Below, one piece after another: positions 1 through 64,000 of a DNA stretch of 64,000 bases. The notes below the pieces were generated by a model. That model was given only the letters and a program-made list of their open reading frames with translations, made no database searches and had not been told where the DNA came from. The stretch spans positions 101,765 to 165,764 of the forward strand of contig CAVPMI010000001.1 of the NCBI GenBank assembly GCA_963705975.1. Reading direction: 5' to 3'. Source of the DNA: an uncultured Pseudomonadota bacterium. Lineage in GTDB: Bacteria; Pseudomonadota; Gammaproteobacteria; Methylococcales; Methylomonadaceae. The translations under genes were made by a program, and so were the position numbers. Every line of letters begins with the position of its first letter. Position 1 is the first letter of the stretch.

Positions 1-862
1 CTACTTTGACGCCTGATGCAAAAAAAACAACCCAGTCTTGCCATTTTTCTTGCAGTTGCACATTTGCCAAGGCATTATAGTAATCTTTCTGATTTGATTT
101 TAAGAAACCAGCTAAATAAATAGGTGGATAATCTTCTTTTGCAAGCATTAGTGGTAATAATAACCGCCCAACTCGACCATTTCCATCAATAAATGGATGA
201 ATAGTCTCAAATTGAGCATGCGCAATTGCCATTCGCAATACAATCGATATCACCCCATAATATTCTTCACTAGGTTCATATTGGAGAAATGATTCAAGAT
301 CGTTCATACAGTCCGGAACTTTAGAGGTTGGAGGCGGTACAAATCGTGCGTCATAGATTTTGAATCCACCGATCCAATTTTGTTTTTTTCTAAATTCCCC
401 TGGCGTTCCTTTGAAATCTTTCACGCCATCCATAAGATGTGAATGTAATTCCAAGATCAATTCATTAGTCAATGCATTGCCGCTACGAATTTTTTTAAGG
501 CCATGATCGAGCGCTTTGACGTAATTAAGCGTTACTAAAACATCTTTTGGTAATCCTTCGTCACTGCCGGTTGATTCATATGTTAACAAGTCGTTGACAT
601 CAGAATAAGTTCCCTCAATTTGACTGCTTAGCACAGCTTCACGCCTGTCCAATGTCCGCATCACAATATCGGGCTTTGGAAGCTGCTTGGTTAACATTTT
701 TAGCTCGCTAAGCGCTTCATGAGCATGAATTATTTCGTTATGAATGCCTGTCAACGATATCGTTCGTGGTGTTGGCGGCGGTATAAGTGCAAAAGCTCCG
801 GAATAATCCTCAATTGGAACAAGCAGTTTCTGTCTTGATGCGCAAAGATCGGACTTTTTCAT
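1..862 (-). CDS. Fic/DOC family protein with N-terminal inhibitory helix; 3' end runs off the window
   Basis: Own translation of the minus strand from ATG at 860-862. It contains ...LDRREAVLSSQIEGT... (S-x-x-x-E-G inhibitory motif) and ...IAHAQFETIHPFIDGNGRVGRLLLPLML... (canonical HxFx[D/E]GNGRxxR Fic motif). Absent from the ORF track because the frame is open at position 1. An AAGGA Shine-Dalgarno lies 7 nt upstream of the ATG. Confidence 0.85.
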   Translation of the reverse strand, partial: MKKSDLCASRQKLLVPIEDYSGAFALIPPPTPRTISLTGIHNEIIHAHEALSELKMLTKQLPKPDIVMRTLDRREAVLSSQIEGTYSDVNDLLTYESTGSDEGLPKDVLVTLNYVKALDHGLKKIRSGNALTNELILELHSHLMDGVKDFKGTPGEFRKKQNWIGGFKIYDARFVPPPTSKVPDCMNDLESFLQYEPSEEYYGVISIVLRMAIAHAQFETIHPFIDGNGRVGRLLLPLMLAKEDYPPIYLAGFLKSNQKDYYNALANVQLQEKWQDWVVFFASGVKV

Positions 863-865
863 GAT

Positions 866-938
866 GTTATCCTTTAATAACAAACTTCGTTATTAAAGGA
901 TAACACGTTATTATTTAATAACGAAGTTTGTTATTAAA
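866..938. promoter_or_regulatory. Paired palindromic elements overlapping the Fic ribosome-binding site (candidate operator or translational hairpin)
   Basis: GTTATCCTTTAATAAC (866-881) and GTTATTAAAGGATAAC (889-904) are perfect 16-bp inverted repeats around AAACTTC. A second copy, TTTAATAAC-GAAGTTT-GTTATTAAA (914-938), has the 7-nt centre flipped to its reverse complement. Confidence 0.4.
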
Positions 939-1244
939 GGTTATATTTTTTCCTGATTTACCCATAAGCCTCAAATAGGGTCTACCCAATATTGCAAGAA
1001 AAAACTCGTTTGTAACAAAAAAATATTGCTCCCAGATGCATCATCATCCGTACGCGAGCCAAACAGGTAGATACGTCCCCGGGGCAGTCTCTTTCAGTGC
1101 TCAGTAGGTCCTCCCATATTCTCGATCTGAAAGTCTCATTAATTCGTAATCACATAGCTTAGCCCTACATAGTTACGATTTGGGGCAGATTTTTTTACGC
1201 ACTCTATACTATTGTAGTCGTCTTGATCATTATTTAGCATAAAA

Positions 1245-3350
1245 ATGAAACTTCTCGCCGCAATCAGTATTAAAACCAAATTATCAGTTGTTATTTTCAT
1301 GGTCATACTCGGCTTTCTTGCCGTCATTGGCTATGCATTATTTGCCGAAAAAACCTTGTTGCTTGAAGATCGGCAAGTGAAGACCCGGCACTTGGTCGAA
1401 GCCGCTTATAGTGTTTTAAGCTATCAACACGATTTGCAAAGTACAGGTGTGCTGACGGAGGAACAAGCCAAGGCGGCGGCTATTAGTCTGCTTAAGGCCT
1501 TGCGTTACGAAAAAAAAGAATATTTTTGGCTAAATGATATGACGCCGAGAATTGTGATGCATCCCACAAAACCGGAACTTGACGGGCAAGACGTCTCTGA
1601 ACTGAAAGATCCAAACGGTAAGAGAGTTTTCGTGGCGTTTGCCGAAACCGCAAAAAAAGACGGCGCTGGTTTCGTTTCTTATATGTGGCCGAAACCCGGT
1701 TCCGCAACACCTGTATCCAAAATATCCTATGTCATGCATTTCGAGCCTTGGGGTTGGGTGGTTGGATCAGGTATCTATATCGATGATATAAATACTATTT
1801 TTTGGGATTCCACGCAACGGATGCTGGGGGTTGTCGGCGTACTTATGCTGATTTTGTTAGTTTTGTTAAGGATAATCGTCCGCAGTATTACCCAGCCGTT
1901 GCATGAGGCGGTTGATGCGGCTAATAAAATGGCGCTTGGAGACTTGTCGTTTACCTTAAGCACCACGGCAAATGATGAAACGGGTTTGTTGATCTTGGCG
2001 ATGCATAAGACACAACAGAGCGTGCAAGCGCTGATTAGTGATGCCGACATGTTAGTCAGAATGGCAGTAGAAGGGCGCTTGTCTGTGCGTGCCGATGCAA
2101 GTAAGCATCAAGGTGATTTTAAGGAAATTATTCAGGGCGTAAACAATATTCTGGATGCAGTGGTTGGACCGCTGAATGTGGCGGCTAATTATGTGAATGA
2201 CATTGCAAAGGGCAATATCCCTGCAAAAATCACCGAGGACTATAATGGCGATTTTAATATTATTCGCAACAACTTAAACACCTGTATCGATGCGGTGAAT
2301 GCATTGGTAGCTGATGCAGATAAGCTGTCGCATGCGGCGGTAGAGGGGCGCTTGGATGTCCGTGCTGATGTCGCTAAACATCAGGGCGATTTTCGGAAAA
2401 TCGTCCAAGGGGTTAATAGTACGCTGGATGCGATTGTCGGGCCGGTTAATGAGGTCGTGCGTGTACTGGAGGCTTTGTCGAAGGGCGACCTGACTGAAAC
2501 CATTATCGAGGATTACCAGGGTACATTCGGCACTCTCAAAGATGATGCTAATGCGACTGTTGCGCAGTTGACTGAGCTCATTAAGCGTATCAAAAAAACC
2601 GCCGATTCCGTCAAAACCGCTGCTGGTGAAATTGCTCTCGGTAATTCTAACCTGTCTCAGCGTACCGAGAGCCAAGCTGCCAGTCTGGAAGAAACGGCGG
2701 CAAGCATGCAAGAGCTTACCGCGACTTTGAAACACAACGCCGATAACGCCATGCAGGCGAATGAATTAGCTGTAGGCGCTTCAGACATTGCTAGGAACGG
2801 CGGCGAGGTAGTGGACAAAGTGGTACAAACTATGTTGTCAATCAGTGAAAGTTCGAAAAAAATTGTGGACATTATCGGCGTGATCGACGCCATCGCTTTT
2901 CAGACTAATATCCTGGCCTTGAATGCGGCCGTGGAAGCCGCTCGAGCGGGTGACCAAGGACGCGGCTTTGCCGTGGTGGCTTCTGAAGTGCGTAACTTAG
3001 CCCAACGTTCCGCTGCAGCGGCCAATGAAATAAAGATGTTGATCAACGACTCCGTGAATAAAGTTAACATAGGCGCAGACCTCGCAGACCAGGCTGGCAA
3101 GACAATGGACAAGATGGTCGACTCGGTAGGGCGTGTAACCGAGTTTATGGCGAAAATCAGTGCGGCGTCTATTGAGCAGAGTTACGGTATTGAACAAGTC
3201 AATCTGGCTATCAACCAGATGGATGGAGTGACGCAACAGAATGCAGCCTTGGTGGAAGAAGCGACTGCCGCAGCAAAATCGCTTGATGCGCAGGCGCAAC
3301 AGCTAACCAGTCTGCTGGAAACCTTTCAATTTTCCGGTTCGGAAAGCTAG
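1245..3350 (+). CDS. Methyl-accepting chemotaxis protein (periplasmic Cache-like sensor, tandem HAMP-like linker repeats)
   Basis: 701-aa ORF with an N-terminal TM, a periplasmic region and a second TM. Highly conserved MCP signalling hairpin ...AFQTNILALNAAVEAARAGDQGRGFAVVASEVRNLAQRSA.... Internal ~90-aa duplication (VEGRLSVRADASKHQGDF... twice). Confidence 0.9.
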   Translation: MKLLAAISIKTKLSVVIFMVILGFLAVIGYALFAEKTLLLEDRQVKTRHLVEAAYSVLSYQHDLQSTGVLTEEQAKAAAISLLKALRYEKKEYFWLNDMTPRIVMHPTKPELDGQDVSELKDPNGKRVFVAFAETAKKDGAGFVSYMWPKPGSATPVSKISYVMHFEPWGWVVGSGIYIDDINTIFWDSTQRMLGVVGVLMLILLVLLRIIVRSITQPLHEAVDAANKMALGDLSFTLSTTANDETGLLILAMHKTQQSVQALISDADMLVRMAVEGRLSVRADASKHQGDFKEIIQGVNNILDAVVGPLNVAANYVNDIAKGNIPAKITEDYNGDFNIIRNNLNTCIDAVNALVADADKLSHAAVEGRLDVRADVAKHQGDFRKIVQGVNSTLDAIVGPVNEVVRVLEALSKGDLTETIIEDYQGTFGTLKDDANATVAQLTELIKRIKKTADSVKTAAGEIALGNSNLSQRTESQAASLEETAASMQELTATLKHNADNAMQANELAVGASDIARNGGEVVDKVVQTMLSISESSKKIVDIIGVIDAIAFQTNILALNAAVEAARAGDQGRGFAVVASEVRNLAQRSAAAANEIKMLINDSVNKVNIGADLADQAGKTMDKMVDSVGRVTEFMAKISAASIEQSYGIEQVNLAINQMDGVTQQNAALVEEATAAAKSLDAQAQQLTSLLETFQFSGSES

Positions 3351-3532
3351 TCTCAGCCTGTAATCGGTGCTTAGCTGATTGAGGATTTGAAGTTGCGAAA
3401 TAACTTTGGTAACTATTCACAGTATTCATCAGTAGGCCGGAAAAACCTGTTTTTGCTGACGCGTAAACAGACTTATTCCAGCCAACGGCGAGACTACCCA
3501 GACTGAGATAAATAGTTGCAAAAAATCCAAAC

Positions 3533-3573
3533 ATAAAAAAACCGCCTCGTCCAGTTACGAACGAGGCGGTTTT
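3533..3573. terminator. Bidirectional rho-independent terminator between convergent MCP and porin genes
   Basis: A-run, then CCGCCTCGT (3542-3550), an 10-nt loop, ACGAGGCGG (3561-3569) and TTTT. Confidence 0.6.
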
Positions 3574-3658
3574 AGAGGCATTTAGGGTGGGTAAAAATAG
3601 TGCGCTCACCTTAAAGAGGAACGCCGAAATCATCAACTGTTCCTATACATTATCTGTT

Positions 3659-5416
3659 TTATTTTTGCAAAGGATAGTAACGGAAAGAGAACATCATCAT
3701 GTTGTCATCGGTATGTGGTGCGAGACCACCCTGTCCGCTGAAGGCATTACGTTGTGTATAGGAATACTGCAAACCGGCTTTAACTGTTCCAGCGTTGCCG
3801 TCATAGAGTCTAGCCCAGAAACCAGGGGTAATCTGCCATACGGCTTGAGTTTGGGCTTGGCAAGAAGTGGCGATCGAGTTTGCGGCATTGTTAATAGTGT
3901 TGCAACCGCTGTTGCTCAGATTGGAAGAGCCATAGCCATAAAGCGCTTGATTTGCTTGAGTTGCGTTGGTCGTCGGAATATTCTGATTATATCGATTGAT
4001 CATTTCTCCGCCGAGATAGGTAAAGATATCCAAGTTCGTAGTAGGATGGCCGACTATGCCCAATAATCCGGTGAATTCCGTCAGAGGCACCATAGCTCCA
4101 TTGGCCGAAAAAGCTGCATCTGGCAAAAGAGCCGCACTATAGCGTCCCAGACCGCTACCGGCCATGAAGTTAACTTGGATATCGAGCAGTTTCGGCACCA
4201 CAGGCAGGATGGCTGCGACACCGCCGCCGGCGCTTTCCACTGTATGATTGGATAGAACGTTGGTGGTTGGGTTGGTTATAGTGCTGTGGAAGAATCGGGT
4301 GATACCAAACATTTCATAGTGACCCCAGCCTGGGTCGAAAGCAACTTTGGCAATAATATCCGGCGCTATATCAGTCGAATATTGAGTAGTATTAAGTGAT
4401 CCGCCGCCGCCGTTGGTGGCGGTAACATTGCCGGCAGGCAGAACACCGGCTGCAGTTGTACCTGGCACAGAAACTCCGCCAAAATTGACCTGTGGACTTT
4501 CCAGCGATAGACCAGCCCAGACCTTATGGTCGAAAAAGTCTTCAACAAAACGAATTTGCGCATTTCGTGTGAAATTGAAACCGGGAACGTAAGCACCGTC
4601 TATGGTCAACGGAATATTTTCACCTCGGGCATTAATGCCGACTTTGTTGGTAGTCAATAAACTCCAGGCTTGACCGGCTGTAAAGTGGAAACCCCAGTCC
4701 GTTTTGTCCACCGTGGCATAGCCTAGGCGTAGCCGAGGCGAATAACCGCTGGTTGAGACGGAGTTGGCAGATGCGCCGGCGGCCAGAAAGTCCATTTCCA
4801 GATAGCTGGCCAGTTTGGTGTTTTTGTCGTAATCGCCGCCCAGTAACATCGAAACGCGTGATTGCTGCGCCGTTTCCCGAAATTCGGATTGGTGTGCGTT
4901 TACGCTATTATTGAAAGGTATGCCGGTATTAAAGTTTGAATTGACGGACTGGGTTTCGTTTTTTGAGCGATACATGGACTCTGCGGCAATGAAACCACCG
5001 AAGGTAGCTGTAACGCCTGGCAGGATTTCTTTACCTACGCGTGGCGGCTCCGATGCACCACCTTCTGTGGTGCCGCCTTTGCCACGGATAATGCCATCGC
5101 TGCCCATTATCGCGGTTGGCGTGGCAACAATGGCTTGGGCTGGTGCCGGCGCTGGAGTTTGACTGACCAAGCCTTTATATTGATCCTGGCTAATCGCGCC
5201 GTTTTGTTTCAGTACATCCAGCAGAGAACTGCTGCTTTCCGTGGTGTCGGTTTTTATCAGCGCGTCGTATTGCTTTTGGTTAATCGCGCCATTCGACAGC
5301 AGCATATCCAGTAGGGCTTTGTCGGCTGCAAAAGCGGTGTCGGCAAATAGCATGGTTGAAAGCACAGAGGCTTTCAGTATATTGCGGGTGACCTTGTTCA
5401 AAGGATTCCGGCTCAT
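3659..5416 (-). CDS. Putative outer-membrane beta-barrel porin with N-terminal periplasmic helical repeats
   Basis: ORF 3659..5464. The preferred start is MSRNPLNKV at 5416 (GGAG 7 nt upstream). Signal peptide ...STMLFADTAFA. Two LLDxLxxNGAIxQxQYxxL repeats, then a long Gly/Asn/Thr-rich stretch with alternating hydrophobic pattern typical of barrels. The family assignment is not certain. Confidence 0.6.
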   Translation of the reverse strand: MSRNPLNKVTRNILKASVLSTMLFADTAFAADKALLDMLLSNGAINQKQYDALIKTDTTESSSSLLDVLKQNGAISQDQYKGLVSQTPAPAPAQAIVATPTAIMGSDGIIRGKGGTTEGGASEPPRVGKEILPGVTATFGGFIAAESMYRSKNETQSVNSNFNTGIPFNNSVNAHQSEFRETAQQSRVSMLLGGDYDKNTKLASYLEMDFLAAGASANSVSTSGYSPRLRLGYATVDKTDWGFHFTAGQAWSLLTTNKVGINARGENIPLTIDGAYVPGFNFTRNAQIRFVEDFFDHKVWAGLSLESPQVNFGGVSVPGTTAAGVLPAGNVTATNGGGGSLNTTQYSTDIAPDIIAKVAFDPGWGHYEMFGITRFFHSTITNPTTNVLSNHTVESAGGGVAAILPVVPKLLDIQVNFMAGSGLGRYSAALLPDAAFSANGAMVPLTEFTGLLGIVGHPTTNLDIFTYLGGEMINRYNQNIPTTNATQANQALYGYGSSNLSNSGCNTINNAANSIATSCQAQTQAVWQITPGFWARLYDGNAGTVKAGLQYSYTQRNAFSGQGGLAPHTDDNMMMFSFRYYPLQK

Positions 5417-6018
5417 GGATAAATCTCCGTTATGGGTAAAATGGTTGTAGCAATTGAGCCACAATTGTGGCGCGTATGTAACTGGTATTTTATTATGGCT
5501 AGGAAATATGACAGAACTATTACATTCTTATGGCAAAAGGTAAAACTGTGGATTATTTAACATCTTTAAACTAAAAAGCCCATTTTAAGCTAAACATCAT
5601 GCGTTGGTTTAAAAAATGGTCAATATCCTGTAATATTATGGTGATATTAAAAATAGTGATTAAAAGTTAATGACTTAGGAACGTAGCGTTGGACAGTTTC
5701 TGTCTAACGACGTTATTTGTAATCATTGGCAACCTGCGCATCAAGTATTGTTGAATATGCCCAAAATGCAAATCGAAAGTTGCAATAGGCCGAAAATTGT
5801 TGGAATAAACCAACAGGCCTGGTTTATTTCAACCGGAATTTTGGTTTTTGCGAGGGTATTTTCTTAATCCGCAGCTGATTATTTATGCGGCATTTTCATC
5901 AAAAGCCGGAAACCCCATAAGAACTATTAGGTTTATTTATCAAGTATGCGTAATTGCAACTCAGGGTGGTTGTTGTTTGTGATTATGGTGCTAGTGGCTT
6001 AAGTAAGCTTATAGCGAA

Positions 6019-7335
6019 TTAGTCTGAATTGCCGCGCTTAAGCGCGGTTAAAAAATAAGGGCCGATGAGGGTCTGAAGCATAGCCTCCAACTGATTGGCG
6101 TCCAAACCTTTGGTTTCTTGATATAGCCGAGAGGCTAGTTTGGTAAAAATCTGCAACAGTTTGGGATCGAAATGCTTGCCGCCACCGGTTTCCAGTTTGG
6201 CGATAGCCTCTGTTAGTGACCAGGATTCCTTATAAGGACGTTTGGAGGTTAGCGCATCGAAAACATCCACGATTGCGAATATACGGGCGTTGATCGGGAT
6301 TTCTTCCGCCAACAAGCCTTTGGGATAACCGCTGCCATCGTATTTTTCATGATGAAATTCCACTACGTCCCTTGCGCCGCTTAACCAACTGGATTTCTGC
6401 ACGATGTTCACGCCGAGGGTTACATGGGTTTTCATGATCTCGAACTCCTCTGGAGTCAGTTTTTCCGGTTTCAGTAAAATCGGATCGCGAATCCCGATTT
6501 TACCGACATCATGTAAAAATGCGCCTGCGATCAGGCTGCGCAGATTTTCAGCGCTTAGCGCAATAGCTTCGCCCAACCTAAGTGCGTAATAAGTGACTCG
6601 GTAATTATGGCTATTTGTGTCTGAATCGCGCTCGGCGATGGCGCAACCCAAGACATTCAGCAGTTCTAAATTACCCTGTAACAATTCGTCGGACAGTGTA
6701 ACAACTCCGCGAATCAGGGTCACTACGATAGGATACATTAGCAGCGTCGTAAAGGAAATTCCCATTGTGACGAAAATCAGTGTCCGCAGTATGTTGGATT
6801 TGATAGAAGCGAAGGTTTCCTTGTCGACTTGATAAACGCCCTCTAAATAGCCGATAGGTATTTCTGCGCCGCCACTTTTCAAAGGCACAAAAATAACTAG
6901 CCACAAATGGCGATCAATGATGTGCATCTCATGCGTGAAGCCATCTGCCGTGGGAAATTGATGCCGGTATTCAGCTAATCGTTGTTCAGGGAATTCATCT
7001 CTTTTACGGACAGCTTCGAACTTTAGCTCTTTATTACGGTCATAAAGCTCGACCATTAAGAAATGTTGACGGACCAATTGTTCCGTCAGTTGGGTTAATT
7101 GTGCAGAGGATTGCGCGTTGATTTGCTCAAGACTTTCAGCAGACTCCCCGCTTAACAGGGTTGCTTCTTTTAATGCTAGATGGTGAACGTAATTTTCGAC
7201 TTGGTTAATTTCCAGCCACAAAATACTACTGCCTAGTGTGGTGCTCATGAATAGCCACCCTAACAACAACCGGATCAGGATTTTTCGGTAAATCAGACGG
7301 CTGGTGGGAAATTGGTGAGAGGATATGGTTTTCAT
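6019..7335 (-). CDS. HD-GYP domain c-di-GMP phosphodiesterase with two-TM periplasmic sensor
   Basis: 438 aa. Motifs AFLHDVGKIGI (HD) and HHEKYDGSGYPKGL (GYP). Confidence 0.85.
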   Translation of the reverse strand: MKTISSHQFPTSRLIYRKILIRLLLGWLFMSTTLGSSILWLEINQVENYVHHLALKEATLLSGESAESLEQINAQSSAQLTQLTEQLVRQHFLMVELYDRNKELKFEAVRKRDEFPEQRLAEYRHQFPTADGFTHEMHIIDRHLWLVIFVPLKSGGAEIPIGYLEGVYQVDKETFASIKSNILRTLIFVTMGISFTTLLMYPIVVTLIRGVVTLSDELLQGNLELLNVLGCAIAERDSDTNSHNYRVTYYALRLGEAIALSAENLRSLIAGAFLHDVGKIGIRDPILLKPEKLTPEEFEIMKTHVTLGVNIVQKSSWLSGARDVVEFHHEKYDGSGYPKGLLAEEIPINARIFAIVDVFDALTSKRPYKESWSLTEAIAKLETGGGKHFDPKLLQIFTKLASRLYQETKGLDANQLEAMLQTLIGPYFLTALKRGNSD

Positions 7336-7509
7336 TTAAGCCTCAATTCGCGATGAAATTTACTAAAATCTATAGTTAAATTTCGGTGAATAGAATTTTC
7401 GTTTAGCGAAATATTTTATTATATTGAATAGAAATAACTGTATAAGTCAATAAGAGAAAATACTACAAGATGACTTGTCCTCATTTATTGGAAATCTCAG
7501 GAGAATCTC

Positions 7510-7815
7510 ATGAAAGTTAACATTAAAGCAATTTTTGTAACCTTAATTTTAATGACAGCTGGTATTTCTACATCTGTCTATGCTGAACCAAATTTGACAA
7601 TACAAGATGAAGCGGCGGCCAATCCTAATTTAACCAATGCTATCCATGCAATGGATGATGCTCTAAAATACTTAGAATCGACGCCGAATGAATTTGGTGG
7701 GAATAAAGCCAAAGCGATAGCAGACTTAAGATCGGCAATAGGCTCTACTAGAAAGGCACTAGATTACCATCTGCAAAAAGACGAAGATCACTACGATGGT
7801 TCAATGATGCAATAA
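7510..7815 (+). CDS. Small secreted hypothetical protein
   Basis: 101-aa ORF with GGAG upstream and signal peptide MKVNIKAIFVTLILMTAGISTSVYA. No family recognised. Confidence 0.5.
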   Translation: MKVNIKAIFVTLILMTAGISTSVYAEPNLTIQDEAAANPNLTNAIHAMDDALKYLESTPNEFGGNKAKAIADLRSAIGSTRKALDYHLQKDEDHYDGSMMQ

Positions 7816-7837
7816 TCGATGATTTGTTTGGGCAATG

Positions 7838-7953
7838 AGGTAAGTAAGCGTTCAGTACCTCTTTTTGAAAACGAGGGGTTAGGGTAGGTTTTTTAAATAA
7901 ATCCCTCTCGATCTCTCTTTTTCAAATGGGGAAGTGAACGCTTACTGAGGTAA
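7838..7953. repeat. ~115-bp imperfect palindromic (MITE/REP-like) element
   Basis: GTAAGCGTTCAGTACCTCTTTTTGAAAACGAGGGG on the left matches the reverse complement of CCCTCTCGATCTCTCTTTTTCAAATGGGGAAGTGAACGCTTAC on the right, with a few mismatches and indels. Confidence 0.4.
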
Positions 7954-8067
7954 TGCTATCTCTTTTGCTTGCGGGATTGCTAAAGATAACTACTGGTTTT
8001 TCCTTCAAGAGGACCCATTTGCCAGAGCATCAGCGAGTTTGCTTTTTATGAAGCATGGGCTCACCCG

Positions 8068-9613
8068 CTACTTCTGCAAATCAAATGAGTTTAACAATCT
8101 GGCAAAGACTGCGATTATCGTCGGTTCCGGCTGACGAAGGGACGGAAAAGATTGGTAACGCTCCCAACCTCCGCCCAACGACTTATAGAGTCCGATAAAC
8201 TGCTCGGCAGCGCTCTGTTGCGTCATTACATATTGCGCTTCCAAATCATATTCTTGTTTCTGTGCGTCGATGACATTGAGAGAGTCCGTCAAACCGCGAT
8301 TGAATCGCTGTGTTGCCAGCATGACTGCTCTCTGGCTTGCCTCCAGTGCGTTGCCCAATTTTGAAAGTCTGTCCTGTTGCGCTTTATAGGCGCCAAGGGA
8401 CGTATCGACCTCGCGCACTGCGTTGAGGACGGTTTTCTTGTATTGGACAAGCGATTTCCTTGGCGCGAAGGTCAGCCTTGTCGACTAGGGCATCAAGCGT
8501 TCCAAAATCCAGAATTGACCAGCTGACAGACGGGCCGAGCGACCAGATAAAGCTAGCGGGATGAGCTGAGCCAATGACTTGTCCGCCCTGCAGGCCTGCA
8601 CCGCCGATCAAGAATACATGCGGAAACAGATCGGCTTCGGCTATGCCGATTGCCGCCGTGGCTGCCGCCGCTTTACTTTCCGCTTCCTGAATATCAGGGC
8701 GACGGCGCAAGAGATCGAGCGGCAATCCGGTTTGAATATTATCCGGCAAGGATGGCAGCATACGGGGCTGGTTGAGTTCCTTGAGCATATCTTCGGGGAA
8801 TTTCCCCAAAAGTGTTGCAATGACATATTGCGCGGCGTGGATTTGGGCAACGAGCGGCGCTTTCTCGGCTTCAAACGAGGCAAGCTGCCGTTCCGCTAAG
8901 GTTACATCCAGCCCGTTGGTGATACCACGATTGTAGCGTTCCTGCGTCAGTTTGACGTAATCGTTGATATTATCAATGTTCTTTTGCAGGACTGCCACCC
9001 GCATTTGTCCGGCGCGCATATCGACATAGGCGCGGGCAACATTGGCAATCACCGAAATCAGCACAGTGTTACGGGCTGCGATAGTTGCTTGTGTATCATA
9101 CTCTGACGCTTCCAACTTGCGACGATATTTGCCGAACAGGTCCAGCTCATAAGCGGTATCAAAGCCCGCGATACTATTAATTTGGCTAAAGCCACTGCCG
9201 TTGTTTCCGGCCCGTAAGGGACCGGCGGCGCGGCCTTTGGTCATATCGCTGCCGTTTCCGGTAGCGGTGGCTGCACTCAGGTCGACGGCCGGCAAAGCGC
9301 CGCCGAGGACGACTTCTTCCTGCGTCCGCGCCTCCTGAACGCGGTCGAGTGCGATTTCAAGATCGGGGTTGTTGGCAATAGCCTGATCGATAAGCGCGTT
9401 AAGTTCAGGGTCTTTGAGCGATTTCCACCAGATCATCGCATCAATTAAGGGCTGATCAGGCTTTTGTGCATCCTTTTGTGACGCCGCAAAATTATCCGGC
9501 ACCGGCATATTAACAGGATGATAATCCGGCCCGATAGCGCAACCGGCAAGGCAGCAGCATGAAAGCGCCCCGGACAGGCTTATGAATTTGCTTTTACTTT
9601 TGGGCATGGGCAT
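8068..9613 (-). pseudogene. RND efflux outer-membrane factor lipoprotein (NodT family), interrupted by a frameshift near 8449
   Basis: ORF 8384..9640 carries a lipobox (LSCCCLAGC) and an OMF-like body, then ends in the out-of-frame tail ...ADLRAKEIACPIQENRPQRS.... Shifting frame at about 8449 gives ...EIA-(L)-VQYKKTVLNAVREVDTSLGAYK..., which continues into ORF 8068..8418. The likely start is ATG 9613, overlapping the adaptor gene stop. Confidence 0.8.
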
Positions 9614-10811
9614 TGCCGTCTTCCGAACCGTCTTGAACACTGACCGTGTCGCCTTGCGCGATCTGGTTGCCGATATTGAGCGCGACCTTTTCTCCTACAG
9701 CAACGCCTGACGCGATTTCGATGCTGTTGCCGTTGTCGCGGGCAATCGAGACATTTCTGTAATCTACCTTGCCGTTTTTGTCAATCACTGCAATTTGTGG
9801 CCCGTTGCTGCGGAAGACAAGGGCCGCAGCCGGCACTTGAAGTAGGCCGATATTGGGAATTTCGAAACTGGCATTGATATACATGCCGGACACAAGCGCA
9901 TGATCCGGATTGGAAATATCCACCTCCACGCGAAGGGTACGGGTCTGCTTATTGATTGCGCTGGCGGTGCGCGTCACCTTGCCGTCAAAGGTGCGACCAT
10001 GAACATTGCTAGCGGTTATATGCGCGACTAGGTCTGTGCTTATATCTTGGGCCGCGCTTTGCGGTACATCGACAAATACGCGCATCGGATCATCCTGCAC
10101 GATGCGATACAGCGGCGTCGTGTTCGCTGTACTGCCGGCGGTTACAAGATTACCGATATCGATATGCCGTTCGGTAATCGTGCCGTCATAGGGAGACGTA
10201 ACTTGCTTGAAAGCCGCGAAAGCCGTATAGCGGTCAACATTGGCCTTATCGAGGCCAACTTGCGCTATAGCGCGATCATAATCCGCCTTTGTGGACTCTC
10301 GTTCCTGTTGGGATACAACCCCTATAGGTGAATCTTTCCAGCGTTCATAGGTAGACTTGGTGAACTCAACCAGCGCTTGGGACGATTTGAGCTTGGCTTG
10401 TGCCGCGACAAGTTCCGCATCGAGTTCCGGTGTCTCCAGAGTCGCAAGAATCTGATCATTGGTAACGTGATCGCCGATATCCGCGTTCCATTTGCGGACA
10501 TAGCCATCCACGCGGGCATAGATGACGCTTTCATACCATGCGGCTGTCGCGCCCGGCAGCGTCAGCGAAACGGAAGCCGGAGCTTTTTGCACGGTAGCGA
10601 CTTCGACCAGAGCGGGGGTTGTTGCTGTTTCTTTGGTCAATTGAGCGACATCATTTTCATGACTTGAGCGGGCATGATGGACGAGAGCAAAGCCAACGCA
10701 GAGAATAATAGCAACCGAAAGAGCCGATGTTCCCAATTTGCGGCCGGTTGCGGCAAGAGGCTGTGCGGCTTTGGAATGCGTTTCCGATAGTGGGTTTTCA
10801 GACGGATGCAC
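9594..10811 (-). CDS. RND efflux periplasmic adaptor (membrane fusion protein)
   Basis: Lipoyl-like hairpin ARVDGYVRKWNADIGDHVTNDQILATLETPELD plus beta-barrel/MP domains. The preferred start is GTG 10811, preceded by AAGGAG at 8-nt spacing, which overlaps the pump stop codon by 14 nt. Confidence 0.85.
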   Translation of the reverse strand: MHPSENPLSETHSKAAQPLAATGRKLGTSALSVAIILCVGFALVHHARSSHENDVAQLTKETATTPALVEVATVQKAPASVSLTLPGATAAWYESVIYARVDGYVRKWNADIGDHVTNDQILATLETPELDAELVAAQAKLKSSQALVEFTKSTYERWKDSPIGVVSQQERESTKADYDRAIAQVGLDKANVDRYTAFAAFKQVTSPYDGTITERHIDIGNLVTAGSTANTTPLYRIVQDDPMRVFVDVPQSAAQDISTDLVAHITASNVHGRTFDGKVTRTASAINKQTRTLRVEVDISNPDHALVSGMYINASFEIPNIGLLQVPAAALVFRSNGPQIAVIDKNGKVDYRNVSIARDNGNSIEIASGVAVGEKVALNIGNQIAQGDTVSVQDGSEDGNAHAQK

Positions 10812-13800
10812 GATGGTCACTCCTTGTACTAGATACTGGCACACGGCGTAACAGCCGGTACATGGTTGGGACAAAAACCAGCGTGGCAAAAGTGGCGAAG
10901 AGCAAGCCGCCGATTACCGCGCGGGCCAGAGGCGCGTTCTGCTCGCCGCCTTCGCCAACGCCAAGAGCCATCGGGATCATGCCCAAAATCATCGCGCCAG
11001 CAGTCATCAAGACAGGTCGCAAACGGGTAAAGCCGGCGGCCAGGGCAGCAACAAACGGATCATCGCCTGCTTCCATGCGTTGATTGGCGAAAGTTACGAC
11101 AAGAATACTGTTAGCGGTGGTCAGGCCAATGCACATCAGCGTCCCCATCAGCGCCGGAACGCTCAGATGGGTCTGCGTCAGATAAAGCATCCACATGACG
11201 CCACCCAAGGCGAACGGCACCGCCATTAGAACGATCAGCGGGTCGATCCAGCTTTGGAAATTGATGACAAGGAACAGATAGACCAGCACCACAGCCAAGG
11301 CCATGCCGCCGAAAAGGCCGGAATAGCTTTCGCGCATGGTCGCGACCTGACCGCTTAAAGTGACAGTCATTGCGCTGGCGGCATCAGCTTTATTTTCAGC
11401 AATAACCTTATCGATATCCTTAGCTGCGGAATCAAGGTCGCGACCTTGGACATCGGCATGAACGTCAAACACCGGGCGGATGTTATATTGCGACATCACC
11501 ATCGGCACCGTGCGGCGGTCGAATTTTGCGACATTCATCAAAAGTTGGCTTTGTTGGCCGCTACCGGGGACCGCAACCGGCAGAGTTTCCAAATCTGCCA
11601 TTGTATTGATGCGGTAAGTTGGAACCTGAACGACTAGCGGATAGCTAACGCTGTTTTTAGGGTCGATCCAGAAATTCGGCATGGTTTGAGCGCTCGAATT
11701 TGTCGTGACCAGCACGTTGCTTGCAGTGTTTTGCTGATCGAGACCGAACTGAGTTGCCAGCGTCCGGTCAAGATCGACACCGAGCGCGGGAGCGTCCGGC
11801 ACCTGAAACACATGAGCGTCCACAATGCCAGGGACGGAGTGCAGGGCGTGGGCCAGTTTCGAGGCTAGTGCGTAAGTATCGCCGCTATGCGGCCCTGCAA
11901 CGCGGATATCGATTGGTGCGGGCTGGCCGAAATTCAAGACCTGATCGACAATATCGGCGGGCTGAAAGAAGAACTCTATACCGGCAAATCGCTTAGGCAG
12001 TTCGCTGCGCAGTTTGGCCGTAAGATCGGCGGTCGGTTGATGCTCTTTGGTAAGAGAAATAAGGATTTCGCCATCCATGGGACCGATGGTCGCGGAATCG
12101 CTGAGGGCGATGTTAATCCCACTGTAAGGCAGCCCGATATTATCAAGCATAGTGTCGATTTGCTGCGAACCCACAATCTGCCGGATCGCGGCTTCGATTT
12201 TGCCAAAATCTTTTTGCGTTTCCTCAAGGCGCGTTCCGGGCGCTGCGCGCACATGAAGGCGCATCTGTCCGGCATCGACTTGCGGGAAAAAATCCCGCCC
12301 CAATTGCGGAAACAGCAGTAGCGATACACTCATAAGTGCGACAAAGAACAATACCGTCAGCCTCGGTTCAGAGAGCGTCCAAAAAAGGCTATGACGATAG
12401 GTTTCGCGGAAGGACTCAAACCCATGCTCGAATTTCTCATGAATAAGGCTTAAAGGGTTGCGCTTACGCGGAGCGGGCGCAGAAGGGTGATCGGGCTTGT
12501 CGGGCGCCTCATTGATCGAACTCATCAGATATTTAAACAGAACCGGCACCAGCGTGAACGATAAGGCAAGGCTTGCGATCAGCGATATGCAAACCGACAG
12601 TGACAACGGTGAGAACAGGTATTTTGCCGTTCCTTGCAGCAGGAAAATCGGCACAAACACGATACAGATACAAAGCGTCGAGAGCATGGTTGGAACCCCA
12701 ACTTCGCCTGCGCCATTGATGATCGCCTTTTCAAGCGGTTCCTTGTCATGGAGATGACGTTCGATGTTCTCGATAACGACCGTGCCGTTATCAACCAAAA
12801 TGCCGACAGCAAGCGCAAAGCCTCCGAGCGTCATCGTGTTCAAGGTCTGGTTGCCGCAATACATAATAAGCACGGCGGTAATGATGGAAAGCGGGATGGA
12901 GGCCAGAATAATCAGGGTCAAACGCCAGTTGCCCAGGAACAGCAGGATCATGAGCGCGGTAAGGCCAGCCGCCATAGCGCCACCCATGACGACGCTATTG
13001 AGCGCAGCTTTCACAAAGAGAGATTGGTCAAAGAGGGCCTTGATTTGAACGCCGGAGGGCAGAATCTTTTTGATATTCGGCAATTCTTCGCGTACTCCGT
13101 CGATAACAGCCAAAGTTGAAACACCACCGGTTTTGCGGATGGTCATGAGTGCGCCGGGCGTTCCGTTCACGGAAACGGAATTGGTTTGCACCTGAAAACC
13201 ATCATGAACATGCGCCACATCGCGCATGAAGACCATTCTGCCATCGACATTTTTGATGGGGAAATCGTTGATAGCCTCGATCACATTGGGGCTGTTGTTC
13301 ATGCTCAGCGTGTAATCCTTGCTCCCCATTTTAACGTCGCCGGCAGGCAGGATGACGTTTTGATGCTGCAAGGAATGGCTGATATCGGATGGACTTAACC
13401 CTCGCGCTTGCAGGGCTTGCTGGTCAATATCGGCCATGATGACGCGTGGCTTTCCACCATATGGATAAGGCACTTCGGCGCCATGCACGACAGCCAGATT
13501 GGGACGGATGATGTTTTGGCCCAAGTCGTTTAGCTTCGTGTCGGGCAATGAATTGCTCGAAAGGCTCAACTGGATAATCGGGACGTCTGTTGCGCCGTAA
13601 CGAAGAACTAGTGGTGGCGTGATGCCGGGAGGCAAATATTTGAGGACGACGAGGGCGCTGCTGGCCAGCTGTGAGATAGCTCGGGTAACGTCCGCGCCTT
13701 CATGTAGATAGACTTTTTCGACGCCAACGCCGTTATAGCTTGTCGCCTCGATGCGGGAGATATCGTCCACCAGCGAAGCCATTTGGCGTTGGTGAATGGT

Positions 13801-13992
13801 CAGGATACGGTTCTGGATGTCCTTGGCGTTCATGCCATTGTAAGTCCAGACGGCACTGACAACCGGAATATCGATTTCAGGAAAAATATCGACGGGCATA
13901 CGCAAGCCGGCGCCTATACCCAAAAGACAGATCATGATAAGCGCCGCGACGACCGTATAGGGGCGTTTCAGAACATAGGAGACTATAAACAT
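10798..13992 (-). CDS. RND efflux transporter permease (AcrB/HAE1-like)
   Basis: 1064 aa with the 12-TM/two-large-loop architecture. The N-terminus MFIVSYVLKRPYTVVAALIMICLLG... is typical of AcrB-family pumps. Confidence 0.95.
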   Translation of the reverse strand: MFIVSYVLKRPYTVVAALIMICLLGIGAGLRMPVDIFPEIDIPVVSAVWTYNGMNAKDIQNRILTIHQRQMASLVDDISRIEATSYNGVGVEKVYLHEGADVTRAISQLASSALVVLKYLPPGITPPLVLRYGATDVPIIQLSLSSNSLPDTKLNDLGQNIIRPNLAVVHGAEVPYPYGGKPRVIMADIDQQALQARGLSPSDISHSLQHQNVILPAGDVKMGSKDYTLSMNNSPNVIEAINDFPIKNVDGRMVFMRDVAHVHDGFQVQTNSVSVNGTPGALMTIRKTGGVSTLAVIDGVREELPNIKKILPSGVQIKALFDQSLFVKAALNSVVMGGAMAAGLTALMILLFLGNWRLTLIILASIPLSIITAVLIMYCGNQTLNTMTLGGFALAVGILVDNGTVVIENIERHLHDKEPLEKAIINGAGEVGVPTMLSTLCICIVFVPIFLLQGTAKYLFSPLSLSVCISLIASLALSFTLVPVLFKYLMSSINEAPDKPDHPSAPAPRKRNPLSLIHEKFEHGFESFRETYRHSLFWTLSEPRLTVLFFVALMSVSLLLFPQLGRDFFPQVDAGQMRLHVRAAPGTRLEETQKDFGKIEAAIRQIVGSQQIDTMLDNIGLPYSGINIALSDSATIGPMDGEILISLTKEHQPTADLTAKLRSELPKRFAGIEFFFQPADIVDQVLNFGQPAPIDIRVAGPHSGDTYALASKLAHALHSVPGIVDAHVFQVPDAPALGVDLDRTLATQFGLDQQNTASNVLVTTNSSAQTMPNFWIDPKNSVSYPLVVQVPTYRINTMADLETLPVAVPGSGQQSQLLMNVAKFDRRTVPMVMSQYNIRPVFDVHADVQGRDLDSAAKDIDKVIAENKADAASAMTVTLSGQVATMRESYSGLFGGMALAVVLVYLFLVINFQSWIDPLIVLMAVPFALGGVMWMLYLTQTHLSVPALMGTLMCIGLTTANSILVVTFANQRMEAGDDPFVAALAAGFTRLRPVLMTAGAMILGMIPMALGVGEGGEQNAPLARAVIGGLLFATFATLVFVPTMYRLLRRVPVSSTRSDHRASV

Positions 13993-14089
13993 ACTTATTG
14001 CGTCTGGTTACTGTATTGATCGTTAGTATTGTGCTAAATTCAGCCTGATAGCAGGGAATATACAGCTTGGTAAGTCCCGTCGCATTAAC

Positions 14090-14296
14090 TTATACTTTTA
14101 ACCGCTTATCTTCGTTCTGTATAAATTCTTGCTCGGCTTCAAGCCAATCGGTAAGTTCATGGCCGGCCTCAAAACCTCTGTTTTCAGCTTTATAGTAGGC
14201 TATCTCCGCAATTCTTGCTTCATAAGCTAGACTACTTTCCTGGTTATTGGATTGATTTTTTATACTTGTTTGTTCATTTTTGACTGTTTTAGCCAT
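14090..14296 (-). CDS. DUF2934-like small protein
   Basis: 68 aa. IAEIAYYKAENRGFEAGHELTDWLEAEQEF matches my recollection of the DUF2934 signature (AYxxxExRGxxxGxxxxDWxxAE). Confidence 0.65.
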   Translation of the reverse strand: MAKTVKNEQTSIKNQSNNQESSLAYEARIAEIAYYKAENRGFEAGHELTDWLEAEQEFIQNEDKRLKV

Positions 14297-14906
14297 TTCA
14301 CACCTCGCTATTAATTAAACTGTTTTAATACCCGTTGATTTTCTTTTATATTGCAACTAATTATCAAATAAATAAATTGAACAAATAATGAAAGTTGTTA
14401 AGTATATTTTTACGCAAATTTTTGATTGCTATTTAACTTTCTCTGCTTGAAAAAAATCAAGCCATTATTAATTTAAATAATATTACATCGTCTACGATCT
14501 CTAATTTGCCTATCTATAAAGTTATTAGATTGATTCTTATTAATCCTAGCATAGAATGCTGTTCAAGAAAATCCGATAATTTACTGATCGTTTTTCTAGG
14601 CAAAATTCAAACAAACAATAAGTTGTGGGCCCATACTATTTTGAGAGGTAACTTAAATCCCGTTAATTCTTAGATAGTTATAAACCCGTCGGTGATTTTA
14701 GGTTTCAATGTCTTTTCTGGTAAAAAAATAAAAATCATCTACGACATAGTGGTCTTGTTACTTTCTGTCCAATTATTGTCATTTCCGAATTTGTTATGTA
14801 CTCTATCAGCTTAACCTTTCATTAACCTTACAGTTTTAACAGAATAGTGTAATCTAGCTAACTTCCGCCAACTGCTTGAAGAAAATCTAAAATACAAAAA
14901 CTTAGC

Positions 14907-15578
14907 ATGAGAATTTTACTCGTTGAAGATGATGCGGTTTTAGGGGATGGTCTTAATCGAACCCTTAACGATAATGGATATGATGTCACTTTGGCAGTGA
15001 CAGGGGGGTATGCGGATAGTGCTTTACGTACTCAGACCTATGATTTGGTCATTTTAGACCTTGGATTGCCTGATATCGATGGCAGGGAGGTGTTAAGACA
15101 ATTGAGAGCTCGTAAATCCACTTTGCCTGTACTTATTCTGACCGCTCTGGATAGTGTTCATGATCGGGTAGACGGATTAGAGCTTGGCGCTGATGATTAC
15201 TTGATTAAGCCGTTCGAAGTTTCAGAATTGTTAGCTCGGATACGCGCTCTACTGCGTAGAAGCCTTGGGGGCTTTAGCCATGATATTATGTTTGGACGGC
15301 TGGTGCTTGACACCCTTAATCATCAAATTAGAGTAGATGATGCGCCAATATTGATGCCGTCGCGTGAATATAGCGTTTTGGAAGCGTTGCTATTAAAGGT
15401 TGGCCGTGTGGTTAGCAAAGATAGTATTGCCCAGCGTATTGCCATACACGCTGAAGGTTTGGCGGACAATGCCATTGAAGTTTATGTTCACCGTCTACGT
15501 AAACGACTCCAGCCTTTTGGTATTGGCATCAGAACAGTGCGAGGACTTGGTTATTTGCTGGAACGAAATAAAGGGTAA
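14907..15578 (+). CDS. OmpR-family response regulator
   Basis: 223 aa. Receiver with DDxx...LVILDLGLPDIDG and a winged-helix C-terminus (...VYVHRLRKRL...RGLGYLL). Confidence 0.9.
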   Translation: MRILLVEDDAVLGDGLNRTLNDNGYDVTLAVTGGYADSALRTQTYDLVILDLGLPDIDGREVLRQLRARKSTLPVLILTALDSVHDRVDGLELGADDYLIKPFEVSELLARIRALLRRSLGGFSHDIMFGRLVLDTLNHQIRVDDAPILMPSREYSVLEALLLKVGRVVSKDSIAQRIAIHAEGLADNAIEVYVHRLRKRLQPFGIGIRTVRGLGYLLERNKG

Positions 15579-15593
15579 GCGCGGGATAAGCCT

Positions 15594-16649
15594 ATGTTTA
15601 AAAAAATAGTCCCAACGCTTCAGGCTATTTTGCGATACTTGTTGGCTGTTGCTATCTTCGCAATCGCTCTTTTTTTGCGTTTTTGGCTACTCCCCGTTGA
15701 AGCCGGTTACCCGCGCCTAACGATTTATCCTGCAACAATACTCTGCTTTTTTATTTGTGGTCTTGGACCAGGCATTCTCGTTACCTTATTAAGCGCTGTA
15801 GTGTCCTTTTACTATTTCGAGCCCCATCATTATGCATTTGAGCTTACTAGCGAAGCTGTAGTGGTTTTGCCAATCTATTTATTGTCTTCGTTAATGATTG
15901 GTTTATTAGTTAAGAAATCACAAAATGTTGCAAAAAAGCTACTGTTGACCAATGAACACTTAAATTCGTCCATGAACTCACAGCGACGGTTCATTGATAA
16001 TGCCGCGCACCAATTACGCACACCTTTGGCGGGGCTAAAAATTCAGGTAGATCGGGCGCTATGCGCCGATGATTTAGAGGTAATAAAGCCGGCTTTAGCA
16101 CATATCAGGAGATCTACGGATCGGGTAGCCCACTTAAGTACGCAATTGCTCGTTCTTGCTCGGTCAGAGTCCTATTCGCAAAGTCCAAAAGAGTTTAAGG
16201 CATTAGATTTAGTCAAACTTGTCCGGGATTTCTGTGTTGATTGGGCGCCAAATGCCCTAGAAAGAGATATGGAACTGAGTTTTGAAGCACCCGTTGATTT
16301 CCCATGGGTTATCGGAGATGAAACCCTAATCTGGGAATTACTGAGTAATCTGCTGGATAACGCAGTGTGTTATGGTAAGCCATGTGGAAAAATCAATGTC
16401 AAAATAGAGACTAATTCACAAGTATTATTGACCATTGAAGACGATGGCCCCGGCATTCATTTTAACGAGGCCGACAAGGTTTTCGAACGATTTTATCGGA
16501 TTCCAGGCAGTCCAGGCGAAGGCTGCGGATTGGGTTTGGCCATTGTCAAGGAAATTGCCGACTTACATGCCGCGGCAGTTAAGGTTGGCGCGGGTTCCTT
16601 TGGTAAAGGAACCCGGATTGAGGTTGCATTCAACAAGATCAAAATCTGA
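15594..16649 (+). CDS. Sensor histidine kinase with DUF4118-like membrane domain
   Basis: 351 aa. KdpD-type 3-4 TM N-terminus, H-box NAAHQLRTPLAGL, and ATPase boxes DDGPGI and GCGLGLAIV. Confidence 0.85.
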   Translation: MFKKIVPTLQAILRYLLAVAIFAIALFLRFWLLPVEAGYPRLTIYPATILCFFICGLGPGILVTLLSAVVSFYYFEPHHYAFELTSEAVVVLPIYLLSSLMIGLLVKKSQNVAKKLLLTNEHLNSSMNSQRRFIDNAAHQLRTPLAGLKIQVDRALCADDLEVIKPALAHIRRSTDRVAHLSTQLLVLARSESYSQSPKEFKALDLVKLVRDFCVDWAPNALERDMELSFEAPVDFPWVIGDETLIWELLSNLLDNAVCYGKPCGKINVKIETNSQVLLTIEDDGPGIHFNEADKVFERFYRIPGSPGEGCGLGLAIVKEIADLHAAAVKVGAGSFGKGTRIEVAFNKIKI

Positions 16650-18426
16650 ACTGGCTTTGTACATAGACATAATCTGTATCAGCACCGGGTGTTTTGCTGC
16701 AGGCGCCGCCAGCCGCAGTTACACCTGAATTAGCAGCAGTACAAGCAGATGTCGTTGAAGCGACCCCAGCGGTTCTGGCAAATTCACCTTTAAATAGGTG
16801 ATAATAACCTGCTTCAAAATTCCAACTTCTGTTGTAATCATAGCGCCCGACAAACCCTAACAGATCACCCACATAACTATCACCTGAGGGCGCGGCCTTA
16901 TTCGTTCCCGCATAAGCTAATCCCGGTGTAGTACCGGAAGTACAAGAGGTTCCACCCCAGCAATCACCAGCCGACGCCAACCAGACTGTACGGTTTCTTA
17001 TGCGAAAAAAGAGATCGTCCTTGGGAGTAATATTAAACTCCATGCCAGGTGAATTGATGTTGCTCCTTTGAAATGCGGACCAGATACCCGTTGGACCAAA
17101 ATCCATATCGGTCGCGGCATAGAGAGGATCGAATCGGCTATCGGTTCCTTGCGGATTTAAATAATTCTTGTTACCTGACGCATAGTCGTATTCAACAAAC
17201 AACCTGGGTTGCCACGGCATATCAAAAGTATAACCTGCTTCCACATGCGAGGTATAGGCTTCGTGAGTTTGCTGAATATTCGCTTGCGCTGCTTGTAAGC
17301 TGCCTCCAACCGCAGCATAGGTTTTTGTGCCATACTGACCCATGCCCTCGGCCTGGAAATCAAATTCTCCTTTTCGAGGTTTGCTGTAAAATCTTAAACC
17401 AGGCGTAAAATACCGTCTATTATTCGTGTTATTCGCCCAAGAGTTTGATTCCTCAAGATTGTATAAATACAGCTCGGCATTTACACTTTTAACCAGATTA
17501 TACCCCTCCACAATACCGCCCGAGAAATAGGTGCCAATGGCTTCCTGATCGAATACTGTTTGATCCGCGATAAGTTGATTATTGGTGCTGGCATTGGTAT
17601 TTCCCGGCAAACGTAACACTGGCATAGTCACAAAGGTATTGACTTGCCATTTTCCATTATCAAGTACGCGGGTTCTAAGGCCTGTAAAGCTATTCACGGT
17701 ATTTCTGAAAATCGGTCTTGCCACCAGTCGGCGACTACCTAAGTCCATGGTCTGTCGACCCACTTTTACCTCAACGCCTAAATTACTGTTCCAGGCGTTT
17801 TTATCGGCCCAGTCCACATAAACCTGAGTAAAGTCAATCGTATCTACAATGTTATTGGTAACCAGAGTTGTTTGATCCCCGCCTACGTCGCGGGCATCCA
17901 TGATTTCCGTTGCAAACCGGAATTTACCAAATTGGGCCTGCAACCATAAATCCGTTTGCAATTCGATACCTTGGTCGCCTCCGATGCCAGGCCCCCCAAC
18001 TATTGGCGCAGATGGCGCAGGATTATAATTCACAGGATTGGTGTTGATCTTCTGACCCGAGAAGGCAGGCGCAGTTTTTAATCCAATTTGTCCTGCTTTT
18101 ATGCCGGTATTTTGATTAGGTTTGAAAGTATTTGATACGTTCTCATAGCGGGTGCGTTGCTCGACACCTATACTCAGCCAATCCGGCAAATCCAGCGAAT
18201 CATGCAGATTCCAGGTCGGTTTTTCATAGCTATTACCCAACAAAGGGTCGTCCATAATGGCATTGGACGCATTCATGGGTGCTCTGGTGTATTTTTTGGG
18301 TGTTGGAGATGAATCGGTCGCGTCATTCGCTTTAACCGACCCGGAACCAACGATTAATAAGCTGGCGATAAAAGCCAGGCCAAAAACTTCCGCTCTTTTG
18401 TGTTTAATGAATCTTGTGTTTTGCAT
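16639..18426 (-). CDS. Outer-membrane beta-barrel protein (alginate-export/AlgE-like family candidate)
   Basis: ORF 16639..18462. The preferred start is MQNTRFIKHK at 18426 (AAAGG upstream). It has a signal peptide, the motif WLSIGVEQRTRYEN and a terminal ...YVQSQFRF. The family name is recollection only. Confidence 0.55.
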   Translation of the reverse strand: MQNTRFIKHKRAEVFGLAFIASLLIVGSGSVKANDATDSSPTPKKYTRAPMNASNAIMDDPLLGNSYEKPTWNLHDSLDLPDWLSIGVEQRTRYENVSNTFKPNQNTGIKAGQIGLKTAPAFSGQKINTNPVNYNPAPSAPIVGGPGIGGDQGIELQTDLWLQAQFGKFRFATEIMDARDVGGDQTTLVTNNIVDTIDFTQVYVDWADKNAWNSNLGVEVKVGRQTMDLGSRRLVARPIFRNTVNSFTGLRTRVLDNGKWQVNTFVTMPVLRLPGNTNASTNNQLIADQTVFDQEAIGTYFSGGIVEGYNLVKSVNAELYLYNLEESNSWANNTNNRRYFTPGLRFYSKPRKGEFDFQAEGMGQYGTKTYAAVGGSLQAAQANIQQTHEAYTSHVEAGYTFDMPWQPRLFVEYDYASGNKNYLNPQGTDSRFDPLYAATDMDFGPTGIWSAFQRSNINSPGMEFNITPKDDLFFRIRNRTVWLASAGDCWGGTSCTSGTTPGLAYAGTNKAAPSGDSYVGDLLGFVGRYDYNRSWNFEAGYYHLFKGEFARTAGVASTTSACTAANSGVTAAGGACSKTPGADTDYVYVQSQFRF

Positions 18427-19008
18427 TAAGTTAACCTTTCGTCTATGATCGTAGCTGCTCATGACACGACCGTTTAAAACATAATTGCTTAAAACAGTAG
18501 CGTAAAAGCAACAGACTGGTATCAGTTTAATAAAATTAGCCGAAAGATTAAAATGATTAATATGGATTAGACTATCTAAATATTAGATAATTATGTATTT
18601 TTTCAATTTCCAACCCACTGTTCACCAACTCCATATTTAGGCTGGAAACACCGTTTTTGCTGATGCGCAAACAGGCTTATCCGGCCTACTAAGTATTGAT
18701 CTACATTCGCTGAATAGTTACCAATGATCATGAAATACCAGCAAAACTTATGCTGCCATTTTGACCTGGGGCAACACATGCCGGTGGTGTTGCTAAACAA
18801 GCTGGTCTGCAAGTGGCGGAAATTACAAAATTTAACATTGCATCTATACTATATCTATAGCTAGTGTAGACTTGTGATAATGGCGAGCTTTAGCTGGAAC
18901 GAACTTGGGCTAAGTATATGTTCTTCTTAGTTGGGCTTCTCGCGGTTAAGGCGGTTGTTAACATTTAATGCTTTTGGGCTCTACACACTGAACATACCTG
19001 GATGGTAT

Positions 19009-20886
19009 ATGATTTCATGCGACTCACTTAAAGAAAAAATCATAATTGTTGCAGAACATGACGAAGATTCTATGCACAAAATCGTGTTTGTGCTGGAAAA
19101 AAAAGGTTTTTTCAATATTCGGCCAGTCAATAGCGGTGAAAAAATCTATGAAATTCTAAGGCCGTACCAAGATCGACCCACGCAGATAGGTTTGATCATA
19201 TTAAATGAAAATTTGCCGAATTGTCGGGTAGGCGAGATGTCTCGGAATTTGGCGGCCACGTCTGATGGTACCGAGATACCCTTGCTGATTCTAGGCCGAA
19301 TCCTGGAAGAAACTGCCGGTGAGTGGAATGAAGATCTGGAAGCAGATGGTGTATTTTGTCTGAAATATAAGATCAATATTCCGATTAATCCCCAAGAACT
19401 TTTGCTGGCGGTCAATTTTTTATTGCGTTTGAAAAATGAACGTTTTTTACGTTACCAGCAAGAAGAACAGCTGATCAATGAATTGGCTGCAAAAAGTATC
19501 ATTGATGCAAAGTTAAAGTTCCTGGTTGCTCACGATGAGTTAACAGGATTGTTTAATCGTAACAGCTTTGATCGCCAACTAAGATTGATTGTTAATAGAA
19601 GTAGTAAGTCTCAAAAAGACGGCGCCTTATTATTTATTGACATTGATCGCTTTAGCCTTATCAATGAGCTTGAAGGATTTGAGGTTGGTGATAGGCTGTT
19701 GGTAGAATTAGCTGTGTTGATTAGAAAGTTGGCGCCTGCAAATAGCCTGTTTGCCAGAATTGGCGGTGATGAACTATGTCTGTTTCTGGAAAATAAAAGT
19801 AAAAACCAAGCCAGAATTTTTGCTGAAGCCATTAGAAACACCGTGATTAATTTCCGTTTTTTTAATGGCGAGGTCAGCTATAGCCCCTCAGTCTCTATTG
19901 GCATTGCGGTCTTTAGTAACAGCGCAACCCTGGCTCATCCTGGGGAAATGATTTTGCATGCCCGTCAGGCTTGTCGTCTGGCTAAGCTTGATGGCGGCGA
20001 TAAGGTTTGGCTGTATAACAATCAAGATTTGGCTGTTAAGGAACGCCGGTGCGATATTCAATGGGTGCCGTTGATTCGTAGAGCTTTACGTGAAAATAAC
20101 TTATTTCTGGTCTTTCAACCGGTTGTGCATTTGCATAATGGCTTTATTTCTCATTATGAGGTGTTACTGCGGATGCAGGGTGAGAATAATGAAACCATTA
20201 CGCCGGAGCAATTTATTCCGGCTGCGGAAAGAATGGGTTTGATTCATGCCATTGATCTCTGGGTAATAGAAACCGCTATTGATTTTTTGGCGTCGCAACC
20301 CGCATATATGCCAAATATCTCTCTGGCGATCAATTTATCCGGGGCTGCGTTTCAATATCCCGATTTATTAGAAACCATTCGCGATAAGTTGGAGTCGACC
20401 TGGGTAGACGCTGGGCGTTTAACTTTCGAGATTACCGAGACTGCGGCAGTGGAAAATTTTGAAAAAGCCCGCACCATGATTAACAACATTCGAGCCTTAG
20501 GTTGTCAATTTGCCTTGGATGATTTTGGCGCGGGTTTTTGTTCGTTTAACTATCTAAAAACATTTCCGGTCGATTACGTAAAGATCGATGGGCAATTTAT
20601 TAGAAATTTGCTCAATGATGAAACCGATCAAATTTTAGTGAAATCGATGGTCGATATCGCGGTAAAACTGGGTAAAAAAACCATTGCAGAATTTATTGAA
20701 TCGCCTACTACTGCTCTGAAGCTAAAAGAACTTGGGGTTAATTTCGGTCAAGGCTATGCGTTTGGCAAGCCGGAGCGAGATCTCATAGAAAATCTTAAGC
20801 CGCCCCTAGCGTTTTTAATGAGTTCAACCGGGAAACAAACCATAGAATCCGCGGTTGTGGATATTGATATTAGCCAAAACAGTTGA
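19009..20886 (+). CDS. Pseudo-receiver / GGDEF(GGDEL) / EAL protein
   Basis: The ORF track starts at TTG 18931, but ATG 19009 (MISCDSL) is more plausible. The receiver-like domain has Asn where the phospho-Asp is expected (GLIILNENLP). GGDEF domain motif is RIGGDELCLF. The EAL domain has YEVLLRM, DDFGAGF and EFIES...GQGYAFGKP. Confidence 0.85.
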   Translation: MISCDSLKEKIIIVAEHDEDSMHKIVFVLEKKGFFNIRPVNSGEKIYEILRPYQDRPTQIGLIILNENLPNCRVGEMSRNLAATSDGTEIPLLILGRILEETAGEWNEDLEADGVFCLKYKINIPINPQELLLAVNFLLRLKNERFLRYQQEEQLINELAAKSIIDAKLKFLVAHDELTGLFNRNSFDRQLRLIVNRSSKSQKDGALLFIDIDRFSLINELEGFEVGDRLLVELAVLIRKLAPANSLFARIGGDELCLFLENKSKNQARIFAEAIRNTVINFRFFNGEVSYSPSVSIGIAVFSNSATLAHPGEMILHARQACRLAKLDGGDKVWLYNNQDLAVKERRCDIQWVPLIRRALRENNLFLVFQPVVHLHNGFISHYEVLLRMQGENNETITPEQFIPAAERMGLIHAIDLWVIETAIDFLASQPAYMPNISLAINLSGAAFQYPDLLETIRDKLESTWVDAGRLTFEITETAAVENFEKARTMINNIRALGCQFALDDFGAGFCSFNYLKTFPVDYVKIDGQFIRNLLNDETDQILVKSMVDIAVKLGKKTIAEFIESPTTALKLKELGVNFGQGYAFGKPERDLIENLKPPLAFLMSSTGKQTIESAVVDIDISQNS

Positions 20887-21051
20887 AGTTATCAGCTCCG
20901 ATTTATAATAGAAACGAGCGCTAAACCTACATAATTTAATTTTATCAATACCGTAGGTTTACGGTTTTGTAGGGCTCTGGTATATTCCGCAGCAGCTAGC
21001 TAAAACTAGCAGGTTTTTTCTTAATAATTACAATAACGAAGGGGAAGGGTT

Positions 21052-21558
21052 ATGGCTGAATTGTTGTTTATAGCGACAGTTATTTTTGTTGCATATGTAT
21101 TGTTTGTGGTTTTAGACGAAAAAAAAGACAGCTCGGAACCAGATAAAATTGCAGAACTTAAGCCGGTTATCGCTGAGCCCGAGAAAATTGAACTCTCGAC
21201 GGATGCGCCTATCACTCCCGTGCCGGAGCTTGAAAAAACTGTTGCGAAGCCAGTTCGTCCCAAAGCGACAGCGGCTAAAACCACGGAAGTTAAATCCGAG
21301 CCAGTTAAAGTCATTGCAAATAAGCCTGAACAAAGCAAAATATCTACGCTGGCAGCCGATAGTCTGAAAAATCCCAAAACCGGTGAAGTCGCCAAATTCC
21401 CCAGTAATTATAATTTTGCGAAACGCTGGATTAAGGATGCGTTGGTTGAAGAAGGTTTGTTGGATAAAGTCTACAAAAACACTGAACTGGATGATGCGAC
21501 AAATGAAAAAATACATGCTGCATTACAGCAGTTAAAAGCTTTGGATAAATATAATTAA
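21052..21558 (+). CDS. Hypothetical membrane-anchored protein (Pro/Lys/Glu-rich linker)
   Basis: 168-aa ORF with GGGGAAGGG upstream and an N-terminal TM (LLFIATVIFVAYVLFVV). No family recognised. Confidence 0.5.
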   Translation: MAELLFIATVIFVAYVLFVVLDEKKDSSEPDKIAELKPVIAEPEKIELSTDAPITPVPELEKTVAKPVRPKATAAKTTEVKSEPVKVIANKPEQSKISTLAADSLKNPKTGEVAKFPSNYNFAKRWIKDALVEEGLLDKVYKNTELDDATNEKIHAALQQLKALDKYN

Positions 21559-21614
21559 TTCGTAATTATTCAGTGTGCCGTCCAAAGTCACCTGGTCAAT
21601 AGCACCGATTTAAT

Positions 21615-21690
21615 TCGTTCGTGGTGAGCTTGTCGAACCATTATCGGCTTAACCCTTAACCCTTCACCCTTCGACATGCTCAGGGCGAAT
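21615..21690. repeat. REP-like hairpin element between convergent genes
   Basis: TCGTGGTGAGCTTGTCGAA (21619-21637) pairs with TTCGACATGCTCAGGGCGA (21669-21687), 16 of 19 positions including one G-U. Confidence 0.4.
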
Positions 21691-21792
21691 GGTTAAGCCT
21701 TAGCTAAACGTCACAATAAGAAACTTATAGTAAATCTGAATCGTTACCAATTATTCAAAGATTTATTCTGGGTTACAGTTAAGCGGTTTAAA

Positions 21793-23133
21793 CTACTCCA
21801 AACCCAATTTTTTCAAGCGGTAGTGTAAGGAACGATTGCTTAGACCTAGATGCTTGGCTACAGCTGCCATATCCCAGCGGTTTTCGCTCAAGGCTTTGTC
21901 TAGGGTTTTTTTTTCGATGCCTGCCAAATAGCTTTCCAGAGGCATGGTATCGGCATCGAAGTTATCCTCAGGCGCCAGATCCATGTCTTGAGGTAAATTC
22001 AGGTCGCTCACTTGAATAATGTTTTCTTCGTGCAGTGCCAGCGCCCTTTCCAGAATATTTTCCAACTCGCGGATGTTGCCGGGAAAATAATATTTCATTA
22101 AAGCTTGCAATGCCGCAGCCGAGAGTTCCGGTGGTGATATAGCGTTGGCGTTTGCTAACTTGGTCAGTAAATGTGCGGTTAATTGTGGAATATCTCCGGC
22201 TCTAGCGCGTAAGGGAGGTAAATTAAGTTCAATGACATTGATACGATAATAGAGATCTTGCCGGAAACTGCCATCTTGCACCATTTTTGCCAAATCCTTG
22301 TGGGTAGCGCTTATCAAGCGCACGTCAATCGAAATTTCATGTTGCTCACCCACCGGTCGGATTTTTTTTTCCTGAATTGCCCGTAATAATTTAACTTGTA
22401 AGGACAAGGGTAAATCGGCTACTTCATCCAGAAATAAGGAGCCGCCATCAGCAGCCTGAAACAGGCCTTTTTTATCTGCAATAGCGCCGGTAAAGCTGCC
22501 TTTTTTATGGCCGAAAAACTCGCTTTCCATCAATTCCGGTGGAATCGCGCCACAGTTGATAGCAATAAGCGGCGCTTGGCTGCGGGGGCCTTGTTGATGA
22601 ATTAATTTAGCAACCAGTTCCTTACCCGACCCTGATTCACCACTAATATAGATCGGAGCTTGATTGCGGGCTACTTTGTCGATTTTTGAACGAATAGCGC
22701 ACATGACTGTGGATTCACCAAGTAACACATTCCGCATCCGTCTATCTTTTTCTGCAACTCGCGTTACCGAAATTTGTAAGGCATGACTTACTAATTGTCT
22801 TAGCGTGGCTAAATCGACCGGTTTGGATAGAAAATCGAAAGCACCTTTTTTCATCGCTTTCACAGCGGTATCCATGCTGCCGTAGGCGGTGATTACAGCG
22901 ACTGGGATCTGTAGGCCAATACTGTTAATGAACTCCAGCAAATCCAGACCGTCCCCGTCGGGTAGGCGCATGTCGGTAAGGCATAAATCGAAACTTTGAT
23001 TTGCCAGTAGATTCCTAGCTTCAGCCAAATTATCTGCGGCATAAGTTTGAATATTCATGCGATTTAAGGTGATTTCCAATAACTCGCGGATATCGGGCTC
23101 GTCATCGACAATTAAGGTAATGGGTTTTTTCAT
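21793..23133 (-). CDS. pilR: Sigma-54-dependent response regulator PilR
   Basis: 446 aa. The N-terminus LIVDDEPDIRELLEITLNRM...LCLTDMRLPDGDGLDLL...ITAYGSMDTAVKAMKKGAFDFLSKPVDL closely matches my memory of P. aeruginosa PilR. Also has the AAA+ motif GESGSGKE, GAFTGA-like loop and a C-terminal HTH. It overlaps the pilS stop. Confidence 0.85.
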   Translation of the reverse strand: MKKPITLIVDDEPDIRELLEITLNRMNIQTYAADNLAEARNLLANQSFDLCLTDMRLPDGDGLDLLEFINSIGLQIPVAVITAYGSMDTAVKAMKKGAFDFLSKPVDLATLRQLVSHALQISVTRVAEKDRRMRNVLLGESTVMCAIRSKIDKVARNQAPIYISGESGSGKELVAKLIHQQGPRSQAPLIAINCGAIPPELMESEFFGHKKGSFTGAIADKKGLFQAADGGSLFLDEVADLPLSLQVKLLRAIQEKKIRPVGEQHEISIDVRLISATHKDLAKMVQDGSFRQDLYYRINVIELNLPPLRARAGDIPQLTAHLLTKLANANAISPPELSAAALQALMKYYFPGNIRELENILERALALHEENIIQVSDLNLPQDMDLAPEDNFDADTMPLESYLAGIEKKTLDKALSENRWDMAAVAKHLGLSNRSLHYRLKKLGLE

Positions 23134-24803
23134 AATTCAATGACAACATAATCTGCATTGGCTAAGGTGAGGGTAAAGCAAGGTTTTTCTGTGTAACTAG
23201 CATAGCTTAAATCCGCCTGATTGAGCTCGGCGAGTTCACGGGAGATATACAAACCTAGTCCTGTGCCTTTATGCGATGTTGTAAAAAATGGTTCAAAGAG
23301 ATGTTGCTGGTTTTCTGGGCTGATACCTGGGCCGTTATCTATTACCTTGATACAGGGGGCGTCCTGTAGTTGGTCAATGACAATTTCAATTGCGCCTAAA
23401 TCAGGTCTGCCGTACTGTAAGGCATTTTGGCATAGATTATCCAGAATCTGTTTTAAATGTCCCGGATCAATGTAGACATTAAGTTTTGGTATCTTAAAAG
23501 TCAAGATAAAATTGTCTGCAAATTCTCCAAAATTCAAATGTTGTTCGTCAAGATAAGCCGGCAGCCACTCGTCAAGCGCAAGCCGTTGTTTTTGCAATGC
23601 ATCACGCTTGGATAGTTTAAGTATGCTCTCAATGATGTCATTAATGCGTCGACTATGATTTTGGATGATTTCGGTGAGCCTTATATCCGCTGCCTGTAAA
23701 TTAGGCGCTTCCGATAGTAATTGCGTTGCGTGGCAGATAGCGCCTAAGGGATTACGGATTTCGTGAGCGATGCTGGCGGTAAGCCGGCCGAGCGAGGCTA
23801 GTTTACTTTGTTGAAAACGTTGATTGTAAAGGGCTATATCCTCAAATATAAGCATATGCAAGCGTTCGCCAAGTACTTTCAATAGAGAGAACCGTACTTG
23901 GATTTCCCGGGCATTTTCGCGATGAATAATAGCAAAATCCCGATCAGCGTTGCTGCACCAAATTTTGAAAGCTTGTTGTAGATCCAGCGAGATTGCACCG
24001 AGATGTTCCGGTAACACGCGTAAATTTAACAGGCGTAGCGTCGAGCGATTGTAGAGTTGGATTGTCTGGCGTTCATCAACGATCATTATACCTGATTGTA
24101 AATGCTGAATAATATAACGATTAAGTTCTTCAAGCCTAGCGATAGTGGCGGCATGTTGCTTGGCTAATAACTCCGATTGTTCGGAACGCTTGGTCAGCAT
24201 GTATGATAACAAGACAATGGAGAAAAAAGACACGCCCAGCATGCCGGAATAAGTTAATGAGACACTGTCAAAGGCGTGGGTTTCATTCGCATAAAGTTGT
24301 TCGGTCAGTATCGCTAGGCTGGCCAACGCGGCGAACAACATGGCGCAACGGCCGCCGATTAATAAACCGCCTGCCGCGATTGAAATCGCCAATAAAATTC
24401 CGATACCGCTGCCCACGCCGCCACTGGCGTGCATTAATAGCGTAATGAAAATTATATCTGTAAAAATAAATAGTTGCGCTAGGTTGCTATATTTAATGCT
24501 GCGCAGCAATATCAGCGGCGCGGCGAATATTGATATAAGCAGGTAACCCAGGCTGGTGAACTGGTACAATTGAGAGCCGTAGCCTGCTAATATAGATCCA
24601 AAGTGCAGATAGAAAAGCATGACAAACAGAATGGCGCTAATCATTCGGTATATAAAATATATTTTTAGTAATAACCATGCCTGTCCACTGGGAATGCCAT
24701 AGCCCTTGGAAAATGGACAGGGATAGATAATTTCGTTTGGAATCGTGCGCATAATCGCTATAGTTTTATCGTTAAATAGCTGTAATTTTAAGTAAACCAT
24801 CAT
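23130..24803 (-). CDS. pilS: Sensor histidine kinase PilS (multi-TM N-terminus)
   Basis: About six hydrophobic segments, H-box SIAHEIRNPLGAI, and ATPase boxes DNGPGI and GTGLGLYISREL. It sits directly upstream of pilR. The exact start is uncertain (alternative M at 24752). Confidence 0.8.
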   Translation of the reverse strand: MMVYLKLQLFNDKTIAIMRTIPNEIIYPCPFSKGYGIPSGQAWLLLKIYFIYRMISAILFVMLFYLHFGSILAGYGSQLYQFTSLGYLLISIFAAPLILLRSIKYSNLAQLFIFTDIIFITLLMHASGGVGSGIGILLAISIAAGGLLIGGRCAMLFAALASLAILTEQLYANETHAFDSVSLTYSGMLGVSFFSIVLLSYMLTKRSEQSELLAKQHAATIARLEELNRYIIQHLQSGIMIVDERQTIQLYNRSTLRLLNLRVLPEHLGAISLDLQQAFKIWCSNADRDFAIIHRENAREIQVRFSLLKVLGERLHMLIFEDIALYNQRFQQSKLASLGRLTASIAHEIRNPLGAICHATQLLSEAPNLQAADIRLTEIIQNHSRRINDIIESILKLSKRDALQKQRLALDEWLPAYLDEQHLNFGEFADNFILTFKIPKLNVYIDPGHLKQILDNLCQNALQYGRPDLGAIEIVIDQLQDAPCIKVIDNGPGISPENQQHLFEPFFTTSHKGTGLGLYISRELAELNQADLSYASYTEKPCFTLTLANADYVVIEL

Positions 24804-24852
24804 AGCACCAACTCACAAATTCGATAGAAAAGCCATTAATACGGAGTAGTCA

Positions 24853-26019
24853 ATGAATATTCATGAATATCAGGCAAAACAACTATTTAGGGAGTTTTCA
24901 GTCCCGACGCCTATGGGTGATGTAGCCTCAACGCCAATGCAGGCGCGAAATGTTGCCGAGGATATTCCGGGCTTGGGTTGGGTTGTTAAGGCCCAAATTC
25001 ATGCTGGCGCGCGCGGCAAGGCCGGCGGGGTAAAGGTGGCGCGAACTTTGGCTGAGGTGCAGGCGTTTAGCGAAGAGTTGTTGGGAATGCGCTTGGTGAC
25101 CCACCAAACGGATAGCGCCGGTTTACCGGTAAAAAGTGTGTTGATTGAAGAAGTTTCGGCCATTAAACATGAGTTTTATCTAAGTTTATTGGTAGATCGC
25201 GAAACCGAACGCTTAATATTCATCGCTTCCGCTGCCGGTGGTATGGATATAGAAGAAGTGGCTGAGCATAACCCGGAAAAAATAGTTCGCGTGCTAGTGC
25301 ATCCAGCTGCAGGTTTACAACCTTATCATTGCCGGCTAATTGCAGACGCCTTAGGTTTGGGTAAAGAGCAGCAAACGCAATTGCAGGCCATTCTGTCCGG
25401 GGTGTACCAATTATTTTTAGCTAAGGACGCCAGCCAAATTGAAATTAATCCTTTGATTGAAACTGAGCAGGGGCAACTAGTCGCCTTGGATGCGAAAATC
25501 AATTTTGACGATAACGCGGTTGGTGCACATGCCGATATTGCCGAACTACGCGATACTTCTCAAGAAGACGCCAAGGAGGTTGAAGCGCAACAATTTGATC
25601 TTAATTATGTCACCTTGGGCGGAAACATTGGCTGTATGGTCAACGGCGCCGGTTTAGCGATGGCGACGATGGATATGGTGAAACTAAAAGGGGGCGCGCC
25701 GGCCAATTTCCTGGATGTTGGTGGCGGCACTAATAAAGAAAAGGTTAAGGAAGCCTTTAAGCTGATCTTGGCCGATGGCGTGGTTAAAGCCGTGCTGGTG
25801 AATATTTTTGGCGGAATAGTAAAATGCGATGTGATTGCTGCCGGTATTTTGGCTGCGGTGGAAGAGATGCATTTGCATATCCCGGTGGTGGTTAGATTGG
25901 AGGGCACCAATGCTGAGCTAGGCCGAGCCATGTTAAACGATTCGGGTCTGGGGCTGATTGCCGCTGACGATTTAAATAGCGCGGCAGAACAAGCTGTCGC
26001 ATTGGCGGAGGCTGTATGA
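24853..26019 (+). CDS. sucC: Succinyl-CoA synthetase beta subunit
   Basis: 388 aa. [12 protein letters not shown]..., [18 protein letters not shown] and [24 protein letters not shown]... align by eye with E. coli SucC. Confidence 0.9.
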
Positions 26020-26888
26020 GTATTCTGATCGATAAACAAACCAGGGTGATTTGCCAAGGGTTTACCGGCAAGCAGGGCACTTTTCATTCGGAACAGGCAT
26101 TAGCTTATGGAACGCAGCTTGTCGGTGGGGTCACTCCGGGACGCGGCGGAGCTAAGCATCTGGATTTGCCGGTGTTCGACACGGTGCAACAAGCGGTAAA
26201 AGCCACGGCAGCCAATGCGACTATGATCTATGTGCCGCCTTTTTTTGCTGCCGATGCGATATTAGAAGCTTTGGATGCCGGTATTGAGCTAATAGTCTGT
26301 ATCACCGAAGGCATTCCGGTACTGGATATGTTGCGGGTTAAGGCAGCTATGCAGGGTTGCAAATCACTGTTGGTGGGGCCTAACTGCCCTGGCGTCATCA
26401 CGCCTGGGCAATGCAAAATTGGTATTATGCCTGGCCACATCCATACCCCTGGAAAAATCGGCATAGTTTCCCGCTCCGGTACCTTGACTTACGAAGCTGT
26501 CCACCAAACTACAAAGCAAGGGTTGGGCCAAAGTACTTGTGTCGGCATAGGTGGTGATCCGATCCGTGGTATGAATTTCATTGATGTGCTTAGCCGTTTT
26601 CAAGCGGATGAACAAACACAGGGTATCGTTATGGTTGGCGAAATTGGCGGTGGTGATGAAGAAAAAGCGGCTGAGTTTATCAAGGCTAATGTCACAAAAC
26701 CGGTAGTTGGCTATATTGCCGGGCAAACGGCGCCTCCGGGCAAACGCATGGGACATGCCGGAGCTATTGTGACTGGCGGCGTTGGCACGGCAGCAGGTAA
26801 AATCGCAGCTATGAAAGCTGCTGGTGTGCAGATGGTAAGTTCGCCGTCGGATATAGGCGCGGCGATGAAGGCTTGTTTCACAAGTTGA
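26016..26888 (+). CDS. sucD: Succinyl-CoA synthetase alpha subunit
   Basis: 290 aa. [23 protein letters not shown] and the phospho-His loop MGHAGAIV. Its start overlaps the sucC stop. Confidence 0.9.
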
Positions 26889-26901
26889 GCTATATTAAGC
26901 T

Positions 26902-26940
26902 GGCTGCGGATATTGCAGAAGCAAATATCCGCAGCCTTTT
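26902..26940 (+). terminator. Rho-independent terminator after sucD
   Basis: GGCTGCGGATATT, a loop, AATATCCGCAGCC, then TTTT. Confidence 0.65.
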
Positions 26941-26999
26941 AAACCTCTGTCACCCCCATCTCACGGCAAAAGCAGATACTTGTTGCAACATGAAGAAAT

Positions 27000-28625
27000 A
27001 TGTCTTTAAAAATCGCCTTAGCGCAACTTAATTTTACTGTGGCGGACCTGCCGGGTAATTCCGCCAAAATTCTCGCGGCAATTGCGGAAGCTCGAGAGCG
27101 TCAGGCGGATGTGGTTGTTTTTTCCGAATTATGCGTAACGGGTTATCCGCCGGAGGACTTATTGTTTCGCGCTGATTTTATTGATCAAGTCCAAGCTGCT
27201 GTATTAGCGATTGCCGAGCAAGTCCACGGTATAACAGCTGTGATCGGTTATCCGCAACGACAGGGCAACGGGCTGTATAATGCGGCCGGCGTTTTACAGA
27301 ATGGTCAAGTTAGCGCCGAATACCATAAAAACGCTTTACCAAATTATGGGGTCTTCGATGAACAGCGTTATTTTGACGCCTCCCTCCGCACTACCTTGTT
27401 CACGGTAAAAAATATCCGGCTGGCTTTAACGATCTGCGAAGACATTTGGCAAGCAGGCATTATTGAAAAAAATTGTTTAGCTGGGGCAGATATTATTTTG
27501 ACCTTGAACGCTTCGCCGTTTCATGCGGGTAAAGTACATCAGCGGGAAGATATAATTTGCCGGCAACTGCATAATGCCAATATTTCTTTGGTATACGTCA
27601 ATCAAATCGGCGGGCAGGATGAGCTGATTTTCGATGGCGCTTCCTTTGTGGCAAATAGTCGCGGCGAGGTGGTGTTTCGGGCCGCTGAGTTCGTTGAACA
27701 ATTAAGTGTTATCGAATTCGTCGATAAACAGCCGATCAAGGCCGATATTGCAGCTTATTATCAGCCTGTCATCAGTGAATATCAGGCGTTAATTCTGGGG
27801 ATTAAGGATTATGTGCGCAAAAACGGTTTTCAGGGTGCGATACTCGGCCTTTCCGGCGGCATAGACTCCGCCCTGGTGCTGGCTTTAGCGGTTGACGCCT
27901 TGGGTGCGGATCAGGTGGAGGCGGTGCTGATGCCCTCGCGTTACACTCAGGAAATGAGTGTAACCGATGCTGAGCTGGAAGCCGAGGCTCTGGGCGTAAA
28001 ACATCACAGTATTTCTATCGAGCCGGCGGTAAGCGCTTTTGCAGAAATGTTGGCGCCGTTGTTTGCCGGTAGCCGCAAAGATACTACCGAAGAAAATATT
28101 CAAGCCCGCTGCCGGGGCGTATTGCTGATGGCGATATCCAATAAACAAGGCAAGTTGCTACTCACCACCGGCAATAAAAGCGAAATGAGCGTCGGCTACG
28201 CCACGCTATATGGCGATATGGCCGGTGGATTTGCTCCACTCAAGGATGTGTATAAGTGCTTGGTGTATCAATTGGCCGAATATCGTAATACTTTATCGCC
28301 GGTGATTCCGCAACGCGTTATTACCCGGCCGCCATCTGCGGAACTTGCGCCCGATCAAAAGGACGAAGACTCATTGCCGCCTTACCCCGTACTGGACCCG
28401 ATTTTGGAATTGTATATCGAACAGGATAGGTCGGCTGCCGAAATCTTGGCACAAGGCTATGTGCTGGCTGACGTGAATCGCGCTATCGCGCTGGTGGATA
28501 GAAACGAGTATAAACGCCGTCAATCTCCGCCCGGCATCCGCATCACCCCGAGAGCATTTGGACGGGACCGCCGCTACCCGATTTCATCGGCTTATCGTGG
28601 CGTCATACAGCTTAATCCGGCCTAA
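27000..28625 (+). CDS. nadE: Glutamine-dependent NAD+ synthetase
   Basis: 541 aa. N-terminal CN-hydrolase domain (VVFSELCVTGYPPEDL) and a C-terminal synthetase domain with GLSGGIDSALV. Confidence 0.9.
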   Translation: MSLKIALAQLNFTVADLPGNSAKILAAIAEARERQADVVVFSELCVTGYPPEDLLFRADFIDQVQAAVLAIAEQVHGITAVIGYPQRQGNGLYNAAGVLQNGQVSAEYHKNALPNYGVFDEQRYFDASLRTTLFTVKNIRLALTICEDIWQAGIIEKNCLAGADIILTLNASPFHAGKVHQREDIICRQLHNANISLVYVNQIGGQDELIFDGASFVANSRGEVVFRAAEFVEQLSVIEFVDKQPIKADIAAYYQPVISEYQALILGIKDYVRKNGFQGAILGLSGGIDSALVLALAVDALGADQVEAVLMPSRYTQEMSVTDAELEAEALGVKHHSISIEPAVSAFAEMLAPLFAGSRKDTTEENIQARCRGVLLMAISNKQGKLLLTTGNKSEMSVGYATLYGDMAGGFAPLKDVYKCLVYQLAEYRNTLSPVIPQRVITRPPSAELAPDQKDEDSLPPYPVLDPILELYIEQDRSAAEILAQGYVLADVNRAIALVDRNEYKRRQSPPGIRITPRAFGRDRRYPISSAYRGVIQLNPA

Positions 28626-28646
28626 GCAGTCAATTAAGGAGCTAAT

Positions 28647-29753
28647 GTGTTAATTTTTCGACATTTTCTTTTGTCCGGCGGCTTGTTTTTGATCGCCGCA
28701 AACTGCCCGGCGGCGGAAACCAAACTTTCCGTGCCTATGGATTACCGCTTGATTCGCAATGTGTTGATCCATCAATTGTATACCGGCGCCGGTGAAACGG
28801 CGCGGGTCTGGAAAGACGGTAAGGACTGTAGCTTTTTGGATCTATCCAATCCGCAAATTGGTGGTGAATCCGGCTTGGTTAAAATCGACAATAATATTCA
28901 CGCTCGAATTGGGATTAATTTGGGCGGTAAATGCATGCCGGCGCTTGAGTGGAGCGGTATGCTGGAAACTTTGCAGAAACCGACCTTGGACGCCACAGGC
29001 GATGTATTGAGCTTTCCGGTCAGCAGCGCTATGGCGACTGATGCCAACAGCCAACAATTGCATGTCAACCAGTTGCAGGATTTAATCAATAAAGTCGTAC
29101 AGCCAAAACTGGCGGAATTGAAAATTGATTTAAAACAGTCACGAAACGACATTATTAAAACCTTGCTGCCTTTTATCGATGCCGATGATACTGAAAAGTT
29201 GCAGGATACGGTGAACAGTCTACGTTTCAAGCAGGCGCAAGCTGATGAGAAAGGCTTACAGATTACCGTCGGCTTTACCGAACTTAAGCAGAAGAAGGCT
29301 GATATCAAGCCGGTTGCTGCATTCAATGCCGAAGAGTTGCAGCAATGGCAGGCGATTTGGAAAAATTGGCAGGCCAGTTTGGAAATTACGCTAAATAAGC
29401 CGCCGCTGGCTAAACAAGCGGAAAGCGATAAGGATACACTTCGTGAGGTGATGCAAGAGGCTGGTGCCGCATTTGAAAAAGGTTTAACCGAGCCGGACAC
29501 AGGTGACAATGATCCGGTACGGGGATTTTTTAATGATTCCTGGGATAAACTTGCGCCCTTGCTGCGCACAGCTTCCGAACAGATGCCCGGCGCGGAAGGC
29601 TTGCGCTATTTGACGCTAATAGCCGCTACAGATTTAATGTACGAAGTGGAGGCGATTTCCTCGCCGCTAGGGCTGGATATTTCTGCTAACGGCTTGCGCA
29701 AATTAGCGAGGTCCTATTTGGCGGAGCAGGCGGGGCGGAAGAAAGCACAGTAA
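28647..29753 (+). CDS. Hypothetical secreted protein
   Basis: 368-aa ORF with a GTG start preceded by AAGGAG, and a signal-like N-terminus (LLSGGLFLIAANCPAAE). No family recognised. Confidence 0.5.
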   Translation: MLIFRHFLLSGGLFLIAANCPAAETKLSVPMDYRLIRNVLIHQLYTGAGETARVWKDGKDCSFLDLSNPQIGGESGLVKIDNNIHARIGINLGGKCMPALEWSGMLETLQKPTLDATGDVLSFPVSSAMATDANSQQLHVNQLQDLINKVVQPKLAELKIDLKQSRNDIIKTLLPFIDADDTEKLQDTVNSLRFKQAQADEKGLQITVGFTELKQKKADIKPVAAFNAEELQQWQAIWKNWQASLEITLNKPPLAKQAESDKDTLREVMQEAGAAFEKGLTEPDTGDNDPVRGFFNDSWDKLAPLLRTASEQMPGAEGLRYLTLIAATDLMYEVEAISSPLGLDISANGLRKLARSYLAEQAGRKKAQ

Positions 29754-29791
29754 TGATTTAGAAGAGTATGGAGGGGACGTGCTTAAGGCAT

Positions 29792-29938
29792 TTAATACAG
29801 CTCTCCAACTAAATCCAGATAAGTCATATATAGCCGCATATCAAACTCCAGTTGGTGATAGTCCGGTTCCATATAGGCGCATAACTTATAAAATGCCTTG
29901 TTGTGGTCTTTTTCACGCAAATGCGCCAGTTCATGCAC
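29792..29938 (-). pseudogene. C-terminal fragment of a DUF45/YgjP-type zinc metallopeptidase gene (split by the insertion)
   Basis: Own minus-strand translation: VHELAHLREKDHNKAFYKLCAYMEPDYHQLEFDMRLYMTYLDLVGELY*. Its N-terminal partner is at 39123..39486. Confidence 0.75.
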
Positions 29939-30009
29939 AAAGATCACGCAAGGGTTTTCATAATATTAATTATTATAAATCAATAATTTAGATAATATTG
30001 ATTTTAAGG

Positions 30010-30116
30010 TTTACCCCATGTTTTACCCCAAAACTTACCCCAAACTTACCCCAAATTTACCCCAAATTTACCCCAAATTTACCCCGAAATTTACGGTTTA
30101 CGGGCGTAATTTACAC
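30010..30116 (+). repeat. Phased array of (T/C)TTACCCC repeats (7 copies, 11-12-bp period) plus 3 degenerate copies
   Basis: Copies start at 30010, 30022, 30034, 30045, 30056, 30067 and 30078. Degenerate copies follow: TTTACGG (30090), TTTACGGG (30097) and ATTTACAC (30109). The array lies between the left junction and the 3' end of the 348-aa recombinase gene. Confidence 0.8.
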
Positions 30117-31144
30117 TCATTATTTTCAAAACTCATATTGTTTTTTGTAACAAGCTTAACTTTTCTTGTGCCTCGGATGTCACCGACCTTTACAGATGAT
30201 TCTTTTTTTGAATTACCATAAAAAGTTTGTGATATATCGTTACAGTGACCGAGAACAATGCTAACTTGTTCGTCAGTCAATGTTGCTTTGATGTGTGATG
30301 CAAAAATATGTCTAAATGTGTAAGGCGATATGTAATTTTTAAGACGAGGAAAAACAGACTTTGAGTAATTTCTCATCTGTTCGCCAAAATTTTTAGCGCT
30401 ATCAATTTTTATTATCGATTCGCCATTATTGAGATGATTTAAAAGATAATGAAATTCAGGTGTATCACTTTTTACTGTAAAACTTCTAGTTTCTTGCCCA
30501 TATTTGCCTTTATGAGTTTTTTTAGAATTTACTATAAATCTTATACCACCATCGCAAACAGCACAAGAAACACCACCTTCAATTTCGGCGGGACGAGCAC
30601 CACATAAAGATAACAGGCATATAGGCAAAATATACTTACTATCCATTTTTTTAAGATAATCAAAATAATCCTTCTGAAATTCACGAGGAAGCTTAGAAAT
30701 CTGCAATTTCTTTGACCTTGATTTTTGTTTAGGTTTATTGGCTTGCTTCCATTCAGATTCATATTGTCCATTCTCAGATTTTTTTAAATGATTACCGGCA
30801 AAATCTGGCGGTATGCGTTGAATACATTCAACACAATATTGTAGCTTTTTAATAAGATTGATCTTTTTTTGATGTTCTTTTTCTTTATCGGCTTTTATTA
30901 ATAATTCCTTCGCTTTTGTTTCATAAATGTAACACCAAGCCGCTCTATACGCATAATACGTATTACGGCTTTTAGATAGCGTAAGAGGGTCAGTAGAGTG
31001 TTTAGCCATCCGACGTACGCATAATGCGTACTGTTTGATGGTAGGCTCTGATGGCTGTTTGCGTGGTGGTAATGCTCGAATGTAAGCACTTGCTTCATTC
31101 ATGACCATATACCATGATTGAATATCTTGATTATCCATAATCAA
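30098..31144 (-). CDS. Tyrosine recombinase-like protein (atypical box II)
   Basis: 348 aa. LSLCGARPAEI (catalytic Arg), ...SPYTFRHIFASH... (R-H present, but Tyr where the first His of HxxR is expected), VLGHCND and QTFYGN (candidate nucleophile Tyr). Confidence 0.7.
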   Translation of the reverse strand: MIMDNQDIQSWYMVMNEASAYIRALPPRKQPSEPTIKQYALCVRRMAKHSTDPLTLSKSRNTYYAYRAAWCYIYETKAKELLIKADKEKEHQKKINLIKKLQYCVECIQRIPPDFAGNHLKKSENGQYESEWKQANKPKQKSRSKKLQISKLPREFQKDYFDYLKKMDSKYILPICLLSLCGARPAEIEGGVSCAVCDGGIRFIVNSKKTHKGKYGQETRSFTVKSDTPEFHYLLNHLNNGESIIKIDSAKNFGEQMRNYSKSVFPRLKNYISPYTFRHIFASHIKATLTDEQVSIVLGHCNDISQTFYGNSKKESSVKVGDIRGTRKVKLVTKNNMSFENNECKLRP

Positions 31145-31227
31145 CCTACATTTAAAAGTTATATGTTTTTACTTCATTTTATTACGTAAAAAAGCGCGTG
31201 AACGCTATCGCTAACAGCCACGCACCT

Positions 31228-31253
31228 ATATTATTGCCATATGGCAATAATAT
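31228..31253. promoter_or_regulatory. Perfect 26-bp palindrome ATATTATTGCCATATGGCAATAATAT upstream of the 348-aa recombinase gene
   Basis: All 13 pairs around the centre at 31240/31241 were checked base by base. It lies between the end of a small ORF (31257) and the recombinase start (31144). Confidence 0.5.
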
Positions 31254-31256
31254 TAA

Positions 31257-31430
31257 CTAATACATTTGCTCTTCTTCCTTACGCTCCATATCTTGCTCAA
31301 GTGTCCACTGCAGATAAGCTTGTTCTCCAAGTTCATGAAGATAATTTATATCAGCAATCTCTTCACAGCGTGGGCAAAGAAAATCATACATTGTACTTTG
31401 AGAAGGGTGAACTATACGTATTGTGATCAT
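31257..31430 (-). CDS. Small hypothetical protein (57 aa, acidic C-terminus)
   Basis: Part of track ORF 31257..31502. The internal start MITIRIVHPS... has AAGGA upstream, and the protein contains CPRC. No family recognised and the coding status is uncertain. Confidence 0.3.
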   Translation of the reverse strand: MITIRIVHPSQSTMYDFLCPRCEEIADINYLHELGEQAYLQWTLEQDMERKEEEQMY

Positions 31431-32119
31431 AAATAATTCCTTAAAATAAATGGTTGTCATTAGGACTAACTTTAATAAATGTGTATGATAATAATATATC
31501 ATGCAAAAATTTAAGTGTTAATACTAGTTAAAACAACTTTATTATAAAAACAATAGGTTTTTTCAAAATATATATTTAAAAGTACGGACGTACGAAAACT
31601 ATTTGCATTCGTTTTGAAGGGGAATTTTAATAGCTAAAAATGGTATCGCGTATATAAAATAATTATAAGAAATGGTTATTTTCAGGTTCATCGTTGTGTT
31701 AGCATCAAAGGCTGGCAATGGTATAGGTGGTAAAAATGGTATAATGCATGCAAGGTATTGATAGTATTTGGTAATTTCATGGTGCACCATCCTTTTAGCA
31801 TCAAGAATTGGCAAATGCTACGTTTCCCTGGCATTGAAAGACCTACAATTAGCTAAATTTGACTTGAAATTACAGTATCTAGTTTTGGGATAATTATGTA
31901 CTATACAATTTTTTGCATTAACGTATTAGCGAGTAAGAGCATGGAAAATTTTATTCCCATCATTAGCAGTATGTTTGTTTGTGTCGTGAACCAGTTTAAT
32001 TCAAACTTCGTTAAAGTGCCTATCCTAGAACATATAAATATAATAACCAAAGCTAAATTAATTTGGCATTATATACAACCAATAATTATTAATAAATGCT
32101 AGTTTTCTAAGCGTAGGAG

Positions 32120-33559
32120 TTGATTTTGAAATTTATTCGGAAATTTTTTCGCAAAAACCAGGCTTTGCCCTTAGTTAACGTTACAAACTATTCAACAAGT
32201 GAACCTAAGCAAACAGTTGTAAATAACGAAAAGACCAAGGTGATTAAGCTCGCGGCTGAGCAGGGAGATGTAAATGCACAATTTTATCTTGGGTATATGT
32301 ATGACCATGGAAAAATAGTAGTTCAAGATTATAAAGAAGCATATAAATGGTACAAATTAGCCGCAGAACAGGGAAATATAAACGCACAATTGCAACTTGG
32401 CTTTAAGTATGACCAAGGAATAGGACTAATTCAAGATTATAAGGAAGCTTTTAGATGGTTCACATTAGCCGCAGAACAGGGAAAAAAGGATGCACAATTT
32501 GCAATTGGCTATATGTACGACAATGGGAATGGAGTAAGTCAAGATTATAATGAAGCTATTAAATGGTACAAATTAGCCGCAGAACAAGGTGATGTAATAG
32601 CACATTTTTCTCTTGGTTTTATGTATTATGAAGGAAATAAAGTAATTCAAGATTATAAGGAAGCATTTAAATGGTTTACATTAGCAGCAGAACAAGGAGA
32701 TGTAAAATCACAATTTAATCTTGGTCTTATGTATGATAAAGGACAAGGACTAATTCAAGATTATAAGGAAGCTTTTAAATGGTATAAATTAGCCGCAGAA
32801 CAAGGTGATTCCGATGCACAAAATAAACTTGGTGTTAGGTATGAGCAGGGGAAAGGTGTAATTCAAGATTATAAGGAAGCTTTTAAGTGGTACAAATTAG
32901 CCGCAGAACAGGGTGAAGCGCTTGCACAAGTTAATCTCGGTCTTATGTATGAAGAAGGACAAGGAGTAATTCAAGATTATAAGGAAGCTTCTAAGTGGTA
33001 CAAATTAGCCGCAGAACAAGGTGATGCAAAATCACAATCTAAGCTTGGCTATATGTATGACAAAGGATTAGGACTAATTCAAGATTGTAAAGAAGCTTAT
33101 AAATGGTACAAATTAGCCGCAGAACAAGGTGATGTAATAGCACAATATAATATTGGTGTTATATATAATATAGGACAAGGAGTAATTCAAGATTATAAGG
33201 AAGCTTTCAAGTGGTTTAAATTAGCCGCAGAACAAGGTGATGTAATAGCACAATATAGTCTTGGTAATATGTATGATCAAGGCAAAGGAGTAATTCAAGA
33301 TTATAAGGAAGCTTTCAAGTGGTTCAAACTAGCCGCAGAACAAGGTGATGCTGATGCACAAAATAAACTTGGTATTATGTGTAGTCTAGGGCAAGGTGTC
33401 GATCAGAATTATATTTTTGCACATAAGTGGTTTAATATTTCAGCCGTAAATGGGGATAAAAATGCAAGAAATAACAGAGATATTTTAGCAAGTAAAATGA
33501 CGTTAGATCAAATAGAAACAGCACAGAAATTAGCAAGAAAATGTATGGATAATTCATAA
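32120..33559 (+). CDS. Sel1-like repeat (SLR/TPR-like) protein, 11 consecutive 36-aa repeats plus C-terminal cap, no signal peptide
   Basis: The repeat unit KLAAEQGDxxAQxxLGxMYxxGxGVIQDYKEAFKWY occurs 11 times, followed by FNISAVNGDKNARNNRDILASKMTLDQIETAQKLARKC. AGGAG at 32115-32119 favours TTG 32126 as the true start. The N-terminus is basic and not hydrophobic. Confidence 0.85.
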   Translation: MILKFIRKFFRKNQALPLVNVTNYSTSEPKQTVVNNEKTKVIKLAAEQGDVNAQFYLGYMYDHGKIVVQDYKEAYKWYKLAAEQGNINAQLQLGFKYDQGIGLIQDYKEAFRWFTLAAEQGKKDAQFAIGYMYDNGNGVSQDYNEAIKWYKLAAEQGDVIAHFSLGFMYYEGNKVIQDYKEAFKWFTLAAEQGDVKSQFNLGLMYDKGQGLIQDYKEAFKWYKLAAEQGDSDAQNKLGVRYEQGKGVIQDYKEAFKWYKLAAEQGEALAQVNLGLMYEEGQGVIQDYKEASKWYKLAAEQGDAKSQSKLGYMYDKGLGLIQDCKEAYKWYKLAAEQGDVIAQYNIGVIYNIGQGVIQDYKEAFKWFKLAAEQGDVIAQYSLGNMYDQGKGVIQDYKEAFKWFKLAAEQGDADAQNKLGIMCSLGQGVDQNYIFAHKWFNISAVNGDKNARNNRDILASKMTLDQIETAQKLARKCMDNS

Positions 33560-33567
33560 TCAATAGT

Positions 33568-34377
33568 ATGTGTCCTAAAGAAATCAAAAAAGAGCCTGTT
33601 TGCATTAAAGAACTCGAAGTACCGGTTCTTGTTGCCCACTTTTCTGAATGGGTAACTAATTTATGCAAACGCTTTCAAACGACAGAGGACGACATGCAAT
33701 TGTTTATTGAGAAGCGTAATCGTATCATAAAATATTTGCAAGATGAATTAATACCACTATCTTACTTTTGTCAACATTACACTTTGCAACACCCTGGAAT
33801 GTACATTAGGTACTATCCAGGAAGCCAACAATCTTTTGATGCCAAGATACTTGATTCAAATAAGGAAGATTTTGAGAAACTTGAAGTGACACTAGCAGAT
33901 TTTGGCTACGAAGAGAGAATCAGAAACGAGTTGTTATTAAAGTTCGGCTGCGTACCGCTATACTCAACTTTTGATAATGAGATACTTGATATAGATGGTG
34001 AGGTAACAACAGATAATTTTAACCACAAGAGCAAGAGATATGAGTTGTTATCAAAGTTTGGCTGCGCCCCTGAATACATCGATGGAAAACCTCATCCTTG
34101 TAAAGCACCAGAACTGGAAGTGATCAATGCCAATATTATTGTTGATAAATGCATTGAAAAAGTTCGAGCCGCCGTTGAAAAAAAAATCAAAAAAAGCGAA
34201 TCCGGTAAATACAAAGATTGTAACCTAATTGTTGCATTTGATGACTTTTGCTTGTTATCGGAAGAACACTTTGCACAAACCCGCGCTGAATTTTTCCAGA
34301 TCAAGACTTGCTTTCCAGTTGTCTACTATGTCGGTCTCACAGGTAGGTTGTTTCTTAAGGTGTCAAGTCTTGGTTGA
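33568..34377 (+). CDS. Hypothetical 269-aa protein, apparently co-transcribed with the Sel1-repeat gene
   Basis: The ORF starts 8 nt after the Sel1 gene stop. It has an internal duplicated motif, ELLLKFGCVP (aa 121-130) and ELLSKFGCAP (aa 159-168). No family recognised. Confidence 0.5.
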   Translation: MCPKEIKKEPVCIKELEVPVLVAHFSEWVTNLCKRFQTTEDDMQLFIEKRNRIIKYLQDELIPLSYFCQHYTLQHPGMYIRYYPGSQQSFDAKILDSNKEDFEKLEVTLADFGYEERIRNELLLKFGCVPLYSTFDNEILDIDGEVTTDNFNHKSKRYELLSKFGCAPEYIDGKPHPCKAPELEVINANIIVDKCIEKVRAAVEKKIKKSESGKYKDCNLIVAFDDFCLLSEEHFAQTRAEFFQIKTCFPVVYYVGLTGRLFLKVSSLG

Positions 34378-34651
34378 GGCTGTATATTCTAGTCAGTAGC
34401 TACTGATAGTGCCTACGCAGAATTTCAATTACCTTCAAACGATGGGCAGAAAAGTAATTCAAAGGCTTTTAGATACGATACGAGATAAATATTGACCTAA
34501 TCTTTTCTACAATAGGATACTATCTAGCCATTATTAATCTGATTAATTGCAATATAAAAATCGGAATGTACTATTGATTTATTGCTTAATCAATACTCGA
34601 AGAAGAAAAGCAGGGATATTTATATGTAACTATAATAAATTATAATATAAA

Positions 34652-34882
34652 TTATTTTAGACGTAAGATGGTATCTTCTTCAATGTCATCATTAATTATA
34701 TTTTCCGTATACTTTTTATTCTTTTCATCTTTAAGGATTGAAATAAATAAAGTATCACCACCGGATGAACCTGATGAGCCGCAAGATCCTTCAGGTAATT
34801 TCTTAAGTAATGATGTGTTTAATACAAACATTTTAGTGTTTTCTGATAGGAACGGATTTCTATTTTCCATATATATTTCCAT
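34652..34882 (-). CDS. Hypothetical 76-aa ORF (low confidence)
   Basis: Track ORF in very AT-rich DNA downstream of the Rep gene, containing GSCGSSGSSGG. There is no other support. Confidence 0.2.
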   Translation of the reverse strand: MEIYMENRNPFLSENTKMFVLNTSLLKKLPEGSCGSSGSSGGDTLFISILKDEKNKKYTENIINDDIEEDTILRLK

Positions 34883-35117
34883 ATTTAAATTTGTAAACTT
34901 AAAAATTTGACATAGATTGGTCTTTAGGTTAATGCCAAGTTTTATTTTTTTAAGTAATTTAATGTATTAAGTAAAAATGATTATAATTAATTTATAAATA
35001 ACATAAGTGTTTATATATATTTATCCCCTAACAAAACTATAGCATACAAATAGAGTATCTCAATAGTAAAAAACTTATTTAATTAACATTTTAATAGTTG
35101 TATTGTATTTTTTATTC

Positions 35118-36929
35118 TTACAACAGTAAATTGTTATGAGTATTATATAAGGAATATAAAAACTTATATGTTTTATATATATCTCTATTATGTATTATTA
35201 TATGCTTATAATAATTTACAACCACAACCGCCTTTGTTTTTTTATTATCATCATCATTATTATTTTTATTTATATTATTTGCGCTCCGCGTACACTTATT
35301 GATAGTAATTCGAGAACAAACAGGCGTTGTCTCGTGCGCTGCGGCAGTGGCCGCCTCGCCCATTCCATCGCCTGTTTGCACGGCGTCCGCCGCATTAAAA
35401 CTAAATTCATCCAAACATTCGGAAAGAGTATTAAATGATTGACTAATAGAATTACCAGATATATATTTATTTATAACAAAAGACCACTCTTTTATACGTG
35501 TAATAGTAGTTAAGCCATTGATAATTACACCTTTTATTTTTTTCTTATCTTCTTTATAATTATTTACATAATCAAGCTTATGAAGCTTAACGTCATTAGA
35601 TAAAACCAAAGTCATAAATTTAGAGTAATCCTTAAAAAATGAACATACACGCAACTGCTCAAGAAGTGGATCTGATTGTTTATCATTACGCAAGCGTCCA
35701 ATCTCACGCCATAAACCAACAGCGCAACCGCCAAAAAATTGAAACTGACGAATAGCCCAATCTGAACTAAAACCACGAATACGCTCGCCTTGTTCGGCAT
35801 GACTAACTTCGCCGCGATTTGCGCCTGTATTTTTACCTATATACTTAGCAACGTAACCCGCCGCACCGGCCTTATTAGGATCAAGCTTAACTGATTTAAA
35901 ACGTGAGCCTGAATTTGGAATCTTACTATTGCCTTTACCGAAATATGTAAAACCTTCCGAAAGATGATTATGACCCTTAAGCGGAGCTGCGCCATTTTCG
36001 CAACCATCAACTTTTAAAGCTTGATATGACATACGTTCGTGAACTCTATCCGCATGCTGTGGCGCAAAAAATATTAAAATATGGCGATGTGTACAGCCAT
36101 CACGATGCGGCTCTGTAACCTGCAAGCCAATTATATTAATGCCATCGCGCGCGCAGGCAGAGCGAAAACGTGCCCAGACTTTTTGTAAGTGATTTTTACT
36201 ATCTAAAGGTTCAGCACCGCTATACTTTTTGTTTACAACACTACCTGGACAAGAATGAAAAGATGAAGGACAAGTTATAGTCCAAAAATAAGCCGCCATG
36301 CCGTTTTGCTTTGCATATTCTTGATAACCATGAATACGAAGCATTAACTCATTGTATCGATTTTGTGGATTTGCTTGAGACTTATCATATACACCAAGCA
36401 TACTTAATCTTTTACCCGTTGACTGATCAAAAATAAAAATCTTAGCCATCATTTCGCGTATTGAATTTTGCTTTTCGCGATATTCCTCTAAATTTTCATC
36501 AGTGATATAGCGATTTTTACCGGTGTCAGGATTTGCACCCAATAAGCCTTTACGCATTGCATACATATTTGCAGCACGCTTACGATAAGTCTTCACGCGT
36601 TTATTCCAAAACTTACGCATACTTACTTTTACTTTAAATGCATAAAAATGTTGATAAGTTGGACAACCGAACGTTGTAAACCTTAAAAACTTTCTGACAT
36701 TCAATATAAAATCAAATTCATCCGGGTAACACATTGTAAATAATTCGATTATCTGCAAATATTCATAATTATGAAGATAATTAATATCAAAAGTTAACAA
36801 TTTACCATCAATAAATGATTCAAAATAATCTAACACTTTTTCAGAAATTAACGATCTTTCGTTTTTGACGTTAGACATAAAATTACAAATCCATTTGTTT
36901 AATCTATTTATATTAGTATAATAGCACAT
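35118..36929 (-). CDS. HUH-superfamily rolling-circle replication initiator (phiX174 gpA / P2 gpA-like)
   Basis: 603-aa ORF with the three RCR motifs in canonical order. These are FWTITCP (aa 215-221), EPHRDGCTHRHILIFF (HUH; aa 273-288) and GYVAKYIGKN (two-Tyr Y-x-x-K-Y; Y359/Y363). The exact start is uncertain and the C-terminal ~60 aa are low-complexity. Confidence 0.75.
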   Translation of the reverse strand: MCYYTNINRLNKWICNFMSNVKNERSLISEKVLDYFESFIDGKLLTFDINYLHNYEYLQIIELFTMCYPDEFDFILNVRKFLRFTTFGCPTYQHFYAFKVKVSMRKFWNKRVKTYRKRAANMYAMRKGLLGANPDTGKNRYITDENLEEYREKQNSIREMMAKIFIFDQSTGKRLSMLGVYDKSQANPQNRYNELMLRIHGYQEYAKQNGMAAYFWTITCPSSFHSCPGSVVNKKYSGAEPLDSKNHLQKVWARFRSACARDGINIIGLQVTEPHRDGCTHRHILIFFAPQHADRVHERMSYQALKVDGCENGAAPLKGHNHLSEGFTYFGKGNSKIPNSGSRFKSVKLDPNKAGAAGYVAKYIGKNTGANRGEVSHAEQGERIRGFSSDWAIRQFQFFGGCAVGLWREIGRLRNDKQSDPLLEQLRVCSFFKDYSKFMTLVLSNDVKLHKLDYVNNYKEDKKKIKGVIINGLTTITRIKEWSFVINKYISGNSISQSFNTLSECLDEFSFNAADAVQTGDGMGEAATAAAHETTPVCSRITINKCTRSANNINKNNNDDDNKKTKAVVVVNYYKHIIIHNRDIYKTYKFLYSLYNTHNNLLL

Positions 36930-37304
36930 CTTTTTTAAATTAAAAATGATATATTATTAATATATTATAAGTAAATTATATATTATTATAATCATATTAT
37001 ACATGGTACTATTTACATTAAAACTAACGTATAACAACAGTTGTCGTTTGCTCGCGCGTGAGTCTTATACCGCCCTGCGCGCGGCCGGCGAAGGGTTGAA
37101 ATAATTTATAAAATTACTTATTAATTAGCGCATTGCACCGCAACGGCTAACGAATTAAGATCAAAAGCTATCAATAATGGAGTAAGCGCCTGGAATGCAT
37201 TCACGAAGAATGAAAGGCGTGAGTTGTTTTAAAGAAAGAACAAAAAAACTCGCGGGTAGTATGTGCTCGTTTTTTTTATAAATGGATTATATTTATTATT
37301 AAGA

Positions 37305-37528
37305 TTAGATTATCTATTGCATTATAATTAGATTATCTGCTAAAATGTAAATCAAAAAATAACTCTGGTGTGAATTTCAATCGTCTTTTTTATTTAATTA
37401 TTTGTTTCACGTGGAACAGTTATAATGTTAGATAACTATATAGGTATTATTTAGCTGATAACCATTTAATAATTATAATGCCATTATATACTTTATATTG
37501 TGATTATAATTATGAAATGATTATCTCG
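37305..37528. repeat. Scattered TTAGAT(T/A)A(T/C)CT-type repeats (iteron-like) in the Rep-int intergenic region
   Basis: TTAGATTATCT at 37305-37315 and 37328-37338 (23-bp spacing), TTAGATAACT at 37428-37437 and GATTATCT at 37519-37526. Confidence 0.35.
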
Positions 37529-37612
37529 ATTATAAAAGCAAAATAAGTATAAAGGTATTATATATAAATAAAAACAAACAAATAAACAAACTAACTAACA
37601 AATAAACAAAGT

Positions 37613-37698
37613 GGTGTAAATTAAAGGTGTAAATCGGTGATTCTTACACCTGTAAATCATGAGTGTAAATTACAGGTGTAAATCGGTGATTTTTACAC
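37613..37698. repeat. Nested direct/inverted repeat cluster built on TGTAAAT / TTACAC
   Basis: xxTGTAAAT occurs at 37613, 37626, 37649, 37662 and 37675. The 17-mer GGTGTAAATCGGTGATT occurs twice (37626-37642 and 37675-37691), each time followed by TTACAC. There is also a 9-bp perfect inverted repeat, CACCTGTAA (37647-37655) and TTACAGGTG (37670-37678). Confidence 0.7.
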
Positions 37699-39006
37699 TC
37701 AGATATGGCTGTAAGAAAAAGGGTATTTTATAAGCTCAATACCTTCTTTTTTTAACGCATAATCCGTACCACCAGAATAAAGACCGTAAGTGATAGTCTT
37801 CTTTTTATGACCGACAATATCAGCCACAGCGCCTTCGGGAAATTTATGATTTTCTAACTGCGTAACAAAAGTTTTACGGATCGAATGAAATACTTGTAAA
37901 TCTGAAAAATCAAAAGAGGCTTTCAAGCGACAAAATCTATTTTTAATACTATGCGAACGCTCACCATAAGAATTTGGCTTTTGATCTGTTAAGAGATAAC
38001 CATCTTTTGTATTGGCAATTAATCGCTTAACAACTGGCATAATTTTTGAATGAATAGGAAAATTACGAATACCTGCGCGAGTTTTACTATCACAAATATT
38101 TATTGTAAATTCATTCAATTCATAATCAAAAATTACATCCTCAACTTTTATATTACAAATTTCCTCTATTCTTGCGCCTGAATATGCGGCTAAAAGTATT
38201 AAATCAAGTAAATCATAATCTATACCATAATTGCGGCGGTCTCTTTGCCAGCATCTTTCGTACATGTTTACAATATCGATAGGCTTAAAAGGTATCCAAC
38301 TTTCAGCCGATTCCTTTTCTTGAGTGATTTTAGACTTAGAACCCAAAACACCTAAAAAATGTATAGTTAAATCAAGTTTTGAATTATCACGAACATATTC
38401 AATAAATGCATAACAATTTGTTTTTATACGTGATATGGTCGAAAAACTTCTTTCTTCCTCTAGAGACTTAAACCATGTGCGAAGCGCATAATGTTCAATA
38501 TTATTAAGGATTGGAAAATAATCGATAAAAAGCCTAACATCTTTTGATTTACGCTCATTGGTTTTTATTGAATGTTTTAAACCTGCTTGCCAAGAAAAAT
38601 AGTAAGTATCAGAAATTAATGCTTCACCATCAATGACTTTTTGCATAACACCCAAACCCTCTTCACCATATTTTTTATAAATACGTGACTGAGTAGCTTC
38701 AAATTGTATTTGCCGGTCTGGATTCAGTTCCATGCCTATATCAGCATATTCATTAATAGTTTTTATTTGATCCCAAAACGGCTTCCAAAACACCCCCTCG
38801 CAAATTAATTCTGAACCTTGCCCCCTCGCGTTAGCAATTTGAGATTTCCACAGCATGACGTATGGCGCAGATTTAAGCTCTGCCTTTTTTTCATTCGATT
38901 CTTTAAGTGAGACTTTAAACTTAGATTTTCCGAGAATTTTACGCACATCCTTCGGAATTATAAGCAAAGCATAATATGTATTACCGCGCTTTTCTAAATA
39001 TGACAT
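37699..39006 (-). CDS. Phage-type tyrosine integrase
   Basis: 435 aa. N-terminus RGNTYYALLIIPKDVRKILG (typical integrase arm-type domain), then AYSGARIEEI, FHSIRKTFVT (HxxR), IVGHKK and TYGLYSG. Confidence 0.9.
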   Translation of the reverse strand: MSYLEKRGNTYYALLIIPKDVRKILGKSKFKVSLKESNEKKAELKSAPYVMLWKSQIANARGQGSELICEGVFWKPFWDQIKTINEYADIGMELNPDRQIQFEATQSRIYKKYGEEGLGVMQKVIDGEALISDTYYFSWQAGLKHSIKTNERKSKDVRLFIDYFPILNNIEHYALRTWFKSLEEERSFSTISRIKTNCYAFIEYVRDNSKLDLTIHFLGVLGSKSKITQEKESAESWIPFKPIDIVNMYERCWQRDRRNYGIDYDLLDLILLAAYSGARIEEICNIKVEDVIFDYELNEFTINICDSKTRAGIRNFPIHSKIMPVVKRLIANTKDGYLLTDQKPNSYGERSHSIKNRFCRLKASFDFSDLQVFHSIRKTFVTQLENHKFPEGAVADIVGHKKKTITYGLYSGGTDYALKKEGIELIKYPFSYSHI

Positions 39007-39026
39007 TTGGTTACCTGAGCAATTAA

Positions 39027-39058
39027 TTTACCCCGGCATTTTACCCCAGTTTTACCCC
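39027..39058 (+). repeat. Three TTTACCCC repeats (same orientation as the left-end array)
   Basis: Copies at 39027-39034, 39040-47 and 39051-58, between the integrase start codon and the right junction. Confidence 0.75.
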
Positions 39059-39122
39059 AGCAACCAGCCGACAAAGCTTACAGGCCAAGGCCCGCAAGGG
39101 TTTCAGGTCAGCTGTGATCATC

Positions 39123-39486
39123 CATGCACTGTTATCATGCGCAAAAATTCCAGCGGCGCTTGTTTGAACACAGAGCCGATCCTAATTTCATGTTTGGCTT
39201 TCAAATTACTGCCTTGCACTCTGGAAACAAAGGAATGCAAACCTAAGGCTTGGTGGAGCACATCCAGTTTATCGTCATAAATGATTTTGCTCAGCGGGCA
39301 GGATTGCCGTAGATATTGGTTCTTGATTTCCATCACATAGCTGTACAGGGTTTTGTCGGTGCAAATACTGTGTGGATTCGGATATTTTTTCAGCAGCACA
39401 GCAGCCAGTTTTTGACTGTCTAGTAGTTTGAGCACCTGATCTGTGACGGTGGGCGCATAGCCGGCCAAATATTTTAAAGAGCGCAT
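39123..39486 (-). pseudogene. N-terminal fragment of the DUF45/YgjP-type metallopeptidase gene
   Basis: MRSLKYLAGYAPTVTDQVL...IGSVFKQAPLEFLRMITVH, then element-derived G-stop. The start, 39486, lies 11 nt downstream of the upstream gene stop. It joins in frame to 29792..29938. Confidence 0.75.
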
Positions 39487-39496
39487 AGTAAAAGCT

Positions 39497-39784
39497 TTAA
39501 TTCCACGGCGGTAAATCATTGTCATAGGCGACAAAATCTTTAACGCTTGGCCGGGTGATGGTATCGGCTGCCGGTTTGCCGGCTTTGGTTTGGTCTTTTG
39601 CTGATGCGGGTTTTGCAGGTGAATCCCTGGTAGCTGATTCCTCCGCCCAATTTGCAAATAACGCGATGTCAACAGTACCCGGCGCATACCATTTTTTAAC
39701 GGAGGCATCCCATCTTGCGCCTAAGGCTTTTGCTGCGTCCTTTTCGGCATACGGAACATTGAGGTAGGTTTTTGTGCTTGTCAT
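39497..39784 (-). CDS. DUF5710-like small protein
   Basis: 95 aa. YLNVPYAEKDAAKALGARWDASVKKWYAP matches my recollection of the DUF5710 motif seen at the N-terminus of TraC-type primases. Confidence 0.65.
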   Translation of the reverse strand: MTSTKTYLNVPYAEKDAAKALGARWDASVKKWYAPGTVDIALFANWAEESATRDSPAKPASAKDQTKAGKPAADTITRPSVKDFVAYDNDLPPWN

Positions 39785-39833
39785 CAGTGCTAAGCTTGAT
39801 TTATGATATTAACATTTGAACATAAGCAATGAC

Positions 39834-40172
39834 TTATAGCAATTCTTCTGCACTCAGGATAGGGTAAGCCTCATAAGCCGGCTGCTCGTAAGGGTGTACC
39901 TTGATAAGCGCTTGCAGGGCGGTTTTAATCAGTGGAGCTGAGCAGATCATTTCCACTTTGTATTCGGCAACTCTTTCCAACTTAGCCGTTTCGCCCACGA
40001 ACGGTTGGCTGCCCGGTAATGGACGGAATTGGCCCTCGCCCAAGGTTTGCCAGCAACAGCGGTCATAGTCTTTATATCGACCGGCGCCAGCCTCGAACAA
40101 AGCGTTTTTCACCAGTTCAAGATGGCTGGCCGGCACGTAAAAACTCAGTTTATATATCGTGTGCTGTGTCAT
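39834..40172 (-). CDS. Small conserved protein (NIF3-related / COG3323-like candidate)
   Basis: 112-aa ORF: KLSFYVPASHLELVKNALFEAGAGRYKDYDRCCWQTLGEGQFRP.... The family name is tentative recollection. Confidence 0.45.
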   Translation of the reverse strand: MTQHTIYKLSFYVPASHLELVKNALFEAGAGRYKDYDRCCWQTLGEGQFRPLPGSQPFVGETAKLERVAEYKVEMICSAPLIKTALQALIKVHPYEQPAYEAYPILSAEELL

Positions 40173-40182
40173 CGTCTAGGCT

Positions 40183-40338
40183 GTTTTAATTTAATGTCGC
40201 AAGTATAAATACGCCCCACAGTACAATCACCACGGTGATTTCCTCCAGCATATTCACCACCGATTGCTGGTCGGTTCTGGCAAGCATAGATATTTGGTTG
40301 GCTTTTTGATCGCGCATATGCACAGAATGTTTAATCAT
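40183..40338 (-). CDS. Candidate 51-aa small membrane protein immediately downstream of lexA
   Basis: Own translation: MIKHSVHMRDQKANQISMLARTDQQSVVNMLEEITVVIVLWGVFILATLN*. GGAG lies 6 nt upstream of the ATG, and the start is 9 nt after the lexA stop. Below the ORF-track length cut-off. Confidence 0.35.
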
Positions 40339-40347
40339 GACTTTCTC

Positions 40348-40980
40348 CTAATGAAGGTGGGTATAGCTACGCATTTGCCCGACTAACACCCCCTGGATTT
40401 CCACTTGCTGTGGTTGGTAGCGCATAGCTTCCATTTTTGAGTTGGCCGGAATTAACAAAGTTTCGTGCGGGTATTGCTCAATAAATTTCAAAGTAGCTTC
40501 GCTTTTGTCGACTAAAGCCACGACGATTTCGCCGTTGCGGGCGTGGCTGCGTTGTTCTATAACCACCCAATCGCCGTCAAAAATACCTTCTTCGCACATG
40601 GAGTCGCCTTTAACTTTCAGCACATAACAGGCATTTTCGGTTTTTATTTGTTCCGGAATCGCCATGTAACTAATATTTTCGATGGCTTCAATTGGCCGGC
40701 CTGCAGCGATATAACCGATAAAAGGTAATTTGTCGTTATCCTTGGCCTTGGATATTAAGTTTTTGGCTTGTTGGGTTAAACGAATACCACGCTGTTTGCG
40801 CTCGGGTGCTTCAATTAATTGCGCTTCAATCAGGGCCTTAATTTGATGATGCATGGAGCCGCGCGATTTTAAGCCTAAAGCTGCACATAATTCGTCAAGC
40901 GTTGGCGGGTGTAGAAAGCTGTCCTGGCTCTGTAGCAGGAAATCGAGTATTTCTTTTTGTTTGCGAGTTAGAGTGTGCAC
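40348..40980 (-). CDS. lexA: LexA repressor
   Basis: The track ORF extends to 41076, but the likely start is GTG 40980 (VHTLTRKQKEILDFL...). It has a winged HTH, the Ala-Gly cleavage region GYIAAGRPIEA and the S24 peptidase motif VKGDSM. Confidence 0.9.
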   Translation of the reverse strand: MHTLTRKQKEILDFLLQSQDSFLHPPTLDELCAALGLKSRGSMHHQIKALIEAQLIEAPERKQRGIRLTQQAKNLISKAKDNDKLPFIGYIAAGRPIEAIENISYMAIPEQIKTENACYVLKVKGDSMCEEGIFDGDWVVIEQRSHARNGEIVVALVDKSEATLKFIEQYPHETLLIPANSKMEAMRYQPQQVEIQGVLVGQMRSYTHLH

Positions 40981-40984
40981 TTGT

Positions 40985-41043
40985 GTTCCTAATTTGTTCT
41001 TGGTTAAGATAGCATAAGAATAAAAATAGAACAAGTGGAGAAC
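40985..41043. promoter_or_regulatory. Two GTTC-N7-GTTC / GAAC-N7-GAAC motifs upstream of lexA (candidate non-canonical SOS boxes)
   Basis: GTTCCTAATTTGTTC at 40985-40999 and GAACAAGTGGAGAAC at 41029-41043, both on the + strand. No CTGT-N8-ACAG is seen. Confidence 0.3.
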
Positions 41044-41281
41044 TAATGTATTACAAAAATAATTTGAAATATCCATGCAAATTAGCTGTGCTAAGAAATT
41101 CGCAGTTAGTTAATCGACAAGCTTGAATTGAAAGCATAAAATCGCCGTTCCAAGCGCTTTGACGCTTGTTGAGCTTTAGTCCGTGTTGCCGAGGCCAAAT
41201 CTTTGTTACTAAATGGTTTAAGTGCTAAGCAACATCATGATCCATTGTTTTTGAATCAATAATTATAAAGGGAGAGGCTTT

Positions 41282-41551
41282 ATGAAAATTTTATTAGCGT
41301 TGCTTGCTGTAGTCATTGTGATTTTGCTGGTGTGGTTGCTAAAGCGTAAGTCTACGCAAGCAAAAGCGCCACAATCTCAGGCGCCTTTACACACTTTACA
41401 ACAGAAAGTTTTGCCGGAACGTCAATCTGAGGCCAGCGAAATAGCCATTCAGAAACCTGTGAGTGTCAGAGTTGCAGCTGCTGAAGATGCGCCTGTTGAA
41501 AATAGGCCGGAAGAGCAGCCTCCGGTTTGGTTCATTCCCTCAAGCTTTTAG
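41282..41551 (+). CDS. Small TM-anchored protein; possibly the N-terminal part of a frameshifted RRHY-repeat gene
   Basis: 89 aa with GGGAGAGG upstream and an N-terminal TM (ILLALLAVVIVILLVWLL). Its end overlaps the next frame. Confidence 0.45.
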   Translation: MKILLALLAVVIVILLVWLLKRKSTQAKAPQSQAPLHTLQQKVLPERQSEASEIAIQKPVSVRVAAAEDAPVENRPEEQPPVWFIPSSF

Positions 41552-41951
41552 GGCGGAGACAATACCGGAAGATTCTATGTTGCGTAGACATTACTTTAGC
41601 AATCTCGAAGCTGAACGGCTGGCCATCACCCACCCCTACCCAACTGATTCAATGTTAAGACGGCATTATGCAAGCGGGTTGGCTTGGCAATTAAAGCCTC
41701 CCTGCATAGTAGGCAGTAATGAACTGGTTGCAACTGCGGAGGAAGCTGAAAACAGTGCTTTTGCCGATCAGCCGGTAAATAAAAGAATAATACCTGAAGA
41801 TTCAACGCTCAAACGGCATTTTTTAACACAAATCCAAGCCGAAGTGGAAGCCAGCTTATCGCAGCGGCCAACGGATGCTACTTTGCGGCGGCATTATGAT
41901 AGTCTGGTGAAGTGCAGGGTGGATGCCTATTTGAAGGCGCTTGCAGCCTAA
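41487..41951 (+). CDS. Protein with four P(E/T)D(S/A)(M/T)L(R/K)RH(Y/F) repeats
   Basis: Track ORF 41463..41951, with the first ATG at 41487. The repeats are IPEDSMLRRHY, YPTDSMLRRHY, IPEDSTLKRHF and RPTDATLRRHY. There is no convincing RBS, so it may continue from 41282 after a frameshift. Confidence 0.45.
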   Translation: MRLLKIGRKSSLRFGSFPQAFRAETIPEDSMLRRHYFSNLEAERLAITHPYPTDSMLRRHYASGLAWQLKPPCIVGSNELVATAEEAENSAFADQPVNKRIIPEDSTLKRHFLTQIQAEVEASLSQRPTDATLRRHYDSLVKCRVDAYLKALAA

Positions 41952-41961
41952 AGAGTTGCAT

Positions 41962-41994
41962 TTTGGCGGATGCCGGTTTTTTGCCTCCGCCAAA
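41962..41994. terminator. Hairpin between convergent genes
   Basis: TTTGGCGGA (41962-41970) and TCCGCCAAA (41986-41994), with TTTTTT in the loop region. Confidence 0.5.
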
Positions 41995-42002
41995 CTTCAG
42001 CT

Positions 42003-42389
42003 CTATTCTTTAACCGGCTTGAAAATGGGCCCGTAGGCGGTGGATTTATTAAAGTCTTCCCAGACATAGAGCGGAAAAACGATGGGTTGCGTCGGTAAAG
42101 GCGCAGTGACCAGGTCTAATATGCCTACCCCGGTCCTACCCAGCAAATCAACGCCACCTATAACCAGGCCGCCTGCCAGGCCGAATAACACATTTGTTTG
42201 ATTGCTGACGATGATGATGTTTTTGGGGACTTCCAAAACCGACAAAGTTAAGTTGGCAAAACCACTGCTGACTTTGCGAGCGACCGTATCCCCGTAACTT
42301 TCTATTGGCTGTTGGGCATGGACTATTGAGGCAGTACACAGCATTGCAGTTATCAACAGCGCGAACAACATAGGGGAATTGGTTTTCAT
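42003..42389 (-). CDS. Small secreted protein (exosortase-associated TIGR04073-like candidate)
   Basis: 128 aa with a signal peptide (...CTASIVHA) and SGFANLTLSVLEVPKNI...GGVDLLGRTGVGILDLVT. The family name is recollection only. Confidence 0.45.
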   Translation of the reverse strand: MKTNSPMLFALLITAMLCTASIVHAQQPIESYGDTVARKVSSGFANLTLSVLEVPKNIIIVSNQTNVLFGLAGGLVIGGVDLLGRTGVGILDLVTAPLPTQPIVFPLYVWEDFNKSTAYGPIFKPVKE

Positions 42390-42496
42390 GGTTGATCCTA
42401 TAAGTTAAAAGCGTGCACAAACATCACAATGGTGAGGGTAGAACAAGCATAATGAACAGCAATTATCCCGAAAAAGTATAGCAGAACGGCTGACAA

Positions 42497-44773
42497 TTAT
42501 TTGTTTAAGACTTTGGCAAATGCATTGCTCATACTGTTCTGAAATGCCGGCTGTAGTTTGGGTTTTGGCGTTGATTTATTAGGTTTTTCCCGGGGTACGA
42601 TCTCACTGTTATCGATATTTTTCTTCATGCTTAAAGAAATGCGCTGCCGAGTTACGTCGACTTCCAGTACTCTGACTTTGACCATTTCACCGGTTTTTAC
42701 CACGTCGCGTGGATCTTTGACGAAGTCGTCCGCCAGATGCGAGATATGCACCAAACCATCTTGATGCACGCCTATATCGACAAAGGCGCCGAAATTAGCG
42801 ACGTTGGTCACTACCCCGTCCAAGGTCATGCCTGGTTGCAGATCGGTAATCTTTTCTACACCCTCCTTAAATTGTACGCTTTTGAATTCGGGACGCGGAT
42901 CTCGGCCGGGTTTTTCCAGTTCCTGTAGTATATCAGTGACTGTGGGTAGGCCGAAGGCGGCGCTGGTGTAATTGGCCGGATTCAGATTCCGCAGGAATTG
43001 ACTTTGGCCTATGAGATCCCTAATGGATTTGCCGGTATCGTCAAGGATAGCGTTGATTACCGGATAGGCTTCAGGATGCACAGACGAGGCGTCGAGCGGA
43101 TTGTCGCCCTGCATGATACGTAAAAAACCGGCCGCCTGTTCAAAGGCTTTATCGCCAAGTCTCGGTACTTTTTTCAATTGGCTACGATTGGTAAAGGGGC
43201 CGTTTGCGTCCCGGAAAGCGACTATGTTTTCGCTGATACTGCTACTAAGTCCGGAAACCTGTTTCAATAAGGCGACGGAAGCTGTATTGACATCCACGCC
43301 GACTGCGTTCACACAGTCTTCAACTACGCTATCCAGCATTTTGGCAAGCTGAGATTGGTTGACATCGTGTTGATATTGGCCTACGCCGATGGATTTGGCA
43401 TCGATTTTGACCAGTTCCGCCAGTGGATCCTGCAGGCGGCGGGCAATGGAAACGGCGCCGCGTAGCGAGACATCCATATCCGGGAACTCTTTGGCGGCGA
43501 GTTCTGATGCGGAATATACCGAGGCTCCGGCCTCCGAGACCATGATTTTATTGATTTTTAATTGTGGATGCTGTTTCATTAGATCGGAGATTAGCTGGTC
43601 GGTTTCTCTGGATCCGGTACCGTTCCCGATGCTTACCAAGTCTACTTGATGCTGGCTAATCAAACGGGCTAAAACGGCTATCGATTGGTCCCACTGATTT
43701 TTTGGCTGATGCGGATAAACTACATCGGTGGTTAATACTTTACCGGTGGCGTCGACCACTGCGACTTTTACGCCGGTGCGGATGCCTGGATCGAGCCCCA
43801 TCGTGGCTTTGGGTCCGGCGGGTGCGGCGAGTAACAAGTCCCGCAAATTGCTGGCGAAAACCCGAATGGCTTCCAGTTCGGCTGCTTCACGTAAGCGGAG
43901 CTTCAGGTCTATATCAATGCGGGTGAATAATTTGATTTTCCAAGCTAGTCGTGCGGTTTCCGCCAGCCAAGCATCGGCGGGCAGGCTGGTATCGCTGACC
44001 TGTAAATGCCGCGCTACTAACTGGGCGCAGATTTGATGTTCATCCTGCTCCAGTTCGGCGGGTTTTAAGTTTAGGGCCAGACAGTCTTCATTCCGGCCGC
44101 GAAACAGCGCCAGCGCACGATGGGACGGGATGTTCCGAATAGCCTCGCTATAGTCGAAATAGTCTTTAAATTTGGCTGCTTCTGCTTCTTTGCCGTTGAC
44201 GACTGTAGAGTGCAGTATGCCTTTACTCCAGATCCGCTCGCGAAAATCGCTTAGTAGTTCTGCGGCTTCAGCGATGCGTTCCATAATGATTTGCCGAGCG
44301 CCATCTAAAGCAGCAGCGATATCGGCGACGCCTTTGTCGTTATCTATATAAGCTGCAGCGGCTTGTTCAGGAATGAGTTTACGATTGTCGAGCAAGGCGT
44401 CAGCCAGGGGTTCCAGGCCGGCTTCGCGGGCGATTTGCGCTTTGGTGCGACGCTTAGGTTTGAAAGGCAAGTATAAATCTTCTAGCAGAGTTTTGGTGTC
44501 CGCAGCAATGATATTTTTCTCTAATTCCGGGCTGAGTTTGCCTTGCGAGCGAATACTTTCCAGGATGCTGATACGACGTTCATTCAGTTCTCGTAGATAA
44601 CCTAGGCGTTCTTCGAGCTTACGGAGTTGGGTGTCGTCCAGTCCGTCGGTGACTTCTTTACGATAACGGGAGATAAACGGCACAGTGGCGCCTTCATCAA
44701 GCAGCGCGACGGCGGCGGCGACTTGTTCTGTTTTAACTGAGAGTTCTTGGGCTATGCGTTGAATGACGTCCAT
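42497..44773 (-). CDS. tex: Transcription accessory protein Tex
   Basis: 758 aa. N-terminus IAQELSVKTEQVAAAVALLDEGATVPFISRYRKE, a YqgF-like core and a C-terminal S1 domain GMTLDGVVTNVANFGAFVDIGVHQDGLVHIS. Confidence 0.9.
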   Translation of the reverse strand: MDVIQRIAQELSVKTEQVAAAVALLDEGATVPFISRYRKEVTDGLDDTQLRKLEERLGYLRELNERRISILESIRSQGKLSPELEKNIIAADTKTLLEDLYLPFKPKRRTKAQIAREAGLEPLADALLDNRKLIPEQAAAAYIDNDKGVADIAAALDGARQIIMERIAEAAELLSDFRERIWSKGILHSTVVNGKEAEAAKFKDYFDYSEAIRNIPSHRALALFRGRNEDCLALNLKPAELEQDEHQICAQLVARHLQVSDTSLPADAWLAETARLAWKIKLFTRIDIDLKLRLREAAELEAIRVFASNLRDLLLAAPAGPKATMGLDPGIRTGVKVAVVDATGKVLTTDVVYPHQPKNQWDQSIAVLARLISQHQVDLVSIGNGTGSRETDQLISDLMKQHPQLKINKIMVSEAGASVYSASELAAKEFPDMDVSLRGAVSIARRLQDPLAELVKIDAKSIGVGQYQHDVNQSQLAKMLDSVVEDCVNAVGVDVNTASVALLKQVSGLSSSISENIVAFRDANGPFTNRSQLKKVPRLGDKAFEQAAGFLRIMQGDNPLDASSVHPEAYPVINAILDDTGKSIRDLIGQSQFLRNLNPANYTSAAFGLPTVTDILQELEKPGRDPRPEFKSVQFKEGVEKITDLQPGMTLDGVVTNVANFGAFVDIGVHQDGLVHISHLADDFVKDPRDVVKTGEMVKVRVLEVDVTRQRISLSMKKNIDNSEIVPREKPNKSTPKPKLQPAFQNSMSNAFAKVLNK

Positions 44774-44865
44774 TTATACGTTTGGCTGAAATTTGCAAAA
44801 ACGCCTATTCTACCAGTACGGATAAAAAAAGCTTAGTCGGATAAGAATTGACGGTTTAGACAGTG

Positions 44866-44902
44866 CATAAAAAAGCCATCACCTGCCGCGGCAGGTGATG
44901 GC
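44866..44902 (-). terminator. Rho-independent terminator
   Basis: Perfect 13-bp stem GCCATCACCTGCC / GGCAGGTGATGGC (44875-44902), followed on the minus strand by TTTTTTAT. Confidence 0.75.
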
Positions 44903-44936
44903 TGAGTGTTACAGCAAGAATTTTTTTACAAAAATC

Positions 44937-45134
44937 TTATTTTTCGCCTTTCAATACATCGTTGTTCAGATCTTTGTGTTGTTTAAGAACGGCAGCTTCA
45001 GCTTGTGGAGTTGTAGCGGCGCTCATTTGCAAATGTTTTACTTCATCTTTTTTTAACATTAAAACGCCAGCGATGGCGATAACGGTAACCGCGATGACGA
45101 TGGTCAGGGTGTTATCTTTTTCTTGTTCAGCCAT
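44937..45134 (-). CDS. Small membrane protein (hypothetical)
   Basis: Track ORF 44937..45149. The start MAEQEKD at 45134 has GAGGA upstream, and there is one TM (LTIVIAVTVIAIAGVLML). Confidence 0.4.
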   Translation of the reverse strand: MAEQEKDNTLTIVIAVTVIAIAGVLMLKKDEVKHLQMSAATTPQAEAAVLKQHKDLNNDVLKGEK

Positions 45135-45510
45135 TTTAGTAATCCTCATTTGATTGTTGTAATAATTAAGCCCTTAAAAAAGGAGCAACTCGAGTTGCAT
45201 GTCGAAATTAGTATTATTATTAGTCGACGGGGACATTTTTTACACGTAAATTTGTTTCGTGTCAAAACATAATTACAAAAATGTTTTTTTTGCTTAAATT
45301 TTGTTAACTTGCGTGACCAAAAAGAAAGGTTGGCAATTGCTTCATTGGGGTGTAAATCGCCAAAAGCGTATGCAGCTAAAACAGTGGCATTTTCCAGAAA
45401 TTAATAAGTAGATTTAGTTCGAGGAAGAAGTTTCAGACTGTGAGCAGATTTCAATAATATGCAATCTGTAATAGAATAGACCCCCCTTGAACAAAGACTT
45501 GGCTTATAAC

Positions 45511-45969
45511 ATGCGTTGCCCGTTTTGCTCCGCACAAGATACCAGGGTAATCGATACCCGCTTGGCTGACGACGGCGAACAAGTAAAGCGCCGCCGGGAA
45601 TGCTTAGCCTGTAAGGAACGATTTAACACTTTTGAGGCGGCTGAACTTAATTTTCCGCGCATTATTAAGAGAAGCGGCGCCCGGCAAAGCTTTGATGAAG
45701 GTAAATTGCGGGCCGGTATGCAGCGCGCATTGGAAAAGCGGCCGGTGCAAGCTGATGCCGTTGAGGCAGCCATCAACCGCATTAAAAAAGCCCTAACGGC
45801 GACAGGCGAGCGGGAGATTCCAGCTAGGGCTTTGGGTGAATTAGTCATGCAGGAATTAAATGTGCTCGATCACGTGGCTTTTGTGCGTTTTGCCTCGGTT
45901 TATCGTAGCTTTGAAGATGTCAGCGAATTTACCAAAATGATACAAAGTCTGCAAAAAAATGAAATTTAG
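45511..45969 (+). CDS. nrdR: Transcriptional repressor NrdR
   Basis: [17 protein letters not shown]...[16 protein letters not shown] zinc ribbon plus an ATP-cone. The track ORF begins upstream at a TTG. Confidence 0.9.
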
Positions 45970-47050
45970 CTCGGACTTATTTTACATGGCGCAAGCTTTG
46001 CAGTTGGCGCGGAAAGGCATTTACACCACAGATCCCAATCCACATGTTGGTTGTGTTGTGGTCAAAAACGGCGCGATCATCGCAGAGGGCTGGACGCAAA
46101 GGGCGGGTTTAGCTCACGCCGAAATCGATGCTTTAGCCAAGACGCATGATGCGCATGGGGCTACCGTGTATGTTTCGCTGGAGCCCTGTAGTCATCATGG
46201 TCGCACCGGGCCTTGTTGCGATGCTTTAATCGCAGCCGGCGTCAGTCGGGTCGTGGTGGCTATGCAGGATCCGAATCCATTAGTTTCCGGTCGTGGCTTG
46301 CAGAAAATGCGTGACGCCGGAATAGAAGTTGTTTGCGAGGTTTTGCAGCAGGATGCCGAACAATTAAATCGTGGGTTCATTAAACGCATGACGCAGGGTT
46401 TGCCTTGGATAATCAGCAAACTGGCTTCCAGTATGGATGGGCGTAGCGCGATGGCCTCCGGCGAGAGCCAATGGATCACTTCTATTCAGTCGCGTGCCGA
46501 TGTGCACAAGTTTCGAGCTGCGAGTAGCGCTATACTTACCGGTATTGGTACGGTATTGGCGGATGATCCGCAATTAAATGCCCGCGTTGATTTTGATGTC
46601 GAGCAACCGGTAAAAGTGGTGCTGGATTCGAATTTACAAATGCCGTTTACTGCAAAAATTTTGCAAAATTCGGCAGAAACCTGGATTTTTACCAGTTGCG
46701 AAGATGTGCTTAAGCAGCAACGTTTGCAGGATCTTGGTTGTAAAATTCTTTGGGTTGATGCTGTCAATGGCAGACTTGCATTGCCGCAGGTTTTTAAATT
46801 ATTGGCTGAACTGCAGATCAATACGGTTTGGGTTGAAGCCGGCGCTGTTTTGAACGGTGCATTGCTGTCCAGCGATCTGGTGGATGAGTGGCTGATCTAT
46901 ATGGCGCCTTGCGTTTTGGGGGATCAAGCGCGCGGCATGTTTCATTTGCCGGGCTTGGAGCATATGGCGGATAAAAAAAAGTTCACTTTACTGAATGCAA
47001 GACAGTTAGGCCCGGATTTAAGATTGATGTTTAGTTCTCGGTCGCATTAA
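45959..47050 (+). CDS. ribD: Bifunctional riboflavin biosynthesis protein RibD (deaminase/reductase)
   Basis: HAEIDAL and [11 protein letters not shown] deaminase motifs, with a reductase C-terminal domain. Confidence 0.9.
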
Positions 47051-47059
47051 GGGTAAAAA

Positions 47060-47716
47060 ATGTTTACAGGCATTATTCTTTCGGTGGGTAAGATTTCCGC
47101 CATTCAGCCCCGCGGCGGTGATTTTCGTTTAAAAATCAGCAGCGGCAAGCTGTCTCTGGCTGATTGTCAATTAGGCGATAGTATCGCCGTGAATGGCGTG
47201 TGTCTTACCGCAGTGGAATTAGGCGAGCGGTATTTTTGTGCGGATGTTTCGAATGAGACTTTATCGCGAACCACGCTAAAGTCTGCGCGGGTCGGAAGCG
47301 CAGTCAATCTGGAATTGGCTTTGACGCCATCCAGCCGGCTCGGTGGGCATATAGTCAGCGGCCATGTAGACGGCATTGGCAAGGTGCTGGAAAAACAGAT
47401 AGATGGACGTTCGGTGCGATTTAAATGCCAGTCCACGGGTAATTTGGCGAAATATATCGCTGAGAAGGGTTCGATTTGTATCAATGGCGTCAGTCTCACG
47501 GTTAATGAGGTTGATGGGTGTGTGTTTTCGGTTAATATTGTGCCGCATACCTTGCAGGAAACTACCCTTGGAGAGACAGAGACCGGGGCGGAAGTCAACC
47601 TGGAAGTGGATCTATTGGCGCGTTATCTGGAGAGATTGTTAAAAGGCGACACTGCTGCCTATAAGGAAGGCGGTGTCACCGAGGCCTTATTACAAAACAG
47701 CGGCTTTATTAAATGA
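47060..47716 (+). CDS. ribE: Riboflavin synthase
   Basis: MFTGII...GDSIAVNGVCLT repeated as a second lumazine-binding half (GSICINGVSLTV). Confidence 0.9.
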   Translation: MFTGIILSVGKISAIQPRGGDFRLKISSGKLSLADCQLGDSIAVNGVCLTAVELGERYFCADVSNETLSRTTLKSARVGSAVNLELALTPSSRLGGHIVSGHVDGIGKVLEKQIDGRSVRFKCQSTGNLAKYIAEKGSICINGVSLTVNEVDGCVFSVNIVPHTLQETTLGETETGAEVNLEVDLLARYLERLLKGDTAAYKEGGVTEALLQNSGFIK

Positions 47717-48852
47717 ACAGCATAGAAGAAATTATCGACGATCTGCGCCAAGGCAAGATGGTCATTATCATGGATGATGAGGATAGGGAAAATGAAGGCG
47801 ATTTGTTGATGGCGGCGGCTTTTACCCGGCCGGAAGATGTGAATTTTATGGCCAAATATGGTCGTGGTCTGATTTGTCTGACCTTAACCCGCGAACGCTG
47901 CCAGCAATTGCGTTTGCCCTTAATGGTTAACGATAACAATACGCCGTATACGACTAATTTTACTGTTTCCATAGAGGCGGCTGAAGGTGTCACAACCGGC
48001 ATTTCCGCTGCGGATCGGGCTTTAACCATTCAGGCGGCAGTGGCTAAAAATGCACAACCGAGTGATCTGGTGCAACCTGGACATGTTTTTCCTTTGATGG
48101 CGCAGGCCGGCGGTGTGCTAAAACGCGCGGGCCATACCGAGGCAGGTTGCGATCTGGCCTATTTGGCGGGTGTTGAGCCGGCGGCGGTGATTGTAGAGAT
48201 ATTAAATGATGACGGCTCAATGGCGCGGCGGCCGGATCTGGAGGTTTTCGCTGCGCGGCATCATTTAAAAATAGGTACTATCAGCGATTTGATTCATTAC
48301 CGGATTCGGCATGAGAATACCTTGGAACGGATTAGCGAATGCGCTTATCCTACCGAATTTGGCGAGTTTAGCTTGTTTACCTATCAGGACCGTAACGACG
48401 GCAATGTGCATTTGGCGCTGGTCATGGGCAATGTCGCCGGAGACGAACCGGTGCTGGTGCGGGTGCACGCCCGTAATCTGATAGACGATCTGTTTGCCTC
48501 CAAACGCAGTGATTGCACGATACCGGTTCGGGAAGCCATGAAAAAAATTGCCGCAGCCGGACGCGGCGTATTGGTGATCATTCGCGAGAACGAAAACAAT
48601 AAAGCCTTGGTGGAACTGGTGCATGGTTATCAAATGCAGGATAACGGCATTAAAAATCCACAGTCATTGAATAAGGCTCTGGATTGGCGGACTACCGGCA
48701 CCGGATCGAGGATCCTGTCCGATCTGGGGGTGCATAGATTGAAAGTCATGGGCGCCCAGAAAAAGTATATTGGTCTCTCCGGATTTGATTTGGAGGTGGT
48801 CGAACATGTGGATGCTGAAGCCAAACTCCCGCTTGCCGTTGTTGAGGCGTAG
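47713..48852 (+). CDS. ribBA: Bifunctional DHBP synthase / GTP cyclohydrolase II-like protein
   Basis: DDEDRENEGDL, GHTEAGCDLA and a C-terminal RibA-like domain. Confidence 0.9.
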   Translation: MNSIEEIIDDLRQGKMVIIMDDEDRENEGDLLMAAAFTRPEDVNFMAKYGRGLICLTLTRERCQQLRLPLMVNDNNTPYTTNFTVSIEAAEGVTTGISAADRALTIQAAVAKNAQPSDLVQPGHVFPLMAQAGGVLKRAGHTEAGCDLAYLAGVEPAAVIVEILNDDGSMARRPDLEVFAARHHLKIGTISDLIHYRIRHENTLERISECAYPTEFGEFSLFTYQDRNDGNVHLALVMGNVAGDEPVLVRVHARNLIDDLFASKRSDCTIPVREAMKKIAAAGRGVLVIIRENENNKALVELVHGYQMQDNGIKNPQSLNKALDWRTTGTGSRILSDLGVHRLKVMGAQKKYIGLSGFDLEVVEHVDAEAKLPLAVVEA

Positions 48853-48904
48853 TTGGACTATTATGCTTTCTGCACAAATTTTTAATCGTTAATTAAAGGT
48901 CAAT

Positions 48905-49381
48905 ATGGCGACTGTTACTACCTTAGAAGGTCATTTATCTGCGCAAGGCGGCAGGTTTTGTATTGTTTCCTCCCGCTTCAATAGTTTCATTGTTGAGCAA
49001 TTGGAAGCCGGGGCCATGGATGCGTTGGTGCGGCATGGGGCGGATAAGAGCGCTATTACTTTGGTTAAAGCGCCCGGCGCCTTCGAATTGCCTATGGTGG
49101 TGCAGCGCGTTGCCGCCGCGAAAAAATTTGACGCCATAATTGCTTTAGGCGCGGTGATACGCGGCGGTACGCCGCATTTCGAATATGTTGCCGGCGAATG
49201 CGTAAAAGGCCTCGCGCAGGTGGCTTTGCAATATGATATTCCGGTCAGTTTTGGGGTTTTGACCGTTGACAGCATAGAGCAGGCTATTGAACGCGCAGGC
49301 ACTAAAGCTGGAAACAAGGGTGCGGAAGCCGCTTTATCGGCGATTGAAATGGTCAGTCTGTTCAATAATCTGGGCGTTTAA
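48905..49381 (+). CDS. ribH: 6,7-dimethyl-8-ribityllumazine synthase
   Basis: 158 aa. [13 protein letters not shown]...[10 protein letters not shown]...[14 protein letters not shown]. Confidence 0.9.
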
Positions 49382-49824
49382 TGAGTCAAGCGAAAACTAA
49401 TGCTAGAAAGTGTGCAGTTCAGGCGCTGTATCAGTGGCAAATGAGCGGGGACAGTCTGAGCCGCATCGAAATCTACTTTTTGGAAGAAGAGTTGCTGAAA
49501 GGTGCACAAAAAACCTATTTTAGCGAGATTTTTCACGGCGTACCACAGCAATTGACGGTCATTGATGCGGCCTTGGCTGAGTTTGTGGATAGACCGGTGG
49601 AAAAAGTCGATCCGGTGGAGCGGGCTATTCTGCGCATAGGCGGCTATGAACTGATTAATCGTCTCGAAACGCCGTATAAAGTCATTATCAACGAAGGCGT
49701 GAATCTAGCCAAATGCTTTGGCGCGGAAGGCAGCCACAAATACGTTAACGGTATTCTGGATAAAGTTGCGCAAAAAGTTAGGGCGGTTGAAATTGCCGCT
49801 AAACAAGCAAGGGCCGCCGATTGA
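49381..49824 (+). CDS. nusB: Transcription antitermination factor NusB
   Basis: 147 aa. ARKCAVQALYQWQMSG...RAILRIGGYEL...VINEGVNLAKCFG. Confidence 0.9.
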   Translation: MSQAKTNARKCAVQALYQWQMSGDSLSRIEIYFLEEELLKGAQKTYFSEIFHGVPQQLTVIDAALAEFVDRPVEKVDPVERAILRIGGYELINRLETPYKVIINEGVNLAKCFGAEGSHKYVNGILDKVAQKVRAVEIAAKQARAAD

Positions 49825-49848
49825 TGGTTTTCTCTGGAAGATAGGGTA

Positions 49849-50790
49849 ATGACTGGAGCAGTTGCCGAATTTGATTTAATCACACGTTATTTTTCCGGTC
49901 AGGCGTTGCTGCACGCCGATAACCGCCTTGGTATAGGCGATGATTGCGCATTATTAACGGTACCGGTGGGCTATCAATTAGCGGTAACCACCGATACCAT
50001 GGTGGAAAACGTCCACTTTTTTGCCGATGTCAATCCCGAACACCTGGGGCATAAATTATTGGCGGTGAATTTAAGCGATTTGGCGGCGATGGGTGCGGCG
50101 CCTTTGGCGGTTTCATTGGCCTTGACTTTGCCAAAAGTCGACGAAAATTGGCTGCAAGCGTTTACGCGCGGTTTTTTCAATTTGGCGCGGCAATATCGCG
50201 TTGATTTAATCGGCGGCGACACCACTTCCGGGCCGCTGACGTTGACTTTGCAGGCAATGGGGATTGTGCCCGAGGGCAAAGCCATATTGCGCTCGACTGC
50301 GAAGGTGGGCGATTTAATCTATGTGACCGGTCCGCTAGGCGCCGCCGGGTTGGGTCTGAAAATTAAACAAGGTTATGCCTGTAGCAACCCTGGTCCGGCG
50401 CTGACTTGTTTCAATCAGCCGGAACCGCGAATTTCACAAGGTTTGATGCTTCGCGATATAGCTTCCGCGTGTATCGATATTTCCGACGGCTTAGCGGCGG
50501 ATTTAGGCCATATTCTGCAAAAAAGCGATGTCGGCGCTGGTTTGGATTGGGATAGTTTGCCGCTTTCCCTGGAAGTGATGGAATACATTCTACTGAGCGG
50601 CGATTGGCAAATGCCTTTAACGGCCGGCGACGATTATGAATTATGCTTTACTGCCGCCGCCGGTTTAGAGCGGGAGTTACCGCCCGGCAGCTATTGCGTT
50701 GGCGTGATTGAAGCTGAACCGGGGCTACGCATTAAGCGGGCCGGGCGTATCGAGATTCTGGAGGCAAAAGGTTTTGAGCATTTTTCTTAG
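49849..50790 (+). CDS. thiL: Thiamine-monophosphate kinase
   Basis: 313 aa. EFDLITRYF...GIGDDCALL...DTMVENVHF...GGDTTSGP. Confidence 0.9.
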   Translation: MTGAVAEFDLITRYFSGQALLHADNRLGIGDDCALLTVPVGYQLAVTTDTMVENVHFFADVNPEHLGHKLLAVNLSDLAAMGAAPLAVSLALTLPKVDENWLQAFTRGFFNLARQYRVDLIGGDTTSGPLTLTLQAMGIVPEGKAILRSTAKVGDLIYVTGPLGAAGLGLKIKQGYACSNPGPALTCFNQPEPRISQGLMLRDIASACIDISDGLAADLGHILQKSDVGAGLDWDSLPLSLEVMEYILLSGDWQMPLTAGDDYELCFTAAAGLERELPPGSYCVGVIEAEPGLRIKRAGRIEILEAKGFEHFS

Positions 50791-50812
50791 AGACTCTTAC
50801 GGCAAAAATGGT

Positions 50813-51271
50813 TTGAGTGCTGGGGAGATCCTCAAGGACCCGGTGTTGTTTTTGGCCTTCGGTTTCGGTTCCGGCTTATCTAAATACATGCCGGGTACGA
50901 TGGGTACTGTGGCCGCCGTGCCGTTGTATTGGGCGCTGATGCAAACCAATAATTGGATTTATCTTGCAGCGACTGTGTTAAGCACAGTGTTAGGTATTTT
51001 TATTTGCGATCAGGCGGCCAAGAAATTGGATGTGCATGATTTTGGCGGTATCGTTTGGGATGAGGTTGCCGGCTTTTTGATTACCATGTGCTGGGCGCCG
51101 TTTTCTTGGCAGAGTGTGTTGGCCGGTTTTGTGTTGTTCCGGTTTTTCGATATTTTAAAACCCTGGCCGATCAAATGGCTGGATCGCCATGTGGTCGGCG
51201 GTTTTGGCATTATGCTGGATGATGTGGTCGCGGGTATTTTTGCGGCTTTAGTCCTGCGAATTTGGTTTTAA
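50813..51271 (+). CDS. pgpA: Phosphatidylglycerophosphatase A
   Basis: LAFGFGSGLSKYMPGTMGTVAAVPLYW...FDILKPWPI. There is no in-frame ATG after the thiL stop, so TTG 50813 is proposed. The track start is 50708 and the true start is uncertain. Confidence 0.8.
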   Translation: MSAGEILKDPVLFLAFGFGSGLSKYMPGTMGTVAAVPLYWALMQTNNWIYLAATVLSTVLGIFICDQAAKKLDVHDFGGIVWDEVAGFLITMCWAPFSWQSVLAGFVLFRFFDILKPWPIKWLDRHVVGGFGIMLDDVVAGIFAALVLRIWF

Positions 51272-51282
51272 ATCTCTCAAGC

Positions 51283-51580
51283 GTGTACATCGATTCCGTT
51301 AGTCGGGGTTGAGGAGCTCCCGATTAACTGCAACGCATCCAAACCTTGTTGGTCCTGTACGTTTAGGGCTTTTTTCAGCACGTCTACTTGCACTTGCTGA
51401 GAGGTTTCTTGCACCGACATTTGCGTGCCGAGCGCGGCGATGGATTTGGATTTTGCTGATGCATTGCATCTAACTGCTTGCGAACATTGCGTAACATTTT
51501 ACAGCTTTGATGACCGGCGTTTCGCGCGTCGAGCTGCTCGCTTACCACTGACACTTCAGGTCGTTGTTCCAATGGAATAG
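51283..51580 (+). pseudogene. Degraded PIN-domain (VapC-like) toxin gene
   Basis: Own translation of the + strand at 51440-51580: MDLDFADALHLTACEHCVTFYSFDDRRFARRAARLPLTLQVVVPME*. This is a typical VapC C-terminal half. The upstream part is only readable by switching frames (stops at ~51309 and ~51400). Confidence 0.45.
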
Positions 51581-51733
51581 TCTTCAGCATTCATGCTGGC
51601 AGTACCTCGGTCATCAAGCTTCGACGCCAAATTTCTAACTTGACGAACATTCAAGTTATGAAGTGCAAGAAATTATGCAACGATTAGTATTGGCGATGAA
51701 AAGCAGAGTATTTGAAGAATTTAAGGTGAAATT

Positions 51734-51829
51734 ATGAAAACAATCCAACTTGAACTGTCGGACAGTATTTATGATCGCGTCATCGGTTTTTTGAAGCTAT
51801 TGCCAAAGAATGAATTTTGGGATTGGTGA
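51734..51829 (+). CDS. 31-aa ORF, possible truncated antitoxin-like remnant
   Basis: AAGGTGA is followed by ATG 51734, giving MKTIQLELSDSIYDRVIGFLKLLPKNEFWDW*. It ends exactly where the palindromic element at 51831 begins. Confidence 0.25.
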   Translation: MKTIQLELSDSIYDRVIGFLKLLPKNEFWDW

Positions 51830-51830
51830 A

Positions 51831-51905
51831 GGTTTCAGAGGTGTCGCCGGCATGGACGCTGGCGCCAAGCACACATGGATGTGCTCGCTGCGTCCTCTGA
51901 AAGCT
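51831..51905. repeat. REP-like palindromic element
   Basis: TTTCAGAGG (51833-51841) and CCTCTGAAA (51894-51902) flank a GC-rich segment with an internal AGCACA/TGTGCT hairpin. Confidence 0.45.
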
Positions 51906-52068
51906 TTGCCTATTTCAAAATCGTCGGCAAGCGTTAACCTAAATTAAAGCTAATGTTTGTAAAACGGTTATACGTTTTAATTGGTTCAAAGATAAAAATT
52001 AAGTTTGTGCTTACAAGTGCAACACACTACAATGTTTAACAGAGAACTATTTTGTAGGTATTGTTTCC

Positions 52069-52359
52069 ATGAAAGCACAACGTAACCCAGCAGAAGTCAA
52101 TATACATCTTCGCGCTCGCGAACACGACAGAATGCTCATTGATCAAGCAGCTGAATTGTTGGGTGCGAATCGTTCGCAGTTTATGCTGGCGTCTGCGCTA
52201 AAAGAGGCCAAGAACATTATTCTTGATCAGACCACCCTCTACGTTGATAACCAAAAATTCCAGGAAATTCTTGACTGGTTAGATGCCCCTTCGTCCCAGG
52301 AACAGATCCAGGGTATGAGCCGATTGCGCGTAACAAAATTGCCGTGGTCGGATGCGTGA
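52069..52359 (+). CDS. DUF1778 (TacA-type) antitoxin
   Basis: 96 aa. NIHLRAREHDRMLIDQAAELLGANRSQFMLASALKEAKNII. It overlaps the downstream GNAT gene. Confidence 0.85.
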   Translation: MKAQRNPAEVNIHLRAREHDRMLIDQAAELLGANRSQFMLASALKEAKNIILDQTTLYVDNQKFQEILDWLDAPSSQEQIQGMSRLRVTKLPWSDA

Positions 52360-52876
52360 GGAAATAAGCACATACTGTCATCCTGAACCTATTAGTGCAA
52401 AGCACGATCTGCTTAGTTTTCACTCAGGAGAGACGGGTCTTGATAATTGGTTGCGTGAGCGATCAATTGATAATATGGAGTCGGCAGCGAGCCGAACCTA
52501 TGTCATTTGTCCAGTAGGTTCGAACCAAGTGATTGGGTATTATGCGCTTAGTATGGGACAGATTCTTAATCAAGATGTTATAGGTTCCATGCGTCGAAAT
52601 ATGCCGCGCCAAATACCAGCAGTAATGTTAGGACGCTTAGCCATTGATCAGAAATGGCAAAGCCAAGGCTTAGGTGGGGCATTGCTGCGAGATGCAGTTG
52701 AGCGAGCAATCCGCGCATCTAGGGAGGTCTCCGCAAGATTGATTATAGTCCATGTACTTTCGCCAGAGGCTGAGTCATTTTACCGGCATCATGGCTTTGT
52801 TCAACTTCCAGCATTTGCTGGCACAACGTATGCGCTGGATTTATTAAAATTCTTGCAGATCCAGCAACATCAATAA
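52352..52876 (+). CDS. GNAT-family acetyltransferase toxin (TacT/AtaT-type)
   Basis: 174 aa. YYALSMGQI...LGRLAIDQKWQSQGLGGALLRDAVERA, with an 8-nt overlap with the DUF1778 gene. Confidence 0.85.
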   Translation: MREEISTYCHPEPISAKHDLLSFHSGETGLDNWLRERSIDNMESAASRTYVICPVGSNQVIGYYALSMGQILNQDVIGSMRRNMPRQIPAVMLGRLAIDQKWQSQGLGGALLRDAVERAIRASREVSARLIIVHVLSPEAESFYRHHGFVQLPAFAGTTYALDLLKFLQIQQHQ

Positions 52877-53002
52877 CAGAAGTCAGAAAATACAGATTGA
52901 TAGGTTAGAGTTGCCTAGTTTGTCAATTTGACACGCAGACCCTTAAGTAACAACTATAATTGTTTTTACTCTCAGCTTTAATAGAACTGACAAGTCCAAC
53001 CT

Positions 53003-53917
53003 ATGAAAAATTCTTTAACGTCCTTAAAACAACTCCTGGATACCGCCAATCAAATTATCCTCGGCAAGGATAGGCAAATCCTTTTGGCGGTCTGCTGCCT
53101 ATTGGCAAAAGGGCATTTACTGATTGAAGATGTACCGGGCGTCGGTAAAACCACCTTATCGCATACGCTGGCGAAGCTGTTTGGCATGGATTATCAGCGC
53201 ATACAGTTCACCAGCGACATTTTACCGGCCGATATTATCGGTTCGTCAGTTTTTGTGGCTGATCAACAACAGTTTGTGTTTCATCCCGGGCCGGTTTTTA
53301 AGCAAATGATCTTGGCTGATGAAATTAATCGCGCCACACCTAAGGCGCAAAGCGCACTACTGGAGGCGATGGAGGAAAGACAGATCACAGTGGATGGCAA
53401 GACTTATGCCTTGCCGGCCCCATTTTTTGTGATAGCCACCCAAAATCCTTCCCATCATGCCGGCACCTATCCTTTACCGGAATCACAATTGGATCGGTTT
53501 TTGATGCGCATAGAGCTGGGTTATCCAGGTTATCAAGCAGAACGCGAATTATTGGCCGGAAAGTCACGGCAAGGCTTGCTGGAGGATTTACCGGTAATGA
53601 TGCCGGTTGCGGAATTATTTCTCGTGCAGCAAAAGGTGCGAGAAATATATGCTTCGCCGGCCTTATTGGATTATTTGCAAGCCATCATCGACTATAGCCG
53701 GCAATCCGGACTCTATAAATGTGGGTTATCGCCACGCGCCGGCTTAGCTTTATTGACAGCGGCTAAGGCCTGGGCCTTGATGGAGCAACGTGATGCAGTT
53801 ATTCCGGAAGATGTCCAAGCTGTGCTGGCGGCGGTTGCGGGACATCGGATTCGTTCCGGGGCAGGTGATTCGGAGGCGATTGTCGCGCCAATTTTAAATG
53901 ATGTCGCTGTTATTTAA
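53003..53917 (+). CDS. MoxR-family AAA+ ATPase
   Basis: 304 aa. EDVPGVGKTTL (Walker A) and ILADEINRATPKAQSALLEAMEE (Walker B/sensor). Confidence 0.9.
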   Translation: MKNSLTSLKQLLDTANQIILGKDRQILLAVCCLLAKGHLLIEDVPGVGKTTLSHTLAKLFGMDYQRIQFTSDILPADIIGSSVFVADQQQFVFHPGPVFKQMILADEINRATPKAQSALLEAMEERQITVDGKTYALPAPFFVIATQNPSHHAGTYPLPESQLDRFLMRIELGYPGYQAERELLAGKSRQGLLEDLPVMMPVAELFLVQQKVREIYASPALLDYLQAIIDYSRQSGLYKCGLSPRAGLALLTAAKAWALMEQRDAVIPEDVQAVLAAVAGHRIRSGAGDSEAIVAPILNDVAVI

Positions 53918-53983
53918 TTTAGCTGGTGTGAGTAAAAATTAATTGTTAAGCCCTTTTTTAGGCTCAACTATAGCTGCGTATTA

Positions 53984-54943
53984 ATGGACAAAACTAAACT
54001 TACCATAAAGCAACGCTTTAAACTCAGCCGGTTTTTCAAAGGCGAAGCGCCGGCTAGCGGTCCAATCGAATTGACTCAGCGCCGCGTGTTTATTCTGCCG
54101 ACTCGGCGCGGATTCGGCATGGTGTTGACGATTATTTTGTTGTTGTTGATAGCTTTTGTTTACAACAATAATTTGGTGTATATGCTGGGCTTTTTATTGG
54201 CCAGCATTTTTTTTGTCACCATTTTGCATACTTATAAAGCCTTGGCCGGGCTTGTTGTTCAGGTGGGTTATGCGCAGCCGGTGTTTGCCGGCGAAAATGC
54301 CGGGTTTGCGGTAACGGTCATAAACCCCGGTATTGATGCAAGGCAGGCTTTAAGTGTTTCTGTGCATAGCGAGCAAACCTTTAGCCTGCCAGCCAGGGAG
54401 GGCAAGACATTGACGCTTTATGCGCAGACCATAAAGCGGGGTTGGCAAATGCTGGAAACTGTAACCTTTGCCAGTAGTTATCCTTTGGGGATTTTTCGGG
54501 CATGGTCGCCGCTCAGATTTGCTAGCAAGGTGCTAGTTTATCCACAGCCCAGTTCAGTGTCTTTGCCTTTTCCGCACGGAATTGGCCCGCAAACCTCAGG
54601 CCAGAGACATTTAGACCGCCTGGGGCGCGAGGAATTTAATGGGGTGCGCGCATATCAAAACGGTGATTCTTGGCGGCAAATTCATTGGAAAGCCTATGCA
54701 AAAGGTCAAGGGCTTTACAGTAAAGAATACGCCGCAGAGAGCGGAGGCTCACAATTGTGGCTGAGTTATGAAAGTACTCCCGGCTATACTCTTGAGGAAC
54801 GTTTAAGTCAGCTCTGCCGCTGGGTGATTGATGCAGAATCTGCAGGTCTGAGTTATGGTTTATTGCTGCCAAGCAGCAAAATTGAGCCTAATTCAGGTGA
54901 GCAGCATCTAGCCGCATGTCTGGAAGCATTGGCGTTGTTCTAA
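53984..54943 (+). CDS. DUF58 domain protein (MoxR partner)
   Basis: 319 aa with two N-terminal TMs and FNGVRAYQNGDSWRQIHWKAYAK, the typical DUF58 core. Confidence 0.85.
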   Translation: MDKTKLTIKQRFKLSRFFKGEAPASGPIELTQRRVFILPTRRGFGMVLTIILLLLIAFVYNNNLVYMLGFLLASIFFVTILHTYKALAGLVVQVGYAQPVFAGENAGFAVTVINPGIDARQALSVSVHSEQTFSLPAREGKTLTLYAQTIKRGWQMLETVTFASSYPLGIFRAWSPLRFASKVLVYPQPSSVSLPFPHGIGPQTSGQRHLDRLGREEFNGVRAYQNGDSWRQIHWKAYAKGQGLYSKEYAAESGGSQLWLSYESTPGYTLEERLSQLCRWVIDAESAGLSYGLLLPSSKIEPNSGEQHLAACLEALALF

Positions 54944-56025
54944 AAAAGGTGGTCTTCATCAGTAGCATTGTGACGTTGATAAGCAAAGGGTTTAGCCAGC
55001 GGCTCGCCAATAAATATTCCCTGTCCGGGTTCGGCAACACTTTTCCAGTAAGCTTCGATCAGCGTGCTGCCGCGCAAATAAAAATACATTAATATGCCTG
55101 GATTGGAAAATTTGGCTGGGAAGTTACAGGGTTCAGTAACCGCGCCATAGCTGCCGGTAGCGCCGGCTTTTAACCAATCCATGATGTTCATTTGGTTGCT
55201 TCCGGATAATATGCCGCCGGCTGAGGTAAGATGATCGGCAACTGCACCCGGCAGAAAGCGGTTTTCACTGATATGTTCAACTTTTACCATGCCCGTAAAG
55301 TAAAACATCACATCTTTTCGACCGCTGATATAGTCTTGTTCCAGATAGTTGACCGGCCAGAAGTTTTTGAATTTATCGGCGATTTCCGGAAAAAAAACGG
55401 CGCGGGAACTGCGTGCTTGATCGGAAGTTTTTAGTAAATAAGCCGTGCCTTGTGGATGTGAGTAATCGGATGCGATGCCGGTATCGATGAGTTTTTTGAC
55501 GTCATTGAAGTTTTTACCGGCCAATACCATAGTCGGTCGCCAACCGAAGGATTTAAAAGGTTTGTCGGTTTCTGAAGCATAGTAAGGGCTGATACGGGTT
55601 TGTTTGCACCCTGACGCGCAAAAATCCGGATTGAATCCGGCTGCAAAGGCAGTGGTGATAGACATGCAATCTACCCGGAACGGTTGGGTCCAAGTGAGTA
55701 CGAAAGCCTGGACATGCTCAGGGGTTTTGGCATCCACCTGTTGTTTGATTTTTTCGAACTCCAACTGGGATAGATTATCCCGATTGGGTGAAAAGTGGAT
55801 ATGCAATACTTGTTCGGCTGGGATATGGCGTTGCTGCTGATAATAACCACCAATGAGACGGCTTGTGGGGTCGTCGTCGTTGACGATAATCGCCAAATCA
55901 TTTGCGCTGAGTGCTGGTGCTGGCCTATACAAAGACGGTGTGGCAGCTAGTAGTGAGTGGACATTAAACATGCCCAGCACCAGGAGGCAGAAAAGTTCGG
56001 TTTTTATTATTTTTCTAAAAGGCAC
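54940..56025 (-). CDS. Secreted hypothetical protein (TIGR03790-like candidate)
   Basis: 361 aa with a signal peptide and LAIIVNDDDPTSRLIGGYYQQQRHIPAEQVLHIHF near the N-terminus. The family name is recollection only. Confidence 0.4.
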   Translation of the reverse strand: MPFRKIIKTELFCLLVLGMFNVHSLLAATPSLYRPAPALSANDLAIIVNDDDPTSRLIGGYYQQQRHIPAEQVLHIHFSPNRDNLSQLEFEKIKQQVDAKTPEHVQAFVLTWTQPFRVDCMSITTAFAAGFNPDFCASGCKQTRISPYYASETDKPFKSFGWRPTMVLAGKNFNDVKKLIDTGIASDYSHPQGTAYLLKTSDQARSSRAVFFPEIADKFKNFWPVNYLEQDYISGRKDVMFYFTGMVKVEHISENRFLPGAVADHLTSAGGILSGSNQMNIMDWLKAGATGSYGAVTEPCNFPAKFSNPGILMYFYLRGSTLIEAYWKSVAEPGQGIFIGEPLAKPFAYQRHNATDEDHLF

Positions 56026-56181
56026 ACTTTACTCCGTATTGGCCTGTTGGCGACCAACTGACGATTAGTGGATGCCTAACATTTTCTATTTAACAATTTA
56101 ACCTGCTTTCTGATAAATGCAAGTGGTATCCATGCCTAAATCAATAATGTTAATTATTCGGGGCTTATACGAAGATAAAAA

Positions 56182-58188
56182 ATGAGTAAACTCAATTCTC
56201 AGCAGCAAGCAGCTGTAAAAATTATTGATCGGCCATTATTGGTGCTAGCAGGCGCCGGTAGCGGAAAAACTCGCGTCATTACCGAGAAGATTGCCTATCT
56301 GGTACAGCAAGGCATACCTGCCAGGACGATTGCCGCAGTAACGTTTACCAACAAGGCTGCCAGAGAAATGAAAAGCCGGGTTAGCCGTTTGCTGGACGAC
56401 AAGCAGGCGCGCGGCCTTAGAGTGTCCACCTTTCATTCTCTGGGATTGGATATATTACGCTTAGAACATCAAGCGCTAAAGTATAAACCGGCTATCACGC
56501 TATTCGATGAGCAAGATAAACTGAGTCTGTTACGGCAATTAGTCGGGCATGGCGTTGAGGGTTGTGATGTGGATACCGTAGATTCTTATTGCTACAGAAT
56601 CGGCCAATGGAAAAATGCTTTTATTAGTTGCGAGCAAGCTTTACAGGGCGCTGATACCCAAGAAAATTTAGCCGCCGCAACGCTCTACCAGCAATATAAC
56701 CGTAGCCTTAAGGCTTACAATGCGGTAGATTTTGATGACTTAATTGGTTTGCCGGTGGTGCTGTTTCAACAGCATCCGCAAGTATTGGAAAAATGGCGGA
56801 ATAAAATCCGTTACTTATTGGTGGATGAATATCAGGATACGAATATCACCCAGTATGAATTGGTGAAAGCTTTGGCAGGTAGCTTAGGCCGATTTACCGT
56901 AGTGGGTGATGACGATCAGTCTATTTATGCTTGGCGAGGGGCTCAGCCGGAGAATTTGAGTCAGTTGCAGAAAGATTACCAGCGCCTGAAAATCATCAAA
57001 CTCGAGCAGAACTATCGTTCCGCCGGCCGGATTCTTAAGGTGGCGAATCAATTAATCGCCAATAATCCGCATGTGTATGAGAAAAAATTGTGGAGTGAGT
57101 TAGGCTACGGTGACCCATTAAAAGTGCTTAGCCACAAAAACGATGTGGCCGAAGCCAAGCAGGTGACTGCAGAGATCATCCATCATCGCTTCAAAACCGG
57201 CGGCAGTTACGGGGATTACGCTATTCTCTATAGAGGCAATCACCAGTCCAGGTTATTCGAGAAAGAGCTGCGCGAAAACAATGTGCCTTATTTTATTAGC
57301 GGCAGCACGTCTTTTTTCGCCTATGCAGAAATTAAGGATATTTTGGCCTATTTACGTTTGCTGGTTAATCCTGGCGATGACGCTGCTTTCCTGCGGGTTA
57401 TCAATACGCCGCGCCGAGAGATAGGTCCAAATACGCTGGAAAAACTTGGCGCCTATGCCAATGAGCGGCAGATTAGTTTACTGGTCGCCTGTTCTGAGTT
57501 AGGTTTACAGCAGAGATTGTCCGATAAATCTGTGCAAAGACTGCGTAAATTTTGCGCATGGTTAGCGGATACTGCAGTCAAAATCGAACGTGAAGATACG
57601 TTTGCTGTTATTCATAAGTTAGTTGATGAAATACAGTATCCGCAATGGCTGCAAGAAAACAGTAAAAGTTCGGCCTCAGCGGAGCGTAAGTTGAAAAATG
57701 TCTATGAGTTAATCGATTGGTTGCAGCGCATTGCCGGTAATCAGCAGACAGAGGAAAAGTCGTTGGCCGAAGTGATTGCCAAAGTGATGTTGCTCGACAT
57801 CTTGGACCGGAACCAGGAGCAGGAAGCCGGCGATCAGGTGAGTCTAATGACCTTACATGCAGCCAAAGGCTTAGAATTTCCGCATGTATTTTTGATCGGC
57901 ATGGAAGAAAATTTATTACCGCATCAAAACAGTATCGAAACTGACAATATAGAGGAGGAACGCCGGCTGGCCTATGTGGGCATTACCCGTGCGCAAAAAA
58001 CCTTGACGTTTAGCTATTGTACCCACCGTAAACGCTATGGGGAATTGCAGGAATGCGAACCAAGCCGGTTTTTAAGCGAGTTGCCGGAAGATGATCTGGA
58101 GTGGCTGAACAAAAAACAATTGCCTGCAGAAGAAATTAAGCAGCGTGGTAAGGCTAATCTGGCGCAGTTGAAATCTATGCTGATTTGA
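56182..58188 (+). CDS. rep: ATP-dependent DNA helicase Rep
   Basis: 668 aa. LVLAGAGSGKTRVIT, AVTFTNKAAREM, LVDEYQDTN, plus length and N-terminus similar to E. coli Rep. Confidence 0.85.
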   Translation: MSKLNSQQQAAVKIIDRPLLVLAGAGSGKTRVITEKIAYLVQQGIPARTIAAVTFTNKAAREMKSRVSRLLDDKQARGLRVSTFHSLGLDILRLEHQALKYKPAITLFDEQDKLSLLRQLVGHGVEGCDVDTVDSYCYRIGQWKNAFISCEQALQGADTQENLAAATLYQQYNRSLKAYNAVDFDDLIGLPVVLFQQHPQVLEKWRNKIRYLLVDEYQDTNITQYELVKALAGSLGRFTVVGDDDQSIYAWRGAQPENLSQLQKDYQRLKIIKLEQNYRSAGRILKVANQLIANNPHVYEKKLWSELGYGDPLKVLSHKNDVAEAKQVTAEIIHHRFKTGGSYGDYAILYRGNHQSRLFEKELRENNVPYFISGSTSFFAYAEIKDILAYLRLLVNPGDDAAFLRVINTPRREIGPNTLEKLGAYANERQISLLVACSELGLQQRLSDKSVQRLRKFCAWLADTAVKIEREDTFAVIHKLVDEIQYPQWLQENSKSSASAERKLKNVYELIDWLQRIAGNQQTEEKSLAEVIAKVMLLDILDRNQEQEAGDQVSLMTLHAAKGLEFPHVFLIGMEENLLPHQNSIETDNIEEERRLAYVGITRAQKTLTFSYCTHRKRYGELQECEPSRFLSELPEDDLEWLNKKQLPAEEIKQRGKANLAQLKSMLI

Positions 58189-58295
58189 ATGGTTCAAGTC
58201 GGTGAGTAGCAAGAGTTGGCTTTTTCCAAAATCTCAGGAATTAGCCTTCGACCGTGATCCAGAAAACTGTCGGTAATTTAAAATATGTTATTGCA

Positions 58296-58337
58296 AGACC
58301 TGGTGCTGAAGTTGCGAGACCTGGTGCTGAAGTTGCG
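58296..58337 (+). repeat. Perfect 21-bp tandem duplication AGACCTGGTGCTGAAGTTGCG x2
   Basis: Read directly: 58296-58316 and 58317-58337. Confidence 0.9.
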
Positions 58338-58419
58338 TTACATTCCTCGCATTTTTTTTGCAAGCCAGATGCCAGGGAAAACAGAAGAAATCATTAAAAT
58401 TGGTAACTGTTCAGAATCA

Positions 58420-58455
58420 AGAAAAGTAGAAATTCCCCTCTTTTTAAATGAGGGG
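58420..58455 (-). terminator. Terminator hairpin downstream of the protease gene
   Basis: CCCCTC (58435-40) and GAGGGG (58450-55). On the minus strand it is followed by AATTTCTACTTTTC. Confidence 0.5.
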
Positions 58456-58477
58456 ATCTAAAACATTAACGCTGGTT

Positions 58478-59827
58478 TTATTTCAACACCACAAAAAAAC
58501 CTTCGCCGTCACGTTGCAGGTTGATCAGCAAGGCTGAGCGCGGATTGACGACTTGTTTAAATTCATCTAGATTTCTGATCCGGTAGCGATTTGCGGAAAT
58601 GATAATATCGCCGGGGCGTAAGCCGGTTTTCCAGGCATAAGATTTCTGATCGATTTTTTCAAACATGACGCCTTCAATTTGATCCTTAGGCGTGGCGCTG
58701 AGGACAGTGCCTTTTAGAGTGGGATGCAGATTGTCGCCAATTAGTTGCGGTCGTATTGGTTTGCCAATGGTAGCTTTCAGGGTTTTATGCTCTTCGCCCC
58801 GCATGATGTCTATGCTGGCCGTATCGCCAACTTGCATTAAGCCAATAGCGTTACGAATTTGGCTGCTACCGGATTTTATGTCCTGGCCGTTAATGGCCAG
58901 GACAATATCACCAGCCTCCAGACCGGCTTTTTCAGCGGGCGAGCCGGCTTCAACCCGGCTGACCACAGCGCCGTGTTGGCTTTTCAGGGCAAAAGCATTG
59001 ATCAGTTCCGGGGTTAAGTCCTGGGTTGTGATGCCGAGCAGACCGCGCCTAACTTCACCGTGTTGGATCAGCGACTCCATGAGAGTCATTACCATATTGG
59101 AAGGGATGGCAAAACCGATGCCGACATTTCCACCGCTTGGCGCCAGAATAGCGGTATTCATGCCGACAAATTCACCGCGCAAATTCACCAAGGCGCCGCC
59201 GGAGTTGCCGGGATTAATGGATGCGTCGGTCTGGATGAAGTCCTCGTAACCTTCAATACCAAGTCCGGAGCGGCCTAAGGCGCTGACGATGCCGGAGGTA
59301 ACGGTTTGGCCGAGTCCGAATGGGTTGCCGATGGCGACCACGAAATCGCCGACGCGCAATTGTTTGGAGTCGGCAACTTTAAGCGCAGTCAGATTGTCGG
59401 CGGGTATTTGAATCACGGCAACATCGGCTTCCGGGTCCGTTCCAACTAACTTAGCAGTGAGTTGGCGACTGTCGCTGAGAGTTACTGTGATTTTATCCGC
59501 CTTGTCGATCACATGATTATTGGTAAGTATATAGCCTTCATCCTTATTGATAATCACTCCTGATCCAAGGCTATTTTTCTGTTGTTGTCTTTGATTTTTG
59601 GGTATGTTGAAGAAACGCCGAAATACGGGGTCGTTCATCAGCGGATTATCTTGCTGTCTGACATTAGTGGAGGTGGAGATGTTTACGACTGCCGGCATGC
59701 TGTTTTCCAGCATGGGGGCCAGTGAAGGCAACGGGGCGCCGTCAGCTTCCGGCGGTAAGGCCGCATTTGCCGATAAAGCTGTTAAGCTGAAAAATAAAAT
59801 CAGAAATAATTTAGTTTGTTTGCTCAT
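58478..59827 (-). CDS. DegP/DegQ (HtrA) family periplasmic serine endoprotease
   Basis: 449 aa with a signal peptide, the TNNHV / D / GNSGGALV catalytic triad context and two PDZ-like regions. Confidence 0.9.
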   Translation of the reverse strand: MSKQTKLFLILFFSLTALSANAALPPEADGAPLPSLAPMLENSMPAVVNISTSTNVRQQDNPLMNDPVFRRFFNIPKNQRQQQKNSLGSGVIINKDEGYILTNNHVIDKADKITVTLSDSRQLTAKLVGTDPEADVAVIQIPADNLTALKVADSKQLRVGDFVVAIGNPFGLGQTVTSGIVSALGRSGLGIEGYEDFIQTDASINPGNSGGALVNLRGEFVGMNTAILAPSGGNVGIGFAIPSNMVMTLMESLIQHGEVRRGLLGITTQDLTPELINAFALKSQHGAVVSRVEAGSPAEKAGLEAGDIVLAINGQDIKSGSSQIRNAIGLMQVGDTASIDIMRGEEHKTLKATIGKPIRPQLIGDNLHPTLKGTVLSATPKDQIEGVMFEKIDQKSYAWKTGLRPGDIIISANRYRIRNLDEFKQVVNPRSALLINLQRDGEGFFVVLK

Positions 59828-59969
59828 CGTGTAATTCTTCCTACTGTAGATTAATCTGCATAGACCTGCCGATTTGAAAAATGTTTCCTTAAAATATTCA
59901 TGAATAATGAACTATCATAGCTGATATTTTCCAGCATTATTTAACCCACTTACAATCTTTAGTTTATGC

Positions 59970-61277
59970 ATGCCTGTTGATAGTCTCTCTGAAGAAGGCC
60001 GTTTGATCCGGCAATTGATTCCTTTGGCAACCCTGCCGTATAGTAGATTTCAGACTTTGTGCGAACAAATGACCGTTGAGAATGCAGAGGACGGAGAATA
60101 TCTATTCAAATACGGTGATTTTAATACCGATCTCTATTATTTGCTGGAGGGTTCCGTTTCTTTGCAGGTTGAAGCGATTAAAGTAGAAACTATCAATGCA
60201 GGTGGTGAGTCGGCAAAGTTTTCTTTGGCGCATCAGATACCCAGAAAAGTCAATGTGATCGCTAAGGGTCGGATTCGGTATTTGCGATTGAACGCTGAAA
60301 TAATGAGGTCGGCGCAGGATGTGCCTTATGAAGAGAGCGAAAGCTATATGATTGTTGATGATTTGGCCGATGATGATGACTGGATGACCAGTTTGCTGAG
60401 GTCTCCCATTTTCAGGGTGCTCCCACCTGCTAATCTGCAAAAAATTCTGATGAGTTTGCAAGAGGTGCGTTATAAAGCCGGTGAAGTTATCATTAATCAG
60501 GGTGACTCGGGCGATTATTACTATATTATTAAAAAAGGCCGTTGTCTGATTAGTAGAAAACCGTGGCTGAATGCCAAAGAAATCAGGTTAGGGCAGTTAA
60601 CAGATAAAGAGGCTTTTGGAGAGGATGCGCTGATTTCCGGTGAGCCTAGAAATGTAAGTATTACTGCCTTAAGCGATGTTTCCTTGTTACGCTTAGGTAA
60701 AGAACAATTTATTACATTGATGAAGAAGCCGGCACTGAAATATGTCAGCTTTAACGATATGCAAGGCTTGTTTGCAGAAGGCTCACAATTAATAGATGTC
60801 AGAGAACCTAGCGAGTTCAATAAATTTCATTTGCCCCGTAGTATCAATGTTCCGTTCTATTCTTTGCGCATGCATTTTAAATCGTTGAATCGACACCAGG
60901 CCGTGATTGTCGTTTGTGAAGATGGCAGAAGTAGCGAAACGGCTGCCTTTATTTTATTACGACAAAGATTTAATGCGTTGGTTCTGATTGGTGGCATTGC
61001 TGGCGCAAGGGAGGGTGGATTTCTTGAGGCACAACCTGTATTTTCAGTCGACAAGGCCGAGGCGCCGTCTGAATCTATTCAAGTCGAGTCACAAACTGAA
61101 GCGATAGATTTGCCGAATCATGATGAGACTCGAAAATTACGCGAAATCATTATGAAATTCAAAAACCATTGTCGAGTTTTGGAATCTGAAAAAAAAGCCT
61201 TGCAACAACAATGTATTTTGCTTGCCAAGCGGCTTAAGGCATTGGAAGCGGAACTGAAGGCAGTTAAGAATGAATAG
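59970..61277 (+). CDS. Protein with two cyclic-nucleotide-binding domains, a rhodanese domain and a C-terminal coiled coil
   Basis: 435 aa. FGEDALISGEPRNVSITALSDVSLLRL (cNMP), LIDVREPSEFNKFHLPRSINVP...VVCEDGRSS (rhodanese) and a heptad-like tail LQQQCILLAKRLKALEAELKAVK. Confidence 0.75.
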   Translation: MPVDSLSEEGRLIRQLIPLATLPYSRFQTLCEQMTVENAEDGEYLFKYGDFNTDLYYLLEGSVSLQVEAIKVETINAGGESAKFSLAHQIPRKVNVIAKGRIRYLRLNAEIMRSAQDVPYEESESYMIVDDLADDDDWMTSLLRSPIFRVLPPANLQKILMSLQEVRYKAGEVIINQGDSGDYYYIIKKGRCLISRKPWLNAKEIRLGQLTDKEAFGEDALISGEPRNVSITALSDVSLLRLGKEQFITLMKKPALKYVSFNDMQGLFAEGSQLIDVREPSEFNKFHLPRSINVPFYSLRMHFKSLNRHQAVIVVCEDGRSSETAAFILLRQRFNALVLIGGIAGAREGGFLEAQPVFSVDKAEAPSESIQVESQTEAIDLPNHDETRKLREIIMKFKNHCRVLESEKKALQQQCILLAKRLKALEAELKAVKNE

Positions 61278-61316
61278 CTAGCCGAGAAATGATTATCGAC
61301 TAGCTTAAATCGTGTA

Positions 61317-61472
61317 TTATTTAATTTTTGCTTCTTTATAAATAACGTGTCTGCGAACAACAGGATCAAATTTCTTGATCTCCATTTTTTCAGGCATGGT
61401 TTTTTTATTTTTAGTGGTTGTGTAAAAATGGCCGGTGCCTTCAGTTGAAACCAGTTTGATTTTGTCGCGCAT
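61317..61472 (-). CDS. rpmG: 50S ribosomal protein L33
   Basis: Own translation: [51 protein letters not shown]. Below the ORF-track cut-off. Confidence 0.9.
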
Positions 61473-61483
61473 TATTATTCTCC

Positions 61484-61720
61484 TTAAAATTTTTCGCCGC
61501 GGGCGCGCATTTCGAGCAATACGGCGTCAATGCCATTTTTATCGATGATACGCATGGCTTTGGATGATATTCTTAAGCGCACCCAACGGTTTTCGGCCTC
61601 AACCCAGAATCTGTGGTGATGCAGATTCGGTGTAAACCGTCTTTTGGTTCTGTTGTTAGCGTGCGAAACGTTGTGCCCGCTCATGGGACGCTTTCCTGTT
61701 ACTTGGCATACTCTGGACAT
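61484..61720 (-). CDS. rpmB: 50S ribosomal protein L28
   Basis: [33 protein letters not shown].... Confidence 0.95.
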
Positions 61721-61859
61721 GACTACCTCAATGCGAGTTTTTATTTCAAAATAGCCGGACTTTATACCAAAAAATCTTTTTCAGGTAAACAACCATCTGA
61801 AAAATAAATTTGCTAGAATTTTATTATATGCTTCAATTGTGAATTAAAACAGGACTGAA

Positions 61860-62810
61860 ATGGCGATTAAACTTGGCATGGTCATGGACCCTATAGGTCA
61901 GATCAATATCAAAAAAGACACGAGTTTTGCGATGCTTCTGGAAGCGCAAATTCGCGGTTGGGAACTACACTATATGGAGCTTGGAGATCTGTTTTTAAGC
62001 AATGGAGTGGCTTATGCCAGGACACGGACTATGCAGCTTCAGCGAGATCCAAGTGATTGGTATAGCTTTCTGGGAGAGCATGAGCTGGCTCTTTCCGAAT
62101 TGAATGTCATTATGATGCGTAAAGATCCGCCTTTTAATCAGGAATACATTTATGCAACTTACATTTTGGAACAAGCAGAATCTCAAGGTGTCTATGTAGT
62201 TAATAAGCCGCAGTCTTTAAGAGACGCCAATGAAAAAATGTTTACGGCTTGGTTTCCGCACTGTTGTACAGATACACTGGTGGCGAGAGAACCGAATAAA
62301 ATCCGCATTTTTTTACAGAAACATCATGAAATTATTCTCAAGCCCTTAGATGGCATGGGTGGGGCCTCGATTTTTTATGTGCGGGAAAATGACCCTAATC
62401 TGAGCGTCATTTTGGAAACGATGACCGAACATAGTCAACGCTTCATTATGGCGCAAAAGTATCTGCCGGATATCAAAAATGGCGATAAACGGATTTTAAT
62501 GGTCAATGGCGAGCCTGTACCGTATTGTTTGGCGCGGATACCCGCCAGTGGCGAGAGTCGCGGAAATTTGGCAGCCGGCGGTCGTGGTGAAGGTCGTGAG
62601 TTGAGCGCCCGAGATCGCTGGATTGCTGAGCAGGTAGGGCCAACGTTGAAGGAGAAGGGTTTAGTGTTTGTCGGCATAGATGTGATTGGAGATTACCTGA
62701 CTGAGGTTAATGTTACCAGCCCCACCTGCGTACAGGAACTCGACAAACAATTTGGGATTAATATTAGTGCATTACTAATGGACCATATTGAGACGAAATT
62801 AAACGTATGA
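61860..62810 (+). CDS. gshB: Glutathione synthetase
   Basis: 316 aa. IKLGMVMDPIGQINIKKDTSFAMLLEAQIRGWEL... matches the E. coli GshB N-terminus, with an ATP-grasp C-terminal half. Confidence 0.9.
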   Translation: MAIKLGMVMDPIGQINIKKDTSFAMLLEAQIRGWELHYMELGDLFLSNGVAYARTRTMQLQRDPSDWYSFLGEHELALSELNVIMMRKDPPFNQEYIYATYILEQAESQGVYVVNKPQSLRDANEKMFTAWFPHCCTDTLVAREPNKIRIFLQKHHEIILKPLDGMGGASIFYVRENDPNLSVILETMTEHSQRFIMAQKYLPDIKNGDKRILMVNGEPVPYCLARIPASGESRGNLAAGGRGEGRELSARDRWIAEQVGPTLKEKGLVFVGIDVIGDYLTEVNVTSPTCVQELDKQFGINISALLMDHIETKLNV

Positions 62811-63706
62811 TTGAAAGACAAGGGCCAGAGATGGACAATTATGCCTTGCCAAACAGCGATACCTTGTTGTTGGCAGTATTTGCTGCGGTTGTGGTACATG
62901 TGCTGATTTTGTCGGGTGTGAACTTTAGTAGTCCGCAGCCGCATAAAATCAGCAAGTCTTTGGAGATTACGCTGGCAAGCGCGCCCGTGAAAAATGCCGT
63001 GAAACAAGCAAAATATTTGGCAGCTGAGAATCAATTCGCCGCCGGCGAGCATACAAAAAAGCCGGAGCCCTTGGCTGAAAACTCACCGTCCAGCAGCCGT
63101 CCTGTGGTTACGCCGGCCAAGAAACCGGAGCCGGTAAATATTGCCGAGTCAAAAAAACTTGTGGTGCAAAAGCTACTTACCAAGCCGGAATCGCCACTTA
63201 AAGTGGCTACGCCGGCACTTGCTCCTGAACAGACGGTTGACGTTGTGGAAGCTAAGCCGGTGTTATCAGCAGAGATGCTGCAACAACAGATAGCCGAATA
63301 CACTTCTGCTGCCAGTATGCGTGCAAGTCAACAAAGTGCCGAAAATTCAAAAATCAAGTTTGCGAATTCAATTAGCGCGCATAAATATCTCGCTGCGCAG
63401 TATGTGCGGGATTGGACGGATAAGATAGAGCGCATCGGGGCGTTGAATCTTCCCGAATATGAGCAATATGCGCGTAACAAAGACAAGGCGCAATTATCAA
63501 TGGATGTCGGAATTAATCCGGATGGCAGTATTTATAGCATGCGTATTGTAAAATCTTCCGGTAATACGGCTTTAGACGAAGCCGCCAAACACATTGTAAA
63601 AATGAGTGCGCCGTTTGCGCCTTTGCCGGATGATTTGTTGCGTGAAGTAAATGTTTTGATTATTACCAGAGTCTGGGAATTTAGAGCCGGCATGACCGCC
63701 CGCTAG
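62807..63706 (+). CDS. TonB-family C-terminal domain protein
   Basis: 299 aa. N-terminal TM, a Pro/Lys/Glu-rich spacer and a TonB_C-like end (...GSIYSMRIVKSSGNTALDEAAKHIVKMSAPFAPLP). Its position after gshB is as in Pseudomonas. Confidence 0.75.
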   Translation: MIERQGPEMDNYALPNSDTLLLAVFAAVVVHVLILSGVNFSSPQPHKISKSLEITLASAPVKNAVKQAKYLAAENQFAAGEHTKKPEPLAENSPSSSRPVVTPAKKPEPVNIAESKKLVVQKLLTKPESPLKVATPALAPEQTVDVVEAKPVLSAEMLQQQIAEYTSAASMRASQQSAENSKIKFANSISAHKYLAAQYVRDWTDKIERIGALNLPEYEQYARNKDKAQLSMDVGINPDGSIYSMRIVKSSGNTALDEAAKHIVKMSAPFAPLPDDLLREVNVLIITRVWEFRAGMTAR

Positions 63707-63716
63707 TTCAAACTTA

Positions 63717-64000
63717 CATGAACATGATGAATATAACCTACCTAAATAATCAGTTTTTGATAGCGATGCCCGGCTTAGCCGACCCGCATTTTTTTCATAC
63801 CGTGACCTATTTGTGCCAGCATAATCAGGAAGGGGCCTTAGGTATTGTCATCAACCGGCCGACCGGGATGAAATTGGCGGATATTTTTCAGCAAATGGGT
63901 ATTCAAACCGATTTGCCTAATGTTTTGAATACGCCGGTATTTGCCGGCGGGCCGGTGCAGCAGGAACGGGGGTTTGTGATTCACAGTCCTTGCGAGCAAC
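63717..64000 (+). CDS. yqgE: YqgE/AlgH family (UPF0301) protein, 3' end runs off the window
   Basis: MNMMNITYLNNQFLIAMPGLADPHFFHTVTYLCQHNQEGALGIVINRP.... Confidence 0.85.

Follow-up and report, generated by a model that had tools for sequence, protein, structure and literature searches.

What separates two minus-strand reading frames that resemble the opposite ends of one ygjP-like metallopeptidase (M48/DUF45) gene, and how did the intervening DNA come to lie there? The frames occupy 29792–29938 and 39118–39486 of the window, by which we mean the whole 64-kb stretch of DNA analysed. The first-pass annotation had taken them for halves of a single gene, broken at the Val-His codons of its HEXXH motif by a foreign, AT-rich insert and so inactivated; each part of that proposal holds, the last as very probable, and the homology search and intact-orthologue comparison that it suggested gave the following results. 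The N-terminal fragment (39118–39486, minus strand; M1...ITVH by full-length alignment) has the minus-strand 3' end ...ATA ACA GTG CAT GGA TGA (ITVHG*), in which the closing Gly-stop comes from element DNA. The C-terminal fragment (29792–29938, minus strand; VHELAHLREKDH...GELY*, with a minus-strand reading of VHELAHLREKDHNKAF...GELY*) is colinear with the metagenome contig L001 and by itself matches PF01863 (9.2e-9). Joined, the two form a 167-aa protein whose Pfam PF01863 (YgjP-like) match of 7.7e-12, at residues 91–150, runs across the junction, and which aligns end to end with intact 167-aa orthologues, ungapped, at 100% coverage and 74–91% identity, with H121, E122 and H125 invariant. The insertion point falls exactly on codons 120–122, the Val-His-Glu of HEXXH. 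Since the gene is cut at this motif and no full-length reading frame is left, the insertion very probably inactivates it.

The target is uninterrupted in relatives. L001 carries the same seven-gene neighbourhood, in the order LexA-50aa-112aa-DUF5710-YgjP-368aa-NadE, with ygjP intact between the nadE side and DUF5710; this uninterrupted gene is the empty site, and the reconstructed attB is colinear with it (82% nucleotide identity, ungapped at the junction). Among GTDB species genomes ygjP is intact in 80 of the 80 best orthologous loci; the interrupted arrangement was seen in one strain only and did not recur in those sampled loci. No intact peptidase allele identical at 100% was found among 5.8 billion protein clusters, where the best match was 91%. 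The two halves are undecayed: at the 56 columns conserved to 95% or more they show 1 departure, where 81 intact orthologues average 0.77.

The heptamer CATGCAC is present at 29932–29938 (the left core copy, on the gene strand GTGCATG, which is Val-His and the G of Glu) and at 39123–39129 (the right core copy), 9,191 bp apart as originally reported. Because the bordering bases differ between the copies (T/C on the 5' side, A/T on the 3' side), the identity of the junctions is exactly 7 bp. The element so delimited spans 29939–39129, or 9,191 bp with one core copy counted, and is not present at the syntenic locus in L001; its computed GC content is 32.9%, versus 46.5% in the remaining window and 46–48% in the 10-kb flanks. 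The right junction is identical in two further assemblies, L002 (Logan ERR11523671) and L089 (ENA ERZ25039528), and the window is the sole record of the left one. Two ERZ25039528 contigs, L088 and L089, are themselves chimeric, with foreign DNA of 55–65% GC fused within the element, so the region is evidently hard to assemble, and one might suppose that the AT-rich block had been joined to the chromosome in silico. We find this hardly credible: in-frame halves of one gene and a common 7-bp repeat are not expected from misassembly, and the right junction is the same across three assemblies. A real and cleanly mapped 9.2-kb AT-rich, integrase-bearing mobile element lies inside the zinc-binding-site codons of the metallopeptidase gene. 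We assign a probability of about 0.88 to the reading that this 9,191-bp integrative element was inserted into the ygjP-like HEXXH codons by conservative site-specific recombination, through the mechanism proposed below. The host is a Methylococcales-like, methane-oxidiser-like gammaproteobacterium, and the event is of an ordinary type, the element belonging to an already known kind.

Adjoining the right junction, 37699–39006 (minus strand) encodes a 435-aa tyrosine integrase with an N-terminal DUF6538 domain and a Phage_integrase catalytic domain (PF00589, 9.9e-15; PF20172, 1.4e-8; phrog_1, 3e-30). The GARIEE, HSIRK, VGH and LY motifs can be read in its translation, and it is an intact integrase of the heterobivalent type. 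The protein is without close relatives, the next best being about 40% identical; its DUF6538 domain is uncharacterised, and our literature search found no paper using the term. Directly downstream of its stop codon a 36-nt direct repeat is present in two copies, each holding a GTGTAAAT pair (37614–37698, plus strand; z = -3.86), for which an origin, a terminator or additional Int sites are all conceivable roles.

Candidate integrase sites of both core and arm type surround the core, and the attP and attB strings reconstructed in the first-pass annotation proved correct. The core-type arms are C, GTGATCATC (39114–39122, plus strand), and its inverted partner C', AAAGATCAC (29939–29947, plus strand); recomputation returned the 7 of 9 complementary positions previously given for these 9-bp arms (GTGATCATC against GTGATCTTT, the reverse complement of AAAGATCAC), with no mismatch in the outer 6 bp (GTGATC/GATCAC). 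A putative P' arm at 30011–30085 (plus strand) consists of seven tandem TTACCCC units with a mostly 11-bp period, and a putative P arm at 39028–39058 (plus strand) of three such units, 22–52 bp upstream of the int start codon, the same position relative to int as in the related elements L003 and L004. Of the 13 TTACCCC copies in the window, ten are found no more than about 160 bp from one or other junction, and these ten share a strand. With seven units on the left and three on the right, in a single orientation, the arrays resemble arm-type sites for the integrase. They are the most informative feature of the att region and were absent from the first-pass annotation, which gave weight instead to a second direct repeat inside each junction; that repeat, CGCAAGGGTTT, does have exactly two copies in the window, at 29947–29957 (plus strand, starting 8 bp after the core) and 39093–39103 (plus strand, ending 19 bp before it).

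The arm motif recurs in elements with related integrases (39–40% identical, with the same architecture in L004 and L092). In L003 and L004, G(G/T)GGTAAA pairs precede int by 35–55 bp; further pairs adjoin the far junction, at tRNA-Ser, in L004 (a Methylotenera-like metagenome contig) and L092 (Chromobacterium violaceum CP150454). The last two islands share with the present element an integrase of the same architecture (38–39% identical), a size of about 9 kb (about 9.2 kb in L004), arm-motif pairs near both ends and a terminal int gene that points inward. They differ from it in that they occupy the 3' end of tRNA-Ser with a 29-nt att repeat, which keeps the gene whole, whereas here the repeat is 7 bp and a coding gene is broken; they also carry other cargo and replication genes and lack a GPA Rep.

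A short direct repeat around an insert, with short inverted termini 3 bp inside each junction, might also suggest a transposon, in which case a transposase would have duplicated a 7-bp target site and the GATCAC ends would be terminal inverted repeats. This seems to us highly improbable, since no DDE or other transposase was found in the element (Pfam, PHROGs and NCBIfam) and it carries two tyrosine recombinases instead, its arm-type arrays are direct rather than inverted between the two ends, and the relatives of its Int use long att repeats at tRNA-Ser. Under site-specific recombination, the 435-aa Int would bind the arm-type G(G/T)GGTAAA sites, three in the P arm and seven in the P' arm in a single orientation, as well as the inverted core sites GTGATC...GATCAC, and strand exchange would proceed across the 7-bp overlap CATGCAC common to attP and attB. 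We infer that this Int, and not the second recombinase, made the insertion. The proposed core geometry agrees with what is established for lambda Int, and the element resembles lambda, P2 and HP1-type modules in its identical 7-bp overlap with inverted core sites on either side, in arm-type repeats that flank the core to left and right within an attP of about 260 bp, in an int gene that adjoins att and in a Rep of the P2/HP1 gpA family. Unlike those modules, it lacks phage structural, lysis and immunity genes and a recognised excisionase, its integrase begins with the uncharacterised DUF6538 and belongs to a family scarcely represented in sequenced phages (3 matches, all weak and partial), and its P' arm has seven tandem units with an 11-bp period.

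A recombinase gene had been predicted just inside each end, and the one at the left end (30098–31144, minus strand) also encodes a tyrosine recombinase, of 348 aa. Alone this protein has no Pfam match, and its assignment comes from family profile, conserved catalytic residues and predicted fold: PF00589 is matched by 27 of 45 relatives, the family profile matches XerA 5hxy (2.8e-7), R184, K209, R278 and Y309 are invariant in the family alignment with H300 and Y275 near-invariant, and the AF2 model (pLDDT 93.8) has tyrosine recombinases as all of its top 9 PDB fold matches. With a two-domain fold, no arm-binding domain and the R-K-(H/Y)-R-H-Y catalytic set it is Xer-like. Its relatives are located on small plasmids, and multimer resolution would be its most plausible role.

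The element also encodes a rolling-circle replication endonuclease of P2/phiX type, a member of the Phage_GPA family (35118–36929, minus strand; PF05840, 2.5e-52; phrog_91, 8.3e-98), in whose translation HUH (HRH) and YVAKY motifs are found; it is about 30% identical to the Rep proteins of P2, HP1 and corticoviruses and has no close relatives. This HUH/YxxKY Rep would copy the circle after excision. Two further genes would be cargo: one for a 479-aa Sel1-repeat protein with 11 repeats of 108-nt period (32120–33559, plus strand; PF08238, 1.4e-122), whose PHROG matches are to families of unknown function and one weak DNA-binding family, and, 9 bp downstream, an orphan 269-aa ORF (33568–34377, plus strand) with no match in Pfam, PHROGs, NCBIfam, PADLOC or the PDB and an AF2 single-sequence model of pLDDT 34. 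Across eight element ORFs the only PHROG matches of annotated function were integrase and 'nicking at origin of replication'. A P2-like prophage or a satellite (P4-like or PICI) was considered and rejected, as those eight ORFs have no capsid, tail, terminase or satellite hallmark PHROG matches; so was an inovirus or corticovirus, there being no match to a morphogenesis/packaging ATPase or coat protein in Pfam or PHROGs, and the corticovirus GXT1010 has only Rep in common with the element. The best reading is a lambda-style integrative island that is not a phage, has a 7-bp overlap region and is probably self-replicating. We found no virion or conjugation/transfer genes in it, and intercellular transfer would therefore require a helper. 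Integrative elements such as the pSAM2-type AICEs and ICEBs1 (NicK) replicate by rolling circle after excision; like them, the present element combines a tyrosine integrase with an HUH rolling-circle initiator in a small integrated unit, and unlike them its initiator belongs to Phage_GPA rather than to Rep_trans or RepSA, and no transfer protein of any sort was found.

The mobility of the element is something we infer from its anatomy only, and it could instead be an immobile remnant, a formerly mobile island or integrated rolling-circle plasmid that is now fixed and unable to excise. We consider this unlikely. Its coding density is low, with AT-rich spacers of about 0.7–1 kb, it is confined to one lineage, and no excisionase, transfer genes or circular form were detected; among its small ORFs, none of which has any match, no excisionase candidate was recognised (recombination directionality factors are small and diverse proteins). 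Yet the two core copies are identical and each arm array is intact; the genes for Int, Rep and the second recombinase are full-length, with catalytic residues retained, and the split host gene is undecayed in both parts.

Several integrative elements are known to split genes, among them skin in sigK, SPbeta in spsM, phi10403S in comK and phiSa3 in hlb, and TIGER work has reportedly proposed further 'regulated gene integrity' candidates. As in all of these, an integrase-bearing element here lies mid-gene in a coding sequence that precise excision would restore; the known gene-splitting elements, in contrast, show condition-dependent excision or conservation across strains, where ours is a single occurrence known from sequence. 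A reversible switch of this kind (regulated gene integrity, or active lysogeny) would place the element in the last gene of an operon under LexA control; on DNA damage, SOS read-through from that operon would drive int, and excision would restore the peptidase. The genes for LexA, the 50-aa, 112-aa and DUF5710 proteins, the ygjP N-fragment and int are indeed co-directional with gaps of 9–116 bp, the stretch from the truncated gene to int revealed no terminator, and the window's only two GAAC-N7-GAAC boxes lie at most 65 bp upstream of lexA and are conserved in L001; but LexA is presumed to bind there, and lexA-ygjP linkage, found in 1 of 81 loci, is not conserved. The undecayed state of both ygjP halves would fit a switch, and is equally well accounted for by recent insertion. 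The interrupted form in one strain against 80 of 80 sampled orthologues intact, a restored allele not found in protein clusters, a circle not found in JGI metagenomes and IMG/VR, where a 24-nt query of the right end plus core gave 0 matches, and the lack of an excisionase among the small ORFs also speak against a switch, which we judge quite improbable.

We found no other instance of this element or of this target site, and no report of the ygjP-like HEXXH as an integration target in the literature searched. The first-pass annotation had called integration into a protein active-site codon, as opposed to a tRNA or intergenic site, uncommon. This goes too far: protein-coding sequence is the location of 43.4% of the roughly 1.75 million islands mapped in the TIGER/Islander resource (PMC12424338), so insertion into coding sequence is not rare. 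The size distribution of those islands has a peak at 10 kb (PMC12424338). What stands of the claim is that an insertion in mid-gene which strikes a catalytic motif and does not restore the reading frame is less usual.

Two minus-strand reading frames had been proposed by the first-pass annotation to be the halves of one DUF45/YgjP-type metallopeptidase gene of about 167 codons, and they are. The upstream fragment (ygjP-N) ends ATG ATA ACA GTG CAT GGA TGA, or MITVHG-stop, in which the glycine and stop codons are element-derived DNA, and the C-fragment reads VHELAHLREKDHNKAF...GELY-stop. Fused at their common Val-His codons they give a 167-amino acid protein that matches Pfam YgjP-like (PF01863, 7.7e-12) over residues 91-150, a match that spans the junction; the C-fragment by itself also matches PF01863 (9.2e-9). 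Among 5.8 billion protein clusters the joined protein has thousands of homologues; most of those listed are exactly 167 amino acids long and cover 100% of the join, with identities of up to 91%. Those with organism names belong to Methylococcales (Methylovulum, Methylomonas, Crenothrix) and bear the annotation M48/DUF45 metallopeptidase. No gap falls at the junction in the alignment, in which H121, E122 and H125 do not vary. With the break at the HEXXH motif, the gene cannot yield a full-length protein, and inactivation of the host gene, as had been proposed, is the outcome predicted from sequence. Conservation reaches 95% or more at 56 columns, and the reconstituted protein departs from one of them; intact orthologues depart at a mean of 0.77 of the same columns (median 0). 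The reconstituted protein is thus no worse than they are, and neither half of the gene has started to decay. No same-strain intact allele of the peptidase occurs in the same protein collection.

The borders of the insertion are exact. The + strand heptamer CATGCAC is indeed identical at the two break points (29932-29938 and 39123-39129), the copies are 9,191 bp apart, and the repeat is exactly 7 bp long, the adjacent bases being unlike on either side at both copies. The predicted junctions are ...GTGATCATCCATGCACAAAGATCAC... for attP and ...GCGCCAGTTCATGCACTGTTATCAT... for attB. Joining the element ends gives GTGATCATC-CATGCAC-AAAGATCAC, in which the previously described 9-bp inverted arms around a 7-bp overlap are complementary at 7 of 9 positions and the outer GTGATC/GATCAC is perfect; such a core-overlap-core arrangement is the geometry known for lambda-type integrases. 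The empty site exists in relatives. A homologue 89% identical to the joined protein (P0003) lies on L001, a syntenic metagenome contig (ENA ERZ19395456) whose gene order is LexA, 50 aa, 112 aa, DUF5710, intact YgjP-like (167 aa), a 368-aa protein and NadE, which is the order of the window minus the insert; an uninterrupted orthologue is thus present in the neighborhood where it had been predicted, between the nadE side and the DUF5710 gene. The reconstructed attB region is colinear with L001 at 82% nucleotide identity and has no gap at the junction (window ATGATAACAGTGCATGAACTGGCGCAT, L001 ATGATAGCGGTGCATGAACTGGCGCAT). When GTDB was scanned with one genome per species, the gene was intact in all 80 of the best loci, from at least 556 ygjP matches, including those of Methylovulum, Methylobacter, Methylophaga, Photobacterium and Geomonas, and no second insertion in ygjP was found among these 80.

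The right junction is confirmed in two further assemblies (L002, from Logan ERR11523671, and L089, from ENA ERZ25039528), and the left junction is seen in the window only. An exact-protein look-up of the 348-aa open reading frame nearest the left junction found no record, probably as a result of a different start-codon call. An assembly artefact is unlikely, since a false join would not land where the two in-frame halves of a single gene share a repeat. Contigs L088 (2645-4723) and L089 (6681-7171), both of ERZ25039528, are 100% and 99.9% identical to parts of the element, and we considered the L088 Rep fragment (100% identical) and the elongated integrase of L089 (P0265) as an alternative context or excised form. 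In both contigs the sequence switches sharply to foreign DNA of 55-65% GC, from another organism, with breaks corresponding to window 35745 (inside rep) and 37703 (end of int); as contigs of one assembly that both enter such DNA, they are chimeras.

The insert is foreign in composition. Its computed GC content, 32.9%, is the lowest of any block in the window, which outside the insert has 46.5%; the 10-kb flanks are at 46-48%, and the AT-richness noted by eye thus stands. A second, milder GC dip (38%) lies at 14001-16000. As the first-pass annotation had it, there is a recombinase gene inside each end. At the right, on the minus strand, an intact gene (37699-39006) encodes Int, a tyrosine integrase of 435 aa in which an N-terminal DUF6538 domain precedes the catalytic Phage_integrase domain (phrog_1, 3e-30). 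Beyond it, also on the minus strand, an intact gene (35118-36929) encodes Rep, which is 603 aa long and belongs to the Phage_GPA replication endonucleases (2.5e-52; phrog_91 'nicking at origin of replication', 8.3e-98). Its translation shows HRH and YVAKY motifs, and it shares about 30% identity with Rep proteins from P2-like and HP1-like phages and from a corticovirus. Within the rep-int spacer of about 25% GC there is a short GC-rich patch (37040-37095, GTTGTCGTTTGCTCGCGCGTGAG...GCGCGCGGCCGGCGAAGGG) that has no Rfam match and may be a replication origin. At the left end the 348-aa minus-strand frame (30098-31144) has no Pfam match alone. An exhaustive HMMER search gave 788 representative relatives, and in an alignment of 45 family members R184, K209, R278 and Y309 are invariant and Y275 and H300 nearly so; the family profile matches XerA, XerD, IntI4 and Tn1549 Int, Phage_integrase is matched by 27 of the 45 members, and the predicted structure (pLDDT 93.8) has tyrosine recombinases as all nine of its best PDB matches. 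Residues, profile matches and structure model together identify it as a second, Xer-like recombinase that lacks an arm-binding domain. Cryptic enterobacterial plasmids of 2.3 kb carry relatives of this protein, as does a plasmid-like contig of the TrfA type, and relatives are also found next to a Tn3 remnant.

Between these genes, on the opposite strand to int, rep and the second recombinase, lies a tight two-gene cargo module (32120-34377) with a 9-bp gap, comprising a Sel1 protein with 11 repeats (32120-33559, +, Pfam match) and an orphan 269-aa frame (33568-34377, +) that has no match in any library and gave an unusable structure model; library searches assign no function to the pair. The orphan, at 269 aa, has the length of the PM2 major capsid protein, but neither a library match nor a usable model bears out such an identity. 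A defence-system cargo was likewise rejected, since the sole PADLOC match is spurious and arises from the Sel1 repeats. Virion, lysis, conjugation and transposase genes were looked for in the insert and not found, no excisionase candidate was recognised and no Rfam RNA was matched in the element; a phage or satellite identity was rejected, as structural and satellite hallmark genes are lacking.

Just inside the two junctions lie arrays that the earlier description of the att sites lacked. TTACCCC occurs 13 times in the 64-kb window, and ten copies are at these two places, all on the + strand, seven of them at the left end (30011-30085, mostly with an 11-bp period) and three at the right (39028-39058), where they precede the int start by 22-52 bp. 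Read on the strand of int, the unit is GGGGTAAA. We examined relatives of Int that have the same architecture and are 38-40% identical to it in their own contigs. In one contig (L003), two GGGGTAAA units with a spacing of 13 bp precede int by 35-55 bp; in L004 (a Methylotenera-like metagenome contig), L005 and L006 two GTGGTAAA units occupy the equivalent place, and the opposite end of an element of about 9.2 kb has a further two. A 29-nt repeat equal to the 3' end of tRNA-Ser(gga) marks the borders of that element. In Chromobacterium violaceum (L092) a GTGGTAAA pair lies beside tRNA-Ser(cga), about 9 kb from int, and L090 has no exact copy of the unit. We read these units as putative arm-type sites of this integrase family, which would give an attP of about 260 bp. 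The 7-bp repeat might instead be the target duplication of a transposon, but this is unlikely given that the element has no transposase and the arm arrays are directly oriented. The second direct repeat previously noted inside both junctions, CGCAAGGGTTT, has only these two copies in the window, and their positions are asymmetric. Directly 3' of the int stop (37614-37698) are two 36-nt direct repeats that form hairpins (z = -3.86), each with a GTGTAAAT pair 13 bp apart; these units are one base off the arm-site consensus and oppositely oriented, and a fifth copy is at 30109-30116 (-).

The evidence thus supports the original observation and its interpretation, an integrative element splitting a metallopeptidase gene. 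Int would have assembled on arm and core sites and swapped strands across the 7-bp overlap; Rep would copy the excised circle by rolling-circle replication, and multimer resolution would be the task of the Xer-like enzyme, by analogy with its plasmid relatives. Transfer from cell to cell would depend on a helper. That the element is instead a fixed remnant seems rather improbable, since every part looks intact. No close relatives of Int or of Rep were found. A 24-nt element end, which would mark a circular junction or other copies, had no matches in JGI metagenomes and IMG/VR, nor did the arm array in IMG/VR.

The relatives' islands use tRNA-Ser, whereas the element of the window uses a protein-coding, catalytic-motif site; a tRNA target was rejected here, as no tRNA was found in the window. 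Five of the seven core bases belong to the codons GTN CAY G (Val-His-Glu) and for that reason vary little or not at all across 79 orthologues; of 60 orthologues sampled, 24 have all seven bases unchanged. For a site in coding sequence this makes an unusually stable target. The first-pass annotation had called integration into a protein active-site codon, as opposed to a tRNA or intergenic site, uncommon, which is overstated: islands commonly enter coding sequence, and 43.4% of about 1.75 million islands mapped in the TIGER/Islander resource lie there; these islands have a size peak at 10 kb and 58% are unclassifiable by gene content (PMC12424338). What is individual to this element is the catalytic-motif target, an integrase family otherwise found at tRNA-Ser, and the unusual combination of two tyrosine recombinases and a Rep of GPA type; it is otherwise one more small genomic island and leaves current understanding unchallenged. 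It provides a clean attL/attR/attP/attB set for an uncharacterised integrase family, the one with an N-terminal DUF6538 domain, and a testable putative arm-site motif, G(G/T)GGTAAA, and indicates that targets of this family can include a protein-coding gene besides tRNA-Ser. Where catalytic-motif codons of a widely conserved gene keep part of the target constant, a broad range of hosts plausibly becomes accessible, which could attract integrase prospectors. Literature searches found nothing on DUF6538 and nothing tying YgjP to an attachment site.

The genes from lexA through ygjP-N and then int are co-directional with short gaps; the element closes a putative operon led by lexA, and no terminator is recognisable ahead of int. 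The mechanically called lexA frame (40348-41076) has 242 codons, compared to 209-210 aa in relatives, and the true start is probably the GTG at 40980, which would place in the promoter region the only two GAAC-N7-GAAC direct-repeat boxes of the 64-kb window (40985-40999, -, and 41029-41043, +), no more than 65 bp upstream of that start. Both are conserved in L001 (2447-2461 and 2491-2505). The canonical gammaproteobacterial LexA box, CTGT-N8-ACAG, is absent, and the GAAC boxes look like a putative alphaproteobacterial-type LexA operator in a Methylococcales-like genome. This arrangement would suit an SOS-coupled switch, in which damage allows read-through into int from the LexA promoter, the element is excised and a WLM-like metallopeptidase is rebuilt, the int lineage having been retargeted from tRNA-Ser to HEXXH DNA. 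We consider such a switch very improbable, however, as the interruption is seen only once and linkage of lexA to ygjP is restricted to this lineage, lexA being upstream of the ygjP-like gene only in the window and L001. The DUF5710 gene (39497-39784) is immediately upstream of the ygjP-like gene in Methylococcaceae-type loci, 12 of 81 orthologous loci.

Follow-up and report, generated by a model that had tools for sequence, protein, structure and literature searches.

Phage lambda attP, with its arm-type sites P1, P2 and P'1-P'3, provides the paradigm of a heterobivalent Int. Accessory proteins also act on attP arms, P2 Cox and lambda Xis each binding phased direct repeats in one arm. The arm-binding consensus of P2 attP is tgTGGaCa (PMC3448106). 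For the KplE1 integrase IntS, the P' arm sites have a conserved TAAA and overlap the int promoter, and int is negatively autoregulated (PMC2951348). Here we analysed a window (the whole stretch of DNA under study) of 64,000 nucleotides from a Methylococcales bacterium that contains a small island with tandem repeats at both ends, and we followed these repeats through relatives of the island's integrase. Comparison of these sequences makes it very probable that both arrays are arm-type binding sites of the element's own heterobivalent 435-aa tyrosine integrase. The repeats are most likely a well-known kind of site, unusual only in numbering 7 to 10 copies at one end instead of 2 or 3.

The island is 9191 bp (9.2 kb) long and AT-rich, with ~33% G+C against ~48% in its flanks. 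Its ends carry the following features:

29932..29938, + strand: attL crossover core (overlap region) CATGCAC, from excision reconstruction and the empty site.
39123..39129, + strand: attR crossover core CATGCAC, from excision reconstruction and the empty site.
29939..29947, + strand: candidate core-type integrase site AAAGATCAC, inverted partner of 39114-39122 at 7/9 positions, read from the reconstructed attP.
39114..39122, + strand: candidate core-type integrase site GTGATCATC, likewise read from the reconstructed attP.
29978..29990, + strand: IHF-consensus match AATCAATAATTTA, a single match, located between core and left array on the P arm.

The two halves of a host gene lie on the - strand at 29792-29947 and 39118-39708, the N-terminal half stopping with ...RMITVHG* at 39118 and the C-terminal half starting with ...FVHELAHL at 29947. 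In silico removal of 29939-39129 restored an open frame across CATGCAC (...RMITVHELAHL..., ...EFLRMITVHELAHLREKDH...), and the restored protein aligns along its entire length with M48/YgjP-like metallopeptidases of Methylococcales (167-180 aa) at 87-89% identity. A syntenic contig (L081) represents the empty site, its uninterrupted gene reading ATGATAGCG-GTGCATG-AACTGGCGC. We placed the crossover core at the 7-bp CATGCAC because joining there restores the open reading frame and matches this empty site. On the int strand the reconstructed attP reads GTGATCTTT-GTGCATG-GATGATCAC, so that inverted 9-mers matching at 7/9 positions flank the overlap; GTGATCTTT and GATGATCAC are plausible core-type sites and are unrelated in sequence to the GGGGTAAA motif of the arms. 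The IHF match at 29978-29990 is only suggestive, since such matches are not enriched in the window.

An 11-mer, CGCAAGGGTTT (29947-29957 and 39093-39103), was also considered as the crossover core and rejected: with this core the host gene would retain an in-frame stop, in contrast to CATGCAC, which rebuilds the HELAH motif and fits the empty site. Within the element CGCAAGGGTTT forms an 11-bp direct repeat on both sides of the core, and in attP one copy lies immediately beside a core-type 9-mer and the other 10 bp beyond the second 9-mer. The island splits the M48/YgjP-like gene exactly within its HExxH codons and does not bring a new 3' end for it, and the gene is thus inactive for as long as the island stays integrated. 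The interrupted gene adjoins lexA and a DUF5710 gene. It has the same orientation as int, and read-through into int is therefore possible.

The repeats themselves form two arrays just inside these ends, one of them followed by degenerate copies:

30010..30085, + strand: left array, int-distal, P arm; seven (T/C)TTACCCC copies, GGGGTAA(A/G) when read on the int strand.
30090..30116, + strand: degenerate left copies TTTACGG (start 30090), TTTACGGG (30097) and ATTTACAC (30109).
39027..39058, + strand: right array, int-proximal, P' arm; three TTTACCCC copies, at the same position as the arrays in 67/77 relatives.

Exact TTTACCCC copies start at 30010, 30022, 30056, 30067 and 30078 in the left array, with the variant CTTACCCC at 30034 and 30045, and at 39027, 39040 and 39051 in the right array, on the + strand like every left copy. 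The window holds 9 exact TTTACCCC copies against 1.75 expected (9 or more in 0/100 shuffles), and Tandem Repeats Finder reports 30010-30094 as a repeat of period 11 with 7.5 copies and a score of 115. The sequence, the shuffle count and the repeat finder thus agree with the earlier note on copies at both ends of the element, all on the + strand, and the degenerate copies are present as it described them. Its distances of 72 and 65 bp to the core also hold (30010-29938 = 72; 39123-39058 = 65), the core having been checked independently against the empty site. Start-to-start spacings are 12, 12, 11, 11, 11, 11 and 12 bp on the left and 13 and 11 bp on the right. A period of about one helical turn, as first proposed, therefore describes the central left units only. 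The right array ends 20 bp upstream of the int ATG (39006). The left array lies next to the 3' end of the gene for a 348-aa protein, and the degenerate copies at 30090-30116 run over the final 6 codons and the stop codon of that ORF. The 7-copy left array is base for base identical in two independent assemblies from other sequencing runs and is therefore not an assembly artefact.

Between the arrays, the island encodes an integrase, a replication initiator and three further proteins:

37699-39006, - strand: 435-aa tyrosine integrase (int), DUF6538 N-domain (E = 1.4e-8) and C-terminal Phage_integrase PF00589 (E = 9.9e-15).
35118-36929, - strand: 603-aa P2 gpA-type rolling-circle initiator (Rep), PF05840 (E = 2.5e-52).
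33568-34377, + strand: 269-aa protein, function unassigned.
32120-33559, + strand: 479-aa Sel1-repeat protein.
30098-31144, - strand: 348-aa protein with tyrosine-recombinase motifs and no Pfam match.

The best phage matches of Rep are P2/HP1-like 'nicking at origin' proteins of the HUH nickase type. This gpA-type nickase is the only initiator of the element, which has no iteron-type initiator (winged-helix Rep, TrfA or pi). Neither Rep nor the 348-aa protein gave a match in searches of viral contigs, tblastn of the integrase against phage records returned nothing beyond weak catalytic-domain matches, and Rfam found no match over 29000-40000. Within the Sel1-repeat gene, 32267-33380 consists of ten 108-bp tandem units with ~79% matches, and another assembly of the same element (L202) breaks within this gene. 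The 770-bp intergenic region between rep and int is otherwise very AT-rich and contains a GC-rich patch (gctcgcgcgtgag...ccctgcgcgcggccggcg) at 37040-37100, a candidate nick site or double-strand origin for the gpA-type Rep.

To place the arrays in a family context, we fetched 80 genomic loci with integrase relatives, of which 77 were testable for int-proximal arrays. The nearest integrase homologues are only ~40% identical, and all combine DUF6538 with Phage_integrase. An array was scored where an exact 7-mer recurred in tandem at 10-14 bp spacing in the 170 bp preceding int, with 1868 windows from the same loci as controls. An int-proximal tandem was present in 67/77 relatives against 8.8% of control windows, with a spacing of 13 bp in 62 of the 67 and 12 bp in 5. 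Nearly all loci have 2-3 direct repeats of an 8-10-bp motif ~20-120 bp (mostly 30-80) upstream of the int start, and these proximal arrays have int on one side and, on the other, an att core consisting of a tRNA 3' fragment. Helical phasing, which the earlier note had made part of its description, does not extend to the family, the period of the relatives being 13 bp.

In 23 relatives a second array of the same motif lies 3.4-10.3 kb downstream, inward of the second att core copy by ~70-86 bp, which is the position taken by the left array in the window. The distal array has the orientation of the proximal one in 23/23 cases, and a tandem of the motif on the outer flank was found at only 2 loci. 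The motif varies among elements (TGTGGTAA, TGGGTTAA, GTGGGGGA, TGGGTTGA, AGGGGTAA, GTGTACCA and others), and both arms of any one element carry the same motif; TGTGGTAA is the commonest among the DUF6538-integrase relatives, and one relative (L015) has the motif of the window, GGGGTAAA. Given this shared layout, the order core, ~80 bp, array, int, cargo, array, ~80 bp, core is a family signature. The relatives' arrays, at the same positions and in the same orientation, strongly support the proposal that the repeats are arm-type sites on the P and P' arms. Homologues without arrays, or with arrays at unrelated positions, had been named as evidence against that proposal, and the relatives checked do not show such a pattern.

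The relatives differ from the island in their targets, which are tRNA or tmRNA genes and not a metallopeptidase gene. ARAGORN placed seven of them at tRNA-Ser, tRNA-Leu or tmRNA genes, save one (L037), at whose site it detected no tRNA gene. One locus (L075) has four same-orientation GGGGTAA tandems (2516-2537, 7914-7934, 9955-9975 and 18591-18611), a sign that at least two related islands may have inserted there in tandem at a single site. In a scan for TTTACCCC(N3-5)TTTACCCC(N3-5)TTTACCCC, at least 120 metagenome contigs (L082-L201) had three TTTACCCC copies at 11-13 bp spacing; none of these contigs encodes anything related to Int, Rep or the 348-aa protein.

Which protein reads the arrays was approached through 25 delimited elements, namely the 23 relatives with both arrays, a Methylomonas element (L203) and the element in the window. 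The integrase gene is the only gene common to all 25. A ~200-aa serine recombinase of the resolvase/invertase type occurs in 17/25 (L002, L003, L010, L013, L015, L021, L027-L029, L037, L054, L057, L059, L069-L071 and L079), and nothing else real is common; small ORF 'families' seemingly shared by the relatives proved to be antisense ORFs inside int. The window element and L203 lack the serine recombinase; in its place they have a member of the 348-aa tyrosine recombinase family. Relatives of the window's Rep, 348-aa or 269-aa protein are absent from all 80 loci.

We compared motif similarity with the similarity of each integrase domain in an all-pairs Mantel analysis of the 25 elements. Motif similarity correlated with that of the N-terminal domain (r = 0.49), also when the catalytic domain was controlled for (partial r = 0.42, permutation p ~2e-4) and when near-duplicates were in addition removed (partial r = 0.37, p = 0.001), whereas the catalytic domain had no such relation once the N-domain was controlled for (partial r = -0.004, permutation p = 0.49). 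The signal appears only in the all-pairs analysis; when relatives were ranked by the identity of their N-domain to that of the window's Int, those sharing GGGGTAA did not stand out. This co-variation points to the DUF6538 N-domain as the likely reader of the arrays. In an AlphaFold (AF2) model of Int residues 1-95, residues 1-60 form a compact beta-beta-alpha-beta-alpha fold with pLDDT above 90. Foldseek of the N-domain model against the PDB gave no match at E <= 0.001, and hhalign of the N-domain profile against the lambda Int N-terminus gave a non-significant E = 0.047 over 15 columns. A text search of a library of papers returned none that mentions DUF6538.

The Methylomonas element L203 is informative for both alternatives in which a protein other than Int would use the repeats. 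It encodes a DUF6538 integrase, TrfA and a homologue of the 348-aa protein, and it carries GTGTACCACA twice, 13 bp apart, at both att ends, ~4-4.4 kb from the gene of the 348-aa homologue at the nearest. The 348-aa family is rare: we found six homologues, with tyrosine-recombinase motifs and mostly without a Pfam match, among them those at L203 10001-11035, L205 5108-6154 and L206 2894-3952. Elsewhere these genes lie beside TrfA replication genes, and in the window the protein accompanies a gpA-type Rep instead. It may be a multimer-resolution recombinase of integrative replicons. Such repeats are absent after the homologue's gene in L205 and L206.

The earlier note had considered an origin or copy-control role equally possible, with the left array, alone or together with the right one, acting as iterons for the 603-aa Rep or as handcuffing sites on the excised circle. 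The seven to ten tandem copies with their 11-12 bp period do look like iterons, the element does encode a replication initiator, and a related repeat cluster lies in the rep-int intergenic region (37613-37698). Rep, however, is a P2/HP1 gpA-type HUH nickase by its strong PF05840 match. A gpA-type nickase nicks a specific origin sequence and is not known to act through iterons. This Rep is absent from all 80 loci whose integrases go with such arrays, as is the 348-aa protein; the motif keeps a family-conserved position upstream of int, and the arrays accompany int and not any Rep. The 8-bp core in an 11-bp repeat is shorter than typical iterons of 17-22 bp, and the left array lies 5 kb from rep at the extreme end of the element. 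Even in L203, which has TrfA, the arrays stand beside the att cores and not beside the 348-aa homologue. Equal standing for the iteron reading is thus not sustained; we disfavour it and regard it as highly improbable.

An accessory protein could instead polymerise on the phased repeats of the expanded left array and bend the P arm, either a directionality factor of the Xis/Cox/TorI type or the 348-aa tyrosine recombinase, whose gene the array abuts at its 3' end. The expansion of the array on that side fits this proposal. The motif, however, is identical on both arms, here and in each of the 23 relatives, and int is the only universal gene, and for these reasons we disfavour an accessory platform. 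The 348-aa homologues, moreover, go with TrfA modules, in L203 at 4.4 kb from the nearest array and in L205 and L206 without such repeats after the gene, and Pfam recognised no gene for a recombination directionality factor in the element. We give this proposal only a slight chance.

The preferred reading therefore remains that Int itself uses the repeats, and several features expected of arm-type sites are present: a separate N-domain, repeats on both sides that are unlike the core sites, a conserved position and co-variation of motif and integrase. The arm-type reading is supported at the family level, and the arrays appear to belong to the arm sites of a hitherto uncharacterised integrase subfamily. 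Binding of Int to the arrays is what these comparisons would predict.

The copy number of the left arm sets the window apart. The longest chain of the motif anywhere in the locus is two copies at 57 and three at 10 of the 67 loci, the 23 relatives delimited by both arrays have 2-3 copies per arm, and the window has seven, which bears out the earlier remark on an unusual number of copies (7 good ones, where none of the 67 relatives exceeds 3). From the position of the array in relatives, the surplus copies run further into the element. Near-identical 11-mers make up the centre of the array (CTTACCCCAAA twice, followed by TTTACCCCAAA twice), and this near-identity together with the 11-bp period suggests recent replication slippage as the likely origin of the expansion. 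The left spacing of 11-12 bp contrasts with the 13 bp found nearly always in relatives, and Int may be unable to engage every copy in the canonical manner.

For the additional copies two options may be considered: neutrality, or a gain in local Int occupancy and DNA curvature. The first option, in which the two or three core-proximal copies (30010, 30022 and perhaps 30034) do the work and the rest is a neutral, microsatellite-like expansion, comes close to an even chance in our judgement while falling a little short of it. Copy numbers among relatives are 2-3 and do not reach 4. Counted from the overlap on the int strand, the pair of copies closest to the core stands at 79 and 91 bp, close to the 73 and 86 bp of relatives, and the central units combine near-identity with a non-canonical period. 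Set against this, the array is identical in two further sequencing runs, without length polymorphism, though these runs may sample one population. Neutral expansion is a sub-case of the arm-site explanation and compatible with it.

The second option starts from the AAATTT tracts, which the expansion sets in helical phase. Phased A-tracts predict intrinsic curvature. The phased copies and tracts might form a curved, Int-coated P arm that replaces a host bending protein or the absent directionality factor, or the copies might titrate Int and so set the balance of integration, excision and replication, with an inverted TTTACACC cluster in the same circuit; we think either role unlikely.

That third cluster (motif TTTACACC/GGTGTAAA, 37613-37698) follows immediately after the int stop codon, with mostly inverted orientation, and lies outside what the arm-site model accounts for. 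It is a 49-bp tandem duplication, in which two 36-nt units 49 bp apart each contain a GGTGTAA(N11)TTACACC hairpin. Positions 37651-37692 and 30087-30128, the latter taking in the degenerate left copies, form a 42-nt imperfect inverted repeat (76%), and the cargo is therefore bracketed by inverted repeats; a perfect 15-mer, GTAATTTACACTCAT, is common in inverted orientation to the third cluster and the inner edge of the left array. The cluster has no counterpart in the relatives, and a search for inverted repeats bounding the 348-aa homologues in L203, L205 and L206, made to explain it, found none. A single-strand origin, a terminator, extra Int sites or an inversion site are possibilities.

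A working model based on these data is as follows. On the excised circle the arrays would flank the core at about -72 bp (P) and +65 bp (P') in direct orientation, and Int would contact the GGGGTAAA motifs through its N-terminal DUF6538 domain and the inverted 9-mers around the 7-bp overlap through its core-binding and catalytic domains. Bridging of arm and core would assemble an intasome, which would insert the island within the M48/YgjP-like gene, at its HExxH codons, and later excise it. Int bound at the P' copies would also repress int transcription; such autoregulation is probable by analogy, as the P' copies end 20 bp before the int ATG. A promoter scan over the P' array found no consensus sigma-70 site. 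The left arm would have grown from the family-typical 2-3 sites to 7 through slippage of the 11-bp unit during replication.

The general picture of site-specific recombination is unchanged by this work. Many proteobacterial integrases begin with DUF6538, which Pfam lists as a domain of unknown function; the proposed reading of arm sites gives it a concrete and testable role. A rule for island ends also emerges, which can help to delimit islands: each att core should have, ~70-85 bp inward, a tandem of two or three repeats with 13-bp spacing, and the two tandems should share one orientation. For the locus in the window, the att sites are fixed and a conserved metallopeptidase gene is seen to be split inside its active-site motif, and the expanded arm, as a natural variant, lends itself to the question of the number of arm sites that an intasome can use.

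Compared with known systems, the island shares with plasmid iterons (RK2 TrfA, pPS10 RepA, R6K pi) tandem repeats of one orientation and roughly helical period on a replicating mobile element, but it has no initiator of the iteron type, and across relatives its repeats go with the integrase. As in lambda attP, arm and core sites form two classes, here proposed to be read by separate domains of one protein, the arm sites lie tens of bp from the core, and an IHF-like consensus stands between arm and core; unlike in lambda, the arms of the window have the same orientation and are roughly symmetric about the core, and no Xis was identified in the element. The attL of KplE1/HK620 IntS is similar in having int-proximal sites directly upstream of an int gene that reads away from the att core, and the conserved TAAA of KplE1 recurs in the motifs of the DUF6538-integrase relatives; in contrast to KplE1, no sigma-70 consensus was detected over the P' array of the window, and in the integrated state int may also receive read-through from the interrupted host gene. 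From the attP arm sites of P2 and 186 the island differs in the DUF6538 N-domain of an only distantly related integrase, in belonging to small islands and not to phages, and in a left arm of at least 7 copies with an 11-12 bp period, yet the arm-binding consensus of P2 resembles TGTGGTAA, the commonest motif among the relatives.

Follow-up and report, generated by a model that had tools for sequence, protein, structure and literature searches.

The cluster of short repeats described here sits in a 9.2-kb island of low GC content (0.33, versus about 0.47), located within a window of 64,000 nucleotides, which is the whole stretch of DNA that was analysed. The island is bounded by a 7-bp repeat, CATGCAC, at positions 29933–39 and 39124–30, and splits a gene for a HELAHL (YgjP-like) protein. 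Three of its genes are encoded on the minus strand: ORF348 (30098–31144), a P2-type Rep (35118–36929; PF05840, 2.5e-52; phrog_91, 8e-98), and the element's own integrase (37699–39006), which combines a DUF6538 N-terminal domain with a Phage_integrase domain. The plus strand carries the genes for a Sel1 protein and for a 269-aa orphan. The element holds no virion or transfer genes and no TrfA. Its only other copies, found in two assemblies (L002 and L003), are identical and collinear with the window. There is no close relative of the element as a whole, and its closest relatives reach at most 41% identity in the integrase and at most 35% in the Rep.

The cluster occupies positions 37613–37698 and directly adjoins the stop codon of the integrase gene (37699–37701). 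It is built from a 49-bp unit that is present in tandem in about 1.75 copies. Read on the minus strand, these are arranged as a partial unit (box c'' and the link), a full unit named U1, and a second partial unit (boxes b and a). The minus-strand sequence of U1 (37636–37684) is composed of GATTTACACCT (box 1), GTA, ATTTACAC (box 2), TCATGATTTAC (spacer), AGGTGTAAG (inverted box), and AATCACC (link). The first putative arm box of this unit, b', lies at 37674–37683 (AGGTGTAAAT on the plus strand, ATTTACACCT on the minus strand), and the second, a', at 37663–37670 (GTGTAAAT on the plus strand, ATTTACAC on the minus strand). The spacer (37652–37662) separates them from box c, an opposite-sense box at 37644–37651 with the minus-strand sequence AGGTGTAA, whose GGTGTAA column is invariant in the multiple alignment with the related modules described below. 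In the downstream partial unit, box b (37625–37634, plus strand AGGTGTAAAT) is a copy of b', and box a (37613–37621, plus strand GGTGTAAAT) is a copy of a'. At the other end, box c'' (37693–37698, minus strand GTGTAA) is a copy of c and is the part that touches the integrase stop codon. The link is present twice, at 37635–37642 and 37684–37691, reading CGGTGATT on the plus strand and AATCACCG(ATT) on the minus strand. Three of the boxes match AGGTGTAA(A/G) exactly, and the remaining ones differ from it by one base.

Every coordinate given in the earlier note was confirmed. This includes the xxTGTAAAT copies at 37613, 37626, 37649, 37662, and 37675 (successive distances 13, 23, 13, and 13), the 17-mer GGTGTAAATCGGTGATT at 37626 and 37675 (49 bp apart), and the 9-bp perfect palindrome between the two 17-mers, with its arms CACCTGTAA (37647–55) and TTACAGGTG (37670–78). 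The minus-strand unit is also, as had been noticed, one base different from the TTTACCCC boxes at the ends of the element and inverted relative to them. Three details need to be amended. The copy at 37649 (37649–57) is found where it was placed, but it is not a separate box, as the homologous modules have their spacer at this position. Likewise, both 17-mers had been proposed to fold as GGTGTAA hairpins, but the stem of the second is just 6 bp long (GTGTAA/TTACAC).

Finally, the cluster as a whole is a 49-bp tandem duplication, with 36 bp at 94% identity. Its repeats are genuine and well beyond what chance would produce. The word GTGTAAAT has 8 copies in the window, where 2.46±1.49 would be expected, and four of the copies are within 70 bp. 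Folded as single-stranded DNA, both strands do better than shuffles to the same degree (z-scores of -4.25 and -4.31). The 13-bp-spaced pair has no second occurrence in the 5-Mb genome at up to one mismatch, and no similar arrays were found in viral contigs. A search for known RNA families returned none in 29500–39500 at E values up to 1, and matches in a promoter scan were no commoner than in shuffles. Among the element's ORFs of 35–81 aa, considered as sources of a small DNA-binding protein that could read the boxes, none has a Pfam or PHROG match.

The element's own integrase has arm sites of a different kind, which form TTTACCCC arrays in the same orientation at both ends of the element. 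The left-arm array spans 30010–30085 on the plus strand, while the right arm holds three copies at 39027–39058 on the same strand, 20–50 bp upstream of the integrase ATG. Relatives of this DUF6538 integrase were collected from 80 metagenome loci. They carry two or three direct repeats with the consensus ACATGTGGTAAAA, spaced almost always by exactly 13 bp, which lie 40–70 bp upstream of the ATG and adjoin the 3' end of a tRNA. When the window, with its roughly 128,000 positions, is scored with an arm-repeat matrix built from 29 relatives only, the element's TTTACCCC copies take ranks 1, 7, 8, 19, 28, 32, and 35, with ranks 1, 7, 8, 19, and 32 falling in the left-arm array. These ranks confirm the TTTACCCC copies as arm-type sites. 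No literature on DUF6538 was found.

The closest counterparts of the cluster belong to another family, a SAM_5-type tyrosine integrase family that targets the 3' end of mnmE; of the 301 genomes of the order, 21 have a member. The module that accompanies these integrases, and that all members share, was defined from L173, contig C17 of the window's own genome (G000), G207, G212, and G222, and further loci of the family are L240, L241, and L198–L213. It contains a conserved promoter-like pair, TTTACT-17-TATATT, overlapping two or three same-sense boxes of the form TTTAC[A/C]CCT spaced by 10–11 bp. These are followed by a spacer of about 20 bp, two boxes AGG[T/G]GTAAA, and the ATG of the integrase. 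The native position of the module is between the att core, formed by the 3' end of mnmE, and the start of the SAM_5 integrase gene. The boxes appear again about 50 bp from the distal core in four complete elements (L173, 14.6 kb; C17, 8.5 kb; G207, 18.4 kb; G212, 11.5 kb), and since they are repeated at both ends near the att cores, they are arm-type sites. To our knowledge, there is no published description of an mnmE-targeting SAM_5 integrase family or of its arm-site module, and the family is widespread in methanotrophs and apparently undescribed.

Two members of this family are of particular relevance for the cluster. L173 encodes a 380-aa SAM_5-type integrase, unrelated to the DUF6538 integrase, whose ATG is abutted by four AGGTGTA boxes (two per sense), and two further boxes are found at its far end, adjoining the repeated att core at the mnmE 3' end. 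The other member resides in the same genome as the window. Contig C17 (L218) carries an intact island of about 8.5 kb at the 3' end of mnmE (4030–12650), with HTH_17, Toprim, PLD, and GNAT genes and an intact 378-aa SAM_5 integrase (11346–12482, minus strand; 73% identity) composed of the SAM_5 and the catalytic domain. Its proximal arm module lies at 12484–12545, its distal arm at 4082–4101, and the att core repeat near 4030. The boxes of C17, TTTACACCT and AGGTGTAAA, are identical to the 9-mers of the cluster. This sharing of a box type may be a coincidence, as GGTG is the commonest type in the family.

The full unit of the cluster is homologous to the SAM_5 module. Alignments of U1 with the modules of L173, G207, G212, C17, and G222 score 34–44, compared with a mean of 13–14±2.6 and a maximum of 23–26 among 300 shuffles. 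These alignments take in the spacer, the U1 spacer being homologous to that of the family (for example ACAGATTTAA in G207). The succession of box, box, spacer, and inverted box aligns well with the family, at z-scores of about 8–11, but the cluster lacks the second inverted box as well as the ATG. When the pattern TTACAC-N4-8-TTACAC-N12-30-GTGTAA was searched in the 301 genomes (about 1.2 Gb), 21 matches were obtained at 11 sites in 10 genomes, against a single match for the reversed-pattern control. The sites correspond to the SAM_5 modules at mnmE (G000:C17, G207, G136, G188, G212, and G222), the cluster itself, and four isolated matches. Apart from the cluster, the pattern is thus nearly confined to such integrases, and the cluster is the single misplaced module of this sample.

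The cluster and the module have in common the box sequence TTTAC[A/C]CCT / AGG[T/G]GTAAA (TTTACACCT / AGGTGTAA), the order of the boxes up to the first inverted one, and a related spacer. They differ, however, in several respects. The same-sense boxes are 13 bp apart in the cluster and 10–11 bp apart in L173, C17, G207, G212, and G222, so that the sequence of the boxes points to the SAM_5 integrase family whereas their spacing points to the DUF6538 family. The second opposite-sense box is missing, and in place of TTTACT-17-TATATT the cluster reads TGTAAT / TTTAAT, with poor -35 hexamers. In addition, the unit is tandemly duplicated in the cluster and lies behind an unrelated integrase gene, after its stop codon. 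A comparison with the whole window that allowed up to 3 mismatches found nothing similar to the mnmE-type core, and tblastn revealed no remnant of a SAM_5 integrase gene in the element. The link may be a remnant of the 5' end of such a lost gene. As a weak hint, AATCACCGATT resembles codons 2–5 of the L173 integrase (AAGATCACGATT), a look-alike of 11 nt seen in this one relative only, and the two link copies are the only occurrences of ATCAC.?GATT in the window.

The backbone of the element provides a second line of evidence. ORF348, a divergent protein of a small family without a Pfam match, has weak similarity to tyrosine recombinases (phrog_216, E 0.004; Tn1549 Int 6emy, E 0.013). One homolog carries PF00589. 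Homologs with 48–54% identity are encoded on the TrfA-type integrative elements L171, L173, and L174. L171 combines its homolog with a DUF6538 integrase, a tRNA site, and two 13-bp-spaced boxes per end, whereas L173 carries a SAM_5-type integrase at mnmE. Since ORF348 homologs occur with either integrase family, integration modules are swapped on a common backbone. The gene order agrees with this. In L173, the module, int, a replication gene, and the ORF348 homolog follow each other on one strand, which is the strand that the module faces, and in the present element the minus strand presents the cluster, a non-coding leader, rep, and ORF348 in a matching order. This match, together with the evidence from L171, shows that integrases, targets, and initiators are all exchanged on the backbone. 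ORF348 was also considered as the protein that reads the boxes, which is unsupported, as no boxes of this type accompany the homologs in L171 and L174.

Based on this, the cluster is probably the leftover of a former integration module that stayed behind after a module swap and later underwent the 49-bp duplication. The ancestral backbone would have carried a SAM_5-type integrase, with its arm module between the mnmE core and the int ATG. This integrase would then have been exchanged for the DUF6538 integrase, which has TTTACCCC arms of its own and integrates at another target, and the P2-type Rep would have taken the place of TrfA. The old arm module would have been left out of place, and the duplication would have given rise to the present 1.75 copies. 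Two proposals of the earlier note find a partial place in this explanation. It had suggested a third set of recombinase sites, and the cluster does have integrase boxes of the arm type, although of the SAM_5 mnmE type and not of the type of the element's own DUF6538 integrase. It had also suggested the scar of a junction between tandemly integrated elements. A remnant of another integration module fits the observations, but a tandem junction does not, because neither a CATGCAC- nor an mnmE-type core lies beside the cluster and its orientation is unlike that of a tandem attP junction. The degenerate CATGCAC-type core that had been expected in that case was searched for at the cluster, and none was found nearby.

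Judging from their sequence, the boxes should be bound by the arm-binding domain of an integrase. They are as well kept as those of working modules, which speaks for either a recent origin or continued binding, and near-perfect boxes of this kind would still be bindable by such a domain. The most obvious candidate would be the SAM_5 integrase of C17, because its boxes are identical 9-mers, while the element's own integrase would be another possible binder, given the 13-bp spacing. Occupancy of the boxes, together with the hairpins, could make the cluster a terminator of int transcription or a roadblock before the rep leader is reached. Given the fold of the int transcript and the setting of similar T-rich tracts on related plasmids, both described below, such a role ahead of a promoter for this leader is plausible. 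A dedicated regulatory role of the cluster is likewise possible. The more specific idea that this satellite-like element has retained the cluster as a sensor directly upstream of its rep leader, through which the integrase of the C17 island would switch the replication of the element or the read-through from int, is very unlikely.

Two simpler explanations involve the integrase gene that the cluster adjoins. The cluster could be a third arm-type set for the element's own DUF6538 integrase, which would allow this protein, bound both at the cluster and at the arms upstream of its gene, to form a loop, autoregulate int, or control the rep leader. Its boxes are one base off the own TGGGGTAAAT arm boxes, with the GTAAAT core common to both, and all but one of the four intervals measure exactly 13 bp, the nearly invariant spacing in the relatives of this integrase. 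Moreover, GGTG and GGGG boxes are mixed in a single arm of SAM_5-family elements, so that variation at this position is tolerated there. Against this, the best cluster box ranks only 110 (5.8 bits) with the DUF6538 family matrix ACATGtGGTaAAa, well behind the ranks of 1–35 in the terminal arrays, and the cluster boxes break the best-conserved positions of that matrix, T4 and G7. The location differs as well, since the cluster follows the int stop codon at a distance of 1.4 kb from the core, whereas the arm sites of the family are found 40–70 bp upstream of the int ATG or at the far end near the core. Among the 72 DUF6538 loci with a readable flank (69 of them with at least 100 bp), none has a comparable array after the int stop, although a few repeat one 7-mer three times there, and the complete relative L171 has just two boxes per end and no internal set. 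Finally, the two integrase families align in the catalytic domain only; a shared N-terminal arm-binding domain was considered, but none was seen by profile comparison. A third arm set is thus an unlikely explanation. Much the same can be said of the cluster being simply the intrinsic terminator of int, with repeats that are incidental. It begins at the int stop codon, the int transcript would fold there with -24.1 kcal/mol (sub-hairpins of -12.5 and -8.2), and behind the fold come UUUAAUUU and a U-rich tract of some length. On related plasmids, a classical terminator precedes the same T-rich tract, which puts the cluster in the position of a terminator. The stems are nevertheless AT-rich with loops of 9–14 nt, a consensus scan makes no call at the cluster, the RNA z-score is just -2.3, and the box-by-box homology to the arm modules of another integrase family is left unexplained. 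Termination as the whole function is accordingly unlikely, but as a secondary role it is compatible with a module relic.

A further proposal was that the cluster serves the HUH Rep, as a nick site, a set of binding iterons, or a single-strand (lagging-strand) origin. This view can draw on its location at the head of a 770-bp non-coding stretch upstream of rep, on the three alternative hairpins that it can form, and on the iterons that TrfA relatives carry in the equivalent gap (L173 2298–2381), although these are unrelated in sequence to the cluster boxes. In phage P2, however, the nick is annotated in gene A at position 29892 of AF063097 (GCGCCTCG^GAGTCCTGTCAATAACTG). Among the relatives of the element's Rep, collected from 79 genome loci that are mostly P2-like prophages and of which none has the DUF6538 integrase type, the origin core CCTTGGAGTTCTGTCAATAACTGTACG is found at the same gene position in about 75. 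Conservation at the third codon positions reaches 0.8–1.0 in this core against 0.3–0.6 in its flanks, and therefore the constraint is on the DNA itself.

The element follows the same pattern. Its Rep belongs to the same family as that of P2 (phrog_91), and the only P2-type core match in the window, TCAATAAGTGTACG at 35289–35302 on the minus strand, lies inside rep at the same relative position and is preceded by a GC-rich inverted repeat (35317–35378). In comparison with P2, the element keeps the distal half of the core, whereas the nick-proximal half has diverged and is set apart by a 9-nt insert. The cluster has neither the core CCTYGGAGTYCTGTCAATAACTGTACG nor the GC-rich inverted repeat of a P2-type origin, and shares nothing with the P2 core. 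The earlier note had foreseen that the Rep site might be found in its own gene, as is the case for this match, and its proposal of a nick or hairpin origin at the cluster can be abandoned. Two small elements encoding an integrase and a GPA-type Rep (L084 and L087) lack a comparable array. For a single-strand origin, a strand-specific signal is missing, as both strands fold equally well. A role of the cluster in Rep-dependent replication is therefore extremely unlikely, and its removal as a candidate Rep origin is of direct consequence for annotation. An iteron origin of the TrfA type was rejected as well, since the element has no TrfA and the boxes are 8–10 bp long in mixed orientation, unlike direct iterons of 17–22 bp. 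Repeats of other kinds are found in L087 (9789–9865 and 11435–11506), where about five CGTTAACG palindromes lie between an HTH_17 gene and rep, and where rep itself has GC-rich structured repeats at the position that corresponds to the P2 origin.

Among known systems, heterobivalent integrases have arm-type sites such as P1, P2, and P'1-3 of lambda, and such sites are also known from P2/186. The cluster resembles them in its short direct and inverted boxes, of the kind read by an N-terminal arm-binding domain. The difference is that the predicted sites of the cluster are detached from a core, so that no normal intasome would form on them. Another parallel is offered by the satellite P4, whose P_LL promoter contains boxes for the Cox protein of phage P2, that is, sites for a protein of the helper located in another element. 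Here too, an element without virion or transfer genes has putative boxes for the recombination protein of another resident upstream of its replication region. The P4 sites are nonetheless of the excisionase type and their activation has been demonstrated, while those of the cluster are of the integrase arm type and cross-talk is a conjecture. As for the native SAM_5 module, a similar case is IntS of KplE1, where attL overlaps the int promoter and the integrase represses its own gene (PMC2951348). The boxes of the module similarly overlap a promoter-like pair just before int.

The cluster offers a concrete sequence-level trace of the exchange of integration modules in small integrative elements. 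The ORF348 family travels with two unrelated integrases and two initiators (TrfA and the P2-type Rep), and its backbones are found at two kinds of target site, a tRNA or YgjP-like gene on the one hand and mnmE on the other. In addition, an arm-site module with an embedded promoter has been defined for an apparently undescribed integrase family of methanotrophs. If it is true that a co-resident integrase occupies the boxes of the cluster, this would represent a simple route for cross-talk between islands.

The region that follows the cluster has features of its own. The T-rich tract at 37556–37612 reads TTTGTTTATTTGTTAGTTAG... on the minus strand, followed by TATAAT, and may be a promoter module directed towards the rep leader. 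Look-alikes of this tract and its TTTGTT/TTAGTT words, with 85–94% identity, are present on plasmid contigs of related methanotrophs, and each of them has a GC-rich terminator on one side and, on the other, the TATAAT of a kfrA-like gene. The tract thus looks like a portable promoter-upstream module. Within the rep leader region, positions 37252–37278 form a terminator-like hairpin on the plus strand, followed by T8, which could be the end of a small RNA that is transcribed from the plus strand and is antisense to the leader.

At the other side of the element, an inverted look-alike of 37649–37671 is found on the plus strand at 30106–30128, on the inner border of the left att arm, with 21 of 23 bases matching. 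The score of this pair is 36, compared with 19.1±2.8 and a maximum of 29 in shuffles. The sequence falls in the last 8 codons of ORF348 and encodes its native C-terminus. In the circular form of the element, the resulting 23-bp inverted repeat (30106–30128/37649–37671) separates a 1.6-kb arc with int and att from a 7.5-kb backbone arc, and a flip between its two arms is conceivable.
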